Source: Rhizaria sp. SCN 62-66 (taxonomy: Eukaryota). From it: DNA of 64,000 nt. Under the pieces are notes generated by a model. It was given only the letters and a program-made list of their open reading frames with translations. It had not been told where the DNA came from and did not search any database. The DNA lies in NCBI GenBank assembly GCA_001724265.1, contig MEDY01000099.1, positions 1-64,000 on the forward strand, given 5' to 3'. Below are positions 1 to 64,000 of this stretch, piece after piece; within the stretch, counting starts at the first letter, position 1, and each line of letters begins with the position of its first letter. The position numbers and the translations under genes are program-made.

Positions 1-3000
1 CGCACGCGGTGCGCGGCGGCGCCGGCGTCGGCCGCGTCGTCCAGCGCCGCCGCAGCCGCCGCGCGCTCGCGCCGGGCGCTCTCGAGCGTGGCGGCCGCGG
101 CGGCGCGCGCCTCGGCGGCCGCGGTGACGGCCTCCGCGCGCATCTCAGCCTCCGCCGCACGCGCCTGCGCGTCCTGGGCCTGGCGCAGCGCGGCGCGCGC
201 AGTGGCGTCGCTAGCGCGGGCCGCGGCCTCGGCGGCGCGCTGGGCGTCCTCGGCCTCGCCGCAGCGCGCCGCCCAGTCGGACAGAGCGGCCTCGCCCGCG
301 GACAAGCGCGCAGCAGCGGATGCGGCCGCGCTCGTCGCCTCTGCGACCGCCTCGGCGGCCGAGGCGGCGTCGGCCGTGGCGGCGACGACGACGGCGTCGA
401 GCGCGGCAGTGGTCTCGGCCAGCTCGCTGCGGACTTGCGCAAACCCCGCCTCCGCGCTCGCCGCGGCGGCTGCGGACGCAGCGGCGGCGTCGCGCGCGGC
501 GGCCAGCTCGTCCTCGGTCGCGCAAAGCTGCGCTTCGAGCGCGGCCAGCGCCTCTGCGCTCTCGCGCGACTGCCGCTGCTGCTGCGCGTTGTGCCACTCG
601 TGGCCCTCCGCTGCAGCGGCCGCCACGGCACCCACAGTCGCGGCCGCGGTCGCAGCCGCAGACTCGGCCGCAGCAGCGCCCGCCAGCTCAGCAGCCACGG
701 TCGCAGAGTCCGCCTCGGCAGCCCGCGCCTCAGCGGCCGCAGCGCGAGTCTCTAAAGCGGCAGCGCGTGTCTCCGCAGCGGTCGCACGCGTCTCCGCAGC
801 GGTCTCGCGGGCCTCAGCAGCGCGCAGCGCGCTGTCATTGACGAGTGCTACAGTCTCTGCAGCGCTATTAGCAGCGCGCGTTGCGCTCTTGGCGTCGGTC
901 AGCGCCTTGCGGGCGTCAGCAACCTCGTCTTGCGACGCCTCAAGCTCGCTGCGCACGCGCGCCGCGTCGTCTTGCGCGCGCCTGGCCTCCGCCGCGACAC
1001 GCGCCAGTTCGCTCTGCGCGTGCGCGAGGTCGTTGCGCAGACGGGCCAGCTCGGCACGCAGCGCAGTCGCCTCGCTCTCAACCGCGCGGCCCACAGTGCG
1101 CGCTGTGTCGGTCTCCACGCGGCCCATCTCGGCCTCAGCGCGTGTGCGTTCGGCGTACACGCGCGCGGCCGCGGCCTCCGCGCTCGCGGATTTAACCGCG
1201 GCGCGCGCGTCTTCGAGCTCAACGCGCGTTGTTGAAGTCTCAGCGCGTGCGGCCGCGGTCTCAGCGCGCGCGGTGGCGAGCAGGTCAGCCAGCTCGGCGC
1301 GCGCCGCCTCCGTGCGCGAGGCCGCGGCCTCGGCCTGAGTGCGCGCCTCGCTCGCTGCAACGGTCTCGGCCCCCGCGGCGGCCAGCGCGGCGGCGGCAGC
1401 GTGCAGCTGCGACTGGAGTGACTGCACGTACTCCTCGTGCGCGCCCGCACCGCGCGCCGCGGCGGACTCAGCGGCAGCCTGCGCAGTGCGCGCGGCCGCC
1501 GCGCTCTCCTTGGCGGCCGCGGCCTCGGCACGCGCGGCGGCGGACTCGGCGCGCGCGACGATGGCGTCTTCCTTGGCGGCCTCGGTCTGCGCGCGCGCGG
1601 CGGCGGCGTCGGCCCTGGCGGCGGCGGCGGCTTCCTTGGCGGCCGCGGTCTCCGCAGCGGCCTTGCGGCTCGCGACGGCCAGCGCGGCACAGCGCTCGCG
1701 CAGCGCGGCGGCCTCGCGCGCGTCCTTGCGCGCCTGCTCAGCAGTCACCTCAAGCGAGAACGACTGAAGCGCGGCCGAGCGGCCTGCCGCGGCTTCCTCC
1801 GCCGCCGCCGCTCGCGCGCTCGCGCCCGCCAGCCCGGCGTGCAGCTCCTCAGCCGCCGCCTCCGCCGCAAGCGCGCGCTGCGCAGCTTCAGAGGCAGCGG
1901 CGCGCGCGGCGTCAACAGCAGCGCGCGAGGCCGCGGCGTCAACAGCGCTGGTGTCGAGCCGGGCACGGAGGAACGAAAGCTCGCCCTCGAGCCGAGCGCG
2001 CTCGGCCGCCTGGCTCTGTTGCAGCGCGGCCTCGCTGTGCTGGAGCGCGGCCTCGGTCTGTCGCAGCGCCGCCTGCGCAGCCGCGGCGTCGGCACGCGCC
2101 GCTGCCTGCGCAGCCGCCTGCAACTGCACTTGCGCCTGTGCCTGTGTCTGTTGAGACTGGGCCTGCGCCTGCGCGACCGCGGCAGTGACGACTGCGGCGG
2201 CGGTTGACTCTGCGACAGCCACTGCGGTCTCAGCAGCGGCGGCGCGGTCGCCGGCCACGGCGGTTTCCGCGCGCAGAGAGCTGTTGAGCGCAGTCACAGC
2301 GCGGAGGCGCGAGCGGAGCGCCTCTGCTTCAACGGCTGCGGCGGCCGCGGCGGCTGTGGCGGCGGCAGCGGGGAACGAGGCGGACGCAAACGACACGTCC
2401 GCCGGCTGTTGCTGTTGCTGTTGCTGTTGCTGTAAGATTGTCGTTTCCAGTGCATCTATACGCGCCAGGAGGCGCCGTTGCTCCTCTTCACGAGCCTCAC
2501 GGGCCCCAGCCTCAGTCTCAGCCGCAGCGGCAGCAGCGGCAGCGGCAGCGGCAGCGGCGGCAGCGGCAGCGTTGCGCCGTAGAGACTGCTGCGACTGCGC
2601 GTGTTGCTCTGCCGATTGCGCGAGCGAAAAAGGCGGCGGATACTCCCCATCGCCGTCCACGTCTCCACTTGCGTCAACTGTGGCCGCTGACCGCGTCGTA
2701 GCAGCGGGCGCCCTGTGGCTTCGGGCGGCCTGCGACAGCGCGGCCGCGGCGTCCGCCATCGCCGCCGCCGCCGCCAGCGTCGCGTTGGCCGCCGCGGCAG
2801 CCGCGCCGTCAGTCGCGGACACGGACGGTGTCAGCGGCGGCACAGGCGGTCCAGTCACAGTCCCGGCCCCAATCGCAGTCGCAGTCGCCGTAGCCGGCCC
2901 CGTTTCTGCTGCCGCCTGCGGGGCGAGAGAGTTCGGCAGCGCATAGCCCGCGGCGGCACGGTCTCTGTCCGCGGCCTGGTACACCGCGGCGGCGGCGGCG

Positions 3001-3839
3001 GCGGCTGCAGCGGCAGCAGCGGCGGCGGTCGCCGACTGTGGCTGCTGATGCTGTTGCTGCTGATGCTGCTGGCCGTGCGACTGAGGGTGAAGCAGTGCGG
3101 ACAGCGGCGTAGCGGCCGCGCGCATAGGCGTGGCCGCCGCAACGGCGGCAGAGGCGGCGGCAAGCGCGGCGTCGGAGTGCCGCGGGCGCGCGAAGGCCGC
3201 GTTGGCCGCGGCGGCCGCGGCGGCGGCAGCGGCGGCGGCCGAGGCGGAGACGGCGGCAGCGGCGGGGTACGGCGCGCCGGGCGTGGCGTACACGGGGGGC
3301 GCGGCGCCGAAGAACGAGTTATCCGCACCAGGCGTGCCGAACCCGTGCCCGTGCGCGAAGCTGTGGCTGTGGCTGCGCGCCGGAGTCACCGCGGAGTGCT
3401 GCTGCTGCTGCTGAGGCTGCTGCTGAGGCTGGCCGCCGGCGCCGAGCACGGAAAGGTTGTGGCGGTGGCGGGCGACAATCATCGCCACGTTGAACGGCGT
3501 CATCGTCGCGTTATGAGAACCTGCCGCGGTGAACGACGCGTTCAGACCGCCAGCACCCGCGGCCCCCGCGGCAGCGGCAGCAGCGGCGGCAGCGGCGGCG
3601 GACGAAGCTGAGTATGCTGGGGACGCGGGGGTGCGCGGGCGGTCCTGAGGGTTGCGCAGAGGCGTGGAGTAGCGCAAAGGCGTGCCCTGTGACGTAGGGT
3701 ATGGGTTCTGTGATGAGAGGAGCAGGCTGCGGCGGGCGGTGCTGTCACCAACGCTGTTGCTGCTGTTGCTGCTGCTGATGCCACTGTTGACACCTCCGGC
3801 GCCGGCGCCGCTGGGGGCGCCAGGACCGTACGGGTACAT
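1..3839 (-). CDS. Long Ala/Glu/Arg-rich coiled-coil protein, 3' end beyond window (at least 1279 aa)
   Basis: Hand translation from ATG at 3839 (MYPYGPGAPSGAG...) is in the same frame as the codons at the window edge (...LESARRERAAAAAALDDAADAGAAAHRV). It has a low-complexity N-terminus, a poly-Q tract near 2406-2432, then heptad-like A/E/R/L sequence. It is absent from the ORF track, consistent with no stop inside the window. No family recognised. Confidence 0.85.
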   Translation of the reverse strand, partial: MYPYGPGAPSGAGAGGVNSGISSSNSSNSVGDSTARRSLLLSSQNPYPTSQGTPLRYSTPLRNPQDRPRTPASPAYSASSAAAAAAAAAAAGAAGAGGLNASFTAAGSHNATMTPFNVAMIVARHRHNLSVLGAGGQPQQQPQQQQQHSAVTPARSHSHSFAHGHGFGTPGADNSFFGAAPPVYATPGAPYPAAAAVSASAAAAAAAAAAAANAAFARPRHSDAALAAASAAVAAATPMRAAATPLSALLHPQSHGQQHQQQQHQQPQSATAAAAAAAAAAAAAAVYQAADRDRAAAGYALPNSLAPQAAAETGPATATATAIGAGTVTGPPVPPLTPSVSATDGAAAAAANATLAAAAAMADAAAALSQAARSHRAPAATTRSAATVDASGDVDGDGEYPPPFSLAQSAEQHAQSQQSLRRNAAAAAAAAAAAAAAAAAETEAGAREAREEEQRRLLARIDALETTILQQQQQQQQQPADVSFASASFPAAAATAAAAAAAVEAEALRSRLRAVTALNSSLRAETAVAGDRAAAAETAVAVAESTAAAVVTAAVAQAQAQSQQTQAQAQVQLQAAAQAAARADAAAAQAALRQTEAALQHSEAALQQSQAAERARLEGELSFLRARLDTSAVDAAASRAAVDAARAAASEAAQRALAAEAAAEELHAGLAGASARAAAAEEAAAGRSAALQSFSLEVTAEQARKDAREAAALRERCAALAVASRKAAAETAAAKEAAAAARADAAAARAQTEAAKEDAIVARAESAAARAEAAAAKESAAAARTAQAAAESAAARGAGAHEEYVQSLQSQLHAAAAALAAAGAETVAASEARTQAEAAASRTEAARAELADLLATARAETAAARAETSTTRVELEDARAAVKSASAEAAAARVYAERTRAEAEMGRVETDTARTVGRAVESEATALRAELARLRNDLAHAQSELARVAAEARRAQDDAARVRSELEASQDEVADARKALTDAKSATRAANSAAETVALVNDSALRAAEARETAAETRATAAETRAAALETRAAAAEARAAEADSATVAAELAGAAAAESAAATAAATVGAVAAAAAEGHEWHNAQQQRQSRESAEALAALEAQLCATEDELAAARDAAAASAAAAASAEAGFAQVRSELAETTAALDAVVVAATADAASAAEAVAEATSAAASAAARLSAGEAALSDWAARCGEAEDAQRAAEAAARASDATARAALRQAQDAQARAAEAEMRAEAVTAAAEARAAAAATLESARRERAAAAAALDDAADAGAAAHRV

Positions 3840-4656
3840 CGCAAATAGACGCCTGGGCGCTCGCTTAGCGCTAGATACAGAACGCTGTAGGGCTTGTGTT
3901 CAACCGAATGTCCTGAAAACGGCTGTGGGTGCGTTGAGACAGAGCCACGTACACGTCGCTTATTTGGAGTGGAGGAGAGAGACTGGGAGTGGACCCCAGT
4001 GACAAGGAAGATTACTGGATGAGACGAAATTGAAATTATAAGTGTAATACACCATATTAAACAAGATATGTGCGTTGTGCATTTACTGTGGTGACGGTGT
4101 ATCTCTTCCAAGCCATGATATGATTGACTCGCCTTCACTGCCCAGCCAGCCTTGCACCGCGAGCCGTTGAGCCTGAAGGCTCGAATCTTGTATTAAAATG
4201 AACTGTCATGGAAAAAACACGCGTGCTACGAAGACCATCTTAAGTGATTCGAATTGCCTTTGAAGTAATCTCAAATATATTTTTAGAAAAATGCTATCAG
4301 CCATTGATTCAACGACACTCTATACACTCGAAACTTCGGCGCCGCGTGTGCGTGCAGAAGCCAGTCGACCTTTGCTTATTTACCGTGTAGCTCCTGGCAG
4401 CTTCTCTCAGATGATACCTAGTGTTTTAATGTAGAAGATTTATGGGTTTTTTGTTCCTAAGTTGCGTGATTTTTTTCCTCGTCGAGCTATCTTTCTCTAC
4501 TACGACTTCATAACTCACGCACCTCACCTCACCTCCGAATCTCCATCCCGCCCTTTCGCGCCTCCCGCTCATCAGCCTTTCTAGTCAAGTCTACACAGAT
4601 TTCAGTTTGTTGGCACCGCGCACTCCAGCCTCTCCTTCCCTTTTTTGCGTGAACCG

Positions 4657-7600
4657 ATGAGCTCCTGGCGCCGCGACGCGCGTGCTGCCCCGGCAGCGGC
4701 CGCTTCCACCCGCGCCACCAACTCCACACGCGGCAAACGCGCGCTGTCCTCCGCAGCCCCCGCCGAGCGCGGCGACGACACCAGCGGGTCCGACGGCAGT
4801 GACGCAGACCGCGCGACGGGCGCAATGGGCGGCGTCAAGCGCACGCGCCGCGCCGACGCCCTCCGCCCCAGCGCCGCGGAGAGCGCCCGCGCCCGCGTTG
4901 CCAACCGCAGCCGCGACCTCGACCGCGACGACGAGGACGAGGAGGATGACGAGCACGGTGGTGACGGCGCCGACGGGAGCAGCCGCGCGACACGCCGCAA
5001 GGTCCGCACGCGCACGCGCACGCGCACGGCGAGCCGCGACCCGGCTGCGGTGGCGGCGGCAGCGGCGTCGCCTGCTGCGGCGACGTCGTTCACGGCCAAG
5101 ATCACCTCGTTCCTCGGGCTCGGCTGGGGCAGCAGCAACAGCAGCAGCAACAACAACGCGGCGGACCGCGGCGGCGAGCAGGGCGAGGACGAATCGCGCA
5201 CTGACACTGGCTCCGGCACTGACGACCGCCGCCGGTCACGCTCGTGCTCACAGTCGCCGTCTCGTTTGCAATCTCAATCACGGTCGCGCTCGCAGTCGGC
5301 CGCCAACTCAGACTCCGGCTCCGGCTCTGGTTCTGGCTCTGAGCAGGCTGCATCGAGCGACAGCGCAGTCGCCGCCGCCGCTGCTGGCGCTGTTGCCGAG
5401 GCCGTCGACGGGATTGAGTCGACCAGCCCGTACAGCCGCAGCCGCAGCCGCAGTCGTGCGCGCTCCGGCTCGCAGTCGCGGTCGCGCTCGCGGGCTCCGT
5501 CCGCGGTGGTCGAGAGCGCGGGCTCCAGCGCACGCAGCGCGATCGAGCTCAGCGACAGTGATAGCGAGACGGGGAGAGCGGGCGCGAGCGGTGACGAGAG
5601 TGACGTCGAGTCCAGTGACAACGAGGGCGACGGCCGCAGCGGCAGCGGCAGAGACAGAGACGGGCACAGGCGCGAAGGTGGCTCGAGCGGTGACGAAGAC
5701 GACGACGAGGCTGAGAGCGAAATCGACTCACGCAGCCGCAGCCACAGCCGCCGCGCCAGTCACAGTGCCAGTCATAGGCGCAGTCGCAGGGCCAGTGGGA
5801 GTGGGAGTGGGAGTGGTGACGAAGACAGCGAGTTCAGCAGTAGTGAGATCGAAGACGTCGACGTGAGCTTCCACAACACGCCCGCGAAGCCCGAGAAGCC
5901 TGCCCGCTCGCGCGCGCTCGCCGCCGGCGGTGGCAACGGCGCCACGGCTGAGGGCGCGCTGCTGCTCGGCGACACCAGCGACGACGACGATGCCGCCGCT
6001 GTGAATGCTGCAGCGGACGCGGCGGCGCGGTGGGCGAGTCCGCGTCTGCAGGCGGCGCTGCGCGAGGCCGCCGAGGCAGACTCAGCAGACGAGCGCGACA
6101 GTAACGCAGTCAAGAGCAAGAGCCAGGGTCAGGGTCAGGCTAAGGGCAAGTCTGCGACGGTGGTGACTGGTGACCGTAAGTCCGCGCGCGTCGCGAGCGT
6201 GTCGCGCTCGATCAGCCCGCCGAAACCGCGCGCGCACGACGGCGACAGCGACGGAGACGGCGATGGTGTCGGTGAGCACCGCGGAAACGGCGAAGGCAGG
6301 CGGAGAGGCCGCCGCGGCGGGTGGCTATCCCGCGCCTTCTCGGGGCTACGCGGCGTCTTCAGCTGGGGCGCTGTCGGCGATGGCGACGGCGACGGGAACG
6401 GGGGCAGCGGCGACAGCAACAGCAACGCGGACGGTCAGGAGCGCGACGGTCACAGCAACAGCAACAGCAACAGCGGCAAGCCCTTCGCCGAGACTGGTTC
6501 TGGGGCGCAGACTGCGTCGTCATCGTCGTCTTTCTCAGTGTCTTCGATCTCGGACCGATCGTTCGACGGGAACGCGCGGCCCACGATCGACTCACAGGCC
6601 GCACGGGCGGCAACACCAGCCGCCGCGGCCGCTGGCTCCACCCGTGCCTCCGCCTCCGCTTCAGCCTCTGCGTCAGGCTCGGGCTCGGGCTCTGGGGCTG
6701 GTTCAGTGTCCGCCTCAGACGCACGCGGCTCGCAGCCGCCCAACGGCCAGGCACAGACCGGCGGTTCCGGCTCCAGCTCATCCTTTTCGCTGTTCGGATT
6801 GTTCCGCAGCAAGGGCGCCACCACTCCGTTGCCCGCGGACTCGCCCGCGCCGGCGCCGGTGCAGACGCCCGCCGGCGCCGCCGCCGTTGCGCCCGCCGTG
6901 GGCCGCCGCAAGAGTCTGCTCGCCTTTTACACCGGCGAGGCCGCCGACGGCAACGCGAACAACAACTCGAGCAACAACATCAGCAACAACAGCGGCAGCG
7001 GCTTCGGCGCTGCACCGCCGTCGTCCACGCGCGCCGCTGGCGACCGGGGGGGACTGACCGCAGCGGATTCCGAGGGCGACGACGACGATGCGTTCGCGCG
7101 CGCGTGTGCCCGGTCGCGCTCACTACCGCCCGCGGGCACCGGCGGCGGCGACGACTCGGACGACGTCTCCGGCGACGACAACGACGGTTTCATTGCAATT
7201 TCGCCCGGCGCGACGCTGCTGAACCGCTACCACGTCATCGACCGCGCTGGTAAGGGTACATTCGGCTCCGTGCTCGACGTTTACGACACGGTGCGCCGCC
7301 GCCGCATTGCGCTTAAGGTCGTGCGTTCCGTCAAGCGCTACCTCGACGCGGCCAAGACTGAGGTCGACATCGTTATGCGGCTGCAGGAGCGCGATCCCGC
7401 CGGCGAGTCCGGTTGCGTCCGTCTGATGAAGCACTTCACGATGGACTTCGCGGGACAGCGCCACATGTGTCTCGGCTTTGAAAAGCTCGGTCTGTCACTG
7501 TACTCGTTCAGCAAGCGCAACGCGCACCGCGGCTTCCGGCTCTGCGACGTGCGCGCGATCTCGTTCCAGCTGCTTGTGTCGCTCGCGTACTGCCATCAGA

Positions 7601-8934
7601 ACGGGCTCGTGCACACCGACCTGAAGCCTGAAAACATCCTGCTCGCGTCCTCGCACTACCGCGTCTCCCCTCTCGGCGAGCCCAGCCACGTCGAGGCGCT
7701 CGCACTCCTCCGCGCGCGCGCTGAGGAAGAAGCCGCCTCCGACTCAGCCTCGCGCTCGCGCTCGGGCTCCGCCTCGGGCTCGGGCTCACGGTCACGCTCT
7801 CGGTCGCACTCTGACTCACGCTCCCGGTCACGCTCGCGGACGCGGTCCACCTACGGCGACGACGGCGGCAGCGGCGACGACGACAAGAGCGAGCGCAAGA
7901 GCCAAGACAGCAACAACGACAATGACGGCGGCAGGGACTCCAAGAACGATAGTAAGGATAGCAAGGTCACGCCCGCCGCGTACCGCGTTCCCGAGTCCGT
8001 CTCCGTGCGTCTGATCGACTTCGGCGCGGCGACATTCCCGGAGCACCGACACCCGGCCGTGATCGCCACGCGGCAGTATCGCGCACCAGAGGTCGTGCTC
8101 AACCTGGGCTGGTCCTACCCGTCCGACCTGTGGTCCGCCGCGTGCATCATGCTCGAGCTTTTCACCGGCGACCTGCTTTTCGCCACGCACGACGATATGG
8201 AGCACCTGGCGCTGATGGAGCGCGTTCTGCAGCGCAAACTGCCCGAGCACATGCTCTCACACGCCATGACGCGCAACAAGACGCCCATCGTGCCCCGCGC
8301 GCGCGGCGCCCCGTCGGCGCACCCGCCGCGCGACTGGGACGTCCCGCGACCGCGCTCGCGCTCGACACTGCGCGCGGACATGCTCGTGCGCGCCGACGCG
8401 CCCGCGCTGCGCTGGCCCGAGAACGCGGTCGACTCGCGCTCTTTCTACGTCGTTAAGGAAGCGCTCACGCTGCGCGAGAGCGTCTTTGCGGGCGCCGAGC
8501 TTACGAAGCCCACTGGCGAGCCGTTGCCTGATGTTGGCTCCACGCCCGTGCCTGCACGCATTACCCGCGCCGCCGCCGCCGCCGCTGCCGCGAACTCGAC
8601 CGGTACCGGCGCCTCCATGAGCAACTCTGCCGTGAACGCGAGTGCGACTGTGGGCTCGGGCAGTGTCTCGGCGGCCAACAACGAGCCTGCGTATGGCCCC
8701 GCCGCGGCGTCGCGTGCGGACGGCGTTGCGCAGCATCACCCGTCCGTGGGCGAGCTGGCGAGTTTCTTTGACTTGCTCGACAAGCTGCTTGCGATGGATC
8801 CCGCGCGCCGGCCCTCAGCCAAAGCTGCGCTGGGACACCCGTTCTTCGAGCGGACGCGCGCGGAGGTTCAACCCGCGTCGTTTCTCTGGCAGAACGAGCC
8901 GCTGCCCGCGCACAAGTACTCGCAGTACGCGTGA
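4657..8934 (+). CDS. CLK: CLK/LAMMER-family dual-specificity protein kinase with long S/R/D-rich N-terminus (~1425 aa)
   Basis: GKGTFG loop, IALKVVR, HTDLKPENILL, LIDFG, IATRQYRAPE, DLWSAAC and the LAMMER signature EHLALMERVL (8200-8229). First ATG at 4657; ends TGA. Confidence 0.93.
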   Translation: MSSWRRDARAAPAAAASTRATNSTRGKRALSSAAPAERGDDTSGSDGSDADRATGAMGGVKRTRRADALRPSAAESARARVANRSRDLDRDDEDEEDDEHGGDGADGSSRATRRKVRTRTRTRTASRDPAAVAAAAASPAAATSFTAKITSFLGLGWGSSNSSSNNNAADRGGEQGEDESRTDTGSGTDDRRRSRSCSQSPSRLQSQSRSRSQSAANSDSGSGSGSGSEQAASSDSAVAAAAAGAVAEAVDGIESTSPYSRSRSRSRARSGSQSRSRSRAPSAVVESAGSSARSAIELSDSDSETGRAGASGDESDVESSDNEGDGRSGSGRDRDGHRREGGSSGDEDDDEAESEIDSRSRSHSRRASHSASHRRSRRASGSGSGSGDEDSEFSSSEIEDVDVSFHNTPAKPEKPARSRALAAGGGNGATAEGALLLGDTSDDDDAAAVNAAADAAARWASPRLQAALREAAEADSADERDSNAVKSKSQGQGQAKGKSATVVTGDRKSARVASVSRSISPPKPRAHDGDSDGDGDGVGEHRGNGEGRRRGRRGGWLSRAFSGLRGVFSWGAVGDGDGDGNGGSGDSNSNADGQERDGHSNSNSNSGKPFAETGSGAQTASSSSSFSVSSISDRSFDGNARPTIDSQAARAATPAAAAAGSTRASASASASASGSGSGSGAGSVSASDARGSQPPNGQAQTGGSGSSSSFSLFGLFRSKGATTPLPADSPAPAPVQTPAGAAAVAPAVGRRKSLLAFYTGEAADGNANNNSSNNISNNSGSGFGAAPPSSTRAAGDRGGLTAADSEGDDDDAFARACARSRSLPPAGTGGGDDSDDVSGDDNDGFIAISPGATLLNRYHVIDRAGKGTFGSVLDVYDTVRRRRIALKVVRSVKRYLDAAKTEVDIVMRLQERDPAGESGCVRLMKHFTMDFAGQRHMCLGFEKLGLSLYSFSKRNAHRGFRLCDVRAISFQLLVSLAYCHQNGLVHTDLKPENILLASSHYRVSPLGEPSHVEALALLRARAEEEAASDSASRSRSGSASGSGSRSRSRSHSDSRSRSRSRTRSTYGDDGGSGDDDKSERKSQDSNNDNDGGRDSKNDSKDSKVTPAAYRVPESVSVRLIDFGAATFPEHRHPAVIATRQYRAPEVVLNLGWSYPSDLWSAACIMLELFTGDLLFATHDDMEHLALMERVLQRKLPEHMLSHAMTRNKTPIVPRARGAPSAHPPRDWDVPRPRSRSTLRADMLVRADAPALRWPENAVDSRSFYVVKEALTLRESVFAGAELTKPTGEPLPDVGSTPVPARITRAAAAAAAANSTGTGASMSNSAVNASATVGSGSVSAANNEPAYGPAAASRADGVAQHHPSVGELASFFDLLDKLLAMDPARRPSAKAALGHPFFERTRAEVQPASFLWQNEPLPAHKYSQYA

Positions 8935-9366
8935 GTATGAGTTCAGGCTTGGGCGCGAGTGCGTGACATGACTCGTGCATTCACTGTATGACGCGTCAAA
9001 AGTTCAATTTTAATACTACACTATACCTAGCAATAATGATACACACAATAGTTAATATCCAGAATAATAAACCATTTTATTACCTACTTTTGACACAACT
9101 GACGAAAGGTTATTTCCAGGGCGGCCGGAGTAACTATATGGTAAACGAAAGAATACACATTGTATTCAAAAAGAAATTGTTGCAGTTTATGCCTCTGTCT
9201 GAAAGTTACAAATAAATGACATTGTGCATCTCAAACAATAAAAACAAAATACATAGGCGTTGGCTTTGACCGGGAGCCAGTGGCAACACTCGGGCAGTGC
9301 CGCATAAAGTTTGAAGCTGATGAGTGTCGCGAGGACTTCTCGCTCAGCCCACGCTCAACTCATCGC

Positions 9367-12300
9367 TCAGAAGCTGATGAGACTTTTGCCCTCGAACTCG
9401 GACCCGTCGGTGTCGTCCAGCGCAGAGTGCGCCGCGAACCCGCGCCGCGCGCCCACGGCCCCCGCTCCGGCCACGCCGGCCGCCGCGCCGCCCTTGCCAC
9501 CGCCACCGCTGGTCTTGCGCGGCGCTTCGGGGTCATCGAGGTCCAGCTCACCGTCACGCGCGAACGCCTGCGCAAGCTTTAAGTACCCACCCTTGCGGCC
9601 GCTAGATCCGGAGCCAGAGCCAGACCCCGCGGCGGCGGCGGCAGCGTCAGCGGCGGAGTCAGCCGCGCCTGCGGGACCCGCGCCGCCCGCGGCGAGCGTG
9701 AGCGTGATCTGCTGCTGGGCGTCTGCGCGAAGCACCGTGAGCGCCTTGCGCCAGGGGTCGCGCGGGGCGAGGCCGAGGAAGAAGCGGACGGCGTCGAGCG
9801 GGCGCGACGAGTACGGGTTGGCGAAGTCGCCCGCGTCGTCCTTGAGGTGCGGGTACCGCGCGGCATTCATCACCTCGTTCGTGGTGAGATTCGACAGCAC
9901 GAGCGGGATGTGGTACCGCAACATCGTCCCCGACAGGAAAATGTACGCTGTGCACGAGACGACCCACAGCGTGAACGGGATGTGCTGCAGCACGGCGTCG
10001 AACATGCGGAACCCGGGGTACGCGCAGCGCAGAAACAGCACCCACTGCGCCTGGAACAGCAGCACGAGCAGCGCCAGCCCCAGCAGCCAGAAGATGAACG
10101 CGCGGTAATTGCCGCCACCAACGCAGTTGTTGATGAACGGGCAGTGGTGGTCGAACCGGTACACGCACTTGCGGCACAGACGGCAGTGCTTTGACCGCAC
10201 AGGCCGCTCGATCTTGCACGTCACGCACAGCGAGTGGCCCTTGTCGTCGCCGGACTCGAGCACGGCGTTGTACCCCGCGCGCGCCGCGGCCCACGAGTCG
10301 CCGCGTGGGCCCATCACGGGCCGGTACGCCGCCAGCACGGGGAAATCGTGGCTGAAATCAGCCGAGTCCGACAGCGATGACAGCGCGTGCGACGCCGCTG
10401 ACGGCGCAGTCGCCGAACCAGAGCCAGAAGAAGATGACACAGAGGCGCCGTGCTCGATGGCGCAGTCGCGCGCAGCAGCGATGGACGCGGGTAGCATGGG
10501 GTCACCGCGGAAGCCGCGCGTGACGTACCCGGGATCGCCCCACACCGCGAGGCGCCACCAGAAGACGGACCATATCAGCGCAAAGTGAGTCAGCAGCACG
10601 GGGATCGCGCCCGTCGTCGGGTACGTGTGCAGCAGGATCTTGGTCACGTAGTGGTAGTACGAGAATGCGTACACGACGGCGCACCACAGCACGAGCGCGT
10701 TGGCCTGCACCTTGGTCGCGCCCTCCCAGACGATGCCGTAGAGCCCGCAGCACCGCCGTGAGCGCCGCAACGCCACGCCCGCGGCGTCGAGCAGCCGCGC
10801 CGTGTCGGCGAAGCGCTTGCGGTCGACGGCGTTCTTGGCCTTGGCGAGTTTGCCCTGCGCCAACTGCAGTGGTGTCGCGCCGGTCGAGTCGGGCTGCTCT
10901 AGCTGCAGCCGCACGGCGCGCGCCGCGGTGAGCCCGCGTGCAGAGACGGGCCGCGCAACGCCCTGCACGTGCACCTGGACCGACGAAGCACCCGCACCGG
11001 CGCCGGCGCCAGAGCCAGCGCCGGAGAGACCCGAGGTGGAGACAGGGGAGCCCATTCCGTCGATGTCGTCGTCGTCGTCCTCGGCGGCGTCAGCGGCGGC
11101 GGTGTCGGAGAACGTGTCCTCGAGCGCGCCCGCGCCGCCCGTCTCGAGCAGCGACTCTGCAACATCAGCGTGGCCACGAATCGCGGCCCAGTGAAGCGGG
11201 TACGCATCCTCTTTATCGCGCGCCCAAGCCGAGGCGCCGTGCGCGAGCAACCAGTCCGTGGCCAGCGCGTGCCCGCCGTACACGGTCCAGTGCAGCGGCG
11301 TCTTGAGATTCGCGTCGGGCGCGTCGACCGAGAGCCCACGGCGATGGAGCCAGTCGAGCATCGTCGTGTTGCCCTGTTGCGCGGCCTTATGCATCACAGT
11401 CATTCCGGACTTGTCGGCCGCGGTGAGAGCGGCGCCGGCGGCCAGAAGAGCCTGCACGGTGCGGATGTCGCCCTTATACGCAGCCCAGTGGAGCGGGGTC
11501 TCCTCTTTCTGGTTCGTCGCGTGCACGTTCGCCCTGTGAGTGCATGTAATGGCAAACAAAAAAAGGATACAATGAGAAAATGTGTGGTCATATCACTGAT
11601 ATGAGGAATAAAACAACGTTACTTCGAAAAATCAACAAGTATTTTAAAGTGTTGTCAATATTTCACGCTAAATCGCGGAATAAAGAAAGGATTCTAGGGT
11701 ATCGTACCTGGCGTTGAGGAGGACGTCGACCATGTCCTTGCGCGATTGCATCGCGGCCCAGTGCAGCGGCGTCGCCCCCGTGGTATCCTGTTCACTCGCA
11801 TCTAGCCCCTTGGCCGCGCGCTGTGCGAGCGCGGCCTGGAGCTCGGCCACATCGCCGCGGCGCACGGGCCCGCACAGCGTCGCGTCCTGCTGCACTTGCG
11901 CGGCGAGCGCCTGGAGTTCGTGGTATTCAGCAGTGCGGCGTGCCGAGTGCTCGACAATCTGCGCGTCGACAGGGCACGCAACGCCTGCCGCGTGGGGCTC
12001 CTTGCAGTAGCCCTTGCGGTGCGCGAGCGAGGTCCAGAACAGCGGGTCGCGGATCGCGCGCGACGGGTCTTCGCCCGCCAGCACGTCCCAGTCATCGGCG
12101 TCGAAGAGCGCGGCGAGGCGGTCCGACCACAGACCCTGGGACTCGAGCGTCTTGCGGCGGAGCTCCTTGAGGTTCTGACGCAGCTCACGGAGCTTCTCGG
12201 CCTGCTCCTGCTGGCTGCGCTCGTAGTCGCGGATCTCCTGCGGGGAGAGCTTGGCCATGACGGCGACGGGGCGACCGGTCTCTTTGTCGACGTCCATCAC

Positions 12301-12585
12301 CACGACGCTGCGCTTCACGTTGTTGTGCGCCGCGGAGAGCGCCGCGGCAGTCATCCCAGCGCTGCCAGCGGAGTGCATGGCAGCGGCGCCGGCGCCGGCG
12401 TGTCCCGCGGCCGCGCCGGCGCCCGAGAGCGGAGGCACGGCTGAGGTGGCGAGTATCGTAGGGGTGAGGCCCGCACGGTCAGTGATTTCGTCAATCGTGA
12501 CCTCGTTGGCCTCAAGGGCGAGCAGGTTGCGCTCGAAGTCTAGGAGTTCCTCGTCCGCGGACGCCAGCAAGTTCTGCTGCGACAT
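9367..12585 (-). CDS. AKR1: Ankyrin-repeat DHHC palmitoyltransferase (Akr1/ZDHHC13-17/TIP1 type); exons 12585-11708 and 11533-9367, ~1014 aa
   Basis: Repeated TPLHWAA ankyrin motifs, hydrophobic TM segments, and CVTC..RSKHCRLCRKCVYRFDHHCPFINNCVG plus the TTNE motif. Splicing restores LLNAR|ANVHATNQKEETPLHW in frame. Ends TGA. Start codon is inferred. Confidence 0.92.
11534..11707 (-). other. Spliceosomal intron (174 nt) in DHHC gene
   Basis: CAG|GTACGA donor, AT-rich body with stops, CACAG| acceptor; removal joins two ankyrin repeats in frame. Confidence 0.9.
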
Positions 12586-13425
12586 CAGCGACAACGGTAC
12601 TGCTGCGGGCGGGGCGCGCTCAAACAGAGATGGAGAACGTGACAAAAGCTCAGTCCCGGAGTAGGGGGTATCGGCAGGAGCACTGGGGTCGTAAAAGAAG
12701 CGTAGTTCAAACAAGAAAAATGAAAATAGAAACAATGAGTTCAGTTAACATCCATAATTCCTGTTATGTCTTGCCATAACGATGATAATCAAACTGTTTC
12801 GGTCGTAATCGTTCGCTTCCAAATCAGCAAGAATCGATCGTGGCCTTGTGGACTCAAAAATTGGCTGACCGACCGAACCGACCGACCTGCGGCTTGAGTT
12901 TGGTCAAGAGCTCGGGTGTGTTTAAAAAAGGTGCTTATTACTCGATGGAAACACCGTGTAGCGAGGAATTTGTGTTGAAAATGATGAGAATGTGAGTAAT
13001 CACAACTTATCACGTTGTTTTATCGCTGCTACAAACGGCTTCCATGGAGTACTCGTTGTGACAAAAGATTCGAGGCCAGCTCCAACGGTCATATGGACAG
13101 TTTTTCTTGCCGATCTAATTGTTCCATGTACACACATTTATCCAGGTGTGCACTCTGCTTCTCAGTTTCTATAGATAGTTCATATAACATATTGCGGTCA
13201 GAGCTTGCGCAAGCACGTTCTAGCCTGTTTTCAATCTTGGGGTATCAAACCCACCAGCTCAACTCGGCCCTCGCATCACTCCACTCTGACACTCTTCTCC
13301 GCGCCCCACCGTTACCTGTTGGTCCTTGGCCGATTTTTGTTTTTGCACAGACTCTTTCCGTTTGGACACATTCATCACACACTGTTTTTTAGAAGCCGGT
13401 TGCGCTTTTGTGTGTCTTTACCCGG

Positions 13426-15884
13426 ATGGACTATCCAACGGCTAACTCTGCTCGCTCAGCCGACGCCTCGGCCACCGAGGCCAATGAGAACGCTGTTTTC
13501 GTGCCTACGTCCCAAAACAGCCTCCCCGTGAAGGACTCTGACGATGCGCCTCAGAGCACACGCCGCAGCGCGCGCGGCGCTCTCCGCACGCTTCCCAGCA
13601 ACGCTTCCAACGCTGCTGCCGCCGCCGCCGCTGCCGCCGCCGCCGACGGCTCCAACTCGTCCTCCGCCTCGGCATCATCCTCAGACAACGACGCGCGCGT
13701 CCCAGCGCGCCGCCCGCAGCGCTCCGGCTCGCGCCACAGCGCGGACGCAAGCGGGGAGAACGCTGCGCCCCCTAGTCGCCGCACTTCCGGTGCCAAGCGA
13801 TACTCAGACGTCGCACTGGGGCCCGTGCCCGCCCCCGTGGCATCCTCCGCGGCCGACAACGTCGTCTCTTCCTCGTCCTCGTCCTCAGACAGCGCGCAGG
13901 AGGTGGCCGAGGCGACCGCGCACGCCGGCGCAGGTGTGAAGCGCGCGCGCCTGTCGACGTCGAGCACGTGCGAAGACACTGACGAACTCAACATCTCGCT
14001 CGGCTTCACCGTCAACAACGACAACGACAAATACGACAGCGCTAGCAGCGCAGACGTAAACGACGCCCACGCTCCCGCTCGCGCCGCCGTCAACCACGAC
14101 GGCAGCGACGCGGCTCACAGCCACAGTCTCGGCCACATTCACAGTAATGCTGCTATGGCCGCGTCGGCCCCGACAGTGGTCTGTGTGAACTCTGCGCCCC
14201 CGGTCGCTCCCGTCCCGCCCCAGCCCCCCGTTGCGATCGCCGCCCCCGTTGAGCGTGCCCCCGTTGCGGCGCCCGCGCCCGTGCCAGCGCACGTCCAGCA
14301 GATTCAGCAGATGCAGCCGCAGCCTCAGCCGGTTCAGCCTCAGCCTCAGCCTCAGCCTCAGCAGGCGCAGGCGCAGGCGCAGCCTCAGCCTCAGGGCCAG
14401 GGCCCGTTCAGCGCGCTGGTCGCCCGCCTCGCCCAGTCGATGGACCCCATTTCGGCGTCGAGCCTCTCCGCAGTCTCCACCTCGGTCTCCGCGCTCGCTG
14501 GCTCGCTGGCGACGCTGCTGCCGACGCTCCAGGCGCTCGCAGGCACCGCCGGCGACGACGACGCGCGCGCCGCCGCCGCGCGCTTGCTCACGGCGCTCGC
14601 CGCGCAGCTCGCGACATTCACCGCCGCCGCCGCCGCTGGCGCTGCACCCGCCGCCGCCGCGCCCGCCGCCGCCGCCGCGCCCGCGGGGATGAACCCCAAC
14701 AACAACAACAATGTGGCGCCTCCCGCAGCGGTCAACCCCAGTGACGCCAACGGCAACCCGTTTGCCGAGAACGAGGCACGCGAGGTCTGCGCTCAGGTAC
14801 GACCACTAAAAAAAAAAAAAAAGTGATATTCTCATCTTATTTATTGTGCTTTCAAGATGTCTTTGCAAACACAACCAAAACGTAATCTCACAATACTACT
14901 TTGCCCCTCCGCACACTTGGTCCAACCTGATAGGACGCGCTCCACATGGCGTCTGCCTCTGCGGCCGGCGCGGACCGCGTCGCAGCCCCGCAGTCGGCCG
15001 TTGAGATGCTGTACGCGCGCGAGCTTGCGTATCCGGTGCAGGACTACATCCAGATCCAGCCGCAGATCACGACGAGCATGCGCGCCGTGCTGGTCGACTG
15101 GATGCGCGAGGTCGGCGTTGAGCACCGCGTCAACGTCGAGACGTACTTCATCTCAGTGCGTCTGCTCGACCGCATGCTCGCCATCGTGCCCGTGCCGCGC
15201 AAGGAGCTCCAGCTCGTCGGCGCGGCGTGCCTGCTGCTCGCGGCGAAGCTTGAGGAGGTGCACCCGCTGCCCATCCGCGGCTTCGAAGTGCTCTGCGACC
15301 ACTTGTACACGCGCGCCCAGTTCATCACGATGGAGACGGTGATCATGCGCAAGCTCAACTTCAAGTGTCACTCGCCCACAATGGCGACGTACGCCGTCGA
15401 GCTGCTCAATCTCATCGACGCGCCGTCCGCCGTGCGCTTTGCCGTCGAGTATGCGCTCTTCCTCGTCGCCGTCGACTACAACGTCGCGCTTCTCCCGGTC
15501 GCCGCCGCCGCCGCCGCGACGGTGCTGCTCGCGCTCGACGCCGTGCCGAACCCCGACGACACGCGCCCACTTGCCGTGGCGCTCATCCGCGCGCTGCCGC
15601 ACGCTGTGCGCGCCGCCGTGCCGCACGCTGCGGCGACCGTGGCCACGCCGTGGGCGCGCGTGCATACCGCCGCCAAGACACATGTCCGTGACGCCGAGGC
15701 CGCGGCCTCGGCGGGCGAGCAGGTGAACCTGCGCGACGTGCCGCAGTGCCGGTCCGCGTACGTGCGCTACGCAGCGCCCGAGCGCGGCGGGATTGCGCCC
15801 GTGCTTGCGCTGCCTCCGCAGGAGCTGCGCGCGGATGTCCTCGCGCTGTTGCGGGACCTGCCGTACCAGCCCTCGCGCCATTGA
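13426..15884 (+). CDS. A/B-type (mitotic) cyclin; exons 13426-14796 and 14934-15884, ~773 aa
   Basis: Cyclin box MRAVLVDWMREV..ETYFISVRLLDR..LQLVGAACLLLAAKLEE..METVIMRKLNF; destruction-box-like RGALRTLPSN at 13573-13602; a phase-0 intron joins EVCAQ|DALHMAS. Ends TGA. Confidence 0.9.
14797..14933 (+). other. Spliceosomal intron (137 nt) in cyclin gene
   Basis: CAG|GTACGA donor, AT-rich body with a poly-A run, GATAG| acceptor; in-frame join. Confidence 0.85.
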
Positions 15885-16903
15885 ACGGCGCTGCGGATTG
15901 AAGCCGCATGCATTTGGCGTCCGTCTCGGTGAAAGATCACTCGATATGATGTGAGTTGACTTGATGCGAGGCGGTGCTCTGCAATTTGACGCAAAAGAAT
16001 GGCAACATAATGCGATTTGTGGGGACAACAGTTCGGTGCCATTTTATGCCTACGGATGATTGAATCTGTGCATGATGCTGATGCTGCTGCTGGCTGTCCA
16101 CGTTGATGCGCTTCTTGTTGTTGCGCGTGTTTGCTGTTGACACTTGTTAAAGATTCTGCTTTTTCAAACATCTTTCTTTGGTTATATACTGTTTGCGCTG
16201 CTGTGCTCTTGATTTGTTTTGCGTTGTGTTACCGCTGTGTGATTGTTCTTGGTTCTATTGAGCAAGTTAGGTCTTGGCTTTACATGAAACAAGTTCCCGC
16301 AGTAGCACGACACCGTTGTTATCGTCTGTCTCACTATTCATAGGCAGTTGATCGCACAAATAATCAGCTACAGTGCAACGCCCTCGTCTCCCCTTCTGTT
16401 TCACAAACATATTACAATGACGATGTCTGCGACGCTCGTGGACTTTAGTCTGATGTGGCCAATTTTTCATTTTTTTGCTTTTCCTTGTTCATTTGATTGG
16501 TTCTTTTTAATAGTTTTTGATGTAGTTGTTCCAGCAGTAATACTTTGTATCGATAAAGACCACTGTTACTTTAATCATTGTTCAGGAGTAAAAAATACAC
16601 GTGTCTTCTTCGAAAATGGCTCGTCATATTTCACGATTGCGTTTAGATTGCGTTCGCTCAGAAACAATCAAAAACTCTGATAAAGCAGTTTACTAGTGTA
16701 TTTATGAGTAACAGCAACAATATTTAAAATTGAATTCGCTTTCCAAAGCAAGCAATGGCCCAATTTTGACTTCCTTTCCTTCCACGCATCACAACGCATC
16801 ACGAACGCCTCACATCGTTCTCACTCAGTCATTGCGCGCGCAGCTCTGGATAACACGGCGTGGCGCGGCCAGCCTCATGTTTACCGTCACATGTGTGGCG
16901 CGC

Positions 16904-19900
16904 TCAGCCGAGAGCAAAGCGCTCAAGGATGCCAGTGGTCTCCGCAAGGTCAAGCTGAACCTTCTTACGCCGGTAAAAGATGGGGCAATCGCGCGACGCG
17001 CACAGCACTTCCTGGTGCACCGAACCCTGGCAGCGCTGGCACTGAGACCAGAGCTTCGCGAACACCTCCTCGTTGTCTTGATGCGCCTCGAGCCGCGAGA
17101 TGTAGAACTCTGCGCGGCGCGGCTCGCACTTGACGCACAACGAGCGGCGCCCCGTGGGCAGCGAGCAGCGGCACCCGATGCACGTCTCGGTCTTTTTTGC
17201 GAACTGCATGATGCCGCCGCCGTTGGCAGCACCCGTGGTGACCTTGACCTTGAGCGTGTGGTCGCCGGAGAAGAGGTCGCTGGCAGCCTTCTCGCCCAGA
17301 ATCGGCTCGAACAGACGCAGCAGCGGCTTTTTGAGCTGGTTCTCGATGTAGTAATCCGTGTCGATCGGCAGGTCGTTTTCCAGCACCCAAATTGGGTCCT
17401 CGGACTTCTCGTAGTTCGGGGCACCCTTGGCCGCCTTGATGATAACGAACGGAACACGGTCACCGACAGCGGGCGCGGACGCGGGGTCACGCTTGCGCAT
17501 GCGCTCGGCGAGCTCGACGTGCGCCTAAAGAGTGAAAGCGACCAAAACAATTTCAATTCGAGGAGAGAAAATGAGAATAAATTGATGATCATTGCGATAT
17601 GAAGATAAAAACACATATAAATAAAGTTGATAGTTGATAAATATATCGATATCACACGTACCTGCTTGGCGTCGTAGTCATCCGCGGAAGCGCCCTTACC
17701 GAGAGACTTTGAGATAACGAGCAACGACAGGTCCATCTTGTTGCAGAGCAGGTCCGAAATAACACGCTTGACGTGCGCGACGGCCAAGTCTGGCGAGCGG
17801 CGCACGAGAATCATGTCAAGACATTCGGAAAAAAGCTTCTTGACAAGTCCGCAGTTGTCGCGACGCACCGTCTCGATACCCTTGGCGTCAATCTTGTCCC
17901 ACTTGTTGGGGTTCGTCCAGTACAGACCGGCGTAACGCTTCCGGTTAAGCAGCAGATACGGCCAGTAGACCTTCTCGAACTCGAGCCGGATGGGTGAAAT
18001 GAACTCCTTGGACACGAGGCCAGCAGCTTCGACACCGAGACGCATCGCTTCTTTGATGTCTTCAGTGCCGAACTTGACCATGACGGAGTCAGTATCACCG
18101 TAGATAACCACAGCATCGTGCTCGTACCCGTTGGCCTTGGTGTAGATCTTCTCGACCGTGTTCTTGGTGTGCTCAATCATCTCACGGCCGTAGCCGGTGA
18201 CCGAGGACGAGATGGCCAGACACGGCAACTGGCCCACCTGTGCACCGGTAAAGCCGTACACGGAGTTGGCAGAGATCTTGAGCGCGAGCTGACGGCCGTT
18301 CAGCACGGCCTTGGTGAACGGGTCCTTGGCGGACGCCATTTCCTTACGCGCAGCCTTACGCGCCGAGAGCAGTTCCTCCAGAATCTCGGGCAACACGCCA
18401 CGCGCGACCTTTTGGTTGACGAACCAGTCGCCGTTTGGCGTACGGTGTGCATCGCCCGCGGGCATCTTGGCGGCGTCGGCGGACGACACCATCGTCGTGT
18501 AACACAGGTTATGCGCCATCATGATCGACGGATACAGCGATGCGAAATCAAGTGTGGCGATGGGCGTCGAGTAGTAGCCCTGCTTCGGGTCGAGCACTGT
18601 TGCGCCTTCGTAGTTGTCGTCATTGCCGCCCTTCTTGACGACGGGCACAATGAGGTCGTGCTGCTTCGCCTTGCGCAGAATCTGCGAGATAACCTTGATC
18701 GACTGGCCACGCGTCAGTAAATACATCAGCGGCACGCCCGTCACACGCGCCATCTCGACGTAGTTGACGAGGAACATGAGCTTCTGCATCAGCCGCAGCG
18801 GCAGCACAGCGTCCTTGAGACAATACACAGCCAGACGCTTACGCGTCTCATCCGTGCCGTTCTGCAAGTCTGTGATGATCGAGTGGTGCACGTCTTCCTT
18901 CTGCTGCTTCAGGAACTCGGCCGACACGGCGTTAAGCGAGTACGAGCGCAGGTTGTACTCGCGCCGAAGCGCCACGAGCACGTCGAACTGGATGCGGCCT
19001 TCCATGTTGGTTTCTTTGTTCTCCTGCTTGCCCAGCGCGCCTGAGGAGAACGTGGTGTTGCGGACCGTGCTCTCCAGGTCCTTGATGCGCGTAAACTGCG
19101 CAAACCGCGCGCCTAGCTTGAGCGTCTTGGCGCGGTCAATCAGATACGGCATATCGAAGTTGACCATGTTATATCCGGTGATGACGTCGGGGTCGACGTC
19201 GCGGAAGTGGTCTGACCACGCCTGCAGCATCTCGGGCTCCGTCATCCGCGACACGATCTCCGCGCCCGCAATCGAAGCGCACGTGTTGAGCGTGTGCACG
19301 CACTTGTGCAGCGGTTTGTTGAGGTTCTCAGACAGCGCCACCACCGACGCGATCTGGATCACCGAGTCCTGGTCCGGCGTGGGGAAGAACCCACGGCGGC
19401 CGGCGCACTCGATATCGTACGACAGCACGCGCAGCGGCGCCATCTTAAGCCAGCGGCCCGCGGACTCGTGCGCTATGATGTGGCGCGCGTCGATGTCGAC
19501 CTCGAGCTGGCACGTGGTGAGTTTCGTGTTCTCGGCGCCGCGCACGGCGTAGGCGCGACCCGGCGCCTCGACCCAAGACCCGCCCGCCGTGGAGATGTCG
19601 ATCATGTACCGCAGCACGAACGTCTTGTCCGAGCTCACGTTGGACTCGTAGGTCGTGAAGGCCTGCGTCTGCCCGTTGCCGATCGGCACGCCCTGGCCGA
19701 GCAGACGCACCGCGCTCGGCACCAGAGTTGGCAGAGCGAGGATGATCTTGATGAAATCACTGTTTTCGCGGTGGAAGCCCCAGATAGACTTCTTGCGGAC
19801 AACCTCGACGCCGAGGATGGCTGAAGTGATCCCGCGCTCACGCGAGTCTGTCAACACGCGCTGGTTGAGCGCGTCCTTGAACTCCTGCAAACTAGCAACG

Positions 19901-20588
19901 GTGAGGCCGCGCCACGCGGGCACGTAGAAGTACGGAAGGAAGTTGTGCACGTGCATGGCAACCGAGTTACCGTGCTCAGTGACGCCGAAAAGGCGGATCA
20001 CCGCGCGGCGCTGCTTGCGCGACTCGGCGATGGCCTCCTCCATTACCTTGCTGACCTGGTGGACGTGGTCCGGACGCATGGGGCCGGCGGAAGTCGCGGG
20101 CACGCCGTCCTCAAACACGGCCGCGGGGTCCGCGCAGTCCGTCGGCGCGGGCTTGGCCGAGAGCTTGATGGCCGGCAGCGCGACAGGGTTCGCGGCGAAG
20201 TCGGAGACATAGTAGTCAGCCTCGATTTGCTGCATTGCAACGTAGGTCGTGTCGGAGCTGAACGGCAGCAACGGCGGGCGGCGCCAGTCCGCGACGATGG
20301 CCTCCTCTGTTGTTTTTGAGAGTTATAAGCAAAAGAAAGGGGAAAACGCAGGGATAATGATAAGAGCTCTGTTGTGCAAGGTTTGATGACGCTAGACAGA
20401 GAGACGGAAAGAACTGGGGGTGGCGCGGGGAAAAAAGTGTCGAGGCGGGGGAACGGACCTTCAGCATCCTCTTCGGTGTTCTGGAGCTTGTTGCGCTTCA
20501 ACTTAGGAACCGCAACAGTTGCGAGATTGGGCCGCTCAGCGGGCGCAGTCTCAACAGGCCGTTTAACCTGACTTGGCGTCGACGACAT
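16904..20588 (-). CDS. POLD1: DNA polymerase delta catalytic subunit; exons 20588-20459, 20306-17662, 17524-16904, ~1131 aa
   Basis: ExoI SYDIEC, ExoII GYNMVNFD, ExoIII YCLKDA, LDFASLYPS, KISANSVYG, YGDTDS, KGIETVRRD, KQ|AHVELAERMRKRDP across the intron, and C-terminal CysA (CIGC..CVKC) and CysB (CQRC..CASRDC). Ends TGA. Confidence 0.97.
17525..17661 (-). other. Spliceosomal intron 2 (137 nt) of POLD1
   Basis: CAG|GTACGT donor, TTTAG| acceptor, AT-rich; removal restores the conserved KQAHVELA. Confidence 0.95.
20307..20458 (-). other. Spliceosomal intron 1 (152 nt) of POLD1
   Basis: AAG|GTCCGT donor, AACAG| acceptor; join gives EDAEEEAIVADWRRPPL in frame with exon 2. Confidence 0.8.
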
Positions 20589-20781
20589 GTTCTGCAAAGA
20601 GCGCGGGAAAAAGCAAGGGCAAGTACGAATGAAAAGAAGGTCGATTGATAATAAAATAGGGTGTCTTGAGAAAAATCTCAATAGATATGTAAATCTACAT
20701 TATATAAATATCGAATGGCACCATTTATAACCTGTTACATCGAGTAAACAAACGAGGATATAAACTTCACATCGTCCCAGA

Positions 20782-20790
20782 TTTGGCGCG
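20782..20790 (+). promoter_or_regulatory. Candidate E2F-type site TTTGGCGCG in the POLD1 / RS-protein divergent promoter
   Basis: Exact match to the TTTSSCGC consensus in an otherwise AT-rich 424-bp spacer upstream of a replication gene. The motif is short and could be chance. Confidence 0.4.
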
Positions 20791-21012
20791 CAGGAGCCAG
20801 AGCTGGATGACTGTGCGCAGAGAGAGCACATAAATAACCCTCTGAAAGTAGCATTCTTGATCGTCAATTATGATAATACAACATGCTCTGTTATAACTCT
20901 CTTATTTTGGACTTATACCTGATATTATTTTTCCTCTATCTTTCCTCAAGGCCTTAGGCTCAACACGTTCATTTCGACCGCTCTCACTGAGCCCGAACGC
21001 CTCCGGGTGAGC

Positions 21013-24000
21013 ATGGATCAGCACGTCTCCGCCAGGCCCACGAGGACCCAGCGGCTTCTTGCGCTGGTTGCCAAGTATGTCCAGGCAAAGTACCCCACGG
21101 CAGTTGCGTCTGCTCCGCTCAGCTCTTCATTAGCTCCCACAGCGCCTGTCACAGTCCCCTTGCCCACCGACTCAGCAGCGCACCGCGACGCCGCCGTCGC
21201 CGTAGCAGAGCGCGCCTGGCTGCAGACCATCGCCCCCCAATCAGCCCCCGCGGCTTTTCCGCGCGCGTCTGACGTCACTCTTCCGTCTGCAGCCTCCGCG
21301 GCATCGCTGGCGGCAGGCGCAAGTTCATTGACAACAGCAACAGCAGTCTCCTCCTCGTCACCGCCACAGTTCTCACCGCCGCAGTTCTCACCGCCGCCAC
21401 CGCCGAGCGCCGAGCCCGCGCCGCTCTCCTCCGCGGCGCTGCTGCGCGACATGGCCGGCAGCGGCGTGCTTGACGCGCTATCCGCGATGCACACCGAGTG
21501 CGTGGCCGACATCGCGCCCACACTCGTGGCCGCCTGCGAACACAGGGTCGACGCTCTCATGCAGGCGCTCTTCCCCGGGATCACGCCTCCGCCGCCCACG
21601 ACCACGTGCCCCGTCTCCGCCGCGCTGGGCCCCGCCGCGGCCCCGCTGCCCGCCGACGTGGCCGCGTACTTGTCCGCGCACGTCGCGACCGCCAGCGCCA
21701 CAGCCGCCGCGGCCGCCGCGGCCGTGATCAGCGGCGACGCTGCGGTGGCCGGCTGGGACGGGGACTGGGCGCGCCTGCTTCCGCCCGTGCGGCTCGCGCT
21801 GGCGCACTATGACACGCCTGCCGTGCTGCCGCCGCCGTTGACGCTCTCAGCTGCCACTGCGATCGCGCTCGCTCTAGGCCCCCTCGAACCAAAGCGCTCG
21901 CGAGCGCTAGGGCAAGGACGCAAACGCACTGTGCCTGACCGTGACCATGATCGTGATCGTGGGCGTGATCGTGACCGTGACCGTGGGCGTGACCGTGGGC
22001 GCAGTCGTCGGAGTGGCCGGAGTCGAAGTAGTGACCGGAGCCGGAGCAGGGACAGGCGCAGTCGTGACCAAAGTCACAGTCTCAGTCCTCATCATCGATC
22101 TCTTAATGACTCGCGCCCGCTTTCTCGCTCTTAGCCGCATTGTCATCCTCACTCACGTCTACAGTCACGGTTACAGTCCGGCGCTCATTCACGCTCACGC
22201 TCTCGCTCTCACTCGCTGTCGCGATCGCGCTCCTGGTCACGCTCACGCTCACGCTCACCTTTGCGCCCACGGTCACGCTCACGCTCACCACCGCGCTCAC
22301 GCTCACGCTCACGCTCACCACCGCGCTCACGCTCACCACCGCGCTCACGCTCACCACGGTCGCGGCCACTCTCGCGGCCGCGGTCACGTTCGCCACCACG
22401 CCCACAATCACGCCCACGGTCACGTTCAAAGTCACGCTCATGGTCTCGCTCACGTTCTCAGTTGCGCTCCCCGCGCAGCGGCACAGCTTTTACCTCCGAC
22501 GATGACGCCAAACCTCGCGCGGAAGCTGCCGCAGATGCCTGCGCTGAATCTGCCGCTGAAGCTGACGCAGAAGCCGCCGCGGAGACTGCGGCGGAGGCAG
22601 AGAGTGTGCTCAAGTTCATGTCTCGTCTCTCAACGCTCTCCGCTGGCGAGCGCGCCGAGGTCTTCCGCGCGCACCCACACCTGGCGGCTTACCTTCCCGC
22701 CCCGGACACCCTCTCCACGCCCGCCGCGGCTCGCGCGCGTGTGTTTGCCGCACTCAACGCGCCCGCCGTCGCCGCTACGACCGCGCTGGCTCTCGCGCAA
22801 GCCGAATATGCCGCCGCACAGGCCGCCGTGGTCGCCGGGGCCGATCTGCGCACTGCGCGAGGCCGCGAGCGCGCGGCTGAGGCTGGCGCGAAGCTTCTCC
22901 TGCCACTGCTGCTCCCGCAAGCAACGGCCGCCACCTCGTCGCAGCAGACCGTTGCATCGATGTCCGAATCCGACACTGTCGCTGTCCCTGCACCCGTGAT
23001 GACTGATGCGAGTCGTCGTACCGATACGGACCGTGACCGTGAGGCTCTGGCAGCGGACTTCTCTGCAGCGCTGGCGCGGGCACTAGGCGCGTGTCCTGCG
23101 CTCCTGCCCGCGACGCCCGCCGCCGCCGCCACTGCAGGCGCGCTGTCCGCGGCCTGCGACCGCTGGCAAGCCGTGTTGTCAGTGCTGCGCTGTGCCCACA
23201 GCCGCGCGCGCGCCGCCGCAGAGCAGTGGGAAAACGAGGACGCCGTTACTGCCGCCGCCGCCGCTGCTCACGCTGACCGTGACCGTGAACGCTACAGCTC
23301 CTCAGCGCCCGAATCAACTCTCTCGCCTACTGGAACGCAAACGCAAACGATTACGCAGATGCAGACTCTGGCGCCTGCGGTGTCGTTGGCGCAATTCCGT
23401 CCCCGTTACCCGCCCGCGCCCGGCGCCGTGTTGTGCGTGTGCGGCGGCGCGTGCGACAGTCTGCTGCAAGGGCTGTTGCCGACGTACCTCGGCGGCGGCG
23501 TGTTCGCGCCGGGCCGCGCGGACCCGTACACGCACGCCCACGCGTTCGGTACGCGTGGGTCCGTGTGGTCCGCCGCCGCAGACGCCGCAGCAGACGTGCG
23601 CGCAGTGCCGCCACCGCCGCTAATCACTGCCGCCGCCGCTGCAGTGGCCACGGTCACGTCCCCAATGGCCGGCGCGGCGACGGCAGCGGCGGCGGAGTCG
23701 GCCGGACTGGTTGGCGACGGCGGGGGCGACGAAGTGTGGCGGCGCGAACAGATGTGGCAGCAACAGAACCGGAAGAAGCTCGAGATGATGCGCTATGGGA
23801 TGAAGAAGAGCGAGGTTGAAGAGAGTGTTGTCTATAAGTCTATCGGAACCTGGGGCCGGCTGCCGACTGCGCGGCCTACTGCGCCCGCTACGACTGCGGT
23901 CGCACCAGCCGGGGCGCCGGCGGCGGCGCCAGTGAGGCCGGGACGCATTCCACTCCGCAGCAAACCGGCGACGTTTAGTAGCACTACGCTGGGGGTTCCG

Positions 24001-24066
24001 GCGCCGATTTCGAGCAACGAGAGCCAGACGCAGAGCCAGACGCAGAATCAGGGCCAAACCAAGTGA
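21013..24066 (+). CDS. RS/RSP-repeat protein of unknown family (~1017 codons) interrupted by one in-frame TAG at 22132-22134
   Basis: Track ORFs 21007-22134 and 22261-24066 are in the same frame, and the 42 codons between them are open (PHCHPHSRLQSRLQSGAHSRSRSRS...). RS-rich composition is continuous across the TAG with no AT-rich spacer or intron. Ends TGA followed by an AT-rich UTR. Confidence 0.75.
21937..22460 (+). repeat. Coding tandem repeats: GACCGT-type hexamers (DR/RD) and TCACGC hexamers / CCGCGCTCACGCTCACCA units (RS, RSPP)
   Basis: Directly visible imperfect tandem arrays at ~21937-22000 and ~22185-22460. Confidence 0.85.
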
Positions 24067-24706
24067 TGTTTATTTGCGGGCATTGTTAACATGTTTCAAG
24101 TCAAAAAGACGCAGATTCTTTAATATCTTATTGTGGGTGTAATAAGTGGAATAAGACTATATGTTTTATATTTAATTACACTCTTTTATTTCGATCACTA
24201 TGTTACTATAGCACGCTTACTTAGCGCATTAGACTGATTTACACAGCGTTACATTGTCTCAAATCGTCTAATGTGTTGAGAATACACTAGTATTATCAAT
24301 ATTCCAGTCAGAATATTCAGGTTATAATTTACTTTTTTATTATTCATATGTTATGTCGTTGTTTTGAATCAATATGACTTTATTTCAAGTTGCTTCATAA
24401 CAAAATGACCCAATTTGTGCCCGTCCTGCGGATCTGAAGACAAAGTGGAGAGCAGAAGGCAGGTAGAGCAGGAAAAACGACCACATTAGTAGACGCATAG
24501 GATCCGACTAGTAGTCACATGCGACTATTTATGAAAACTTTGATGTTATTTGTATTGAATTCCTTATTACAAGCTTACAAAACTTTGACTGTCGTGTATT
24601 GTGCTCTATCATATTCCTCCTTAGAGAGTAACCGTTGCTCAGTCTTCCTTGACATCATTGAACAAGCAAGAGCGACACACACAGCCCTCACCAGACCCAC
24701 GCCGCG

Positions 24707-27700
24707 ATGAACCAAAACTCCCGCGGGGGTGCGTCTTACGGACGCGGTGGCGGCAACAGCTTACAGTCTGGTAATGCGCCTGGAGGCTACGCCAACCTGG
24801 CCGTGTCCAAATTCGCCAAAACGCGCGCTGCAGCCTCCGACGCCTCCCCCGCAAGCACTGTACTCCCCGTCTCCGGCCCTGCCAGCGCTTTGCTGCGCGG
24901 CAACGTTTCACGCTACATCCGCAACGACAAAATGTCCCTCGCGCACGCAGCCGTCACGATCCCACTGACTGCGCCCGCGTCGATGGAGACCCCCCACGCG
25001 TTACCTGCCGCGACCCGCGACGCGGCGTACCGCGAGTTCCTCGTCCGCTACGCGCAGCGCCTGGGCGTCACGCCCACGGACGCGCTGCTCAAGGACCTGG
25101 CGCGGCACGTGCGCCGCGACCAGCTTGCTGTAGTGCCGCTGTGGCGCGCGCATGGCTACAAGCGTGACGAAGTTATAGTCGCTCCGCTCGAGCTCGCTGA
25201 CCGGTCACACGCCGCCGCCGCAGCGGCCGCCGCAGCCGCAGCAGCAGCTGCAGCCGCCGCGGCCGCTGCGGAAGAGGCCGCGATTGGCGACATGGGCGTC
25301 TCAATCCTCAACGCAGGCAGCGGCAGCGGGGGCCACAACAACAACAACAGCGGCGGCGGCAGCGGTGTTCCCTTAGGCCCGCCCTCTGCCAACACTATCT
25401 ACGCGCCTTCTTCCTCTTCGTCATCCTCATCGTCCTCCTCTTTGGCCGGCACCGCGACATCGGGCATCGCTGCTGGCGCGGGCGCGGGTTCGGGCTCTCT
25501 CGCCGCCGCCGCCGCGCCGCTGGCCCCGCTCCCTCGCGGCGCCGCCGTCGCGCACGAAACGCGCACCGCGCTTGCACTGCGTGTCGCGCGCGCCGAGCGG
25601 GACGCCTTCGTGGCCGCCGCGCCCGCCGCCGCCACAGCAGCCTCCGCAGCGCCCTCCGCGGCCGCCGTCGCCGCCGCCGCGGGCCCGCTCCCTGGCGCCG
25701 GCGCGGGCCGCCTGCTGAACCAAACTCAGGCCGCGCGCCGCGCCGGCCGCCGCGCGCGGGCCGCGGTCGGGGGAAGTGCCGCTGGCGCCGCCGCCGCGCC
25801 GCTGTTTCCACTGCCTGTGTTGGCGGCGCACGCGCGCGCGATGGCCCCGGAGTTCCCTCGCCCCCCTAGCGCAGACCGCGACCGTGACAGTGAGCATGAC
25901 CGTGGGCTTGATCGCTTCAGTAGCCACCATAGGAGCGAGCGCGACCGTGACCGTGAGCGCGCAAGTGACCGTGAGCGCGCAAGTGACCGTGAGCGCAGAG
26001 GCTCTGCCGCCCGGCGCACCTCGCTACCGCGGCCGCAGTCGCCAGACTCGCCCACCTCAACCTCGGCCGCCGGCTCCTCCCTCCACAGCGGCAGTGCCAG
26101 TTTTGGCGACGTCATCGCTCCCGCGACGGGCGTGGCGTACCCGCCGTTTCTGCTCCCGCCTGCGCCCGGCGCCACGGGACTCGACCCCCTCGCGTCGCTG
26201 CTCGCCGCGCGCAACGCGCCGCCCTCCGGCGCCGCCGCGGCCGCCGCAGCCGCAGCCGCGATTGCAGCCAGCGCGGGCGGCGCCGCCGCCGCCGGGGTCG
26301 GACTGGGCGCGGGCGCGGGCGGCGGCGCGGGGATGCTGTCGACGGCAGCCGCCAATGCGGTCGGCTACGGCATGGACGCCAACGTCGCCGTGCTGCAGTC
26401 GGCCGCCGCCGCGCGATACCGGCCCCAGCAGCAGCAGCTTCAACAGCTTCAGCAGCAGCAGCAGCAGCAGGGCAGCGGCGTGCAGCCGCAGCATTACACA
26501 GCCGCCGGCGGGAACAACAGCAATAGTGGTGCTGAAGTGCGCCGACTGGCCATTGCACGCTCTGTGGCCGCGCAAAAGGCCGCCCAGGACGCGCGCGCAG
26601 GCCCGCTGACTGCGGCGGCGGCGTGGGGCGACGAGAGCGCGCTCCTGGCCGCCGCAGACGGCGCCGGCGCGCGCGCGCCCTCGTTCACAGCGCAGCACGC
26701 CGGCGGCGGCATGCAGTCCCCACAACAGAGGTAGTCGGGACAGTCGGGGCTGGCCGCGAGCGCGGCGGCGAGCGCGGCCCTGGCGCCGCTGGCCATCACG
26801 CTGACGACCGCGCAGCAGCTGGAGCGCCAGCAGCAGGCGCGGCTGCAGCTGCAGCAGCAGCAGCAAGCACAGCTCCAGCTGCAACAGCAGCTCAAGTTCG
26901 GCCCCGGGCGCTCCGCCGCCGCAGCCGCAGCCGCCGCGGCCGCGGGCACGGCGAACGCGCTCGACGCGGCCGCCGCCGCTGAGGCCGCCGCGGCCGCGGG
27001 CGGGAGCGGGCTTACGGCTGCAATCCTCTCGCTCCCACGGCCCTCCGCCGCCGGTCTGCGCCTGCTGACCGGGCTCAACGCGAGCCTGGACGCGGCGCGC
27101 GGCGCGGCGGACGCGGTGCAGCTGGTGACCGTCTGGCGCAAGCGCGAGCGCGAGGAGCGCAAGAAGCGCGAAATCGCCGAGCTCGAGGCGTTGCGCGCGC
27201 GCAGGCAGGCCAAGGTCTCCGCGGCGGCCGCGGCGGCGGCGACAGCCAGCGCGGCCGCAGCCAGAGAAGGCACCGACACCTGGACCAGCCGCTCCTCAGC
27301 CACGTCCTCCTCTTCTGCTGCGGCCGCTGCGGCTGCTGCGGCGGCGGCGGCACAGGCGGCGCGCGAGGAAGCCGAGGAAGAGGCCGCGTATCACCGCGCG
27401 GGCCTTGCGCTGCTGCAGCTTATCAACCGCACAGAGGAAGATGACGACGCTGACGAGGCCGCCGCCGCCGCAGCCGCAGCAGCCGTCGCGGCCGCGGGCG
27501 GCGCGACGCCCGGTGCGGGGCTCGGGCTTGCGCTGGCGCCCGTAATCGAGGACGGTGGCGGCGTTCTGGGGCTTGCAGCACAGATCGCAGCCGCGGACGC
27601 GCGCTCAGCCGCAGATGCTGCCGCAGCCGCCGCAGCCGCTCAGCCCTACATTAGCCGCCGCACGACCGCGCCCGCCGGCGCCGCGCTGGCTCCCAACGTG

Positions 27701-30700
27701 TCCCCGCGGCGCTCCGGCGGCGCGGCGGCCTCCGCGGCGGCCACTGGGGCGGCTGCAGCGACCGCGGCGGCGGCGACGCCCGCGTCTGTGGCTTTCGCCG
27801 CGGCGGCCTCCGCGAGCGCGGCGGCGGCGCTGACTACGGCGGCCGTATCGTTTGACCAGACCGCGTGGTATGCTGCAGTCGCGCTTACCTCGGTCGGGCT
27901 CGGCCAGGGCTCCGCGCTGGCGTCAGGTGCGCCTGCGCCGGGCACCGACGCCGCTGCTGCCGCGGCTGCGGGCGCGGGCATCGACGCCGTTGACTCTGCC
28001 GTAGCGCCCATCACCGCTCCGAGCCTGTCCGGGAGGGCGCGCTCCGGCAGCGACGCCACTCCGCATGGCCACGGCTACGGCCATGGGCACAGTCGCGCGC
28101 AGTCGCAGTCTGCGCGCGGTTCGGCCTCTCTGGAATCCAGCGAGGCCGGCAATGATGTCGAGGCGGGCTCGCGCGCGGCCGAGCGCCAGCGCCTGTCGTC
28201 GCTGCTGTTGGCGCTGCCCATGGCGCTCAACCCCGCTGCCACCGCCGCGCGCGCCGCCGCCGCTGCCGCCGTGGGGCCTGCCGGTCACAGCGCGGGCTCC
28301 GACTCCGACGCCGACGCCGACACGGGCGACGACGGCGACGACGACGCGGCTGCGGACGGTGCGCTGTCGGCCCGTGGCGGAGAGCAGTCGCAGGCGCAGG
28401 GCCAGGCGCTGCGCACGAAGCAGCTCGCCGCACGCGTGCACAACGTCGCGCGCGCCGTCTTCGGACCCGCGGGCAGACACGGCGCGCACAACGAGCAGCA
28501 GCTGCATCAGCAGCAGCAGCACCCCGCATCCCCTGACTTCGCTTCAACCCCCGTATCCGCAGGTGGCGCCGAGGGCTCGGTCTCTTCGGCTGTCTCCGCG
28601 GCCGCAGCTGCAGCGCTGGCTACCGCGGCGGCCGCAGAGCGCCAAGCGCGCGCGCGCGGCAAGGCCCGCGAAGCGCGTCGGCGCGTGCGGCACGGCTTCC
28701 GCAAGAACAAGCTGTTTCACCCCGAGGAGTTCAACGGCCCGCGCTACGGCGGCGTCGTGTTCCCGTCCTCTAACAACGGCGCCCAAGGCGGCGCGGTGAC
28801 GGGCCGCGGCCGGGGTCAGATCGACGGCAAGAGCAAGGGCGACGGCAATGCCGACGGCGGCGACGGCGACGGCGCGCACACGCTGCACAGCCTGGTCAAG
28901 GCCGACGCTGTGGGCGTTGACAGCGACGATAGCGAGTACTGGTACGAGCCCTACGAGCTGCACAAGCGCGTTGTCGACGAAAAGAGCGATGACGATGACG
29001 ACGACGCAGCCGCCGCCGCGGCCGCCGCAGCCGCCGCAGCCTCCACCTCCGGCGCTGGCGCAAGCGCAGGCAGCGGCTCTGGAGCCACGTCCGCAGGCTC
29101 TGACGCTCCTGGCACTGCAGCGGACGCGGACCGCGCTGCCACTGGCTCCGCGGCAAGCGGCAACCCCGCAGCGGCCCCCAACACGAGCGGCGGCGGCAGC
29201 AGCGTGAACGTGGACGAGTACGGCGAACGCAAACTGCACACGCCGCACCCGTCGTTCGCGTTCCCGCGCACGGGCGCGGCGCACTCGTTCCTGCGCCTGT
29301 CGCCCTCGCGCATGGTGCTGCTGGGGCTCGACCGCGGCTGGTCCGGCTACACGGCACTGTCTTTCCGCGCGTTCACGCACGCAGAGACGCACGCGATCAA
29401 CGCGCCGAAGCTCATCGCGCAGATCCGCACGCCATTGTCGCTACCGCCGCGCCTGGTGCCGACGCTGCACCGGCTCTTCCTGCTGTCCTTCCCGTCTGAC
29501 GTGTTCCGCAACCACTACGGCAAGCCCGACATGGATGCCGTGGCCGCCGTGGTGCTGTCCGAGCCCGCCGTGCGGCTCACTGAGCTCACCGCGCATTATC
29601 TCTACCACTCTATCTTCCCCGCGCCCGCCACCGCGACCGCGACGACACTCAGCACCGTGGGGCTGCCAGAGGGCTTTGTGGCCGGCGGCGCGCTGTCGGC
29701 GGCGCAGCAGCAGGACCTGGCGCTCGCCATCGTGCTGCTGCACCGGGAGATCGACCGCGCCCTGCGCGGTTCACGCGCGCGCGCGTACTCACTGCTACTC
29801 GCGCCGCTGCTGCTGGACTGCGTCGAGGCCGTCGTGCTGGCAGTATTCCGCACGAAGTTCTCCGAGTGGTTCCTCTCAGAGATGGCTGAGCCCACCGAGC
29901 GTCTCGTCGCCACTGCAGTCAACAGGCTCATGGGCATGGAGGCCGCGCTGCCGCCGGTGACCGCCACCTCCGCCGCGGCCGCGGGCCCTGCCGACGCAGT
30001 TGCGAACGCGACGAGTCACAGCTATCACTCGACCGGCTTGCTCGCCACGCACCACGGCGGCGGCAACGGCGAGCGGATTGCGCACATGCGCCCGCTCCCG
30101 TCCTCCGTGCCGTCTTCCTTCGCGGCTGCCGCGGTGGCGGGCACTGCCGCAGCGGCGTCACTGTCAGCGCACGCGACCGCGCCGCCGCCGTCGTTTGCGT
30201 CCCCGCTGCTGCTGGCCGACGTGCACTTCATCCGCCGTCTCACGGGTCTCGCTTTCCCGCGCGGCGCGTCCTCGCTTGCGGCCCCGCGCCGCACGCTCAC
30301 GCACGACCCCGCGGCCAACACTACCGCGACTGTGTTTAACGCCGCAACTGGGGGCGCTGGTGCTGACACTGCGGACAACACGATGCAGCTACACATGCAG
30401 ATGCGCTCCGCAGCGCCGTTACCGCCCACCGTCGCCTCCGCCGTGCGCGGATGGGGCAGCGCTGCATTGGCACCAGCATCCTCTGCATCGGCGTCAGCCT
30501 CAGCTTCAGCCTCAGCCTCAGCATCGTCGTTTCCCGCGACAGCGCGGCTATTCGACGCGAGTGTCGCGTGCGTGGACCCTATCTCGCTGCCGCCGCTGGT
30601 GCACGCCGTCGTCGCGCGCACTGCGGCCGCCTTCGCGCTGCTCGCGCCCGTCGCCACGGGACTGCGCGGCGTCGAGGCGCGCCGGTTGCTCTCAGGCCCC

Positions 30701-32581
30701 TACGTCGGCCAGCAACAGCCCGGCCGCGCTGTCGTGCTCGCACGCGCCGCCGCAGCCCGGAACGGCGGCGGTGACTCTGACGCTGAGGCGGTTGCCGGCG
30801 TCAGTCCTGCGGCCGCCGCTGCGGCGCTGGGCGTGCTCGCGTCTGTGGGCGTCGAGCCAGAGCAAGTACCCACGGTCGCGCGTGCGCGTGGCTGGAACGA
30901 GATTCTGCTCGCGCTCGCGGGCCGGGCCGCGGCTGAGGACATGGTCGTGCCTGTCTGGCTTCAGTACCAGGCTCAGGCGCAGGCGCAGTCTCAAGCTCAG
31001 GCACAGATGCAGCTGAACGAAGCCGCCAAAGCACGCACGAACGGCCGGCCCGCAGCTGGCTTTGGCGGCATGCGCGCTGAGATCATCCCTGCACACGCAC
31101 AGACCACGCAGCACTCGCACGCCATCCCCGTTGCTGCACCTGCTGCTTCAACTGCTACCCCTCGCATACTTAATGCGGCGCTCTCCGCGCCTTCGTCTTC
31201 GAAGCCGCCCTCCGGCTCTGGAGCCGCTGCAACGACCGGCGCCAGTGCTGCGACTGCGCGCCCGTCACGCCTTGCGACTTTGTCTCTGCTCCCGGCCTCC
31301 GCGCCTGGTGCTGCTGCGGCGCCCACGCTGCGCGATTTTAACAGCGGCCCCTCAGCTGCCACTGCGAATGTACGTGTGCCTGTGGGCGTCTTTGTCTTCG
31401 CTGGCGGCGCTGTCACGCCAGCTGTCGTTGCAGCTTCTGACGCATCGGCGCGCGCGCTCGTAGGCTCTGACCACGGACTCGAGCATTCGCAGAACCAGAG
31501 TCAGAGTCAGCTGTGGTGCCTCAGCACGATGTCCTCAGTGCCCAGCGCACTGCGCCGCGAGCCAGCGCCCGTGCTCTCACGCGCCACCACCGCGGCCGAG
31601 CCCGGCGCGCGCCCCGTGAGCTCAATGACGTCGCCGCTCGTCGCGGCCGCCGCGGCGTCGCTTGCCGCCTCCGCAGCAGGCATTGCGCGACCGACGTACA
31701 CGCGCACTCAGACGTTTGTGCCGGCCTCGTTTGACTCTCACGCAGCGGCGGCTCAGGAGACGCAGCAGCTCACGTCTGCGCCGCTGCTGCCGTTGACTGG
31801 CATCGTGTTCACGTCTCCAGAGCACCAACGTGGCGGCGCTTTTTCCGACGCACAGCCCAGCCCCAGCTCGCCCGCGCGCGTGCGCTCGCGGCCGTCATCG
31901 TCGTCGCTGACGTCGATGACGCAGTCCCAGTCCCTGGCGGCACCGCTGACGCAGGCTATCTGGCGCGGCGTTGGCGCGGGCTCGTCTACCACGACTGTAT
32001 CCGCAGCCGAGGCAGGTTTTGTGCCCTCTGCCGCGCTGTATCTGGACACGGTGAAGGCGAGCGCGCAAACGATCTCGCGCGACGCCGCCGCCGTGCTCGC
32101 CGCGGCCGCAGCCACCGACGCAGTCGCCTGCGCGCACAACGCAGCCGCGGCCGCCAACGCACTCCTGGCCAGTCCCGGCGCGGCGGCGACGCCCGCGGGC
32201 GGCAGCCCCGGTAGCCGCGACGCGGCCCGGCTTGCGCTCACCGCGCCCCGGCTCGGTGTCTGGACCGGGGGACTCAGCTCCACAGCGAGCGCGTCCACCA
32301 CGAGTCCTGCGAAGAGCAGAGGCCACGACCTATCGGGCACCGGCGCAGTCGCTGGCGCTGCGGTGTCCGGCACGGGCCAGCCTCTGAGAGCGCTTGCAGC
32401 CGAGATTGCGGTGCCGCTGGTGTACCAAGACCGCATGGCGACGGTGTCGTCAGCCGTGGGCGCTGGGCGTGGTGGCAAGGGCGTGGGCGGGACGCGTGCG
32501 CCGATGCAGACTTCGGTCGCGTTCCAGTACACGCAGCGCTATGTGCTTGACCAAGGAAGCAAGGATGACGACAAGAAGTGA
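24707..32581 (+). CDS. Large Ala-rich protein of unknown function (~2624 codons) interrupted by one in-frame TAG at 26732-26734
   Basis: Track ORFs 24707-26734 and 27116-32581 are in the same frame, and the 127 codons between them are open and coding-like (SGQSGLAASAAASAALAPLAITLTTAQQLERQQQARLQLQQQ...). No AT-rich spacer. A globular-looking helical region lies at ~29236-29940. Ends TGA followed by an AT-rich UTR. Confidence 0.75.
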
Positions 32582-33358
32582 TTATCCAATTATTACAATC
32601 TCTTTCTCTTTATTTAGCCCCTATTTTACTCATACACTAGTTCCATTTCATTTCTTTACCAAAAACAAACTTGTGAGTCAAAACGATTTTTTGGAATATA
32701 ATGCGCCTATATCTTTGAATCTTCACAAAAAATAGTGATATATGATGTAAATGAAAAAAATGTTTACTAGATACACTTTTATCTGCATAAAACAAATATT
32801 ATGGTGAGAAAAGTGGCAAAAACAATAGGAATTTGAGGCGGCTCGGCGAAAATTTCAACTCTAGATAGTGAATGATATAAAATGAAAAAATGTAATTATT
32901 CTGTGACCGTATTTATTTTTGAATGCTAGAAACAATTTCATCTATAAAATAGGAAAAATAATGATTATATAAAGCATATTACTTAAGGCAGCATATCTGG
33001 CAGGAAAGAACGCGTATTGAAAAGCAAAGAGCCCGATTTTATTGATGACAAGCGATCTCGAAAGGGCATAGCAGAGAAAGAGCTCATAATCGAAAAAGAA
33101 TCAGAGGAACTAATTGATCAGCTTCGTGGCTGATGACAAGGAAAATATGAAACAGCAACAATAAAAACATGAAATTGGGACGGTACAAAAGGACTCGCAG
33201 ATCATTCTGTGGGTGTACAAATAAAAACTGGAGAAGAGAAAATACGTTTTCGCTGCTGGCAAACTCAGACGCAGTCGCGGTACCTCGCCTTAGTTCGAGA
33301 CGACATAGCGTGCAATTCCGAGAGTGCCTCGCACAGCGGGCGCCAGGCGCGAGCGTGC

Positions 33359-35260
33359 TTACGCGAAGGGGTCAAGCGAATCGAGCGAGTTAGTGGGCTT
33401 CTTAGCGGGCGCAGAAGTGGTCGAGGACGCCCCGTAGCTGCTGGTGCTGCGCGCTGCGCCGCCCTGGTTGTTGCTGCTGCCGGTGCTGCCGCCGCCAATG
33501 CCGCTAAAGGGGTCGAAGACGAGCCCGTTAGAGCCGGGCTGCTGCTGCTGCTGACCGTACATGCCGCCCTGGTTCAAACCACCGAAGGAGTTATTCTGCT
33601 GCTGCATGCCGTAACCCTGGTTCATGCCCATGCCACCGTAGCCCTGGTTCATCTGGCCCATGCCCATGCCGCCGTAGCCCTGCTGCTGCATGCCGTAGCC
33701 CTGGTTCATACCCATGCCACCGCTCATCCCGTAGCCCTGATTCATGCCACCCATGCCCATGCCGCCGCCGTACATCTGCTGCTGCTGGTGCTGCTGCTGG
33801 TGCTGCATGCTCTGCTGCTGCAGCATCGCAAACGGGTCCGCCTGCGGCTGCTGCTGCTGCTGAGGCTGGCCCCACGCATTGTTGCTGCCGTTGCTGCCGG
33901 TAGAGGTCGACCCGCCCAGCGCAGAGGCCAGGAAGTCGAAGTCGCCGCCGCCAGACTGCTGCTGCTGCTGAGGCTGCTGCTGCTTCGCCTCGGGCTCTCT
34001 CGACGCCGCCGCGGCAAAGGGATCCACCGCCGCGTGCGCAGACGCCGCAGCGGGCGCGGGGGACGACTTTGTGGCCAGCGACGAGCGACGCGCGGTAGTG
34101 TTGTTGCTGGGGGGCGCGAGAGTCGCGGGCGGGGCGGCGGGCGCGGCAGTCTCGCCAGTGGCGACGCTAAACGACGGCGGCGCGGGGCCGTCCTCCTGGA
34201 ACGGGTCGGCGCTGCGGGCGGCGGCGCCACCGCGCGCGGCGCCGGCGGGCGCGGGGGCCGGGGAAGCCTGAACGCGGCGTGCGTTGTCGTTGGCCCACTG
34301 GTCGTTGCCGTTGTCGTCGAAGGGGTCCTCGTCGTCGTCGCGGAAGCTGGCGCGGCCGCGGGGCTTCTTGCCGCCCGCGCCGCCGTCGCGGGGCCCGTCC
34401 TGGGTGAACTCGTCGATCCCCATGGAGCCAAACTCGTCGTGGTACTCCTCGTCGTGGGTCGAGCGCGTGTTGCCGCGCGCGCCGCCGGCGCCGCCTCTCG
34501 CGTTGCCATGGGCGTCGCCGCCGGAGTGGGAGCCGTGGCCGCCGTAGCGGTCGTCGTTGTTGTTACCGCCGCCGCTGCCGGGCTGGTAGCGCGAGTTAAA
34601 GTTGGTGTTGGAGTAGCCGCGGAAGCGGTTGTCACGGTTAAGCTGCTCGGCCTTGGCGCGCTCCTCAGACAGGAGCTCGTCGTTGGTCAGCAGGCGCAGC
34701 AGCGGGCCGGCTTTGAGACGGATGTCGCCGCCCACCTCGCGGTTCTCGTCGTTGTAGAACTTGTAGCGCGTCAGTTGCTCGATGTCGCGGCGGCGCATCT
34801 TGCAGTCGTCGATGAAACACTCGTCACCGTGGCGCAGCACGTAATCGACGAGAATGAGCGCCTTAAGCACGTGGCGCGGCTGCTCGTGGTCGGTCACGCG
34901 CTTCCAGATCATGGCGAACATCTTCTGGTACTCCGTGGGGGAGTTGCGCGTCGCCGCGGCAATCTCGTGCATCTGAGTGGTCAGAACAGCGATGTAGATA
35001 GGGAATTGAATTGTGAGTGACGGAGTGAAAGGAACAATTAAAGAAGAAATAAATCAGTAATTTAAGCTTGCACCGTAGCTAGGGGCAGAAGGAGAAGGAG
35101 TCTGACGTTAAATTGAGAGCGTATTAATCGCCAGAAGATTTCGTACCTGAGAGCTGGAGGCACCCCACGCCTCATTACTGGTGCATTCGCGGACCTTGTT
35201 CTCCAGGTCAGTGTAAGTCACGCTCTTCGCGGCGCGGACAATGCTCTTAAGCTTATCCAT
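33359..35260 (-). CDS. ENTH-domain epsin-related clathrin adaptor (epsinR/CLINT1/Ent3-like); exons 35260-35147 and 34972-33359, ~575 aa
   Basis: ENTH motifs YTDLENKVRECTSNEAWGASSSQ|MHEIAAAT..IWKRV..HVLKALILVDYVLRHGDE..DIRLKA..LLTNDELLSEER; six DPF motifs, a DFDF motif and a Met/Gly/Gln-rich C-terminal region. Ends TAA. Confidence 0.92.
34973..35146 (-). other. Spliceosomal intron (174 nt) in ENTH gene
   Basis: CAG|GTACGA donor, CTCAG| acceptor, phase 0; restores the ENTH WG.SS.QM motif. Confidence 0.92.
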
Positions 35261-36177
35261 GGCGAGAAAAACTCTGCGGCAATCAACAGAACAAATCGGA
35301 AGGTGGAGTGAGCAGATGAGCAGAAGAAAGTCTGGGTCACCAGGAACGTCGTCGGACTGAGGGAAGAGTAGTTCTTATGCAATACATACAACGTCAAGAA
35401 ACAGTTAAAGCAGTAAATTCAAGTCATCACAAACACCGATAACCCATGCAGCACGTGAAATCTTCACAGCATGCCGGGGGATCGAAATATCCGAAAGCGA
35501 AGTGACGGGCGAGAAGTCAATCCATCCATAGAGAGTGACCGAGAACAAAACTATCGACCCCGGCCGTGGCTCTTTGTGAACTTGAACGCGGAAACATAGA
35601 CAGTAGCTTGCGTGTAGACTTAACGCTTTTCTCCATGGCGGCGCCTATATCCAGTCGGCGCACTCGCGGGGCCACAATCAGACTTCTCCTCCAAGGCGAT
35701 TTCTGTGGTGCATCACTGTGTCCCGGGATTTTCTGCGAACCGCGCCTAGTCTGTCCAGGCAGGCAGCGGTCGTTACCAGCAAGGTCGCCTGATTTGCAAA
35801 TGGAATCTGCGCGAATTCTGATCGTCTTTATTGCAGTAGACGACGGATATCGGATTAAAATTGAGTTTATTTTGCTATGTTTGCCCCGCACTTCTATATC
35901 AAGATGCCTTGCACTCGATATCACTTGCTTCTGGAGGGCGATTTGTACCGTAGGATTAAGTCGTCTTAGCAACTCTTAATTTGAGATTTTCGGCGGGATT
36001 TTGTGTCAAAACTATTTTTTACGCTGTTTCTATGGAATTTTACATTTTATCATACTGGATGACTTGTATTTTTTTGATTTTGACATTGTTACAGGCTTCT
36101 ACGCGCGTCTATTCGTACTCTTCCGTCTGATCCCGCCTTCAGTTTTCTTGCCCTTGTGTCCCGAGCCCTGCGCTCCA

Positions 36178-39100
36178 ATGGACTCTAATAGTTCATCGCG
36201 TCCGGGCACGCGTCCTAGCATTGATCATGCTTTCTCTGCGTTCCCATCGTCTTCCGCAGGCATTGCTCTCGATGACTTGATCGCGCCGAGCACCCCGGGA
36301 CTCGTTTCCGCCAGCGTACCTTCATTTCTTCCCCCAGACATGCAACTCGCGTCTGCACCGCGCCCTCCTTCAACCCAAGGACCCGCGCAGTCATCTCACG
36401 TTTCAGCAGCGGGCTCCCGCACAGTCTCCCGCCTTGCATCAGCGTCCTCGTTCTCGTCCGCCTCCGCTGCTGCTACTGCTGCGGCTCCGGCAGCGAGTCC
36501 AGTGGCTGGGGCCGCGTCGCTGCCCGTGCTGCTGCCCGCGCCGTCTCTGTCCCCGTCGCTGACGCCGTTTGGCCTGGCGATTATCCGCGAGGCCTACCTG
36601 CCACCGCACGTGCTGTCCCTCTGCGCTGCGCGCGCCGCCGCTGGCACGCCGCTCGACGATCGTTCGCGTCTGCTGCTCGCGCTGCGCTACTTCACACACC
36701 CGGGCCGCGCCGCAGCCGCCGCGTTGGGTCCCGACCTCGCGCTGCCTCCCGCGCTGCCACTGGACGCCTCCGCGGACGCCGCCGCCGAGCCTGTCGCCGA
36801 GACGGCTGCGTGGAACGCCCCGGCGTGGGGCTCCGCATACGGCAAAATCGGCGCTCTCGCACGGGCGCTGGCTCCCGCGCAACTGCGCACGCTCATGGGT
36901 CCCTGCCCAACGTCACCCGCTGCAGCGGCCGCCGCAGCCTCAGCAGAGGCCGCGCGCACCGGCGCGTCGCCTGACGCGGCAGTGGCGGGGTTCCCCTTCG
37001 TCTCCGCGCTGCTTGCGTCGGCGATTCCGCCCCACGCGTTCCTCTGCTTGCGCGATATTGTCGAGACAGCGCTGCGCTTGCACGAGGCCCGTGAGGGCGC
37101 GCTCCCGCCGCCGCTGCGCGCCGCCGCCGTCCGCGCGCGCGCCACCGCCGCCGCGCTCGCCGCTGCGCGCTCCGCCGCACACGCCAGTGCCATCAGTTCA
37201 CTGCACCACAGCACCACTGCAGCAATCAGCATGCCCGTTGCAGCCAGCAGCGAGGGGGCGGCAATGGTGCTGGCTGCCGAAGCCGCGGGGCTTACTCCCG
37301 ACGCCGTCCGCGAGATGGTCGCCCCCCGCCTCTTCTCTATAGCCGCAGCCCCCGCGGACGCCGCTGAGGCCGCCATCACCGCGGCTGCTGCGGCCGCCGC
37401 GGGCGCGCTGCGCGGTGAGTCGTGGCCGGAGCCCGTGGCGGCGCTGGGTTCGCTGCTCTTCGCGCCGCCGTCCGCGTCTTCCTCCTCTGCGGCCGCCGCT
37501 GCTGCGACGGCGCTGCCCGCGACGGTGGCGAACCTGCGGTGGACGCCCGACACGGAGCTCGCCGCTGCCTTTGCGGCCTTCCTGGACGCGGCAATGGCGC
37601 ACCCGGAGCCGTTACTGCGCGCCGCCGTGCTGCGCGCGCTCGCGCGCTGGGACGTGCTGACTGCACTGGGCGTGCTGCGCTGCTCAAAGGCGCACGGCGC
37701 TGTTGTCAACACGCTGCTGGCTGTGGCACGCGGCGACGAGGCGGCGGCGAACCGCGTGGCGGCGTCGCACGTGCTGTTGCACGCCGTGCTGGCGCACTAC
37801 GTTGTCGACTTTGCTGATGCGGGCGACGCCGCCACAGGCAAGGCCGCCTTTGTCGCCGGTGTGCTTGATCAGGCCGACGCCGCCGCTGCCGCCGACGCCG
37901 CCGCCGTCGCCGCCGCTGCAGCGAGCCACGCCGCCTCTGACGCCGCATTCGCGCCGGGCCCGCGCCCGCGCCGCGGCTCTGTCTCGGGATCCACCGGCGC
38001 GATGCTGATGCCCTCGACGTCGTCGTCAACGTCGTCGACGGCCGTGGACCCCGTGGCGGCTGCGTCGCTATCGACGCTGTCCACGGTGCTCGCGCAGACT
38101 TTCACGACTATGTGCGCTGGCGTGCGCGTGCGCCCCTCGGCTGTGGTGTGGGCGGCTGTCGCCGCGGGCACTGAGCTGTCGCAGCGCCGCCAGGAGCAGC
38201 TGGCCGCCGCCGCGCGTCGTCGCATGAACGTCGGCTCCACGAAGCTCAGTCTGCAGCACCACGTATCTGCTGTCGCAGGCGCGGTTGTTCCTCACCCGAT
38301 GTCTCCGGATGCAAACTCGCGCCAACTGACCAATTCTTCCGGTGCCATCGGTGCCGCTGGCGCGGGCAACGAGTCTGGAGGCGCACAGCAACAACACCAG
38401 CAGGGCAAACAGCGGCAGCGGCGCGGCTCCACCGCGGCTGCGCTAGTTGCGCCCTCGCTGTTCGAGGCGCTGCCGGGACTTTCCGACTCCGAAGCTGACA
38501 CCTCTGTTAACGCCAGCGGCGAGGCAGTGCCGCTAGTGTCTGTGCTCGATCTCGTACAGCCCGGCACAGGCGCAGGTCGCGGCCCCGCAGCACAGGGCTC
38601 TAGCGAAGGTATCTCCGCGCGGTTGCTTGCGGACCTGCCCTCATTTGCGCACCTCACGCTGACCGCTGGCCAGACCGAGGCCGACACCGCGGACATCGCT
38701 ACTGGCGCAGGTGTTGAGGCGGACGAGGACGCTGCGGCGCACGCGGCGACCGAGCTGTCAGTGGCTGCCGCGCTCTTCACCACAGCTTTCGTTGACGCTG
38801 CGCCCGCAACCGTGCTCACACACCGCTTCATTGCCGACACTGTGCTTGCGCTTGCCACGCCCGCGGCCTCAGCCTTCGCGACGGGCGACGCACTGGACCC
38901 CGCGGCCGCCGTGCTCCCTCTGGTCGCTGCAGTGCCCGCGCGCTCAGAGGCGCTGCGCGGACTCACCGGCAGCGGCTCTCTCCACTCGAAGCCGGTCTTT
39001 ACGCTGATCGCTGCCTTTTGCGCGATTGCGCTTGCGCGCCCGCAGCTGGCGCACACGCAAGCCAGTCTGCTGCGTCTCTGGGCCTTCACGCTTTGCGAGA

Positions 39101-42100
39101 CGGGCTCACTGCCCTCAGCCTCGTCTTCCACGGCTTCTGCCGCCGCAGCCTCTGTGCTGCGCGCGTCGTCGACCGTGACGACTGCGCACGCGCGCGTGTT
39201 CGCGGCTTTCCGCGCCGCGCCCGCGCTTCGGCGGCACCCGGGCGCGCAGGACGCGTGTTCCGCCGTGCTCTCGCGCTGGCAGGATCAGCTTGAGCTGCGC
39301 CGCCGTCTGCTCATGCGCTCGCGAGCTGCGCGCGCATCGCTTCTCAAACAGGCGCTGATGTCGCCTGACGCCGCCACCGCCGCAGCGGCCGCCGCGGCTG
39401 TTGCTGGGCTCGACTCGGGCTCCGGCGACTCTGCTGCGACGGCGGCCTTGCTCGCCTCGCTTGCCGCGGGCTCCGATCACACCGGCGCGGGCGGGGGTCT
39501 GGACGAAGATGACCTGCGTGAGCTGGAGCTCGAAGTCGAGGCTCACGCCGCGCTTACACTCCGTGGGCAGGTCAACGCGCTGCGCCGTGTCACTGCACTG
39601 CCGGGCCGATACGCTGTGCTCTCCGCCTCCGCCGCAGCTGACGCAGAGGGCGCTGAGCGGCAGCGCGTGTCCGGCGGTGGCGAGGCCGACGAGGCCGCGG
39701 GTGCCGCGTCCCTGGTTGGCACGCGCGCGCTCACTCTCGCGCTTCCCGCGCGTCTTGACCCCGCGTCTTCCGCGCCCGCGCCGGGTGTGAGCGCGTTGGT
39801 TGCCGCGGCGGCTGGCAGCGGTGTCGTTCTGCATATCCTGCCGCCCGCTATGGAGGGTGTCCCTGCGGGCGCCGTCACTGTGCCGCCCGCCTTTCGCATC
39901 GGCAGTTCCGGCGCCACTGCGTCCGCTGCTGCTGCGGACGATGATGAGACGACGGTGTTATCGCGCCGTCTGTTTGTGCCCGAGGGTTACACGCCGCTGC
40001 TCACCGCGAGCACTGCTGCCGTTCCCAATTCTGCCCTTGCGCCTCCGGCTGCCGCTACGGCTGACGGCATGGCATCCGCCAGTACAACGCTGCTGCTGCC
40101 GCGTCTGCCGCCTTTTACTTCTGCACGGCCCATCGAAGCCGCTGTGGCGCAATTCCGCGCGCAGGCGAAGCTGCTGTACGAGGCGAACCGCCACAAGTAC
40201 TCTCACTCGCTGCGCCGCATGGGTCGCGCGTGCGGTTTCTTCCGTGTGCCTTTTGGCTTCCGACCTGGACCGCTCACACGGCTGCCGTCGCAGCCGCAGC
40301 GCGCGCACAGCGCCTTCATTGACGATCTCTACGGCCACTACATTGCGCTTGCGAAAGCGCGTGGCCAGGTTTTCCGTGCTGCGCGCGCGCTCTCTGGCAC
40401 ATCCGATGCCGCTGCGGTTGCCGCAGTGGCCGCTGCTGTGGCGCGTCTGTCGTTATCATCGCTGCCGCTGCTTGCGCCGCATCTTGCTGCGATGCCCGCG
40501 TTCGCGCGGCGCGCGCTCGCCACCGCTGCTGCGTCAGCCCGCGCGCTTGCGCTGATCCCCGCCTTCACTGGCCCCGCGCCGACTCGCAGTGCGCGCGCGA
40601 CAGCTCGTGGTTCGGGCGTCGCCGCGCTGCCGCTGCTGCCTCTGGCTGACAGCGGCAGTGACGCCACGGCCACTGCACTCGTCCCGGCCAACGCCCCCTT
40701 AGCGTTGGCTGCGCTCTCCGTCGGCGCAGTGACTGCCGGCAGCAGCCGGCGCGAGCAGCGGCAGTACGCACAGCTGCTGATGGAGGTGCGCGCTGAGGCG
40801 GAGCAGCTTCACGAGCAGCGTGTGGCTCTGCTTCCGCGTCTTGAGGCGACGGCAGCCTCGCTACGCCAGGTGCGCGGCTCGCTGGCGGCTCTGGAGGCCT
40901 CGGTCGCACACGTTTTTACAGCCGCCGGTGTCGGTGAGGAGGCTATTATCCACGCTGCCACGGCTGGCAACGGCGCCGCTGTTGCAGCTGTGACCGCTGA
41001 CGTCGACAGCGGCGATGAGGATGACGAGCCTGCCGCGGCTAGCCTCTCCGGTGAGGCTGACGACGACTCTGCGTTTGCTGCGTACTTCGACGCCCCTGCA
41101 CAGGCCGCGCCCGCAGCTGCTGCGCTCACGGACGAGTCCGTTACTGGCACCGCGTCGCGCCCCGACACGGCCCGCTCAGCGGCATCTGGTACGGCGACGT
41201 CTTTGACGGCGTCTTCGCGCCCAACCACTGCGGCGCGCACGCTGCTGGCCGCGCCTTCCTCCAACGCGTCCTCTGCCGCGGGCGCTGGGCCGGGCGCGCG
41301 CGTGCCCCGCGGTGCGAACCCTTTCGGCGTTCCCGCACGCTTTTCGGCTGCGCGCGCGGGCGAGCTCTCAGCGCTCACGCTGCGTGAGCTGCTGCGTTGC
41401 ACAGACTTGTTGTGTGAGGTCTACGGGCCCTCTGAATTGGCACCCGTCGCCGCTGCCTTCTGGCTGGGCCCCATGCACACCGTCTTGCACGCTGCGCTTT
41501 CGGTTCTCAACGGAACGCTCGCTCTTGTCCCCGCAGGCGCTGTCAAGGCTCGCGTTGCAGCCGCGCCTAATTCTTCCGCAACCGCGCTTGCCGTGCGTTC
41601 CGGTGCTTCTGTCCCCACGGCTGGTGCAACTGCGTCGTCTACGGGCAAGAAGTATATCGGCTCTGCCACCGCCGCGCTCGCCTCGACGATTGGTCCGCAC
41701 TCGGCCGCACTTGTGCCGCGCCGCGCGCGCCGTACACTCGCCGCCGTTCTGCGTGCTGCCTCTGGCACTGCAGCCGCTCTTGCGGCTCCTACCACCGCAA
41801 CAGCGCCCGTTGCCTCAAGTTTTTCTGCTGCGGCGTTTGTGGCTGCGGCTTCGGGCGAGGACATTTTCACGGCTGCCGCGGGTGCCGCTGACGCGATGTT
41901 GATGCATCTTCAGGCTTCCCTCGCCGCGCACGTTGCTACGACGGCCCCTGCGCCCGCGCCCGACTCTGCGGCTGCGACTGTCTCGGTCGCGCCGCGCGAG
42001 GGCTTCTACGGGGCTCCTTACTCGCGTCTCACGTTCCTTCTCTCGCTGGCGCGCCGTCTGCTCTCGGCATCTGCGCCGCCAACACTGTTTCCGCGCACGC

Positions 42101-45100
42101 CCGCGAGCCGGCGGCTGCCTGCGCTGAGCGACTCTTTCTCCGCGGCGTCACTCTGCGATACCTTGGCTGCGCTCGCACGCGAGGCGCACCAGCCTGTCGC
42201 AGCCGCTGCAGTGGACCGCTTCCGACTCGCACTTGCGGGCACGCTGGGCCCTGTTGCGGCGCCGCTGCAGCTGCTCGCGGATCTACGCGCCACACTGGCT
42301 GGAACTTTGACCGAGGCCGCTGCCACGTTGCAGGTGACGACTGTTGTCGACTCCACGGCTGTTGCATCTCAAGACGCGAGTGGTGTGGCGGCTGGTGGCG
42401 CGGCGCGGTCCTGGCGCCGGCGTCACGAGGAAGTGCTTGAGCGTGTGCTTGAGGTAGCCAATACAGTCAAGACAACGCGCACAGTGAACGCGCTGACGGC
42501 GTCGATGTGGGGACATGTTTGTGACTTGTTGTCACGCCGTCTCCCGCCTACGCTCGCCATCACGACAGGCGCGAAGGACGTGCTCACAACACTTTCTGCC
42601 CCGCAGTCCGTTGCTAAGGACGCGCTGGCTGCGCTGAATGAGTTTGCTGAGGTGCTGCGCGCGTCATCAGCGTCGCTTGGCGAGCTCCACGCCGAGCAGC
42701 GCGCGTGGACTGCCGCTGCAGATGACGTTGCACGCTTGCTTCAGGGCATTGAGGACTGCATTATGCTCCACTCTGGTGTTGCACCTGGCTACAACGTTGT
42801 TGTCTCTGCTGATGGTTCCGAACTTTCCGCCCGCGGCCGTGCTATTTCGCCTACCTACCCCGTGTCGACGCTGCTCGTGCTGGCTGAGGCCCGCGCTCTG
42901 GCCGCTGCGCACGCGGCGCGCCTGCCTGCGCCCGCACTTGCTGCTGTGGAGGTTGCGGTTGGCGGCGCGCTAGACTTGCGCTTCGACCGCGCTACAGGTG
43001 ATGGTGTGGCCACCGCTGCTGGCGAGCCTGCGCTTGACGAAGAGGCTCTGGAGACGGCGCTTGGAGAGGCCATCGCTGCGCTCGCATACGCCAAGCAGAG
43101 TCATTCGCTCCGCGCGACGGGCGGCTCGTCCGCTGCTGCTGCTGCAGCTGCTGCGGCTGCTGCATCGACTACTGCCGCTGCTGCGACAAGTGGCGGTCGC
43201 TTTTCCGAGTCGTTGCACCGGCAGCTGGTGTCTCTGGTGACGGAGCTGCGCCGCCGCATTAACAACGCTGGCCGCCTTCACCGGTGCGCTGTGCGCGGGC
43301 TCGCTTCCATCATGGGCGCCGGCACTAGCACTGGTTCCAACAATGCTGTGGCACTGGAGAGGCTTGTTGAGGCGTTCCTGCGCTGTGAGTCTCCCCGCCA
43401 GCAGGCGGAACACCTACTCGCCCTTGCCACCGGCACGGGCTACGTTGCTCCCGCGCACCACCACGCCTTCTTGTCTGCGGCCGCAGAGCATGCAACGACC
43501 CTTCTCCGTTTGCACCCGCTGCCTGTGGCCATGCCATCTCTTGCGCGCCTCGCACTCCTGGCGCCCGCCGCTGCCCTTGCACGTGGTGCTGCGGGCGTGC
43601 CAGCACCGCTACCCGCGCCCGCGCTTGCACCCGCTGTGCTGTCGTACGCTGCTGGCAGTCCTTCTTGGCTGCGCCCCGTTGCGGCGACCGCAGAGCCCAC
43701 CGCTGCCACTCTGGCCGCGATTGCCGCGCTTGCTCCCTGTGCGCCCGCTGCTGCGCCAGCGGCTGTGGCAGCGCTAGTGACGGCGCTGCAGCCGCTGTTG
43801 CGTCTTGATCCCGCCTCTACTGCGTCACACGCACTCGCGACGGCTGCCGACGAACACCTTCCCGCGGCCGCCGGTGCTGACTCCGAGGCCGCGTGGGCTG
43901 CAGGCCGTCGCGCATGGACGCAGACGGTGCGCCGCGCGCGGCTGGTGGGCGCCGAGATGCTGCGCGTGCTGGCAGTTTCAGAGTCGGTCTATACCCGCGT
44001 CGAGACCGCGGACCTGCTGGCTGAGTTCACACTGCGCCCCTCGGAGCGCTTCCCGCTTGCTGGCGGCCTGGTCAAGAGTGGTCCCGGTGCGGCGCGTCCT
44101 CAGCTCACCGTTTTAGTGCCATCAAGCTCGCAGATTGAGACTGTGGGCGCGTTGGGGTTGCCTGATGACGCTCTCGCGACTGCAACTGAGGGCACCGAAG
44201 AGAACGACGACGGCGCCGTTGACACAGCCATTGCTGCGGCGTCTGCTGCTGCCGCCGCAGCAGGCGCTGTTGATGTCCCGTTGGCGCCGCTGCGCGCGCT
44301 ATATACGGTGCACGGCCACCGCGGACTTGTCTCCATTCCTGCGGGTGTCATCGCTCCCGGGTACACGTCCCCTGAAGCTGTTTCCGCACTTGCTGCTCTG
44401 CGCAGTGTGCTTTTGGGCTCTCCTGTGCTTGATGACGCGGCTACCCGTTACGCTCTTGCTGCCTCTTCATCTGCGTCTTCTGCTGCTGCGGCTACTGCGC
44501 TCTCTGCGCGTGTTGCGGCAGCCGCGCAGAACCTCGACTGGCGCGCTTTGCTCTCGGCATTGGGCGATGCTATTGCTTTGGCATCCGATGGCTATGACCG
44601 CGAGCGCGGGCGCTGGCGCGAGCAGTGGGTGCAGCTGCACTTGGCGCTGGGCAGCGACATTGACGACCTGATTGTGCTGCTCAACGACCGCCCGGCTGCC
44701 ACTCTCGCGCCAGCTGACTCTTCTTCTCCCGCTCCTGCCCGTTCGCCTGCCCCCGGCCGCGAAGCTTTGATGCTGCGTCCTGCACCGGCCGCCTCGCCCG
44801 CGTCGTCTCGCGCTGTGACGACTGCGCCTCGCGCTGGCACTGCTTCTGGCGTCAGTGTGCGTGATGAGTTTAATCAAGCTGCCGCCGCTGCGGCCGTTGA
44901 TCCTGAGGCTGTTGCGGCGGCTGCGCGTGCGCAGGAGGCATTGGCGTTGGCGCAGACCGTGCGCGCGCCGTGCACTGCGCTTTGGGCAAGCTCTGCTGCC
45001 GGCACTACGCTTGCGAATGTGCTTACAGTTACCCCTGCCGCAATGCCTGGCGCTTGTGCTGGAGCGGGCTCACTTGTGCGCGTGAACGGCTTGGCCGCGG

Positions 45101-48100
45101 GTGAGAACCGTCTTCTGCACCGTGTTGTGCGTTATATTAACGCGTTGCCGGCGCTGCACCCCGCGTTTGCCACCGCTGTTGCTGGCGTCGTTGATGCGCT
45201 TTCACGTCTGCAGGCTCTTTCTGCCCCTGTCCCCTTTGCATCGACTCGGACTCTTGGCGCACCTGTCGCTGTTCCGAACGTTCCTACGCTTGTGTCTGCG
45301 TTGGCTACGGCACTGAGTGCGGTTAAAACGTCGATGGCCGACAGTGTTGGCTTTGTTGATGCTGTGCAGCTTCCCACTGCAGCTGACTGGACCGCAAACC
45401 ACCGCGCGCTGCGCGCGACACTTACACGTGTGAGCGCTGTCCTTGAGGCTGTGTCCGATAATGCCGCGGCTGCTGCGCTTGCCACGGTAGCGGACGCGAC
45501 CACTGACGGTGCAAAGATGCTTCCGGAGCTTCCTTTGTCTTATACACCGCTTTCACTCTTCGCTACGCTTGAACGCGACTTCGCGACTGTGCCCGCCGCG
45601 GAGCCGCTTCTGTCCGCAGCGCGCTCGGCGCTGGGCGCTGGTGATGCCGGTGTCGCTAAGGATGCCGTGCATGCCTTTCTGGTTGCAGTTGAGCGCACCG
45701 AAGCAGATGAGGCTGCCGTTGCCGTGTGCGTTGCTACTGAGACAAAATCTCATGCTGCTGCCGCATCTGTTGCTTCTGCCGCTTCTACAGCAGAGTCGCG
45801 CAAGGGCGCTACAACTGCCTGGGGCGCGAGCGCGCTGCTGGCGCTTGTGCCGGTGAACTGGCTTCGTGTGCTGGAGCGCGTGGCGTCAATCGCAGGTGGA
45901 CTTCTTGTGCGCATGGCGCACGACAACGCTGCTGTGCGCGCCGCTCTTTCTGATGATGTTCCCGCGACCACACTGCTTTTCCCCGTGCTTTCTGCGCTTG
46001 ACAAGCTTGCTCATCTTACCGATGACGCCGCCACGTCTGACACAGGACTTGTTCTGGATTTGCCTCCTTCCGACGGCCCGGCATTGTTGACGCAGCTCCG
46101 GAACGATCTGGCCGTAGCCACAGCGACGGCCCCGTTGCCGCCCGCGTTGCACCTCCCGCTTCGCACGCTGGCTGCTGCGTACGAGTCTTGGGACTCACGT
46201 GCAGTATTGGCGGCGCTCGTTGATGTTCTCCGCTCAGTTGCTTCTGCCGCGACTTCTCCTGTCGTGCTCACGCCCGCGCTGCTCGCTATCACGCAGACGT
46301 GGCCTCGCGCTGCTGCGGGTGTTTCAAGCTCCGACGCGGGCATGTCTGTACCTTCAGGTCCATTTGGGCTCCCGATGTTGCGCCTGTCAGCGCCTGCAGC
46401 AGGGACGAGGGCATCGTCGAATGCCGTCTCCGCGACGTCAGCAACGAACCATTTCCACCAGAGTCACACCGTGTCTTTTGCGACCGCTCAGTTGCAGGCG
46501 CACATCGCTCTTGCTGAGGCTGCTGCTGCGACCCACTCTCGGACTACCAAGGGAAAGAAATCCCGCGCTGCTCACCTCGCGGCCGCTTCACCTGGCCCCG
46601 TATGCGCACTTCCTCTCCCTGCGACGCGTTTTCCGATGCTTGAGCTGCTGCTGCTTGCGCGCTGCACGCCTACTTTTGCTTTTGCACCTGCGCCCGCTGC
46701 GGCTGCCTCGCCTGCTGCGCTGGCGCGCGCGCTCGGTGCCGCCCCGTCGATGACATGGAGCAATCTTCACATGAGCGCACGCCGTCTTTGTGCGATCTTA
46801 TCTGCGTCTATCACGGCACGCACATGTCCTGCCCCAGCACCCGCGCTGCTGGTGTCTACTGATCCCGCGAACGATCTGCCCTTCACCGGCCACGCGCACC
46901 GTGGCGCTTTCCTTGCTGCCTTGCGTGCTGATGGCACTCTTGCGATCCCCACTGTTAGTCTTACGCATGCGCTAGCGCACCGCCCCTTGCGCCGTGCCGC
47001 TGCGTCCTCCGACGCTGCCGCACTTGTCCGTGCTGCACTTCTGCTTCTGCGTTCCGCTGGTCTGCCCGACTCTATCCTCGCTCGCGCAGAGACGCTGGCG
47101 GCCGCGCTGACCGTCGCGACAAGCGCAGGTGCCGCGTCTGGTGTGATGCTTGCCCCTGCGTCCGCACGTGCGGCGGTGCTGCCTCCGGCCTCGCTGGGCG
47201 CAGTGCCGCCTCTGGTGTCGGCGTTGCTGGAAGAGCTTCAGGAGAGCTTGGTTACGTACCGCGTTGTCGCTGCTCCTAAGACGGGTCCGACCGCTGGAGT
47301 TGCGTCCACTATCATGGTTGCACTTCCTGAGCCCGCCGCTGCGGCTGCCGCTGCTCGTGCGCGCGCGCGCAGTGTTGTCGCCCAAGTTAAGTTTGCCGGC
47401 GCAGAGGCTGCTGCCGCCGCAGCTGTGCTAGCACTGATGCTGCATCTATCTCGCACCAAGCTCGCCTTGTGCGCAGCCGATGAGACGGCTTTTTCTCAAG
47501 CATCTGCATTCATCCATACGTCTGACTCCGTTTCCGGGGCCAGCAGTGGCGAGCGCCCGAGCATGTCGCGTGACAGTTCGCTCGTGACTCCGAACGCTGA
47601 CTTGGCTGCGCTGGGCGGTGTTAAGTCGAGCCGCCTCGACGCTATTGTGACGACGCAATTACTCACATTACCGTCTGACGTTTCTGAGACTGCAAATGCT
47701 GCACGCGCGCTCTCTTCTGTTGGAGCCGCGTCACTGGCTCTGCGGCTCGTCTCAGCTGCTTCCCCTGCGTCTCTTGTCGACATGATCGCGAGCTTTGCCG
47801 CGAACATTTCTCTGCCTGAGACGAAGACTGCGCTGCATCATATGGTTCGCGCTGTTGGCGCTCTTTTCAACGTTGGTGCTGCTACCTCTGCGATTGTTGC
47901 TCCCGCAGCTCTTTCTGCTTCTACTGCCGCTGAGGGCTCTGTTGAGTCTGCTGAGTCGGCCGCGAGTGCGCTAGTTCTGCAGCTTGGTGTTCAGCAGTCG
48001 CAGGCGAGCTACCGCATGTGGACTGCTGGTATCGTGGCGACGCACCACGCCTTGCACAAGGATCTTGTCGAGCTGATTGCTGCTGTGCGTGAGGAGATCA

Positions 48101-51100
48101 CTCTTGGAGGTGGAATTACGGCTGCTGTTTCACACCGCGCGCGTGCACTTGTCACGGCGCTCTACCCCACTGCGGGCCGCGAGTTGTGGCCGCATTTCTT
48201 CGGGGAGCGTCAGCCCAAACAGCACCAACAAATGATCTCCGCTCGCTTAAGTGCCGGACCCGCTCGCTCCCAGCGTTCCTCCACCGACGACAATGATGCA
48301 GCGGCGTTGAGAGAGCTTCTGCCTGCTCAGGGCGCAGGCTCTGAATCTGGGTATCCTGCGCTGCTGTGCCACCAATTGGTCGTACCCGTCGACGCGCTTT
48401 GCGCATCACTCCACGCTGGTGATGCCAAGACTGCGCGCTCGCAGCTGGCCGCTATTGGTGACGCTGTTAACACCAGTGCCGGCAGATGCAAGTACCTTCC
48501 CTGGAACGTCTACGCAGCGCACATTACAGCTGCACACAAGTGCGCGCTCGCTCTTTTGGCACAGCTCCGTGCGTTTACCACTGCGAATGTTTCTGGTGAG
48601 TTCACCGCGTTGCCTTCGCTTACAGGGACAACTGCAGTGCTCTCGAGGCTTACTATCAATGCCGCGACTGCGAACGATCTTTCTGTTGTATTGACCGGAA
48701 CAATGCAGGCTTTCCAATCTCTTGCCCCCGCTTTGCAGCCTGCTGCTACGACGGGCATGCTTGTGAGTCCTCTTGATGCTGCAGCAGCTTCTGACACTAC
48801 CCGTGCTGTGAAGCTTGCATCGGCAGAGTGGCAAAATGCGGTTGATGCAGCCATGCGGGCAACCATTGCACTTTCTTTATCTGAGGCAGACTCATTGATT
48901 GAGCAAGACGACCTGGGTATGACAAGCAGCAACAGTGTGATGGCAGATTTCCTGTCTGATCCCGTCGATTCTGATGTTGTTGCTCTTGTTCCCGCTGCTA
49001 CTGTTGCAGCTTCGCCCATCGCACGTTATCCGAACATGGCGGAGATGTCGCCCGCGCCTGCTAGCACTTCTTGCGCGGCTGTGCTGAAGCCATTTAACGT
49101 GCCGTCAACGCTTCGCACGGCTGGTGACTGGATTTCCGAGTCTGCAGTTCGCGACGCTGCTGATGCGTTTTCCGCTATTGCTGTTGCAGCTGCTTCTGCA
49201 GGGACGTTCGCGGATCAAGCTCTTGCCGCATCTGCGTCTGTTTATCCCGAGCTAGCATTAGCAACAGCCGACGTCACCGCTGGCGCGCACACTTCGTACG
49301 CGGCTTTGGCTGCACTGAGCGATACGTGTCTTACTGCAGCGTCACTGTTGGCGCGCGCACAGCAGATTGTGTCTGCCTACACATTGCCCAATGAAGCATC
49401 CCTAGCTGATGCAATTCAGGCACCTGCGCGCACTGTTGCTGCTCCTCCGCTCCACCCGAGCGTACTGCTTTTTGCTGCAGTACGTGCCGCGCTTACGTCG
49501 CGCGTTTGCCGTGCTCCAACTGGTGGCAATGCTTCCAGCCGTAGTGACGAGGGCGTGACGCTTGGCGACGATGACGAGAGTGAAAATAGCAATGAGATTG
49601 ACCTGCTCTCGCGGCCGTACACTGCGCTGACACAGATTGCTGTTGACCTTGGTACAAACGCCTTTGAGCCGATTGCTGTGTCCCTCACTGGTGCCATCTC
49701 TATCTCTCTCACATCATCTGGAGACGACGGGGCTGATGTAGCAGCGGCATCCGCTGCTTCGCGCGACTCTGTTGTGTTTGCGCCCTTGCTGAACCCAGCC
49801 TTGGAAGCGCCGCTGACACAGCTCCAGACACTGGCCAACAATAGGCTGGTACGCCACATGCTTGCCAACTTTGCGATCAACACACCCGCAGCTCGCCGCG
49901 CCGCAGCGGCCCTTGACGACATTTTTGACGACGATGTCCGTGAAGAAGATGATGATGACGATGATGATGATGACGATGAGAAGGATGATCATGATAACGT
50001 CGAAAATTCAGACGATGCTCGCGGCTCCGGTTCTTTTTCGAGCGGTGTTGTATCGGCTGCGAGCAGCCGTCCATCCTCGGTGCACTCGCGCCCGCGGACA
50101 GGAACTCGTGGCAGCACACGTGGTGGGACCAATGACTCTGGTGACTGGAAATTTGAGCTTACTTCTTTGTGGGGTATGCTTGAAAATGCTCTCACATCAG
50201 TCAACGCTCTTTACACGCGGCTGGAGCAGGCTCGCCATGGAGCGCATGGCCACCACCCGCTGACATTTGCGCTTCAATCAGCTCCTGCAGCGCCTGGTGC
50301 TGGCGCACTGAGTGATGCTGCGGCTGTGCAGGCCGAGTCGCAGCTCAGCGCTGTGGTACGCCAAGCGACTGCGCTGGAGGCGCGTGCTCGGCTCGTCTCA
50401 TCAGTTGCTGAAGAGGAGCAGGTTCTTGCGCTTGTGCGCAGGCTTACTGCCGCCCTTGACCGGGGTATTGCACAGGAGGACGCGAAGATTATGAAATGCA
50501 AGGAGGGCTTTGAGGCGCTCTTTGCGCGTAAGCGGGTCGCTGCAGATGCGCTCTGGATGCGTCGAAAGATGGCAGAGGCTGCGGAACCCTCGCCTTCATC
50601 AACACCAATTGCCAGCGACAACGCCCCGCGCCCTGCTGCACTGCACCGTGCGGCAAAGTCAATTTCAACCCCTGCTACAGGCACGCGTACGTCGCAAGGC
50701 AAGCCTGGCACCGCAAGTGGCCGTAACTCGACTGCTACAGGCCCGCGCCGTGCTGGTTCCAGTCACGCATCTCAGCGCGCAGGCATCGTGACTGGTGCCA
50801 GCGCTACTGAAAGCTTTCTTCCTGCCCAGCGCCGCATTGCGGCGTCGACAGCGATGACAGTGGCTGGCGGGAAGAAGCGCCAACCGACCGCTGACGATGA
50901 CGATGGCGACTATGAAGACGATGATGAAGGTGATCTCTACAATGAGGTGCTTCGTGATATCTACAGCGATGATGACGAGGGAGCGGCTGGCGGTGCTGTG
51001 GGCTCTCGTCGCGCGCTTTCGGCGTCGCGCCAGCGTCGGGGCGCTGCCTCCTCTGACGCACCTGTGTCAATTGACCCCTCAACGCTCTTGTCATCAGTGC

Positions 51101-54100
51101 AGACACGTGCGGTGACCGCGGCTGACATCGCCGCATCGCTGTTGCAGACAGCTGATCGCTCAGGGCTTGTTACCGCGAAGGGCTTACCCGCTATCTTCGG
51201 CGCCTCCCCCGCAGCTGAAGATCCTGCTATGGCTGCTGGCGGGATTACGGCATCGAATGCTATTGCCGCTGCAACTGCTGCCGCAGGGGCCAATGCCGCC
51301 GAAGTGGCGCGCGGTATCGATGAGGCCGCCGAGCACGCGCGTGCGTATGTTCTCGCAGTGCAGGCACTTGGTCCCTTTGACTTTGCATTGGGCACGCGTG
51401 TCCGCATTGATGTTCCGCAACCTACGTTTGCCGTCGCCCCGAACGCACCTGCGCCTCTCGTTTTCGCCGAGCTTACAGTCACCGGTATGAGGAAGTCGAG
51501 TAGTTTCAACCCACTCCCTACGTTTGCTGCTCCAGCGCCGGAGCCTGCCCCAACCGGGCCGCAAGGGGCAAAGCCGCGCCGTCCTGCTCCAACCGCCCCT
51601 CTTGGTACCATCCCCTCAGAGCCAGTCTCTGCGAAGGAGGCTGCCGTCGTCCGCGCGTGCGGATTGAAGCGCGGCCAAGTGCTGACGCTTCGTGTCTCCA
51701 ACAAGCCTGTGCTCGCGCCCGCGGTCCTTACGCTCCGTGCCCGCAGTACGGCCAAGACGGGTGTTGATACCGACCCCGAGTTGCAGGCAGAGGAGAACGG
51801 CAGTGTGTGGGACGTAGAGCTGACTGTGGGTGATGTTTACGGTGAAGAGGCTTATGTGCACCGTCACAGTGTTGGTGTTGAGACTTCAGGGCTCTTCCGC
51901 AAGCTCTGGACGAAGCACGCAGCGCCGTTCCTGGGCCCTGAGGCTGCAGCGCATTTGCCTCAAGTGCTTACTAAGCCTGGTGGCGCCGATCCTGGATCGG
52001 GTTCCGAGGAGGAGGATGTACGCTTCAGTGAGCTCACTGACGCACAACGTGCGTTGCGGGCTGAGATCCGCCGCCGTGTACGTGATATTACTGGCGCGAT
52101 GCGTATTCCTGTTGCCGTTAACCTGTACCACAATGTTGCCACGGGACGTGCGCGCGTAGCTGCTGCAGCTTCGACTGCCGCAACCACACCTGGTGCAGAT
52201 GAGGCACTCGCATCTGCCATGGCTCTCTCTGGTGGCTTTGAGAGCATTCCAGAGAACGACCCCGAGGCCGCTGCATTGCAGCGCCCTATCTTACCACCAT
52301 CGTTGCCTTTCTACTACCCGGCTGCGAACTACCCACGTCTTTTCGCACCTTCAGCTGCAGCTGCGGCCGCTGCTGTCACGCTCTCAGCCGCATCCCGCGC
52401 CCCGACATCGACACCAGTGCCTGCTTCCGCGATGCCTCGGTGGGAACTGCCGTTTCCCTTGTCGCTCGCGGCTGCGCACGCTGCAGCAGCTCTGGGCTCG
52501 CATGAGGCGGGCGCGGCACTGCTTGGTGGTATGTCTGTGAATGCTCTTGCCGGGCTTGAACCCGCCGTACACCCGCTGCCACTTGGTTATACGCAGTCTG
52601 GACTGCCCTTTTACAGCGCACTTCCGGCCCTGCGCGGCGCCGCGGCACGTTACCTTGCTGGTAGCAGCGCTGCTGCCGCTGGTGCAGCCCCTGGCACGCG
52701 TGGCGGTTACCCGGCAGGTGCAGGCGGACACAGCGATTCTGCAGCCAGCGCCCTCGCGCTTCTTTTAACCCCAGCAGCGCTGAATCCTCACGCGCTGACG
52801 CCAGAGCGCTTTGCCGCCGCGCTTAACCGTGTCGCGGGCTACACTTATAGTGGCGCACCTTTCTTCCCCAAGCCTGGCTTTGCGGCACCGGCGCCCGACG
52901 GGTACACGTACTATGGCCTGCCGTATTACTTTCCGCGCACACTGTTACGTTATGCTGAGCTTGAGGCGGCTGCTGACGCACGCCTCGCGGCTCATATGTC
53001 GGATAACGCAGAGGCACATGATGCCCGTTTCATGCGCCCTTTGAGTGCCTCGGCGCGCCGCCGCAACCGCAATGCTGCTGCCGCTGCTGCGCTGACCAGC
53101 GGCGGGTTCTATTACCAAGGTGGTGCTGGCAGTGGGAGTGACGGTGATGGCGGCAACGGTTCTGCTTCTGGTGACCTTTCGACGGATGAGGAGGATCGGG
53201 CGAAGATTGACGCTCTGCGCGCTGAGGCTCGTCGCTTGATTGCACGCGAGGAAGCTCGTGAGGGTGCACGTCGCGAAAAGAAGATTGCCAAGTGGCGTGC
53301 CGGCAAGGAGGCCGAGCGTGCTGCGGCGGCTGAGGCTCGCCGCATGCGTCGTGCTAGTCTCGGAGCTGCTGCCACTGCAGGCGAGTCTTCAGACAGCGAC
53401 AGCACGGCTATGATTGTTTTCCGCGAGGAGGATGAGGCCGAGCTTGACGCTGTGGAGTTATCCGCGAGCGAGGAGTCAGATCACTTTGACGCGAAGGCTT
53501 ACGGCGAGGACCAGAACGAAGACGGTGTTAGCACGAGTGGTGCCGCAGGCTCACGCTTTGCACGGCTTGCAAAGCAACTCAATTCTATGGCTGATTCAAG
53601 CCGTGCTTTGGAGCGCGAGGCCGCACAGCGCAAGGACGCTAAGCGCGCTGAGCGTCGTCGCACACGTGCACAGAAGGCCAAAGACTGGTTCACTGAGCGC
53701 GGACTGATGATTGAACCGGAAAGTGAGGATGAAGCTGTTGCTGGCCGCAACATCGCTGCAGTTGCCCTTGTTTCTGGTCGCGGTGGCACCGACCGTGGCT
53801 TTGTGTTTGGTTACGATGAGGCACATCTTTCATCTCCTGCTGGCACTGCCGCAAGTCGTAAAGCACCTGGCTTGCCATCTGCGAGCTCTACTTATGCATC
53901 GACTGACGGTAAGGGCTCGATAGTGCGCAGCCGCGGTGCCAGCGGTACTGCAACCGCTCATACTGCTGATCTGGATGAAGTCGATGGTTATGACGTCGAC
54001 ACTGCAACAACGGTTGACGCCGATGGTCATGTCGTGCCTTCACAGCGCAAACCATCTCGCCGTGACCGTCCTCTGCTTCGTCCTGGCTCCGGCTCCGGCT

Positions 54101-57100
54101 CTCGCAAGCATGTGGGTGCAGGCGCTGAAGGTGACTATGGTAGCGATACTGATGCCTCCTCGAGCGATGCAGGATTGTCGTCGCCTTCTGGAGCGTCATC
54201 TCGGGCAGGAAGCACCCGCCGAAGCCGTATCGACCGTGTGTCGGCGCTGTCTGTTGCGCCCTCGGCTTCTCGCCGCCGCATCCCTGGTGACGATGTCTTT
54301 GCGGCGATCCGTAATGATCCTGCGGAGTACGATGACGATGCTAAGGTCCGTCTCCGCGACGCTGATGTCATGGGCGCCATTAACAAGACCGCGCTCAACA
54401 CACTTGAGCGCTCGCGTGCGCGTGTTCACGCTCGCCGCGCGTCACTCGCGCTCGCTGCAGCTGCTGAACGCGAGGCGCTTGCTGATGGCATGTCGCCCGC
54501 TGTGGCTGCTGCTGCAGGCGCTGCTGCGTCGGCTGCTGCCCGACAGTCAGGCTCTGGTGGTGCTGGTCGTGACAGTGATAGTGATGGCACTGGGAGTGAG
54601 GATCTCGACTCTTTCCCCGCTGTGCCTCTTTACGCCGAGGACGCTGCCGCGGGTAGCGAGGTCACGCCCGCAGAGGCCTACACTTCGGCTGTTCGCGCAC
54701 TTCGCCACATTGCGCGGTTCAGCGCGACGAGCTTGCCGATGTCTCTGTCGTTTGCGCGAAGCAGCTTTGCTTACTGGGCTCCTGCAGGGAGTTATGCACA
54801 CGCCGCTGTTGCCGCAGCTGTGACGGCTGCAGCGGTTCGTGCTCCCCGCGGGTCAGGCAAGCCTGTTGTCCGTATCCTGACGCTTTACGTCTCCGACCTA
54901 TACGTGGAGCGGCTCACTCGCATGCGCGATAAGCACCTATCAGTGCAAGTTGCGACCATGCCTGCAGGCGTTTTCACGATTGCACCTGATGATGCCACCG
55001 GGCCCGATGGTGCTCTTCTCCAGTCGCGCATGCGTGTTGGCCACAGCCGCCAGCCATCGTCCTCATCTCCCACTGACAGCGCAACTGATGGTGCGGATGT
55101 AATTGCGTCGACTTACGCGGCGTCAGGCTTTGGCCAATTACGTAAGCTGGCGTCGGCTGTGATTAACCCCGCTGCTAATCGTCACGGGTTGTTGTCCCCT
55201 TCTACCGCAGCTCCTAGTGCTCTGGAGGAGCCTTTCGGCCGCAGTGTTGCGACTATTGATCTTGCCCGGCCTGTGCGCGCCTTTATTGCTGCGTCCAAGC
55301 TCACAGGCACGCCGCTCGCTGCCTCACCCGCGCCCGCGACGCCGTCATCAGCCGAGGGTACTATGGTTCTTGCGACATCCACCGGCTTCACGAACATGGC
55401 TGCGCCTGAAGGTCAGCAGAAGGAAGGCATTGCGGTCCGCATCCCAGTTGTGTTCAACCCATCTCAAGCAGACGCGTCCGCGTGCACCGTCGGCAAGCTT
55501 GTTGTGCGTACGCCCTGGGGTATGCTGCTCTGTGAGAGCGATCTTTTCGGCTACACAGGCCCTTTTATTCATGTACTGCAGCCGGCTGAGCTTAAGCGCG
55601 CCATGCACGAGGCTCACTCGGCGACAGCGTCTGACGACTCCCCCACCGTGGGCTCCGCTGGAGCGGCGCGTGGCTTTGGTTTTGGCTCCGACTCAACTCT
55701 GTGCTGCTCCTTGGGCGAGTCCACTGCGACCTCTGTGGGTGTTAAGAACGTCACAGACTTTACCATCCGTGTTGTCATCAATGTCTCTCTCACGGCTAAG
55801 GTTTCTCTTGAGCAACCTGATCCTTCACCCACCTCGCCTTCGAACGCAGGCGCTGCTGCGCGTGCACAGATGCGCGTTGATCTCGGTTCTCCTGAGGTTG
55901 CGCACACCTTCTCGACCACGGTCCGTGAGATCTGCATTGGCCCTGGCGAAATTGTTCCCATTGATGTGCTCTTTGCGCCTACCGAGCGCTGCTCTTACAC
56001 TGCACAGTTGTATTTTGCTGTTACTGCAGTGCGCACACAGCGCCGCCGCCGTGTTGTGCCCGCATCAAGTGCAATGTCTGCCAACGCTTCACTTGCTGAT
56101 AACGCTGCCACTGAAGCAGATGAGGCGAATGTCGTCGCCGGTGCGAACCCTACCTTTGTTGTTGTTGACAGCGCACGTGCTGCTGCGCGTTTGCGCATGG
56201 CACCGTCTTCTCGTACGTCATTGACACGTGGTGGGTTGATGGGGGATATTGTTGATGATAGCATTGACATTAACGTGCAGTTGCAGAGCGAGACCATATC
56301 TTTGACAGGTATTGGTGGTGAGCCGCTTCTCTTCACGATTGATGGTCCTGACTCTGCTTTATCTGCGTCAAGCAACGATCCTGCCACAGCTGCTGCTGCC
56401 GCTGCTGCCCAACGTGCTTCTGCTGCTGCAGACTCCGCCGCTGCTGCCCGCGACTGTCTTTTGCTGGGTGACTCGGTCATGTCTGCTGGAGGCGACGACG
56501 ACGATTTGGCTCGCTTCGTGGCTGCTGCTGGTGAAGACGCTGTGAGTGATGTGAGCGATAAAGAGTTCATTGGCGCACTAGCAGGGCTTGCTGATGCGCC
56601 TGCTGTGGACGCGGCTGGCCGGCCTGTGTTTGACGAACGCGGTGCTGTCATGACTAACCGCGACGTTCGCCTTGCAGCTAAGCGCCTCGAACGCGGCCGC
56701 GGACGCACAGGTGGTCGTCCAGGCGATGACGATGATGAGCCTGAGACAGCAGAGGCGCGTGCATCGGCGCTGAATAATCTACGTGCGGCCAACCCGCTGC
56801 TGACTCAGGACGCGCTGCTGGAGCTGCATTACCAACGGCAAAAGGCGGCACGCGAGCGGCGCCGTGAGCAGGAAGAGGCTGAGCGTAAGGTTGCTGCTGT
56901 TGAGCGGTTTAAGCGCGAACAGCAGCAGGAATACCTGCTGCGTCAGCGCCACAGTCGGCTCTTTGGCACCGGTGCTGCCTCGGGTGCGAACGCTCTCCGC
57001 GAGTCGTACTTTGCCCGTTTCACCAAGGCTGATGCAACACAGCACACTGCGGAGACTGCAACAACGACGAAGGCCGTGTCGGGCGCTGCGACACGAGCGC

Positions 57101-60100
57101 GCCCACGTCGCATCCGCCGTCAGTATGTTGACTTTGGCGTTGTTCCGCGCGTGCCATCTGTCGTCGCGCCCTTACCGCACGGTGTGAGCAACCGCGAGGT
57201 GCGCACCATCTCGTCGCAGAACCTTCTGCCCCACGCCGTAGTTGTTGTTGTGCGTTGCCCGGAGAATTCGGTATTTTCTTGCGAACAACGTTTCCTTGAG
57301 GTGCCACCGATGGCAACGGCGCGCATTCAGGTCACGCTCACGGTGCGCGCTACACATGCCGGTTCGGGAAGCACGCCATCGGGTCTGCATACCGGTGAGC
57401 TTGATGTTTTTTGGGAGGATGGCTCGCATACCGTGTTCCATCTCCAGGCTTATGTTGGCCACCCACTTTTCTTTGACCTCGCACCGCGCGCTTTCTTCCC
57501 ACCCGTCACACCCGGTGATGAGCGTTTCCTCAGCACCGTTGCTTACAACGCGTCTCCGTACACGCTGCGTTGGCAAGTCCGCGCTTTTAAGCCCGATGAC
57601 CGTGCTGGTGTTACGCCCGCTGATGAAGGTGCAGATGTCCCGATTGCTTTGCTGCCACTCGATCCTGCCGCAAGTCCGAGTCGCGCAGAGGAGGTGCCTG
57701 CAGTTACGGACTACTTTACACCCACCGCAGCTGCACTTGGTGATGACTCGGGCTCAGACGTTGCACGCGACTTCCCTTGGCCAGTCATTGTGACGCCTCC
57801 TTACGGCTACGCCTGCCTGACGTTTTCTTTCACGCCACAGCGCCCGGGCGCAGTGGTTGCCCCCTTGCGCGTGCAGCTGATCTCACCCAGCTTCCTCGCC
57901 TGTGCCGCACATCCGCGTTACGAGGTCTCACTTACTGGATTGTGTGTCCCTGCACCGGCTCCCGATGCCGCTTGGCAGCCTGTGACGGAAGGCGCAGAGG
58001 ACCGTCTCTCAGATATGCTTGCCCTGCAGCAATGGCTCTCTGCTCCATCATCTGCACAGATGTTGCTATCCTGCGTTGGACCTGCACCTGCTGGCGCGTT
58101 GGCGTTCGAGCCACCGGCACCTGGAAGTCGCTTCCGCATCGTTCCTTCAGGCACGATTTTCTTGTCGAACGCGCGTCCTGTTCGCCAACACGATGAAGAC
58201 GCTGAAGTGAAACAAGAAGACAACGATAGCGGTGTCGCGGGCGATGAGAAGGCGATTGCCGCCGTGCTTGCATCCGCTGCAGACACTGCATCGCTCGATC
58301 TAACACCCCGGCAGCCTGTGCTTGTGGCTGCTGCCCAACGCACATTGACCGACGAGGAAGAGTTCTATATGCTTCATTCGCCCGAGCTTTATCTCGACTT
58401 TGCTCGTGGCCAGCTGGAGCTTACCCCACGTGCGGCGTTGTTGGCCGACCGCCGTAGCGCTCACACCATTGCGCGTGCAGGCAGCCGCGTGTTTGAGTCG
58501 CTCGCACCTATTGACGCTACACGTGCATTTGATCCTACTGCACTTTCACTCGCCCCTCTTTCGCTTCGCTCTGTCCCTGTTGCACACGCTGCCGCTGGAA
58601 CTGCACCTGAGCAGTGTGTGGTCTCTCAACACGCTGTCACATTTGCGCCCTATGCCACCACAGCCTCTGGTGCGTCTGCTGACGCAAGTAACGCACTTGT
58701 TGCATTGTCTGGCCGTCCCCAGTCAGCTGGAACCCGTGCCCGCGGGCATGCCTTAGCTGATGCAGCGGACCCTTCTGTGGCGGGTGTGCTTCACCAAGGT
58801 TTTGTGGCTGCTGTATCTGCGCGTGATGGTTTCCTGAGCGCTGTCCCCGTTACGGGCCAGTCCGCGGGCGCGTTAGTGGTGGTGCCTGCGACAAGCATTG
58901 CTTTTGGCAAGTTCCGAGTTGATGGCTGCAAGAGTGACTACATCGTTTTCCGCTCTCATTATCTCGTCTCGGTTGTTGTCACTTTGCGCTGGCGCCACTC
59001 GCCAGACCAGAACCCGTTCTCCTTATCTGACCGCACTTTCCGACTCGAACCAAAGGATGCGTACGTTGTCCAAGTGCGCTTTGAGCCAACTTCACAAGGA
59101 GCCTGTCGTGAGACATTGCAGATTGTAGTCACAGAGCCCATCGCTTTCAGCACAAACGAAATGCTGACCTCACCCCGTGCCCGTGCAGAGGCCAGTACTC
59201 CTTCTCGCGGGTCTTTGCCTCCGGCACGCGTGCTGATGACGCGTGAGCTCATTGTTACGGGCACGGGCTACCACTCTCGATTTGACGGTCTCCCTACTCG
59301 TCTTTGCGTTGGTAGCACGCCTCTCGGTACGATGGCTGTGACACACTTTACGCTACGTAATGTCGGCTATGTTGCTGACTCGGTCATAATCTATTGCCCG
59401 CCACCTTTCCTTGCGTCCGAGACTGAGTTCACTCTCCCGCCTAAGGCGAGTAAGACCGTAATTCTTTTCTACATGCCTCAGCGTGCCGAAATTCTTGCAC
59501 GTACTGTGTGCGTTGTTGCGGGCGCGCATCTGCATCGGTTTACTATTTCTGCCGCAGCAGGAATTTTGTCTGTTGCTGCACTCACGCACGCATCCCTGAT
59601 TGCCAGGCGATCGTCGACTTCGGCTGTTTATTCTTCAGTCTCTGCTGGAACTGGCGCTCCCCTCGACGCACTTACACAGCGCCTTCGGAATAGCAACGTG
59701 CACAATGACACTGACGCTGCTTCTACTATTGGTGCTCTGACCGCACCTGTGGTTGCCTCATGCGAGCTTGCGTTTGGCTCCGTTCCTGTGAACACAATTG
59801 TCACCATGCGTGTGTACATTGCCAACACTGGTTCCTTGCCTCTACGTGTCACTCGAGTGACTACCCAGGCGATGAACAGGCCCACTGTGACCCACCGCGG
59901 TTCTCTGCCGTCTGGGCGCACAGCCCAAAGCAGCAACTCAACAAGCGATTTTGCGTTTGTTCCTCGCCGCCTAATTTCCTCCGATTTGTCTGCACCTGCC
60001 TCACAATTAGCTGCGGCTGATGCTGCCGCGTTGGGTGGCGTTCGTGGCAGCGAGAGTGATGCTGGCGTGCGTTACACGCGCGATTTATGGGGCTGGCTCC

Positions 60101-63100
60101 GCTCGAACCTTGCATCAGCTGTTGAGGCTGCTCGTGAGGCCCAGGACGTGCAAGTCAACGTGCACCAAGCTTCCGAGCTTGCTGCTGCGCTTGCTGCTGC
60201 TAATGCCTACGCCAATGCGAAGCGTTCGAGCACGGTTGTTGCCCGCTCGCGATATTTAGGAGGCAGTGACCGGGGCGCCACTGCACGTGATGCGGCGACG
60301 GCTGCGAACAACGCTGCTGCTGCCGCTGCTGCTGCAGCTGTCGCAGCTGCGGAGGCGAGTGGCATGGCTGAGCAACAGTCGTACGCCGCACAGGCGCTTG
60401 AGCGGCTGTGCGCTGTGACCATTCCTCCACGTCACTCGCTCGCCGTTGATGTTGAGTTTCGCCCGCGATCTCACGCTTCAGTTGACGCTACTGTCTTCAT
60501 CACACTCTCTGAGGCACCGCCGAGCGCTGAGCCTGTGCGTGTTGCTGCTACTAACAAGGCCCTTGCACTTCGCATGTCGCCCGCTGCGGCTTCTCTGCAG
60601 GGCGGCGCATTCTCTTCTGTCACAGCAGCCGCTGTGCAGGCGCGTATGGCGCCTGTTACGGTTGTGCCTGCGCGCGCAGTTGATGCATACGCGCAGCGCT
60701 ATCTCAATCTTCTTCAGGCGCGCGAGTCCGTCACCCGCGATCTCAGCGCCGTTGCGCACCCGTCCGTGCGGCTTCTGCGCCAGCGCAGGCTTGTTGAGCG
60801 TCGGCTTGAGGAGGATTATGGCGTTGAGCCAGCTGCTCGTGGAGCCGCTTGCTCTGATGCAATTTCCAGTGACGCGGGTGGCGACGGAGTCTTTGCAGAA
60901 GCTGGCGCATCTTTGATGGGTGCCAATGAAGCTCCTGCTGGTGCTCAAACGCTGCTGCAGACAATGCTTGCAGCTGGCCTCCGTGCGGGCTCTGCTGCAT
61001 CACTTGCTGCAGCGCTGCGTATCTCCGGTAGCTGCCAGCGTTCAGTGCACTGCGCGCCCACCTCTCTTAACTTTGGTGCTGTAGCACTCGGATTGTCTCT
61101 CACTGCGCCTGCACCGTCTCGTGCCGCACTGGTTCACTCCTTTACTCAGGCAGTCAACAACAATAGTATTGCTGCGCGCTCTGGCAGCATGTCTGACTCT
61201 GCTGCTGGGTCTGCGTTTGCACTGACATCGGAGCAGCTCACTATTATTGAGGGCGAACTTGCTCCTCCTACTGGTGGTTTTATTATCACAGCTGGCGGAG
61301 TTTCTCCCGCTACAGTCTCTACATCTCGTCCATCAACCGGCACTTCCGCATTAAGCAGCGCCACTGGCGCGAGTGCGCGCGTTAAGCAGACGCTAACGGA
61401 CGTGATGACATTCTCTGTGCAGAACTCATCTCTACAGCCTCAGGACATTCTCCTTGAGGCGGTGTCTCCGTCGTGCTTCACAGTCCTGTCCAAGCGCGTG
61501 CTGTGGGTTCTGCAGCCCGGAGAGGTGGTTCACATCCCGGTGCTCTTTACTCCGACCGTCACCACGGTCACTGCGCACGTTGGCACGCTTAACATTCCGG
61601 TTGCCGGCTCCGGAGCTGGTAAGCCTGGACGCCGTGGCTCTGCATTACTCTCGCACACACGCGTGCTGACTTCGTCACCGCCTTTGACAACCTCCAGTAT
61701 CTCCTCTTCAGGCAACTCTGCTGCACCCGCAGCGACTGCAATGAGTGTGCAGCGTCAGGCGTTGCTTGTAGAGCCTACTCTAGGATCATTGCAGCTTAAG
61801 CACAAGTTTGGCACGACTTCCATTGCTCTTCGTGGTCTGGGAGCTTTTACACGTTTCGTTCTAGCTGGTGCGGATGCTATTGATGATGCTGAGCGTGCCG
61901 TGCTTGACACAGCGCTCCGTGCTGCCGCCACGTCCGTCACCGCTAATGCCTGGAATGACGCACCCGCGCCAGCGCAGACGACTTCTGCCTCGGCAGGTTA
62001 CCTGACATCGCTAAGCGGTGTTTTCACTGGTGTCCCTGGTGGCGTTGGCTCCACAGCTAATACTACGGCTGGATCTGTTGCTCTGCCTTCTGCAGCGTTG
62101 TCTTCCGGACTTGAGCGTCTGCGCCAGTCAATCAACGCGAGCAACTCTACAGCACTTGTCGCTCCCAGCGGTACGGTGTCGCTTCCGGCTGCGCAGGACT
62201 CGTCGCTAGCTGCGAGGTTGGTGCGCGATGTGCCGCAGGGCGTGCAGCGGGCTTACCGCGCTGTGTTCCCTGCAGTGGCTGTTGGAGACCGCGTGACGCA
62301 CACAATCTACGCTGTTAATACGGGCAAGCTTCCTGGCGAGGTCACTGTTGCTTGTGTGGACGCACCCTTTGCGCTCCTTGACATAGCAACAGGCGAGCCT
62401 TGCAGTGTTGTCACTACTGTCGTACCGGGTGACTCTTCGCTCGCGCTCACGGTTGCTTGCCACCCGCTGCGTGGAGACCAACAGGTCTTCCGTGGCCGGG
62501 TGCAGCTCGCTTGGCGCGCGACGCCTACTGCGGCACCCGTCCTTGAGACAGTATATGTCACTGCAGCGGCGGGGCAGCCGCGTCTGGCATGTGACGCTAC
62601 CCACGTTAACTACGGACTTGTGGTGCTACGCAAAACTGCAACGCGCGACGTGACTCTTCGCAACACGGGCGATGTCCCTCTTCGCTGGACCGCTCACGCG
62701 TTGCCGCAGCCGGGCTTCGCCGACGCTCCGCCCGCGCCCCGTGCGGCTATTGCGGCCGACGATGACGAACAGGACGGTGAGCAAGATGACCGGTCGTGGT
62801 TTGCTGTCGCGCCCGCAGGCGGCGTGATTTCGCCTCACTCTTCGTCCACGCTTCAGGTGTCGTTTGGTGCACGCAGTCTTGACGCGCTGCATAGCGCGAT
62901 TGAGATCGGTGGCGATGGTGGTGCGCTGCAGCTTGTCTGCAGCGGCCGCGTGATTGTGCCGCAGTTGATGGTGCCTACCCACCTTGACCGTGATTTTGGT
63001 ACTGCAACCGTGAATCAGACGCAGGAGGTGTTCTTTGAGGTTCACAATGCGGGAACTTCAACGCTATCACTTATCTCACGTATCGACAGTGTTACCACTG

Positions 63101-64000
63101 AAACCCCTACTGATGCCGCCGACGAAAGCTTTGTTCAGTTGATGCTGCGTGGCCGCGACGGTAGCGTACGCCCCGCTCACGCTGCACCCCGTGCTCCTCT
63201 CACAATGACTCCCGCGCTGACTTCTGCTGCTGACTCTTCTGCCGCGCTGCCTGACACAACATGCGAGGCTATGGAGCGCGTTTTCGCAGCCGAGGGTGAC
63301 GCAGCAACGCAGCCTCACGTGCATCAGCAAGGGCCTTTCCAGGTTGAGCCTGCATTTGCAGAGATTCCGCCGCACTCGACGCTGCGTATTGCTGTGCGCG
63401 CGACGCCTTCACGCCTCGGTGCTCGTTCTCGTGGTCGCCTGCTTATGTGCCCCGTTTACCCGCAGTTCTCCTCCGAGCACAACCGTGACGTTTTTCGTGT
63501 TGTTGACGTGCACGCAGGCGCGCTTACCTGCCTTGGCGGTGGTCCCTCGATGCATCTGGTTGTGACAATTGACGAGGCCCGTGTGCGTGCGTGGGCTGCA
63601 GACGTGGGTGTTGATCCCATTTCCGCGTTCCCTCGCGAGGCTGGCGTTGTTCCGGTTGGTGTTGTTCGTGCAGGCACTCGTGCATCTTTGCCCGATGTTC
63701 GCCTTGTCAACAGCGGTAACATGCCCGGCCACGTTCTGCTGCGTCCTACTAACAGTCAGCGCAGTGACTTGGATCAGGCACGCTCGCTAAATGCGCGTGT
63801 TGGCAGGACTGCCGGTGGTGCAGCCAAACAGCTCCCTGCTGCTGCTGTGCGCGGGGATGAGGAAGTGTTCTCGCTGACACCGCTGCAGGTCAAGTTATCG
63901 CCGGGCCAATCCGCGCAAGTCAGTCTTTCGTGCCAGAGCGCTGCCGTTGGGTTTGTTCAACGGTCATTCGACGCTTTTTGTCCCGAGGTTAACGGCATGC
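36178..64000 (+). CDS. Giant uninterrupted ORF (at least 9274 aa, 3' end beyond window) with multiple ASH/PapD-like Ig domains in its distal part; probably ciliary or centrosomal
   Basis: ATG at 36178 (MDSNSSSRPGTRPSIDHAF). The track reports no terminated ORF in this frame downstream, and every TAG I located is out of frame. Spot translations show ASH-like patterns: YVDFGVV (57124), IAFGKFRV..FRLEPKDAYVVQVRFEP (58897-59090), LAFGSVPV..YIANTGSLPL (59767-59845), VNYGLVVLRKTATRDVTLRNTGDVPLRW..FAVAPAGGVISPHSSSTLQVSF (62605-62866), DFGTATVNQTQEVFFEVHNAG (62992-63054). The ORF is well supported; the product assignment is inference. Confidence 0.85.
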   Translation, partial: MDSNSSSRPGTRPSIDHAFSAFPSSSAGIALDDLIAPSTPGLVSASVPSFLPPDMQLASAPRPPSTQGPAQSSHVSAAGSRTVSRLASASSFSSASAAATAAAPAASPVAGAASLPVLLPAPSLSPSLTPFGLAIIREAYLPPHVLSLCAARAAAGTPLDDRSRLLLALRYFTHPGRAAAAALGPDLALPPALPLDASADAAAEPVAETAAWNAPAWGSAYGKIGALARALAPAQLRTLMGPCPTSPAAAAAAASAEAARTGASPDAAVAGFPFVSALLASAIPPHAFLCLRDIVETALRLHEAREGALPPPLRAAAVRARATAAALAAARSAAHASAISSLHHSTTAAISMPVAASSEGAAMVLAAEAAGLTPDAVREMVAPRLFSIAAAPADAAEAAITAAAAAAAGALRGESWPEPVAALGSLLFAPPSASSSSAAAAAATALPATVANLRWTPDTELAAAFAAFLDAAMAHPEPLLRAAVLRALARWDVLTALGVLRCSKAHGAVVNTLLAVARGDEAAANRVAASHVLLHAVLAHYVVDFADAGDAATGKAAFVAGVLDQADAAAAADAAAVAAAAASHAASDAAFAPGPRPRRGSVSGSTGAMLMPSTSSSTSSTAVDPVAAASLSTLSTVLAQTFTTMCAGVRVRPSAVVWAAVAAGTELSQRRQEQLAAAARRRMNVGSTKLSLQHHVSAVAGAVVPHPMSPDANSRQLTNSSGAIGAAGAGNESGGAQQQHQQGKQRQRRGSTAAALVAPSLFEALPGLSDSEADTSVNASGEAVPLVSVLDLVQPGTGAGRGPAAQGSSEGISARLLADLPSFAHLTLTAGQTEADTADIATGAGVEADEDAAAHAATELSVAAALFTTAFVDAAPATVLTHRFIADTVLALATPAASAFATGDALDPAAAVLPLVAAVPARSEALRGLTGSGSLHSKPVFTLIAAFCAIALARPQLAHTQASLLRLWAFTLCETGSLPSASSSTASAAAASVLRASSTVTTAHARVFAAFRAAPALRRHPGAQDACSAVLSRWQDQLELRRRLLMRSRAARASLLKQALMSPDAATAAAAAAAVAGLDSGSGDSAATAALLASLAAGSDHTGAGGGLDEDDLRELELEVEAHAALTLRGQVNALRRVTALPGRYAVLSASAAADAEGAERQRVSGGGEADEAAGAASLVGTRALTLALPARLDPASSAPAPGVSALVAAAAGSGVVLHILPPAMEGVPAGAVTVPPAFRIGSSGATASAAAADDDETTVLSRRLFVPEGYTPLLTASTAAVPNSALAPPAAATADGMASASTTLLLPRLPPFTSARPIEAAVAQFRAQAKLLYEANRHKYSHSLRRMGRACGFFRVPFGFRPGPLTRLPSQPQRAHSAFIDDLYGHYIALAKARGQVFRAARALSGTSDAAAVAAVAAAVARLSLSSLPLLAPHLAAMPAFARRALATAAASARALALIPAFTGPAPTRSARATARGSGVAALPLLPLADSGSDATATALVPANAPLALAALSVGAVTAGSSRREQRQYAQLLMEVRAEAEQLHEQRVALLPRLEATAASLRQVRGSLAALEASVAHVFTAAGVGEEAIIHAATAGNGAAVAAVTADVDSGDEDDEPAAASLSGEADDDSAFAAYFDAPAQAAPAAAALTDESVTGTASRPDTARSAASGTATSLTASSRPTTAARTLLAAPSSNASSAAGAGPGARVPRGANPFGVPARFSAARAGELSALTLRELLRCTDLLCEVYGPSELAPVAAAFWLGPMHTVLHAALSVLNGTLALVPAGAVKARVAAAPNSSATALAVRSGASVPTAGATASSTGKKYIGSATAALASTIGPHSAALVPRRARRTLAAVLRAASGTAAALAAPTTATAPVASSFSAAAFVAAASGEDIFTAAAGAADAMLMHLQASLAAHVATTAPAPAPDSAAATVSVAPREGFYGAPYSRLTFLLSLARRLLSASAPPTLFPRTPASRRLPALSDSFSAASLCDTLAALAREAHQPVAAAAVDRFRLALAGTLGPVAAPLQLLADLRATLAGTLTEAAATLQVTTVVDSTAVASQDASGVAAGGAARSWRRRHEEVLERVLEVANTVKTTRTVNALTASMWGHVCDLLSRRLPPTLAITTGAKDVLTTLSAPQSVAKDALAALNEFAEVLRASSASLGELHAEQRAWTAAADDVARLLQGIEDCIMLHSGVAPGYNVVVSADGSELSARGRAISPTYPVSTLLVLAEARALAAAHAARLPAPALAAVEVAVGGALDLRFDRATGDGVATAAGEPALDEEALETALGEAIAALAYAKQSHSLRATGGSSAAAAAAAAAAASTTAAAATSGGRFSESLHRQLVSLVTELRRRINNAGRLHRCAVRGLASIMGAGTSTGSNNAVALERLVEAFLRCESPRQQAEHLLALATGTGYVAPAHHHAFLSAAAEHATTLLRLHPLPVAMPSLARLALLAPAAALARGAAGVPAPLPAPALAPAVLSYAAGSPSWLRPVAATAEPTAATLAAIAALAPCAPAAAPAAVAALVTALQPLLRLDPASTASHALATAADEHLPAAAGADSEAAWAAGRRAWTQTVRRARLVGAEMLRVLAVSESVYTRVETADLLAEFTLRPSERFPLAGGLVKSGPGAARPQLTVLVPSSSQIETVGALGLPDDALATATEGTEENDDGAVDTAIAAASAAAAAAGAVDVPLAPLRALYTVHGHRGLVSIPAGVIAPGYTSPEAVSALAALRSVLLGSPVLDDAATRYALAASSSASSAAAATALSARVAAAAQNLDWRALLSALGDAIALASDGYDRERGRWREQWVQLHLALGSDIDDLIVLLNDRPAATLAPADSSSPAPARSPAPGREALMLRPAPAASPASSRAVTTAPRAGTASGVSVRDEFNQAAAAAAVDPEAVAAAARAQEALALAQTVRAPCTALWASSAAGTTLANVLTVTPAAMPGACAGAGSLVRVNGLAAGENRLLHRVVRYINALPALHPAFATAVAGVVDALSRLQALSAPVPFASTRTLGAPVAVPNVPTLVSALATALSAVKTSMADSVGFVDAVQLPTAADWTANHRALRATLTRVSAVLEAVSDNAAAAALATVADATTDGAKMLPELPLSYTPLSLFATLERDFATVPAAEPLLSAARSALGAGDAGVAKDAVHAFLVAVERTEADEAAVAVCVATETKSHAAAASVASAASTAESRKGATTAWGASALLALVPVNWLRVLERVASIAGGLLVRMAHDNAAVRAALSDDVPATTLLFPVLSALDKLAHLTDDAATSDTGLVLDLPPSDGPALLTQLRNDLAVATATAPLPPALHLPLRTLAAAYESWDSRAVLAALVDVLRSVASAATSPVVLTPALLAITQTWPRAAAGVSSSDAGMSVPSGPFGLPMLRLSAPAAGTRASSNAVSATSATNHFHQSHTVSFATAQLQAHIALAEAAAATHSRTTKGKKSRAAHLAAASPGPVCALPLPATRFPMLELLLLARCTPTFAFAPAPAAAASPAALARALGAAPSMTWSNLHMSARRLCAILSASITARTCPAPAPALLVSTDPANDLPFTGHAHRGAFLAALRADGTLAIPTVSLTHALAHRPLRRAAASSDAAALVRAALLLLRSAGLPDSILARAETLAAALTVATSAGAASGVMLAPASARAAVLPPASLGAVPPLVSALLEELQESLVTYRVVAAPKTGPTAGVASTIMVALPEPAAAAAAARARARSVVAQVKFAGAEAAAAAAVLALMLHLSRTKLALCAADETAFSQASAFIHTSDSVSGASSGERPSMSRDSSLVTPNADLAALGGVKSSRLDAIVTTQLLTLPSDVSETANAARALSSVGAASLALRLVSAASPASLVDMIASFAANISLPETKTALHHMVRAVGALFNVGAATSAIVAPAALSASTAAEGSVESAESAASALVLQLGVQQSQASYRMWTAGIVATHHALHKDLVELIAAVREEITLGGGITAAVSHRARALVTALYPTAGRELWPHFFGERQPKQHQQMISARLSAGPARSQRSSTDDNDAAALRELLPAQGAGSESGYPALLCHQLVVPVDALCASLHAGDAKTARSQLAAIGDAVNTSAGRCKYLPWNVYAAHITAAHKCALALLAQLRAFTTANVSGEFTALPSLTGTTAVLSRLTINAATANDLSVVLTGTMQAFQSLAPALQPAATTGMLVSPLDAAAASDTTRAVKLASAEWQNAVDAAMRATIALSLSEADSLIEQDDLGMTSSNSVMADFLSDPVDSDVVALVPAATVAASPIARYPNMAEMSPAPASTSCAAVLKPFNVPSTLRTAGDWISESAVRDAADAFSAIAVAAASAGTFADQALAASASVYPELALATADVTAGAHTSYAALAALSDTCLTAASLLARAQQIVSAYTLPNEASLADAIQAPARTVAAPPLHPSVLLFAAVRAALTSRVCRAPTGGNASSRSDEGVTLGDDDESENSNEIDLLSRPYTALTQIAVDLGTNAFEPIAVSLTGAISISLTSSGDDGADVAAASAASRDSVVFAPLLNPALEAPLTQLQTLANNRLVRHMLANFAINTPAARRAAAALDDIFDDDVREEDDDDDDDDDDEKDDHDNVENSDDARGSGSFSSGVVSAASSRPSSVHSRPRTGTRGSTRGGTNDSGDWKFELTSLWGMLENALTSVNALYTRLEQARHGAHGHHPLTFALQSAPAAPGAGALSDAAAVQAESQLSAVVRQATALEARARLVSSVAEEEQVLALVRRLTAALDRGIAQEDAKIMKCKEGFEALFARKRVAADALWMRRKMAEAAEPSPSSTPIASDNAPRPAALHRAAKSISTPATGTRTSQGKPGTASGRNSTATGPRRAGSSHASQRAGIVTGASATESFLPAQRRIAASTAMTVAGGKKRQPTADDDDGDYEDDDEGDLYNEVLRDIYSDDDEGAAGGAVGSRRALSASRQRRGAASSDAPVSIDPSTLLSSVQTRAVTAADIAASLLQTADRSGLVTAKGLPAIFGASPAAEDPAMAAGGITASNAIAAATAAAGANAAEVARGIDEAAEHARAYVLAVQALGPFDFALGTRVRIDVPQPTFAVAPNAPAPLVFAELTVTGMRKSSSFNPLPTFAAPAPEPAPTGPQGAKPRRPAPTAPLGTIPSEPVSAKEAAVVRACGLKRGQVLTLRVSNKPVLAPAVLTLRARSTAKTGVDTDPELQAEENGSVWDVELTVGDVYGEEAYVHRHSVGVETSGLFRKLWTKHAAPFLGPEAAAHLPQVLTKPGGADPGSGSEEEDVRFSELTDAQRALRAEIRRRVRDITGAMRIPVAVNLYHNVATGRARVAAAASTAATTPGADEALASAMALSGGFESIPENDPEAAALQRPILPPSLPFYYPAANYPRLFAPSAAAAAAAVTLSAASRAPTSTPVPASAMPRWELPFPLSLAAAHAAAALGSHEAGAALLGGMSVNALAGLEPAVHPLPLGYTQSGLPFYSALPALRGAAARYLAGSSAAAAGAAPGTRGGYPAGAGGHSDSAASALALLLTPAALNPHALTPERFAAALNRVAGYTYSGAPFFPKPGFAAPAPDGYTYYGLPYYFPRTLLRYAELEAAADARLAAHMSDNAEAHDARFMRPLSASARRRNRNAAAAAALTSGGFYYQGGAGSGSDGDGGNGSASGDLSTDEEDRAKIDALRAEARRLIAREEAREGARREKKIAKWRAGKEAERAAAAEARRMRRASLGAAATAGESSDSDSTAMIVFREEDEAELDAVELSASEESDHFDAKAYGEDQNEDGVSTSGAAGSRFARLAKQLNSMADSSRALEREAAQRKDAKRAERRRTRAQKAKDWFTERGLMIEPESEDEAVAGRNIAAVALVSGRGGTDRGFVFGYDEAHLSSPAGTAASRKAPGLPSASSTYASTDGKGSIVRSRGASGTATAHTADLDEVDGYDVDTATTVDADGHVVPSQRKPSRRDRPLLRPGSGSGSRKHVGAGAEGDYGSDTDASSSDAGLSSPSGASSRAGSTRRSRIDRVSALSVAPSASRRRIPGDDVFAAIRNDPAEYDDDAKVRLRDADVMGAINKTALNTLERSRARVHARRASLALAAAAEREALADGMSPAVAAAAGAAASAAARQSGSGGAGRDSDSDGTGSEDLDSFPAVPLYAEDAAAGSEVTPAEAYTSAVRALRHIARFSATSLPMSLSFARSSFAYWAPAGSYAHAAVAAAVTAAAVRAPRGSGKPVVRILTLYVSDLYVERLTRMRDKHLSVQVATMPAGVFTIAPDDATGPDGALLQSRMRVGHSRQPSSSSPTDSATDGADVIASTYAASGFGQLRKLASAVINPAANRHGLLSPSTAAPSALEEPFGRSVATIDLARPVRAFIAASKLTGTPLAASPAPATPSSAEGTMVLATSTGFTNMAAPEGQQKEGIAVRIPVVFNPSQADASACTVGKLVVRTPWGMLLCESDLFGYTGPFIHVLQPAELKRAMHEAHSATASDDSPTVGSAGAARGFGFGSDSTLCCSLGESTATSVGVKNVTDFTIRVVINVSLTAKVSLEQPDPSPTSPSNAGAAARAQMRVDLGSPEVAHTFSTTVREICIGPGEIVPIDVLFAPTERCSYTAQLYFAVTAVRTQRRRRVVPASSAMSANASLADNAATEADEANVVAGANPTFVVVDSARAAARLRMAPSSRTSLTRGGLMGDIVDDSIDINVQLQSETISLTGIGGEPLLFTIDGPDSALSASSNDPATAAAAAAAQRASAAADSAAAARDCLLLGDSVMSAGGDDDDLARFVAAAGEDAVSDVSDKEFIGALAGLADAPAVDAAGRPVFDERGAVMTNRDVRLAAKRLERGRGRTGGRPGDDDDEPETAEARASALNNLRAANPLLTQDALLELHYQRQKAARERRREQEEAERKVAAVERFKREQQQEYLLRQRHSRLFGTGAASGANALRESYFARFTKADATQHTAETATTTKAVSGAATRARPRRIRRQYVDFGVVPRVPSVVAPLPHGVSNREVRTISSQNLLPHAVVVVVRCPENSVFSCEQRFLEVPPMATARIQVTLTVRATHAGSGSTPSGLHTGELDVFWEDGSHTVFHLQAYVGHPLFFDLAPRAFFPPVTPGDERFLSTVAYNASPYTLRWQVRAFKPDDRAGVTPADEGADVPIALLPLDPAASPSRAEEVPAVTDYFTPTAAALGDDSGSDVARDFPWPVIVTPPYGYACLTFSFTPQRPGAVVAPLRVQLISPSFLACAAHPRYEVSLTGLCVPAPAPDAAWQPVTEGAEDRLSDMLALQQWLSAPSSAQMLLSCVGPAPAGALAFEPPAPGSRFRIVPSGTIFLSNARPVRQHDEDAEVKQEDNDSGVAGDEKAIAAVLASAADTASLDLTPRQPVLVAAAQRTLTDEEEFYMLHSPELYLDFARGQLELTPRAALLADRRSAHTIARAGSRVFESLAPIDATRAFDPTALSLAPLSLRSVPVAHAAAGTAPEQCVVSQHAVTFAPYATTASGASADASNALVALSGRPQSAGTRARGHALADAADPSVAGVLHQGFVAAVSARDGFLSAVPVTGQSAGALVVVPATSIAFGKFRVDGCKSDYIVFRSHYLVSVVVTLRWRHSPDQNPFSLSDRTFRLEPKDAYVVQVRFEPTSQGACRETLQIVVTEPIAFSTNEMLTSPRARAEASTPSRGSLPPARVLMTRELIVTGTGYHSRFDGLPTRLCVGSTPLGTMAVTHFTLRNVGYVADSVIIYCPPPFLASETEFTLPPKASKTVILFYMPQRAEILARTVCVVAGAHLHRFTISAAAGILSVAALTHASLIARRSSTSAVYSSVSAGTGAPLDALTQRLRNSNVHNDTDAASTIGALTAPVVASCELAFGSVPVNTIVTMRVYIANTGSLPLRVTRVTTQAMNRPTVTHRGSLPSGRTAQSSNSTSDFAFVPRRLISSDLSAPASQLAAADAAALGGVRGSESDAGVRYTRDLWGWLRSNLASAVEAAREAQDVQVNVHQASELAAALAAANAYANAKRSSTVVARSRYLGGSDRGATARDAATAANNAAAAAAAAAVAAAEASGMAEQQSYAAQALERLCAVTIPPRHSLAVDVEFRPRSHASVDATVFITLSEAPPSAEPVRVAATNKALALRMSPAAASLQGGAFSSVTAAAVQARMAPVTVVPARAVDAYAQRYLNLLQARESVTRDLSAVAHPSVRLLRQRRLVERRLEEDYGVEPAARGAACSDAISSDAGGDGVFAEAGASLMGANEAPAGAQTLLQTMLAAGLRAGSAASLAAALRISGSCQRSVHCAPTSLNFGAVALGLSLTAPAPSRAALVHSFTQAVNNNSIAARSGSMSDSAAGSAFALTSEQLTIIEGELAPPTGGFIITAGGVSPATVSTSRPSTGTSALSSATGASARVKQTLTDVMTFSVQNSSLQPQDILLEAVSPSCFTVLSKRVLWVLQPGEVVHIPVLFTPTVTTVTAHVGTLNIPVAGSGAGKPGRRGSALLSHTRVLTSSPPLTTSSISSSGNSAAPAATAMSVQRQALLVEPTLGSLQLKHKFGTTSIALRGLGAFTRFVLAGADAIDDAERAVLDTALRAAATSVTANAWNDAPAPAQTTSASAGYLTSLSGVFTGVPGGVGSTANTTAGSVALPSAALSSGLERLRQSINASNSTALVAPSGTVSLPAAQDSSLAARLVRDVPQGVQRAYRAVFPAVAVGDRVTHTIYAVNTGKLPGEVTVACVDAPFALLDIATGEPCSVVTTVVPGDSSLALTVACHPLRGDQQVFRGRVQLAWRATPTAAPVLETVYVTAAAGQPRLACDATHVNYGLVVLRKTATRDVTLRNTGDVPLRWTAHALPQPGFADAPPAPRAAIAADDDEQDGEQDDRSWFAVAPAGGVISPHSSSTLQVSFGARSLDALHSAIEIGGDGGALQLVCSGRVIVPQLMVPTHLDRDFGTATVNQTQEVFFEVHNAGTSTLSLISRIDSVTTETPTDAADESFVQLMLRGRDGSVRPAHAAPRAPLTMTPALTSAADSSAALPDTTCEAMERVFAAEGDAATQPHVHQQGPFQVEPAFAEIPPHSTLRIAVRATPSRLGARSRGRLLMCPVYPQFSSEHNRDVFRVVDVHAGALTCLGGGPSMHLVVTIDEARVRAWAADVGVDPISAFPREAGVVPVGVVRAGTRASLPDVRLVNSGNMPGHVLLRPTNSQRSDLDQARSLNARVGRTAGGAAKQLPAAAVRGDEEVFSLTPLQVKLSPGQSAQVSLSCQSAAVGFVQRSFDAFCPEVNGM
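49948..49977 (+). repeat. GAT/GAC trinucleotide run encoding a poly-Asp tract in the giant ORF
   Basis: Ten consecutive GAT/GAC codons in frame. Confidence 0.85.

What the first reader, a model, noticed from the sequence alone, without database searches (positions are those of the whole stretch)
21013..32581. Candidate UAG recoding: two adjacent genes each contain one in-frame TAG, and no gene here ends in TAG
Seen: single in-frame TAGs at 22132 and 26732 sit inside continuous coding-like sequence. The seven visible terminators are TGA (CLK, DHHC, cyclin, POLD1, 24066, 32581) and TAA (epsin), and I found no internal TAA or TGA in roughly 19,000 codons of gene models. Known: nuclear codes where UAG alone is sense while UAA stays stop have been reported in a few protists (Gln in the fornicate Iotanema, Leu in a rhizarian), and A-to-I editing of UAG to Trp repairs premature stops in some ascomycete fungi. 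Inference: UAG may be a rare sense codon or be recoded site-specifically. Against free reassignment: the 9274-codon ORF has no in-frame TAG, both TAGs lie in low-complexity regions so the amino acid cannot be read from conservation, and seven terminators is a small sample.
Basis: partly seen in the sequence, partly recalled or inferred. Interest (0 to 1): 0.88.

Follow-up and report, generated by a model that had tools for sequence, protein, structure and literature searches.

The report
Two in-frame TAGs, recoding unproven
Two neighbouring genes of an uncultured, GC-rich wastewater protist each carry one real in-frame TAG inside continuous coding sequence, but the data at hand fit ordinary premature stop codons better than a changed genetic code.

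Summary
TAG lies at 22132-22134 and 26732-26734. Each joins two long ORFs in one frame. Neither site looks like an intergenic spacer or an intron of this organism.

TAG2 certainly interrupts one coding region: 495 ATG-free codons follow it, with GC3 0.90-0.94 either side. It is the first codon of a 9-nt tandem TAGTCGGGA|CAGTCGGGG, so its ancestor was probably CAG.

TAG1 is weaker. It lies in an RD/RS low-complexity stretch at the axis of an imperfect inverted repeat.

- 0 of 7 TAG terminators has P 0.13-0.44.
- 61-65% of random one-step nonsense changes here would give TAG.
- The other 15,437 in-frame codons, POLD1 included, hold no TAG. Known UAG-sense lineages carry dozens in conserved genes.

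Nothing tested the recoding idea directly. There is no whole genome, no tRNA in the window, no homologue spanning either TAG, and no listed contig piece bridging either TAG.

My odds: standard-code premature stops about 0.55; UAG read as sense or read through about 0.17; TAG1 as a normal gene end about 0.15. A genome-wide check is cheap and worth doing.

The parts
21013..24066 (+). Gene 1 read as one unit: 1017 codons, ATG 21013 to TGA 24064-24066, with one in-frame TAG. No Pfam family.
22132..22134 (+). TAG1, in-frame, inside an RD/RS low-complexity stretch. The next in-frame ATG is 161 codons downstream, at 22618.
21930..22018 (.). Left arm of an imperfect inverted repeat (72-78% complementary). 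It reads RDRDRG in the gene frame.
22235..22457 (.). Right arms of the same inverted repeat. They read SRSRSP in the gene frame. The midpoint of pair I1 is about 22126, 6 nt from TAG1.
24707..32581 (+). Gene 2 read as one unit: 2624 codons, ATG 24707 to TGA 32579-32581, with one in-frame TAG. No Pfam family.
24950..25288 (+). Conserved unnamed N-terminal domain of gene 2 (residues 82-194). It has remote homologues of 30-35% identity in 5 short metagenome proteins.
26732..26734 (+). TAG2, in-frame. GC3 is 0.90-0.94 in the same frame on both sides. The next in-frame ATG is 495 codons downstream, at 28220.
26732..26749 (+). 9-nt tandem TAGTCGGGA|CAGTCGGGG (*SG|QSG). TAG2 is the counterpart of a CAG Gln codon.
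   Evidence: (printed sequence)
14797..14933 (+). Reference intron of this organism: 137 nt, GC 0.36, GTACGA...TAG. It joins the exon ending at 14796 to the exon starting at 14934, with phases consistent.
11534..11707 (-). Reference intron of this organism: 174 nt, GC 0.34, GTACGA...CAG. It joins the ankyrin exon to the ankyrin/DHHC exon.

Best explanation
Both TAGs are real in-frame nonsense codons in the DNA, most simply CAG-to-TAG transitions. They lie inside two otherwise intact, low-complexity, lineage-restricted genes of an uncultured GC-rich flagellated eukaryote that uses the standard code. Translation mostly stops there, giving products of 373 aa and 675 aa. The long open downstream parts (643 and 1948 codons) are still intact because the changes are recent or segregating loss-of-function alleles in poorly constrained genes. 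Any full-length protein would come only from ordinary low-level near-cognate readthrough. Shown: the TAGs, the frame continuity, and the absence of spacer or intron features. Inferred: the CAG origin, the recency, and termination at the TAGs.
For: TAG2 lies in continuous coding sequence. GC3 is 0.90 and 0.94 in the flanking 150-nt windows of the same frame. 495 codons follow before any in-frame ATG. At the off-frame stop rate of gene 2 (76 stops in 5248 codons), an open stretch of 495 codons has P about 8e-4 by my arithmetic. TAG2 pairs with CAG in a 9-nt tandem. CAG (540) and the other one-step neighbours of TAG are abundant codons, so 61-65% of random nonsense changes give TAG. The other 15,437 in-frame codons hold no TAG, including POLD1 with 1136 codons. 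Both affected genes are alanine/glutamine/serine-rich. They have no Pfam family and almost no detectable relatives: 6 hits at E<=1e-3 among 1.84 billion representatives, none near the TAG. That is the kind of gene where truncating alleles are tolerated. An independent study's run (X3) holds 0.93 of the sampled words of 21500-31499. It showed only 2 differing places over the 20 kb laid, neither at a TAG. This argues against a consensus error.
Against: Two premature stops in two adjacent genes, with no other disruption in 643 and 1948 downstream codons, is itself improbable. My rough estimate is about 1% per window of ten genes. Placed uniformly, two events would both fall in genes 1 and 2 with P 0.036-0.049, so some local or gene-specific cause is needed. 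Contigs of a poly-A RNA run lie on both the upstream and downstream parts of both genes at 0-1 differences. This is not what strong nonsense-mediated decay would predict, but contigs cannot give expression levels and DNA carry-over is not excluded. No listed piece bridges either TAG, so their presence in other samples is inferred, not seen.
Confidence: 0.55

Rival explanations
1. UAG is decoded as a sense codon, most likely Gln. This would be either a rare codon of an incipient UAG-only reassignment (tRNA-Gln CUA, weakened eRF1 recognition of UAG) or efficient gene-specific readthrough. Both genes would then be made full length.
For: Both interruptions are TAG, and none of 7 terminators is TAG. 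The downstream ORFs are fully intact. TAG2 is the repeat counterpart of CAG, so reading it as Gln gives a perfect QSG-QSG. No spacer, intron or start-site features occur at either site. UAG-only reassignment to Gln or Leu has precedent in protists (PMC5304391, passages read).
Against: The frequency is only 2 in 19,078 codons, and 0 in POLD1, CLK, DHHC, epsin and the 9274-codon ORF. Published cases carry 71 UAGs in 8 conserved proteins. The terminator tally and the 'both TAG' point are not significant. No tRNA is in the window. No readthrough context is recognisable (TAG-CCG and TAG-TCG), and folds downstream are not better than shuffles (z +2.60 and -1.36). Known programmed readthrough extensions are, to my recollection, usually tens of residues, not 643-1948.
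Confidence: 0.17
2. TAG1 is the ordinary terminator of a 373-aa gene, and a separate gene starts at ATG 22618. Only TAG2 is then an anomaly (a single premature stop).
For: The 483 nt between TAG1 and ATG 22618 is a normal spacer length for this contig. All three + frames are open through most of this repeat, so openness there says nothing. A codon model trained on the other genes does not favour frame 1 between about 21883 and 22482; two of its training stretches were out of register, so it is weak. GC3 drops to about 0.5 there. TAG1 sits at the axis of an inverted repeat, a plausible end-of-gene structure. GC in the 60 nt after TAG1 (0.57) is within the range after true stops (0.28-0.68).
Against: 8 of 8 true spacers contain a 100-nt window with GC <=0.31, while the TAG1-to-ATG stretch never falls below 0.59. 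All 9 accepted starts have upstream-200 GC of 0.41-0.54, against 0.63 for ATG 22618. The two ORFs share a frame (chance 1/3). The RS-type sequence runs on across the TAG, also in the non-repetitive 22019-22234 part. A codon-like GCN/GAN stretch (22495-22617) precedes the ATG.
Confidence: 0.15
3. One or both TAGs are assembly or consensus errors of a low-coverage metagenome contig, or an arbitrarily chosen minor allele.
For: Depth of this organism is only about 5-7 in the laid runs. Both sites lie near low-complexity repeats where contigs break (repeats skipped at 22182-22326 and 26217-26333).
Against: Run X3, from another study, shares 0.93 of the words. It differs at only 2 places in 20 kb, neither at a TAG. 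Both TAGs sit in locally unique sequence.
Confidence: 0.06
4. A-to-I RNA editing turns UAG into UIG (Trp) in the mRNA, as in the sexual stage of some filamentous ascomycetes.
For: Both stops are UAG, the triplet that system is recalled to prefer. TAG2 lies in the unpaired apex of a predicted hairpin.
Against: That fold is not better than chance (z -1.57; 11 of 200 shuffles fold as well). No A>G row at either TAG appears among the 40 difference rows shown for the laid runs, RNA run X5 included, though 59 rows were not shown. The HYDIN-type giant gene points to a flagellated organism, not a filamentous ascomycete. The repeat partner of TAG2 is CAG, not TGG.
Confidence: 0.02
5. Each TAG lies in a short intron that is spliced out.
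For: TAG1 follows a branch-point-like CTTAAT and a pyrimidine run and ends in AG. TAG2 lies in AG|GTAGTC.
Against: The two verified introns are 137 and 174 nt, GC 0.34-0.36, and both start GTACGA. Among 84 and 246 GT..AG intervals of 30-400 nt around the TAGs, the lowest GC is 0.51 and 0.67, and none starts GTA[CAT]G. The eight lowest-GC TAG1 candidates all have length = 2 mod 3 and would break the frame. No GT..AG joint at either site is among the 15 joints shown, though 811 were not shown.
Confidence: 0.02

Closest known systems
UAG-only nuclear code variants (UAG=Gln in the fornicate Iotanema spirale, UAG=Leu in the rhizarian exLh; PMC5304391, passages read)
   Same: Only UAG appears in frame. 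UAA and UGA serve as terminators in the small sample. The repeat partner of TAG2 suggests Gln.
   Different: Those organisms carry many in-frame UAGs at conserved positions of conserved genes (71 in 8 proteins; 96 in the conserved blocks analysed for Iotanema). Here there are 2 in 19,078 codons, none in a conserved gene, and both in low-complexity sequence.
Premature termination codons from CpA-to-TpA (CAG-to-TAG) transitions in weakly constrained genes (general knowledge, recalled)
   Same: Single nonsense codons in otherwise intact ORFs. TAG is the expected product given this codon usage. A CAG counterpart sits in the adjacent repeat unit. The genes have no detectable family.
   Different: Two adjacent genes are hit, and nothing else is disrupted downstream. 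Persistence across samples taken ten years apart is inferred only.
Programmed stop-codon readthrough of cellular and viral genes (recalled)
   Same: A long open frame continues directly behind a single stop, in the same frame.
   Different: No recognised stimulatory context and no significant downstream structure. The extensions of 643 and 1948 codons are far longer than usual for cellular genes. Conservation could not be tested.
A-to-I correction of premature UAG codons in Sordariomycete sexual development
   Same: UAG inside coding sequence of otherwise intact genes.
   Different: The organism is flagellated by its HYDIN-like gene. No RNA/DNA difference was seen or could be excluded. The repeat partner is CAG, not TGG.

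Membership tests
UAG-only stop-to-sense reassignment | In-frame UAG at conserved positions of conserved genes | tested here: not met
   0 TAG in POLD1 (1136 codons), CLK (1425), DHHC/ankyrin (1013), epsin (537) and the HYDIN-like ORF (9274). Both TAGs lie in low-complexity sequence with no alignable homologue.
UAG-only stop-to-sense reassignment | UAG not used as terminator genome-wide | tested here: inconclusive
   0 of 7 terminators in the window; P=0.13-0.44 under a standard code. No genome is held.
UAG-only stop-to-sense reassignment | tRNA with anticodon CUA | not testable with these tools
   0 tRNA genes in the 64 kb and 0 Rfam matches. No other contig of the organism was reachable.
UAG-only stop-to-sense reassignment | Altered eRF1 N-domain | not testable with these tools
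   eRF1 is not in the window, and no genome is held.
Programmed stop-codon readthrough | Stimulatory 3' context or downstream RNA structure | tested here: not met
   The contexts are TAG-CCGCAT and TAG-TCGGGA. The 120 nt downstream fold with z +2.60 and -1.36 against shuffles.
Programmed stop-codon readthrough | Stop and downstream frame conserved in relatives | not testable with these tools
   No orthologue was found. A related species is visible only in POLD1 and epsin contigs.
Spliceosomal intron of this organism | GT..AG, AT-rich (GC about 0.35), 5' site GTACGA, 137-174 nt | tested here: not met
   the lowest GC among candidates is 0.51 (TAG1) and 0.67 (TAG2), and none has a GTA[CAT]G start.
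Ordinary gene boundary | AT-rich spacer between stop and next start | tested here: not met
   8 of 8 true spacers have a 100-nt window with GC 0.19-0.31. TAG1-to-ATG has a minimum of 0.59 and TAG2-to-ATG 0.66.
A-to-I premature-stop correction | A>G difference between RNA and DNA at the UAG | tested here: inconclusive
   No such row is among the 40 differences shown, but 59 rows were not shown and no listed piece bridges the sites.

The most novel reading that the evidence does not exclude
An uncultured, GC-rich, flagellated wastewater protist reads UAG as glutamine at low frequency while keeping UGA and UAA as stops. This would be an early stage of a UAG-only reassignment, caught with only a few UAG sense codons in fast-evolving genes.
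Probability: 0.15. Interest if true: 0.85.

Novelty: already known. Interest (0 to 1): 0.4.

Why it matters
If UAG were decoded here, this would be a rare UAG-only nuclear code. It would also be an intermediate with very few reassigned codons, the stage that theories of code change predict but that has hardly been observed. If the TAGs are premature stops, as I think more likely, the finding is ordinary. It then mainly warns that 'both are TAG' and 'no TAG terminators' are expected by chance in a GC-rich genome. The organism recurs in wastewater and bioreactor runs from 2015 to 2025, so the deciding data already exist publicly.

Tried and rejected
- **Whole genome:** none is held.
- **Word-index protein searches (3 of 3), no hit:**
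  - Gene 2 residues 380-980 among proteins of 1443-4594 aa. Swamped by low-complexity words; 8000 candidates scored.
  - Gene 2 N-domain among proteins of 371-1182 aa; 6432 candidates.
  - A 200-aa piece centred on TAG2 among proteins of 110-350 aa; swamped again.
  - These are no evidence of absence. Other lengths were not searched.
- **HMMER over 1.84 billion representatives:** queried with gene 2 residues 1-1200 read by table 15. It gave 6 hits at E<=1e-3. Five are on residues 78-224 and one is a low-complexity RD hit. There was no self-hit and nothing across the TAG.
- **Metagenome scan anchored on POLD1:** 80 loci kept of 573 relatives found, all 47-61% identical, so unrelated eukaryotes.
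- **Genome contigs and viral contigs:** nothing.
- **Read laying:** I laid 20 kb on 4 of the 11 listed runs. Low-complexity cross-matches dominate. No listed piece bridges either TAG, and most rows were not shown. It neither confirms nor refutes TAG in other samples, expression, splicing or editing. Parts without RNA cover are not evidence.
- **ESM Atlas:** no usable hit for the gene 2 N-domain. For residues of 29150-30400 there is only a weak lead to CATCHR-type tethering subunits (score 0.90, 147 shared features, recognition 1458). I do not rely on it.
- **Pfam and PDB profile searches of the N-domain alignment:** nothing significant.
- **Codon model:** two training stretches, the DHHC stretch and the giant ORF, were taken out of register. 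In-frame stops in the training set betray this. It separates frames poorly in the RS repeat, so I use it only as weak support.
- **Earlier-findings look-ups:** empty.
- **Literature:** my searches found no paper on a code variant in a wastewater eukaryote of this kind. This is not a claim of absence beyond those three searches. Supplementary tables of PMC5304391 were not seen.
- **Lineage:** the organism's lineage could not be determined.
Full report
**What the window is.** The 64 kb has coding stretches of 60-78% GC separated by AT-richer spacers. The genes lie on both strands. Identified genes are:
- a CLK-type kinase, an ankyrin-DHHC palmitoyltransferase, DNA polymerase delta and an epsin/ENTH protein;
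- an ORF of at least 9274 codons that runs off the window and carries ASH/HYDIN/CFAP65-type Ig domains. This points to a flagellated or ciliated eukaryote.

Two spliceosomal introns can be placed exactly, with consistent phases: 14797-14933 on + and 11707-11534 on -. They are 137 and 174 nt long, GC 0.36 and 0.34, and both begin GTACGA.

The DNA is found almost unchanged in bioreactor, wastewater, activated-sludge and fuel-cell metagenome runs from 2015 to 2025: 10 rows from 6 studies, 3 of them holding half or more of the words. No whole genome is held. The lineage remains undetermined.

**The observation.**
- TAG occupies 22132-22134 and 26732-26734.
- Each TAG joins two stop-to-stop ORFs in the same frame: 403+643 codons and 690+1948 codons.
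- From the first ATGs (21013 and 24707) the read-through genes are 1017 and 2624 codons.
- The seven visible terminators are 6 TGA and 1 TAA.
- My gene models hold 19,078 in-frame codons with 2 TAG and no TGA or TAA. Because the models are ORFs, that count is partly circular.

**Are these gene boundaries?** All 8 real spacers contain a 100-nt window of GC 0.19-0.31. Between TAG1 and the next in-frame ATG (22618, 161 codons on) the minimum is 0.59. Between TAG2 and its next ATG (28220, 495 codons on) it is 0.66. The 200 nt before the 9 accepted starts have GC 0.41-0.54, against 0.63 and 0.74 for the two candidate internal starts.

For TAG2 the case is closed. GC3 is 0.90 and 0.94 in the same frame on both sides. 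The 60 nt after the TAG have GC 0.85, against 0.28-0.68 after true stops. At the off-frame stop rate of this gene (76 in 5248 codons), 495 open codons have a chance of about 8e-4 by my arithmetic.

For TAG1 the case is weaker:
- It lies in 750 nt of RD/RS repeats where GC3 falls to about 0.5.
- All three + frames are largely open there.
- My codon model does not favour the gene frame. Two of its training stretches were out of register, so this point is weak.
- TAG1 sits 6 nt from the midpoint of an imperfect inverted repeat, arms 21930-22018 and 22235-22457, 72-78% complementary. The downstream SRSR reading is thus the antisense image of the upstream RDRD reading.

I give 'TAG1 is an ordinary terminator' about 0.15.

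**Are these introns?** No. None of the 84 (TAG1) or 246 (TAG2) GT..AG intervals of 30-400 nt that include a TAG resembles the two real introns. Their lowest GC is 0.51 and 0.67, and none starts GTA[CAT]G. The eight lowest-GC TAG1 candidates would all shift the frame.

**Where did the TAGs come from?** TAG2 is the first codon of the 9-nt tandem TAGTCGGGA|CAGTCGGGG. Its counterpart is a CAG glutamine codon. This fits a C-to-T transition, and equally fits UAG read as Gln. TAG1 has no such partner.

- TAG is a rare triplet here for reasons of codon usage. Off-frame stops are TGA 737, TAA 121, TAG 103. With TAG at 11% of terminators, 0 of 7 has P=0.44; even at 25% it has P=0.13.
- CAG, GAG, TCG, AAG, TAC, TTG and TGG are common codons. 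So 61-65% of all one-step routes to a stop end in TAG. Two random nonsense changes are both TAG with P about 0.4.
- Against free reassignment, the remaining 15,437 codons, including POLD1, have no TAG. In the published UAG-only codes, eight conserved proteins of the rhizarian exLh held 71 in-frame UAGs and the analysed Iotanema blocks held 96 (PMC5304391, passages read).
- Two events placed uniformly would both fall in genes 1 and 2 with P 0.036-0.049. This clustering is awkward for a uniform rare sense codon. For nonsense mutation it requires that these two genes be unusually tolerant.

**Direct tests that I could run.**
- The window has no tRNA gene and no Rfam match.
- Neither gene has a Pfam family.
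- Three word-index searches found nothing, two of them swamped by low-complexity words.
- A full HMMER pass over 1.84 billion representatives, with gene 2 residues 1-1200, found only remote relatives (30-35% identity) of a short N-terminal domain, residues about 82-194. It found no self-hit, and nothing reached the TAG. This shows the upstream part of gene 2 is a real gene. It says nothing about the TAG.
- Scans of the three contig collections gave no contig of this organism or a close relative.
- The single read-laying run was noisy. The same strain is present in an independent DNA study and in a poly-A RNA run, with pieces of 250-2700 nt showing 0-2 differences. RNA-run contigs lie on both halves of both genes. 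But no listed piece bridges either TAG, most rows were not shown, and contigs cannot show levels or ends.
- Run X3 differs from the window at only two places in 20 kb, neither at a TAG, and holds 0.93 of the sampled words. A consensus error is therefore unlikely, though the TAGs themselves were not seen in X3.
- Local RNA folds around and behind the TAGs are no better than shuffles: z +0.65, -1.57, +2.60 and -1.36.

**Weighing.** The trivial explanations fail for TAG2 and are unlikely for TAG1. What remains is a choice between premature stops under the standard code and some form of UAG decoding.
- Two single, clean premature stops in adjacent genes are uncommon. My rough estimate is about 1% for a ten-gene window.
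- A code variant is also uncommon a priori. It would have to be one with almost no UAG usage, unlike every described case.
- Both affected genes are long, low-complexity and nearly family-less, which is where truncating alleles survive.

My odds:

| Reading | Odds |
|---|---|
| Standard-code premature stops (both sites) | 0.55 |
| UAG decoded or read through | 0.17 |
| TAG1 an ordinary gene end, with TAG2 a lone premature stop | 0.15 |
| Assembly error or minor allele | 0.06 |
| RNA editing | 0.02 |
| Introns | 0.02 |

**Verdict.** The recoding interpretation is not supported by any positive evidence, and its two statistical props fall away, but it is not refuted. The deciding analyses are cheap and use public data that my tools could not reach: terminator tally and codon inference on the organism's other contigs, tRNA-CUA, raw DNA and RNA reads at the two sites, and the orthologous locus in the related species seen in runs X4/X5.

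Noticed in passing
window 35980-63999 (+), runs off the 3' end: A single ORF of at least 9274 codons from ATG 36178, with no intron and no stop. ASH, Cep192, HYDIN/CFA65 and CFAP65 Ig-like domains match in its last third. The first 5000 residues have no Pfam match. It is probably a HYDIN-like ciliary protein with a very long low-complexity N-terminal part.
   Followed up: partly
window 21930-22018 and 22235-22457: An imperfect inverted repeat (72-78% complementary, 56-83 nt arms, 8 pairs). Its left arm encodes RDRDRG. Its right arms encode SRSRSP in the same + frame, the antisense image of the left arm. The axis is about 6 nt from TAG1.
   Followed up: partly
window 14797-14933 (+) and 11534-11707 (-): The only two introns I could place both start with the identical hexamer GTACGA. 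Both are AT-rich (GC 0.34-0.36) in a 65-78% GC coding background.
   Followed up: partly
window 18769-18856, 19267-19315, 34688-34811, 35174-35231: Contigs of runs X4/X5 differ from the window at positions mostly spaced by multiples of three in POLD1 and epsin. This is a related species or strain with mainly third-position divergence in the same habitats.
   Followed up: no
L067:14-1972 and L070:3-2526: Two unrelated metagenome POLD1 loci (58-59% identical, GC about 0.40) have several in-frame TAG/TAA in the matched frame but almost no TGA. L067 has 6 TAG and 1 TAA. L070 has 22 TAA, 4 TAG and 1 TGA. These are likely organisms with UAR-sense codes, or introns. I did not examine them.
   Followed up: no
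window 24950-25288 (+): An unnamed conserved domain of about 110 residues, with consensus ...IP..P....P..L......EY..RY.E.IG..P......L.K.LP......W...G...D.... It is shared with 5 short metagenome proteins and has no Pfam or PDB match.
   Followed up: partly
window 3-3899 (-): A 1299-codon ORF that runs off the 5' end of the window, with no Pfam family.
   Followed up: no
window 8932-8943, 9355-9369, 16813-16827: Three of the six TGA terminators (CLK, DHHC, POLD1) are followed by G, and further TGA triplets occur within about 20 nt. This may be a terminator context preference. The sample is too small to judge.
   Followed up: no
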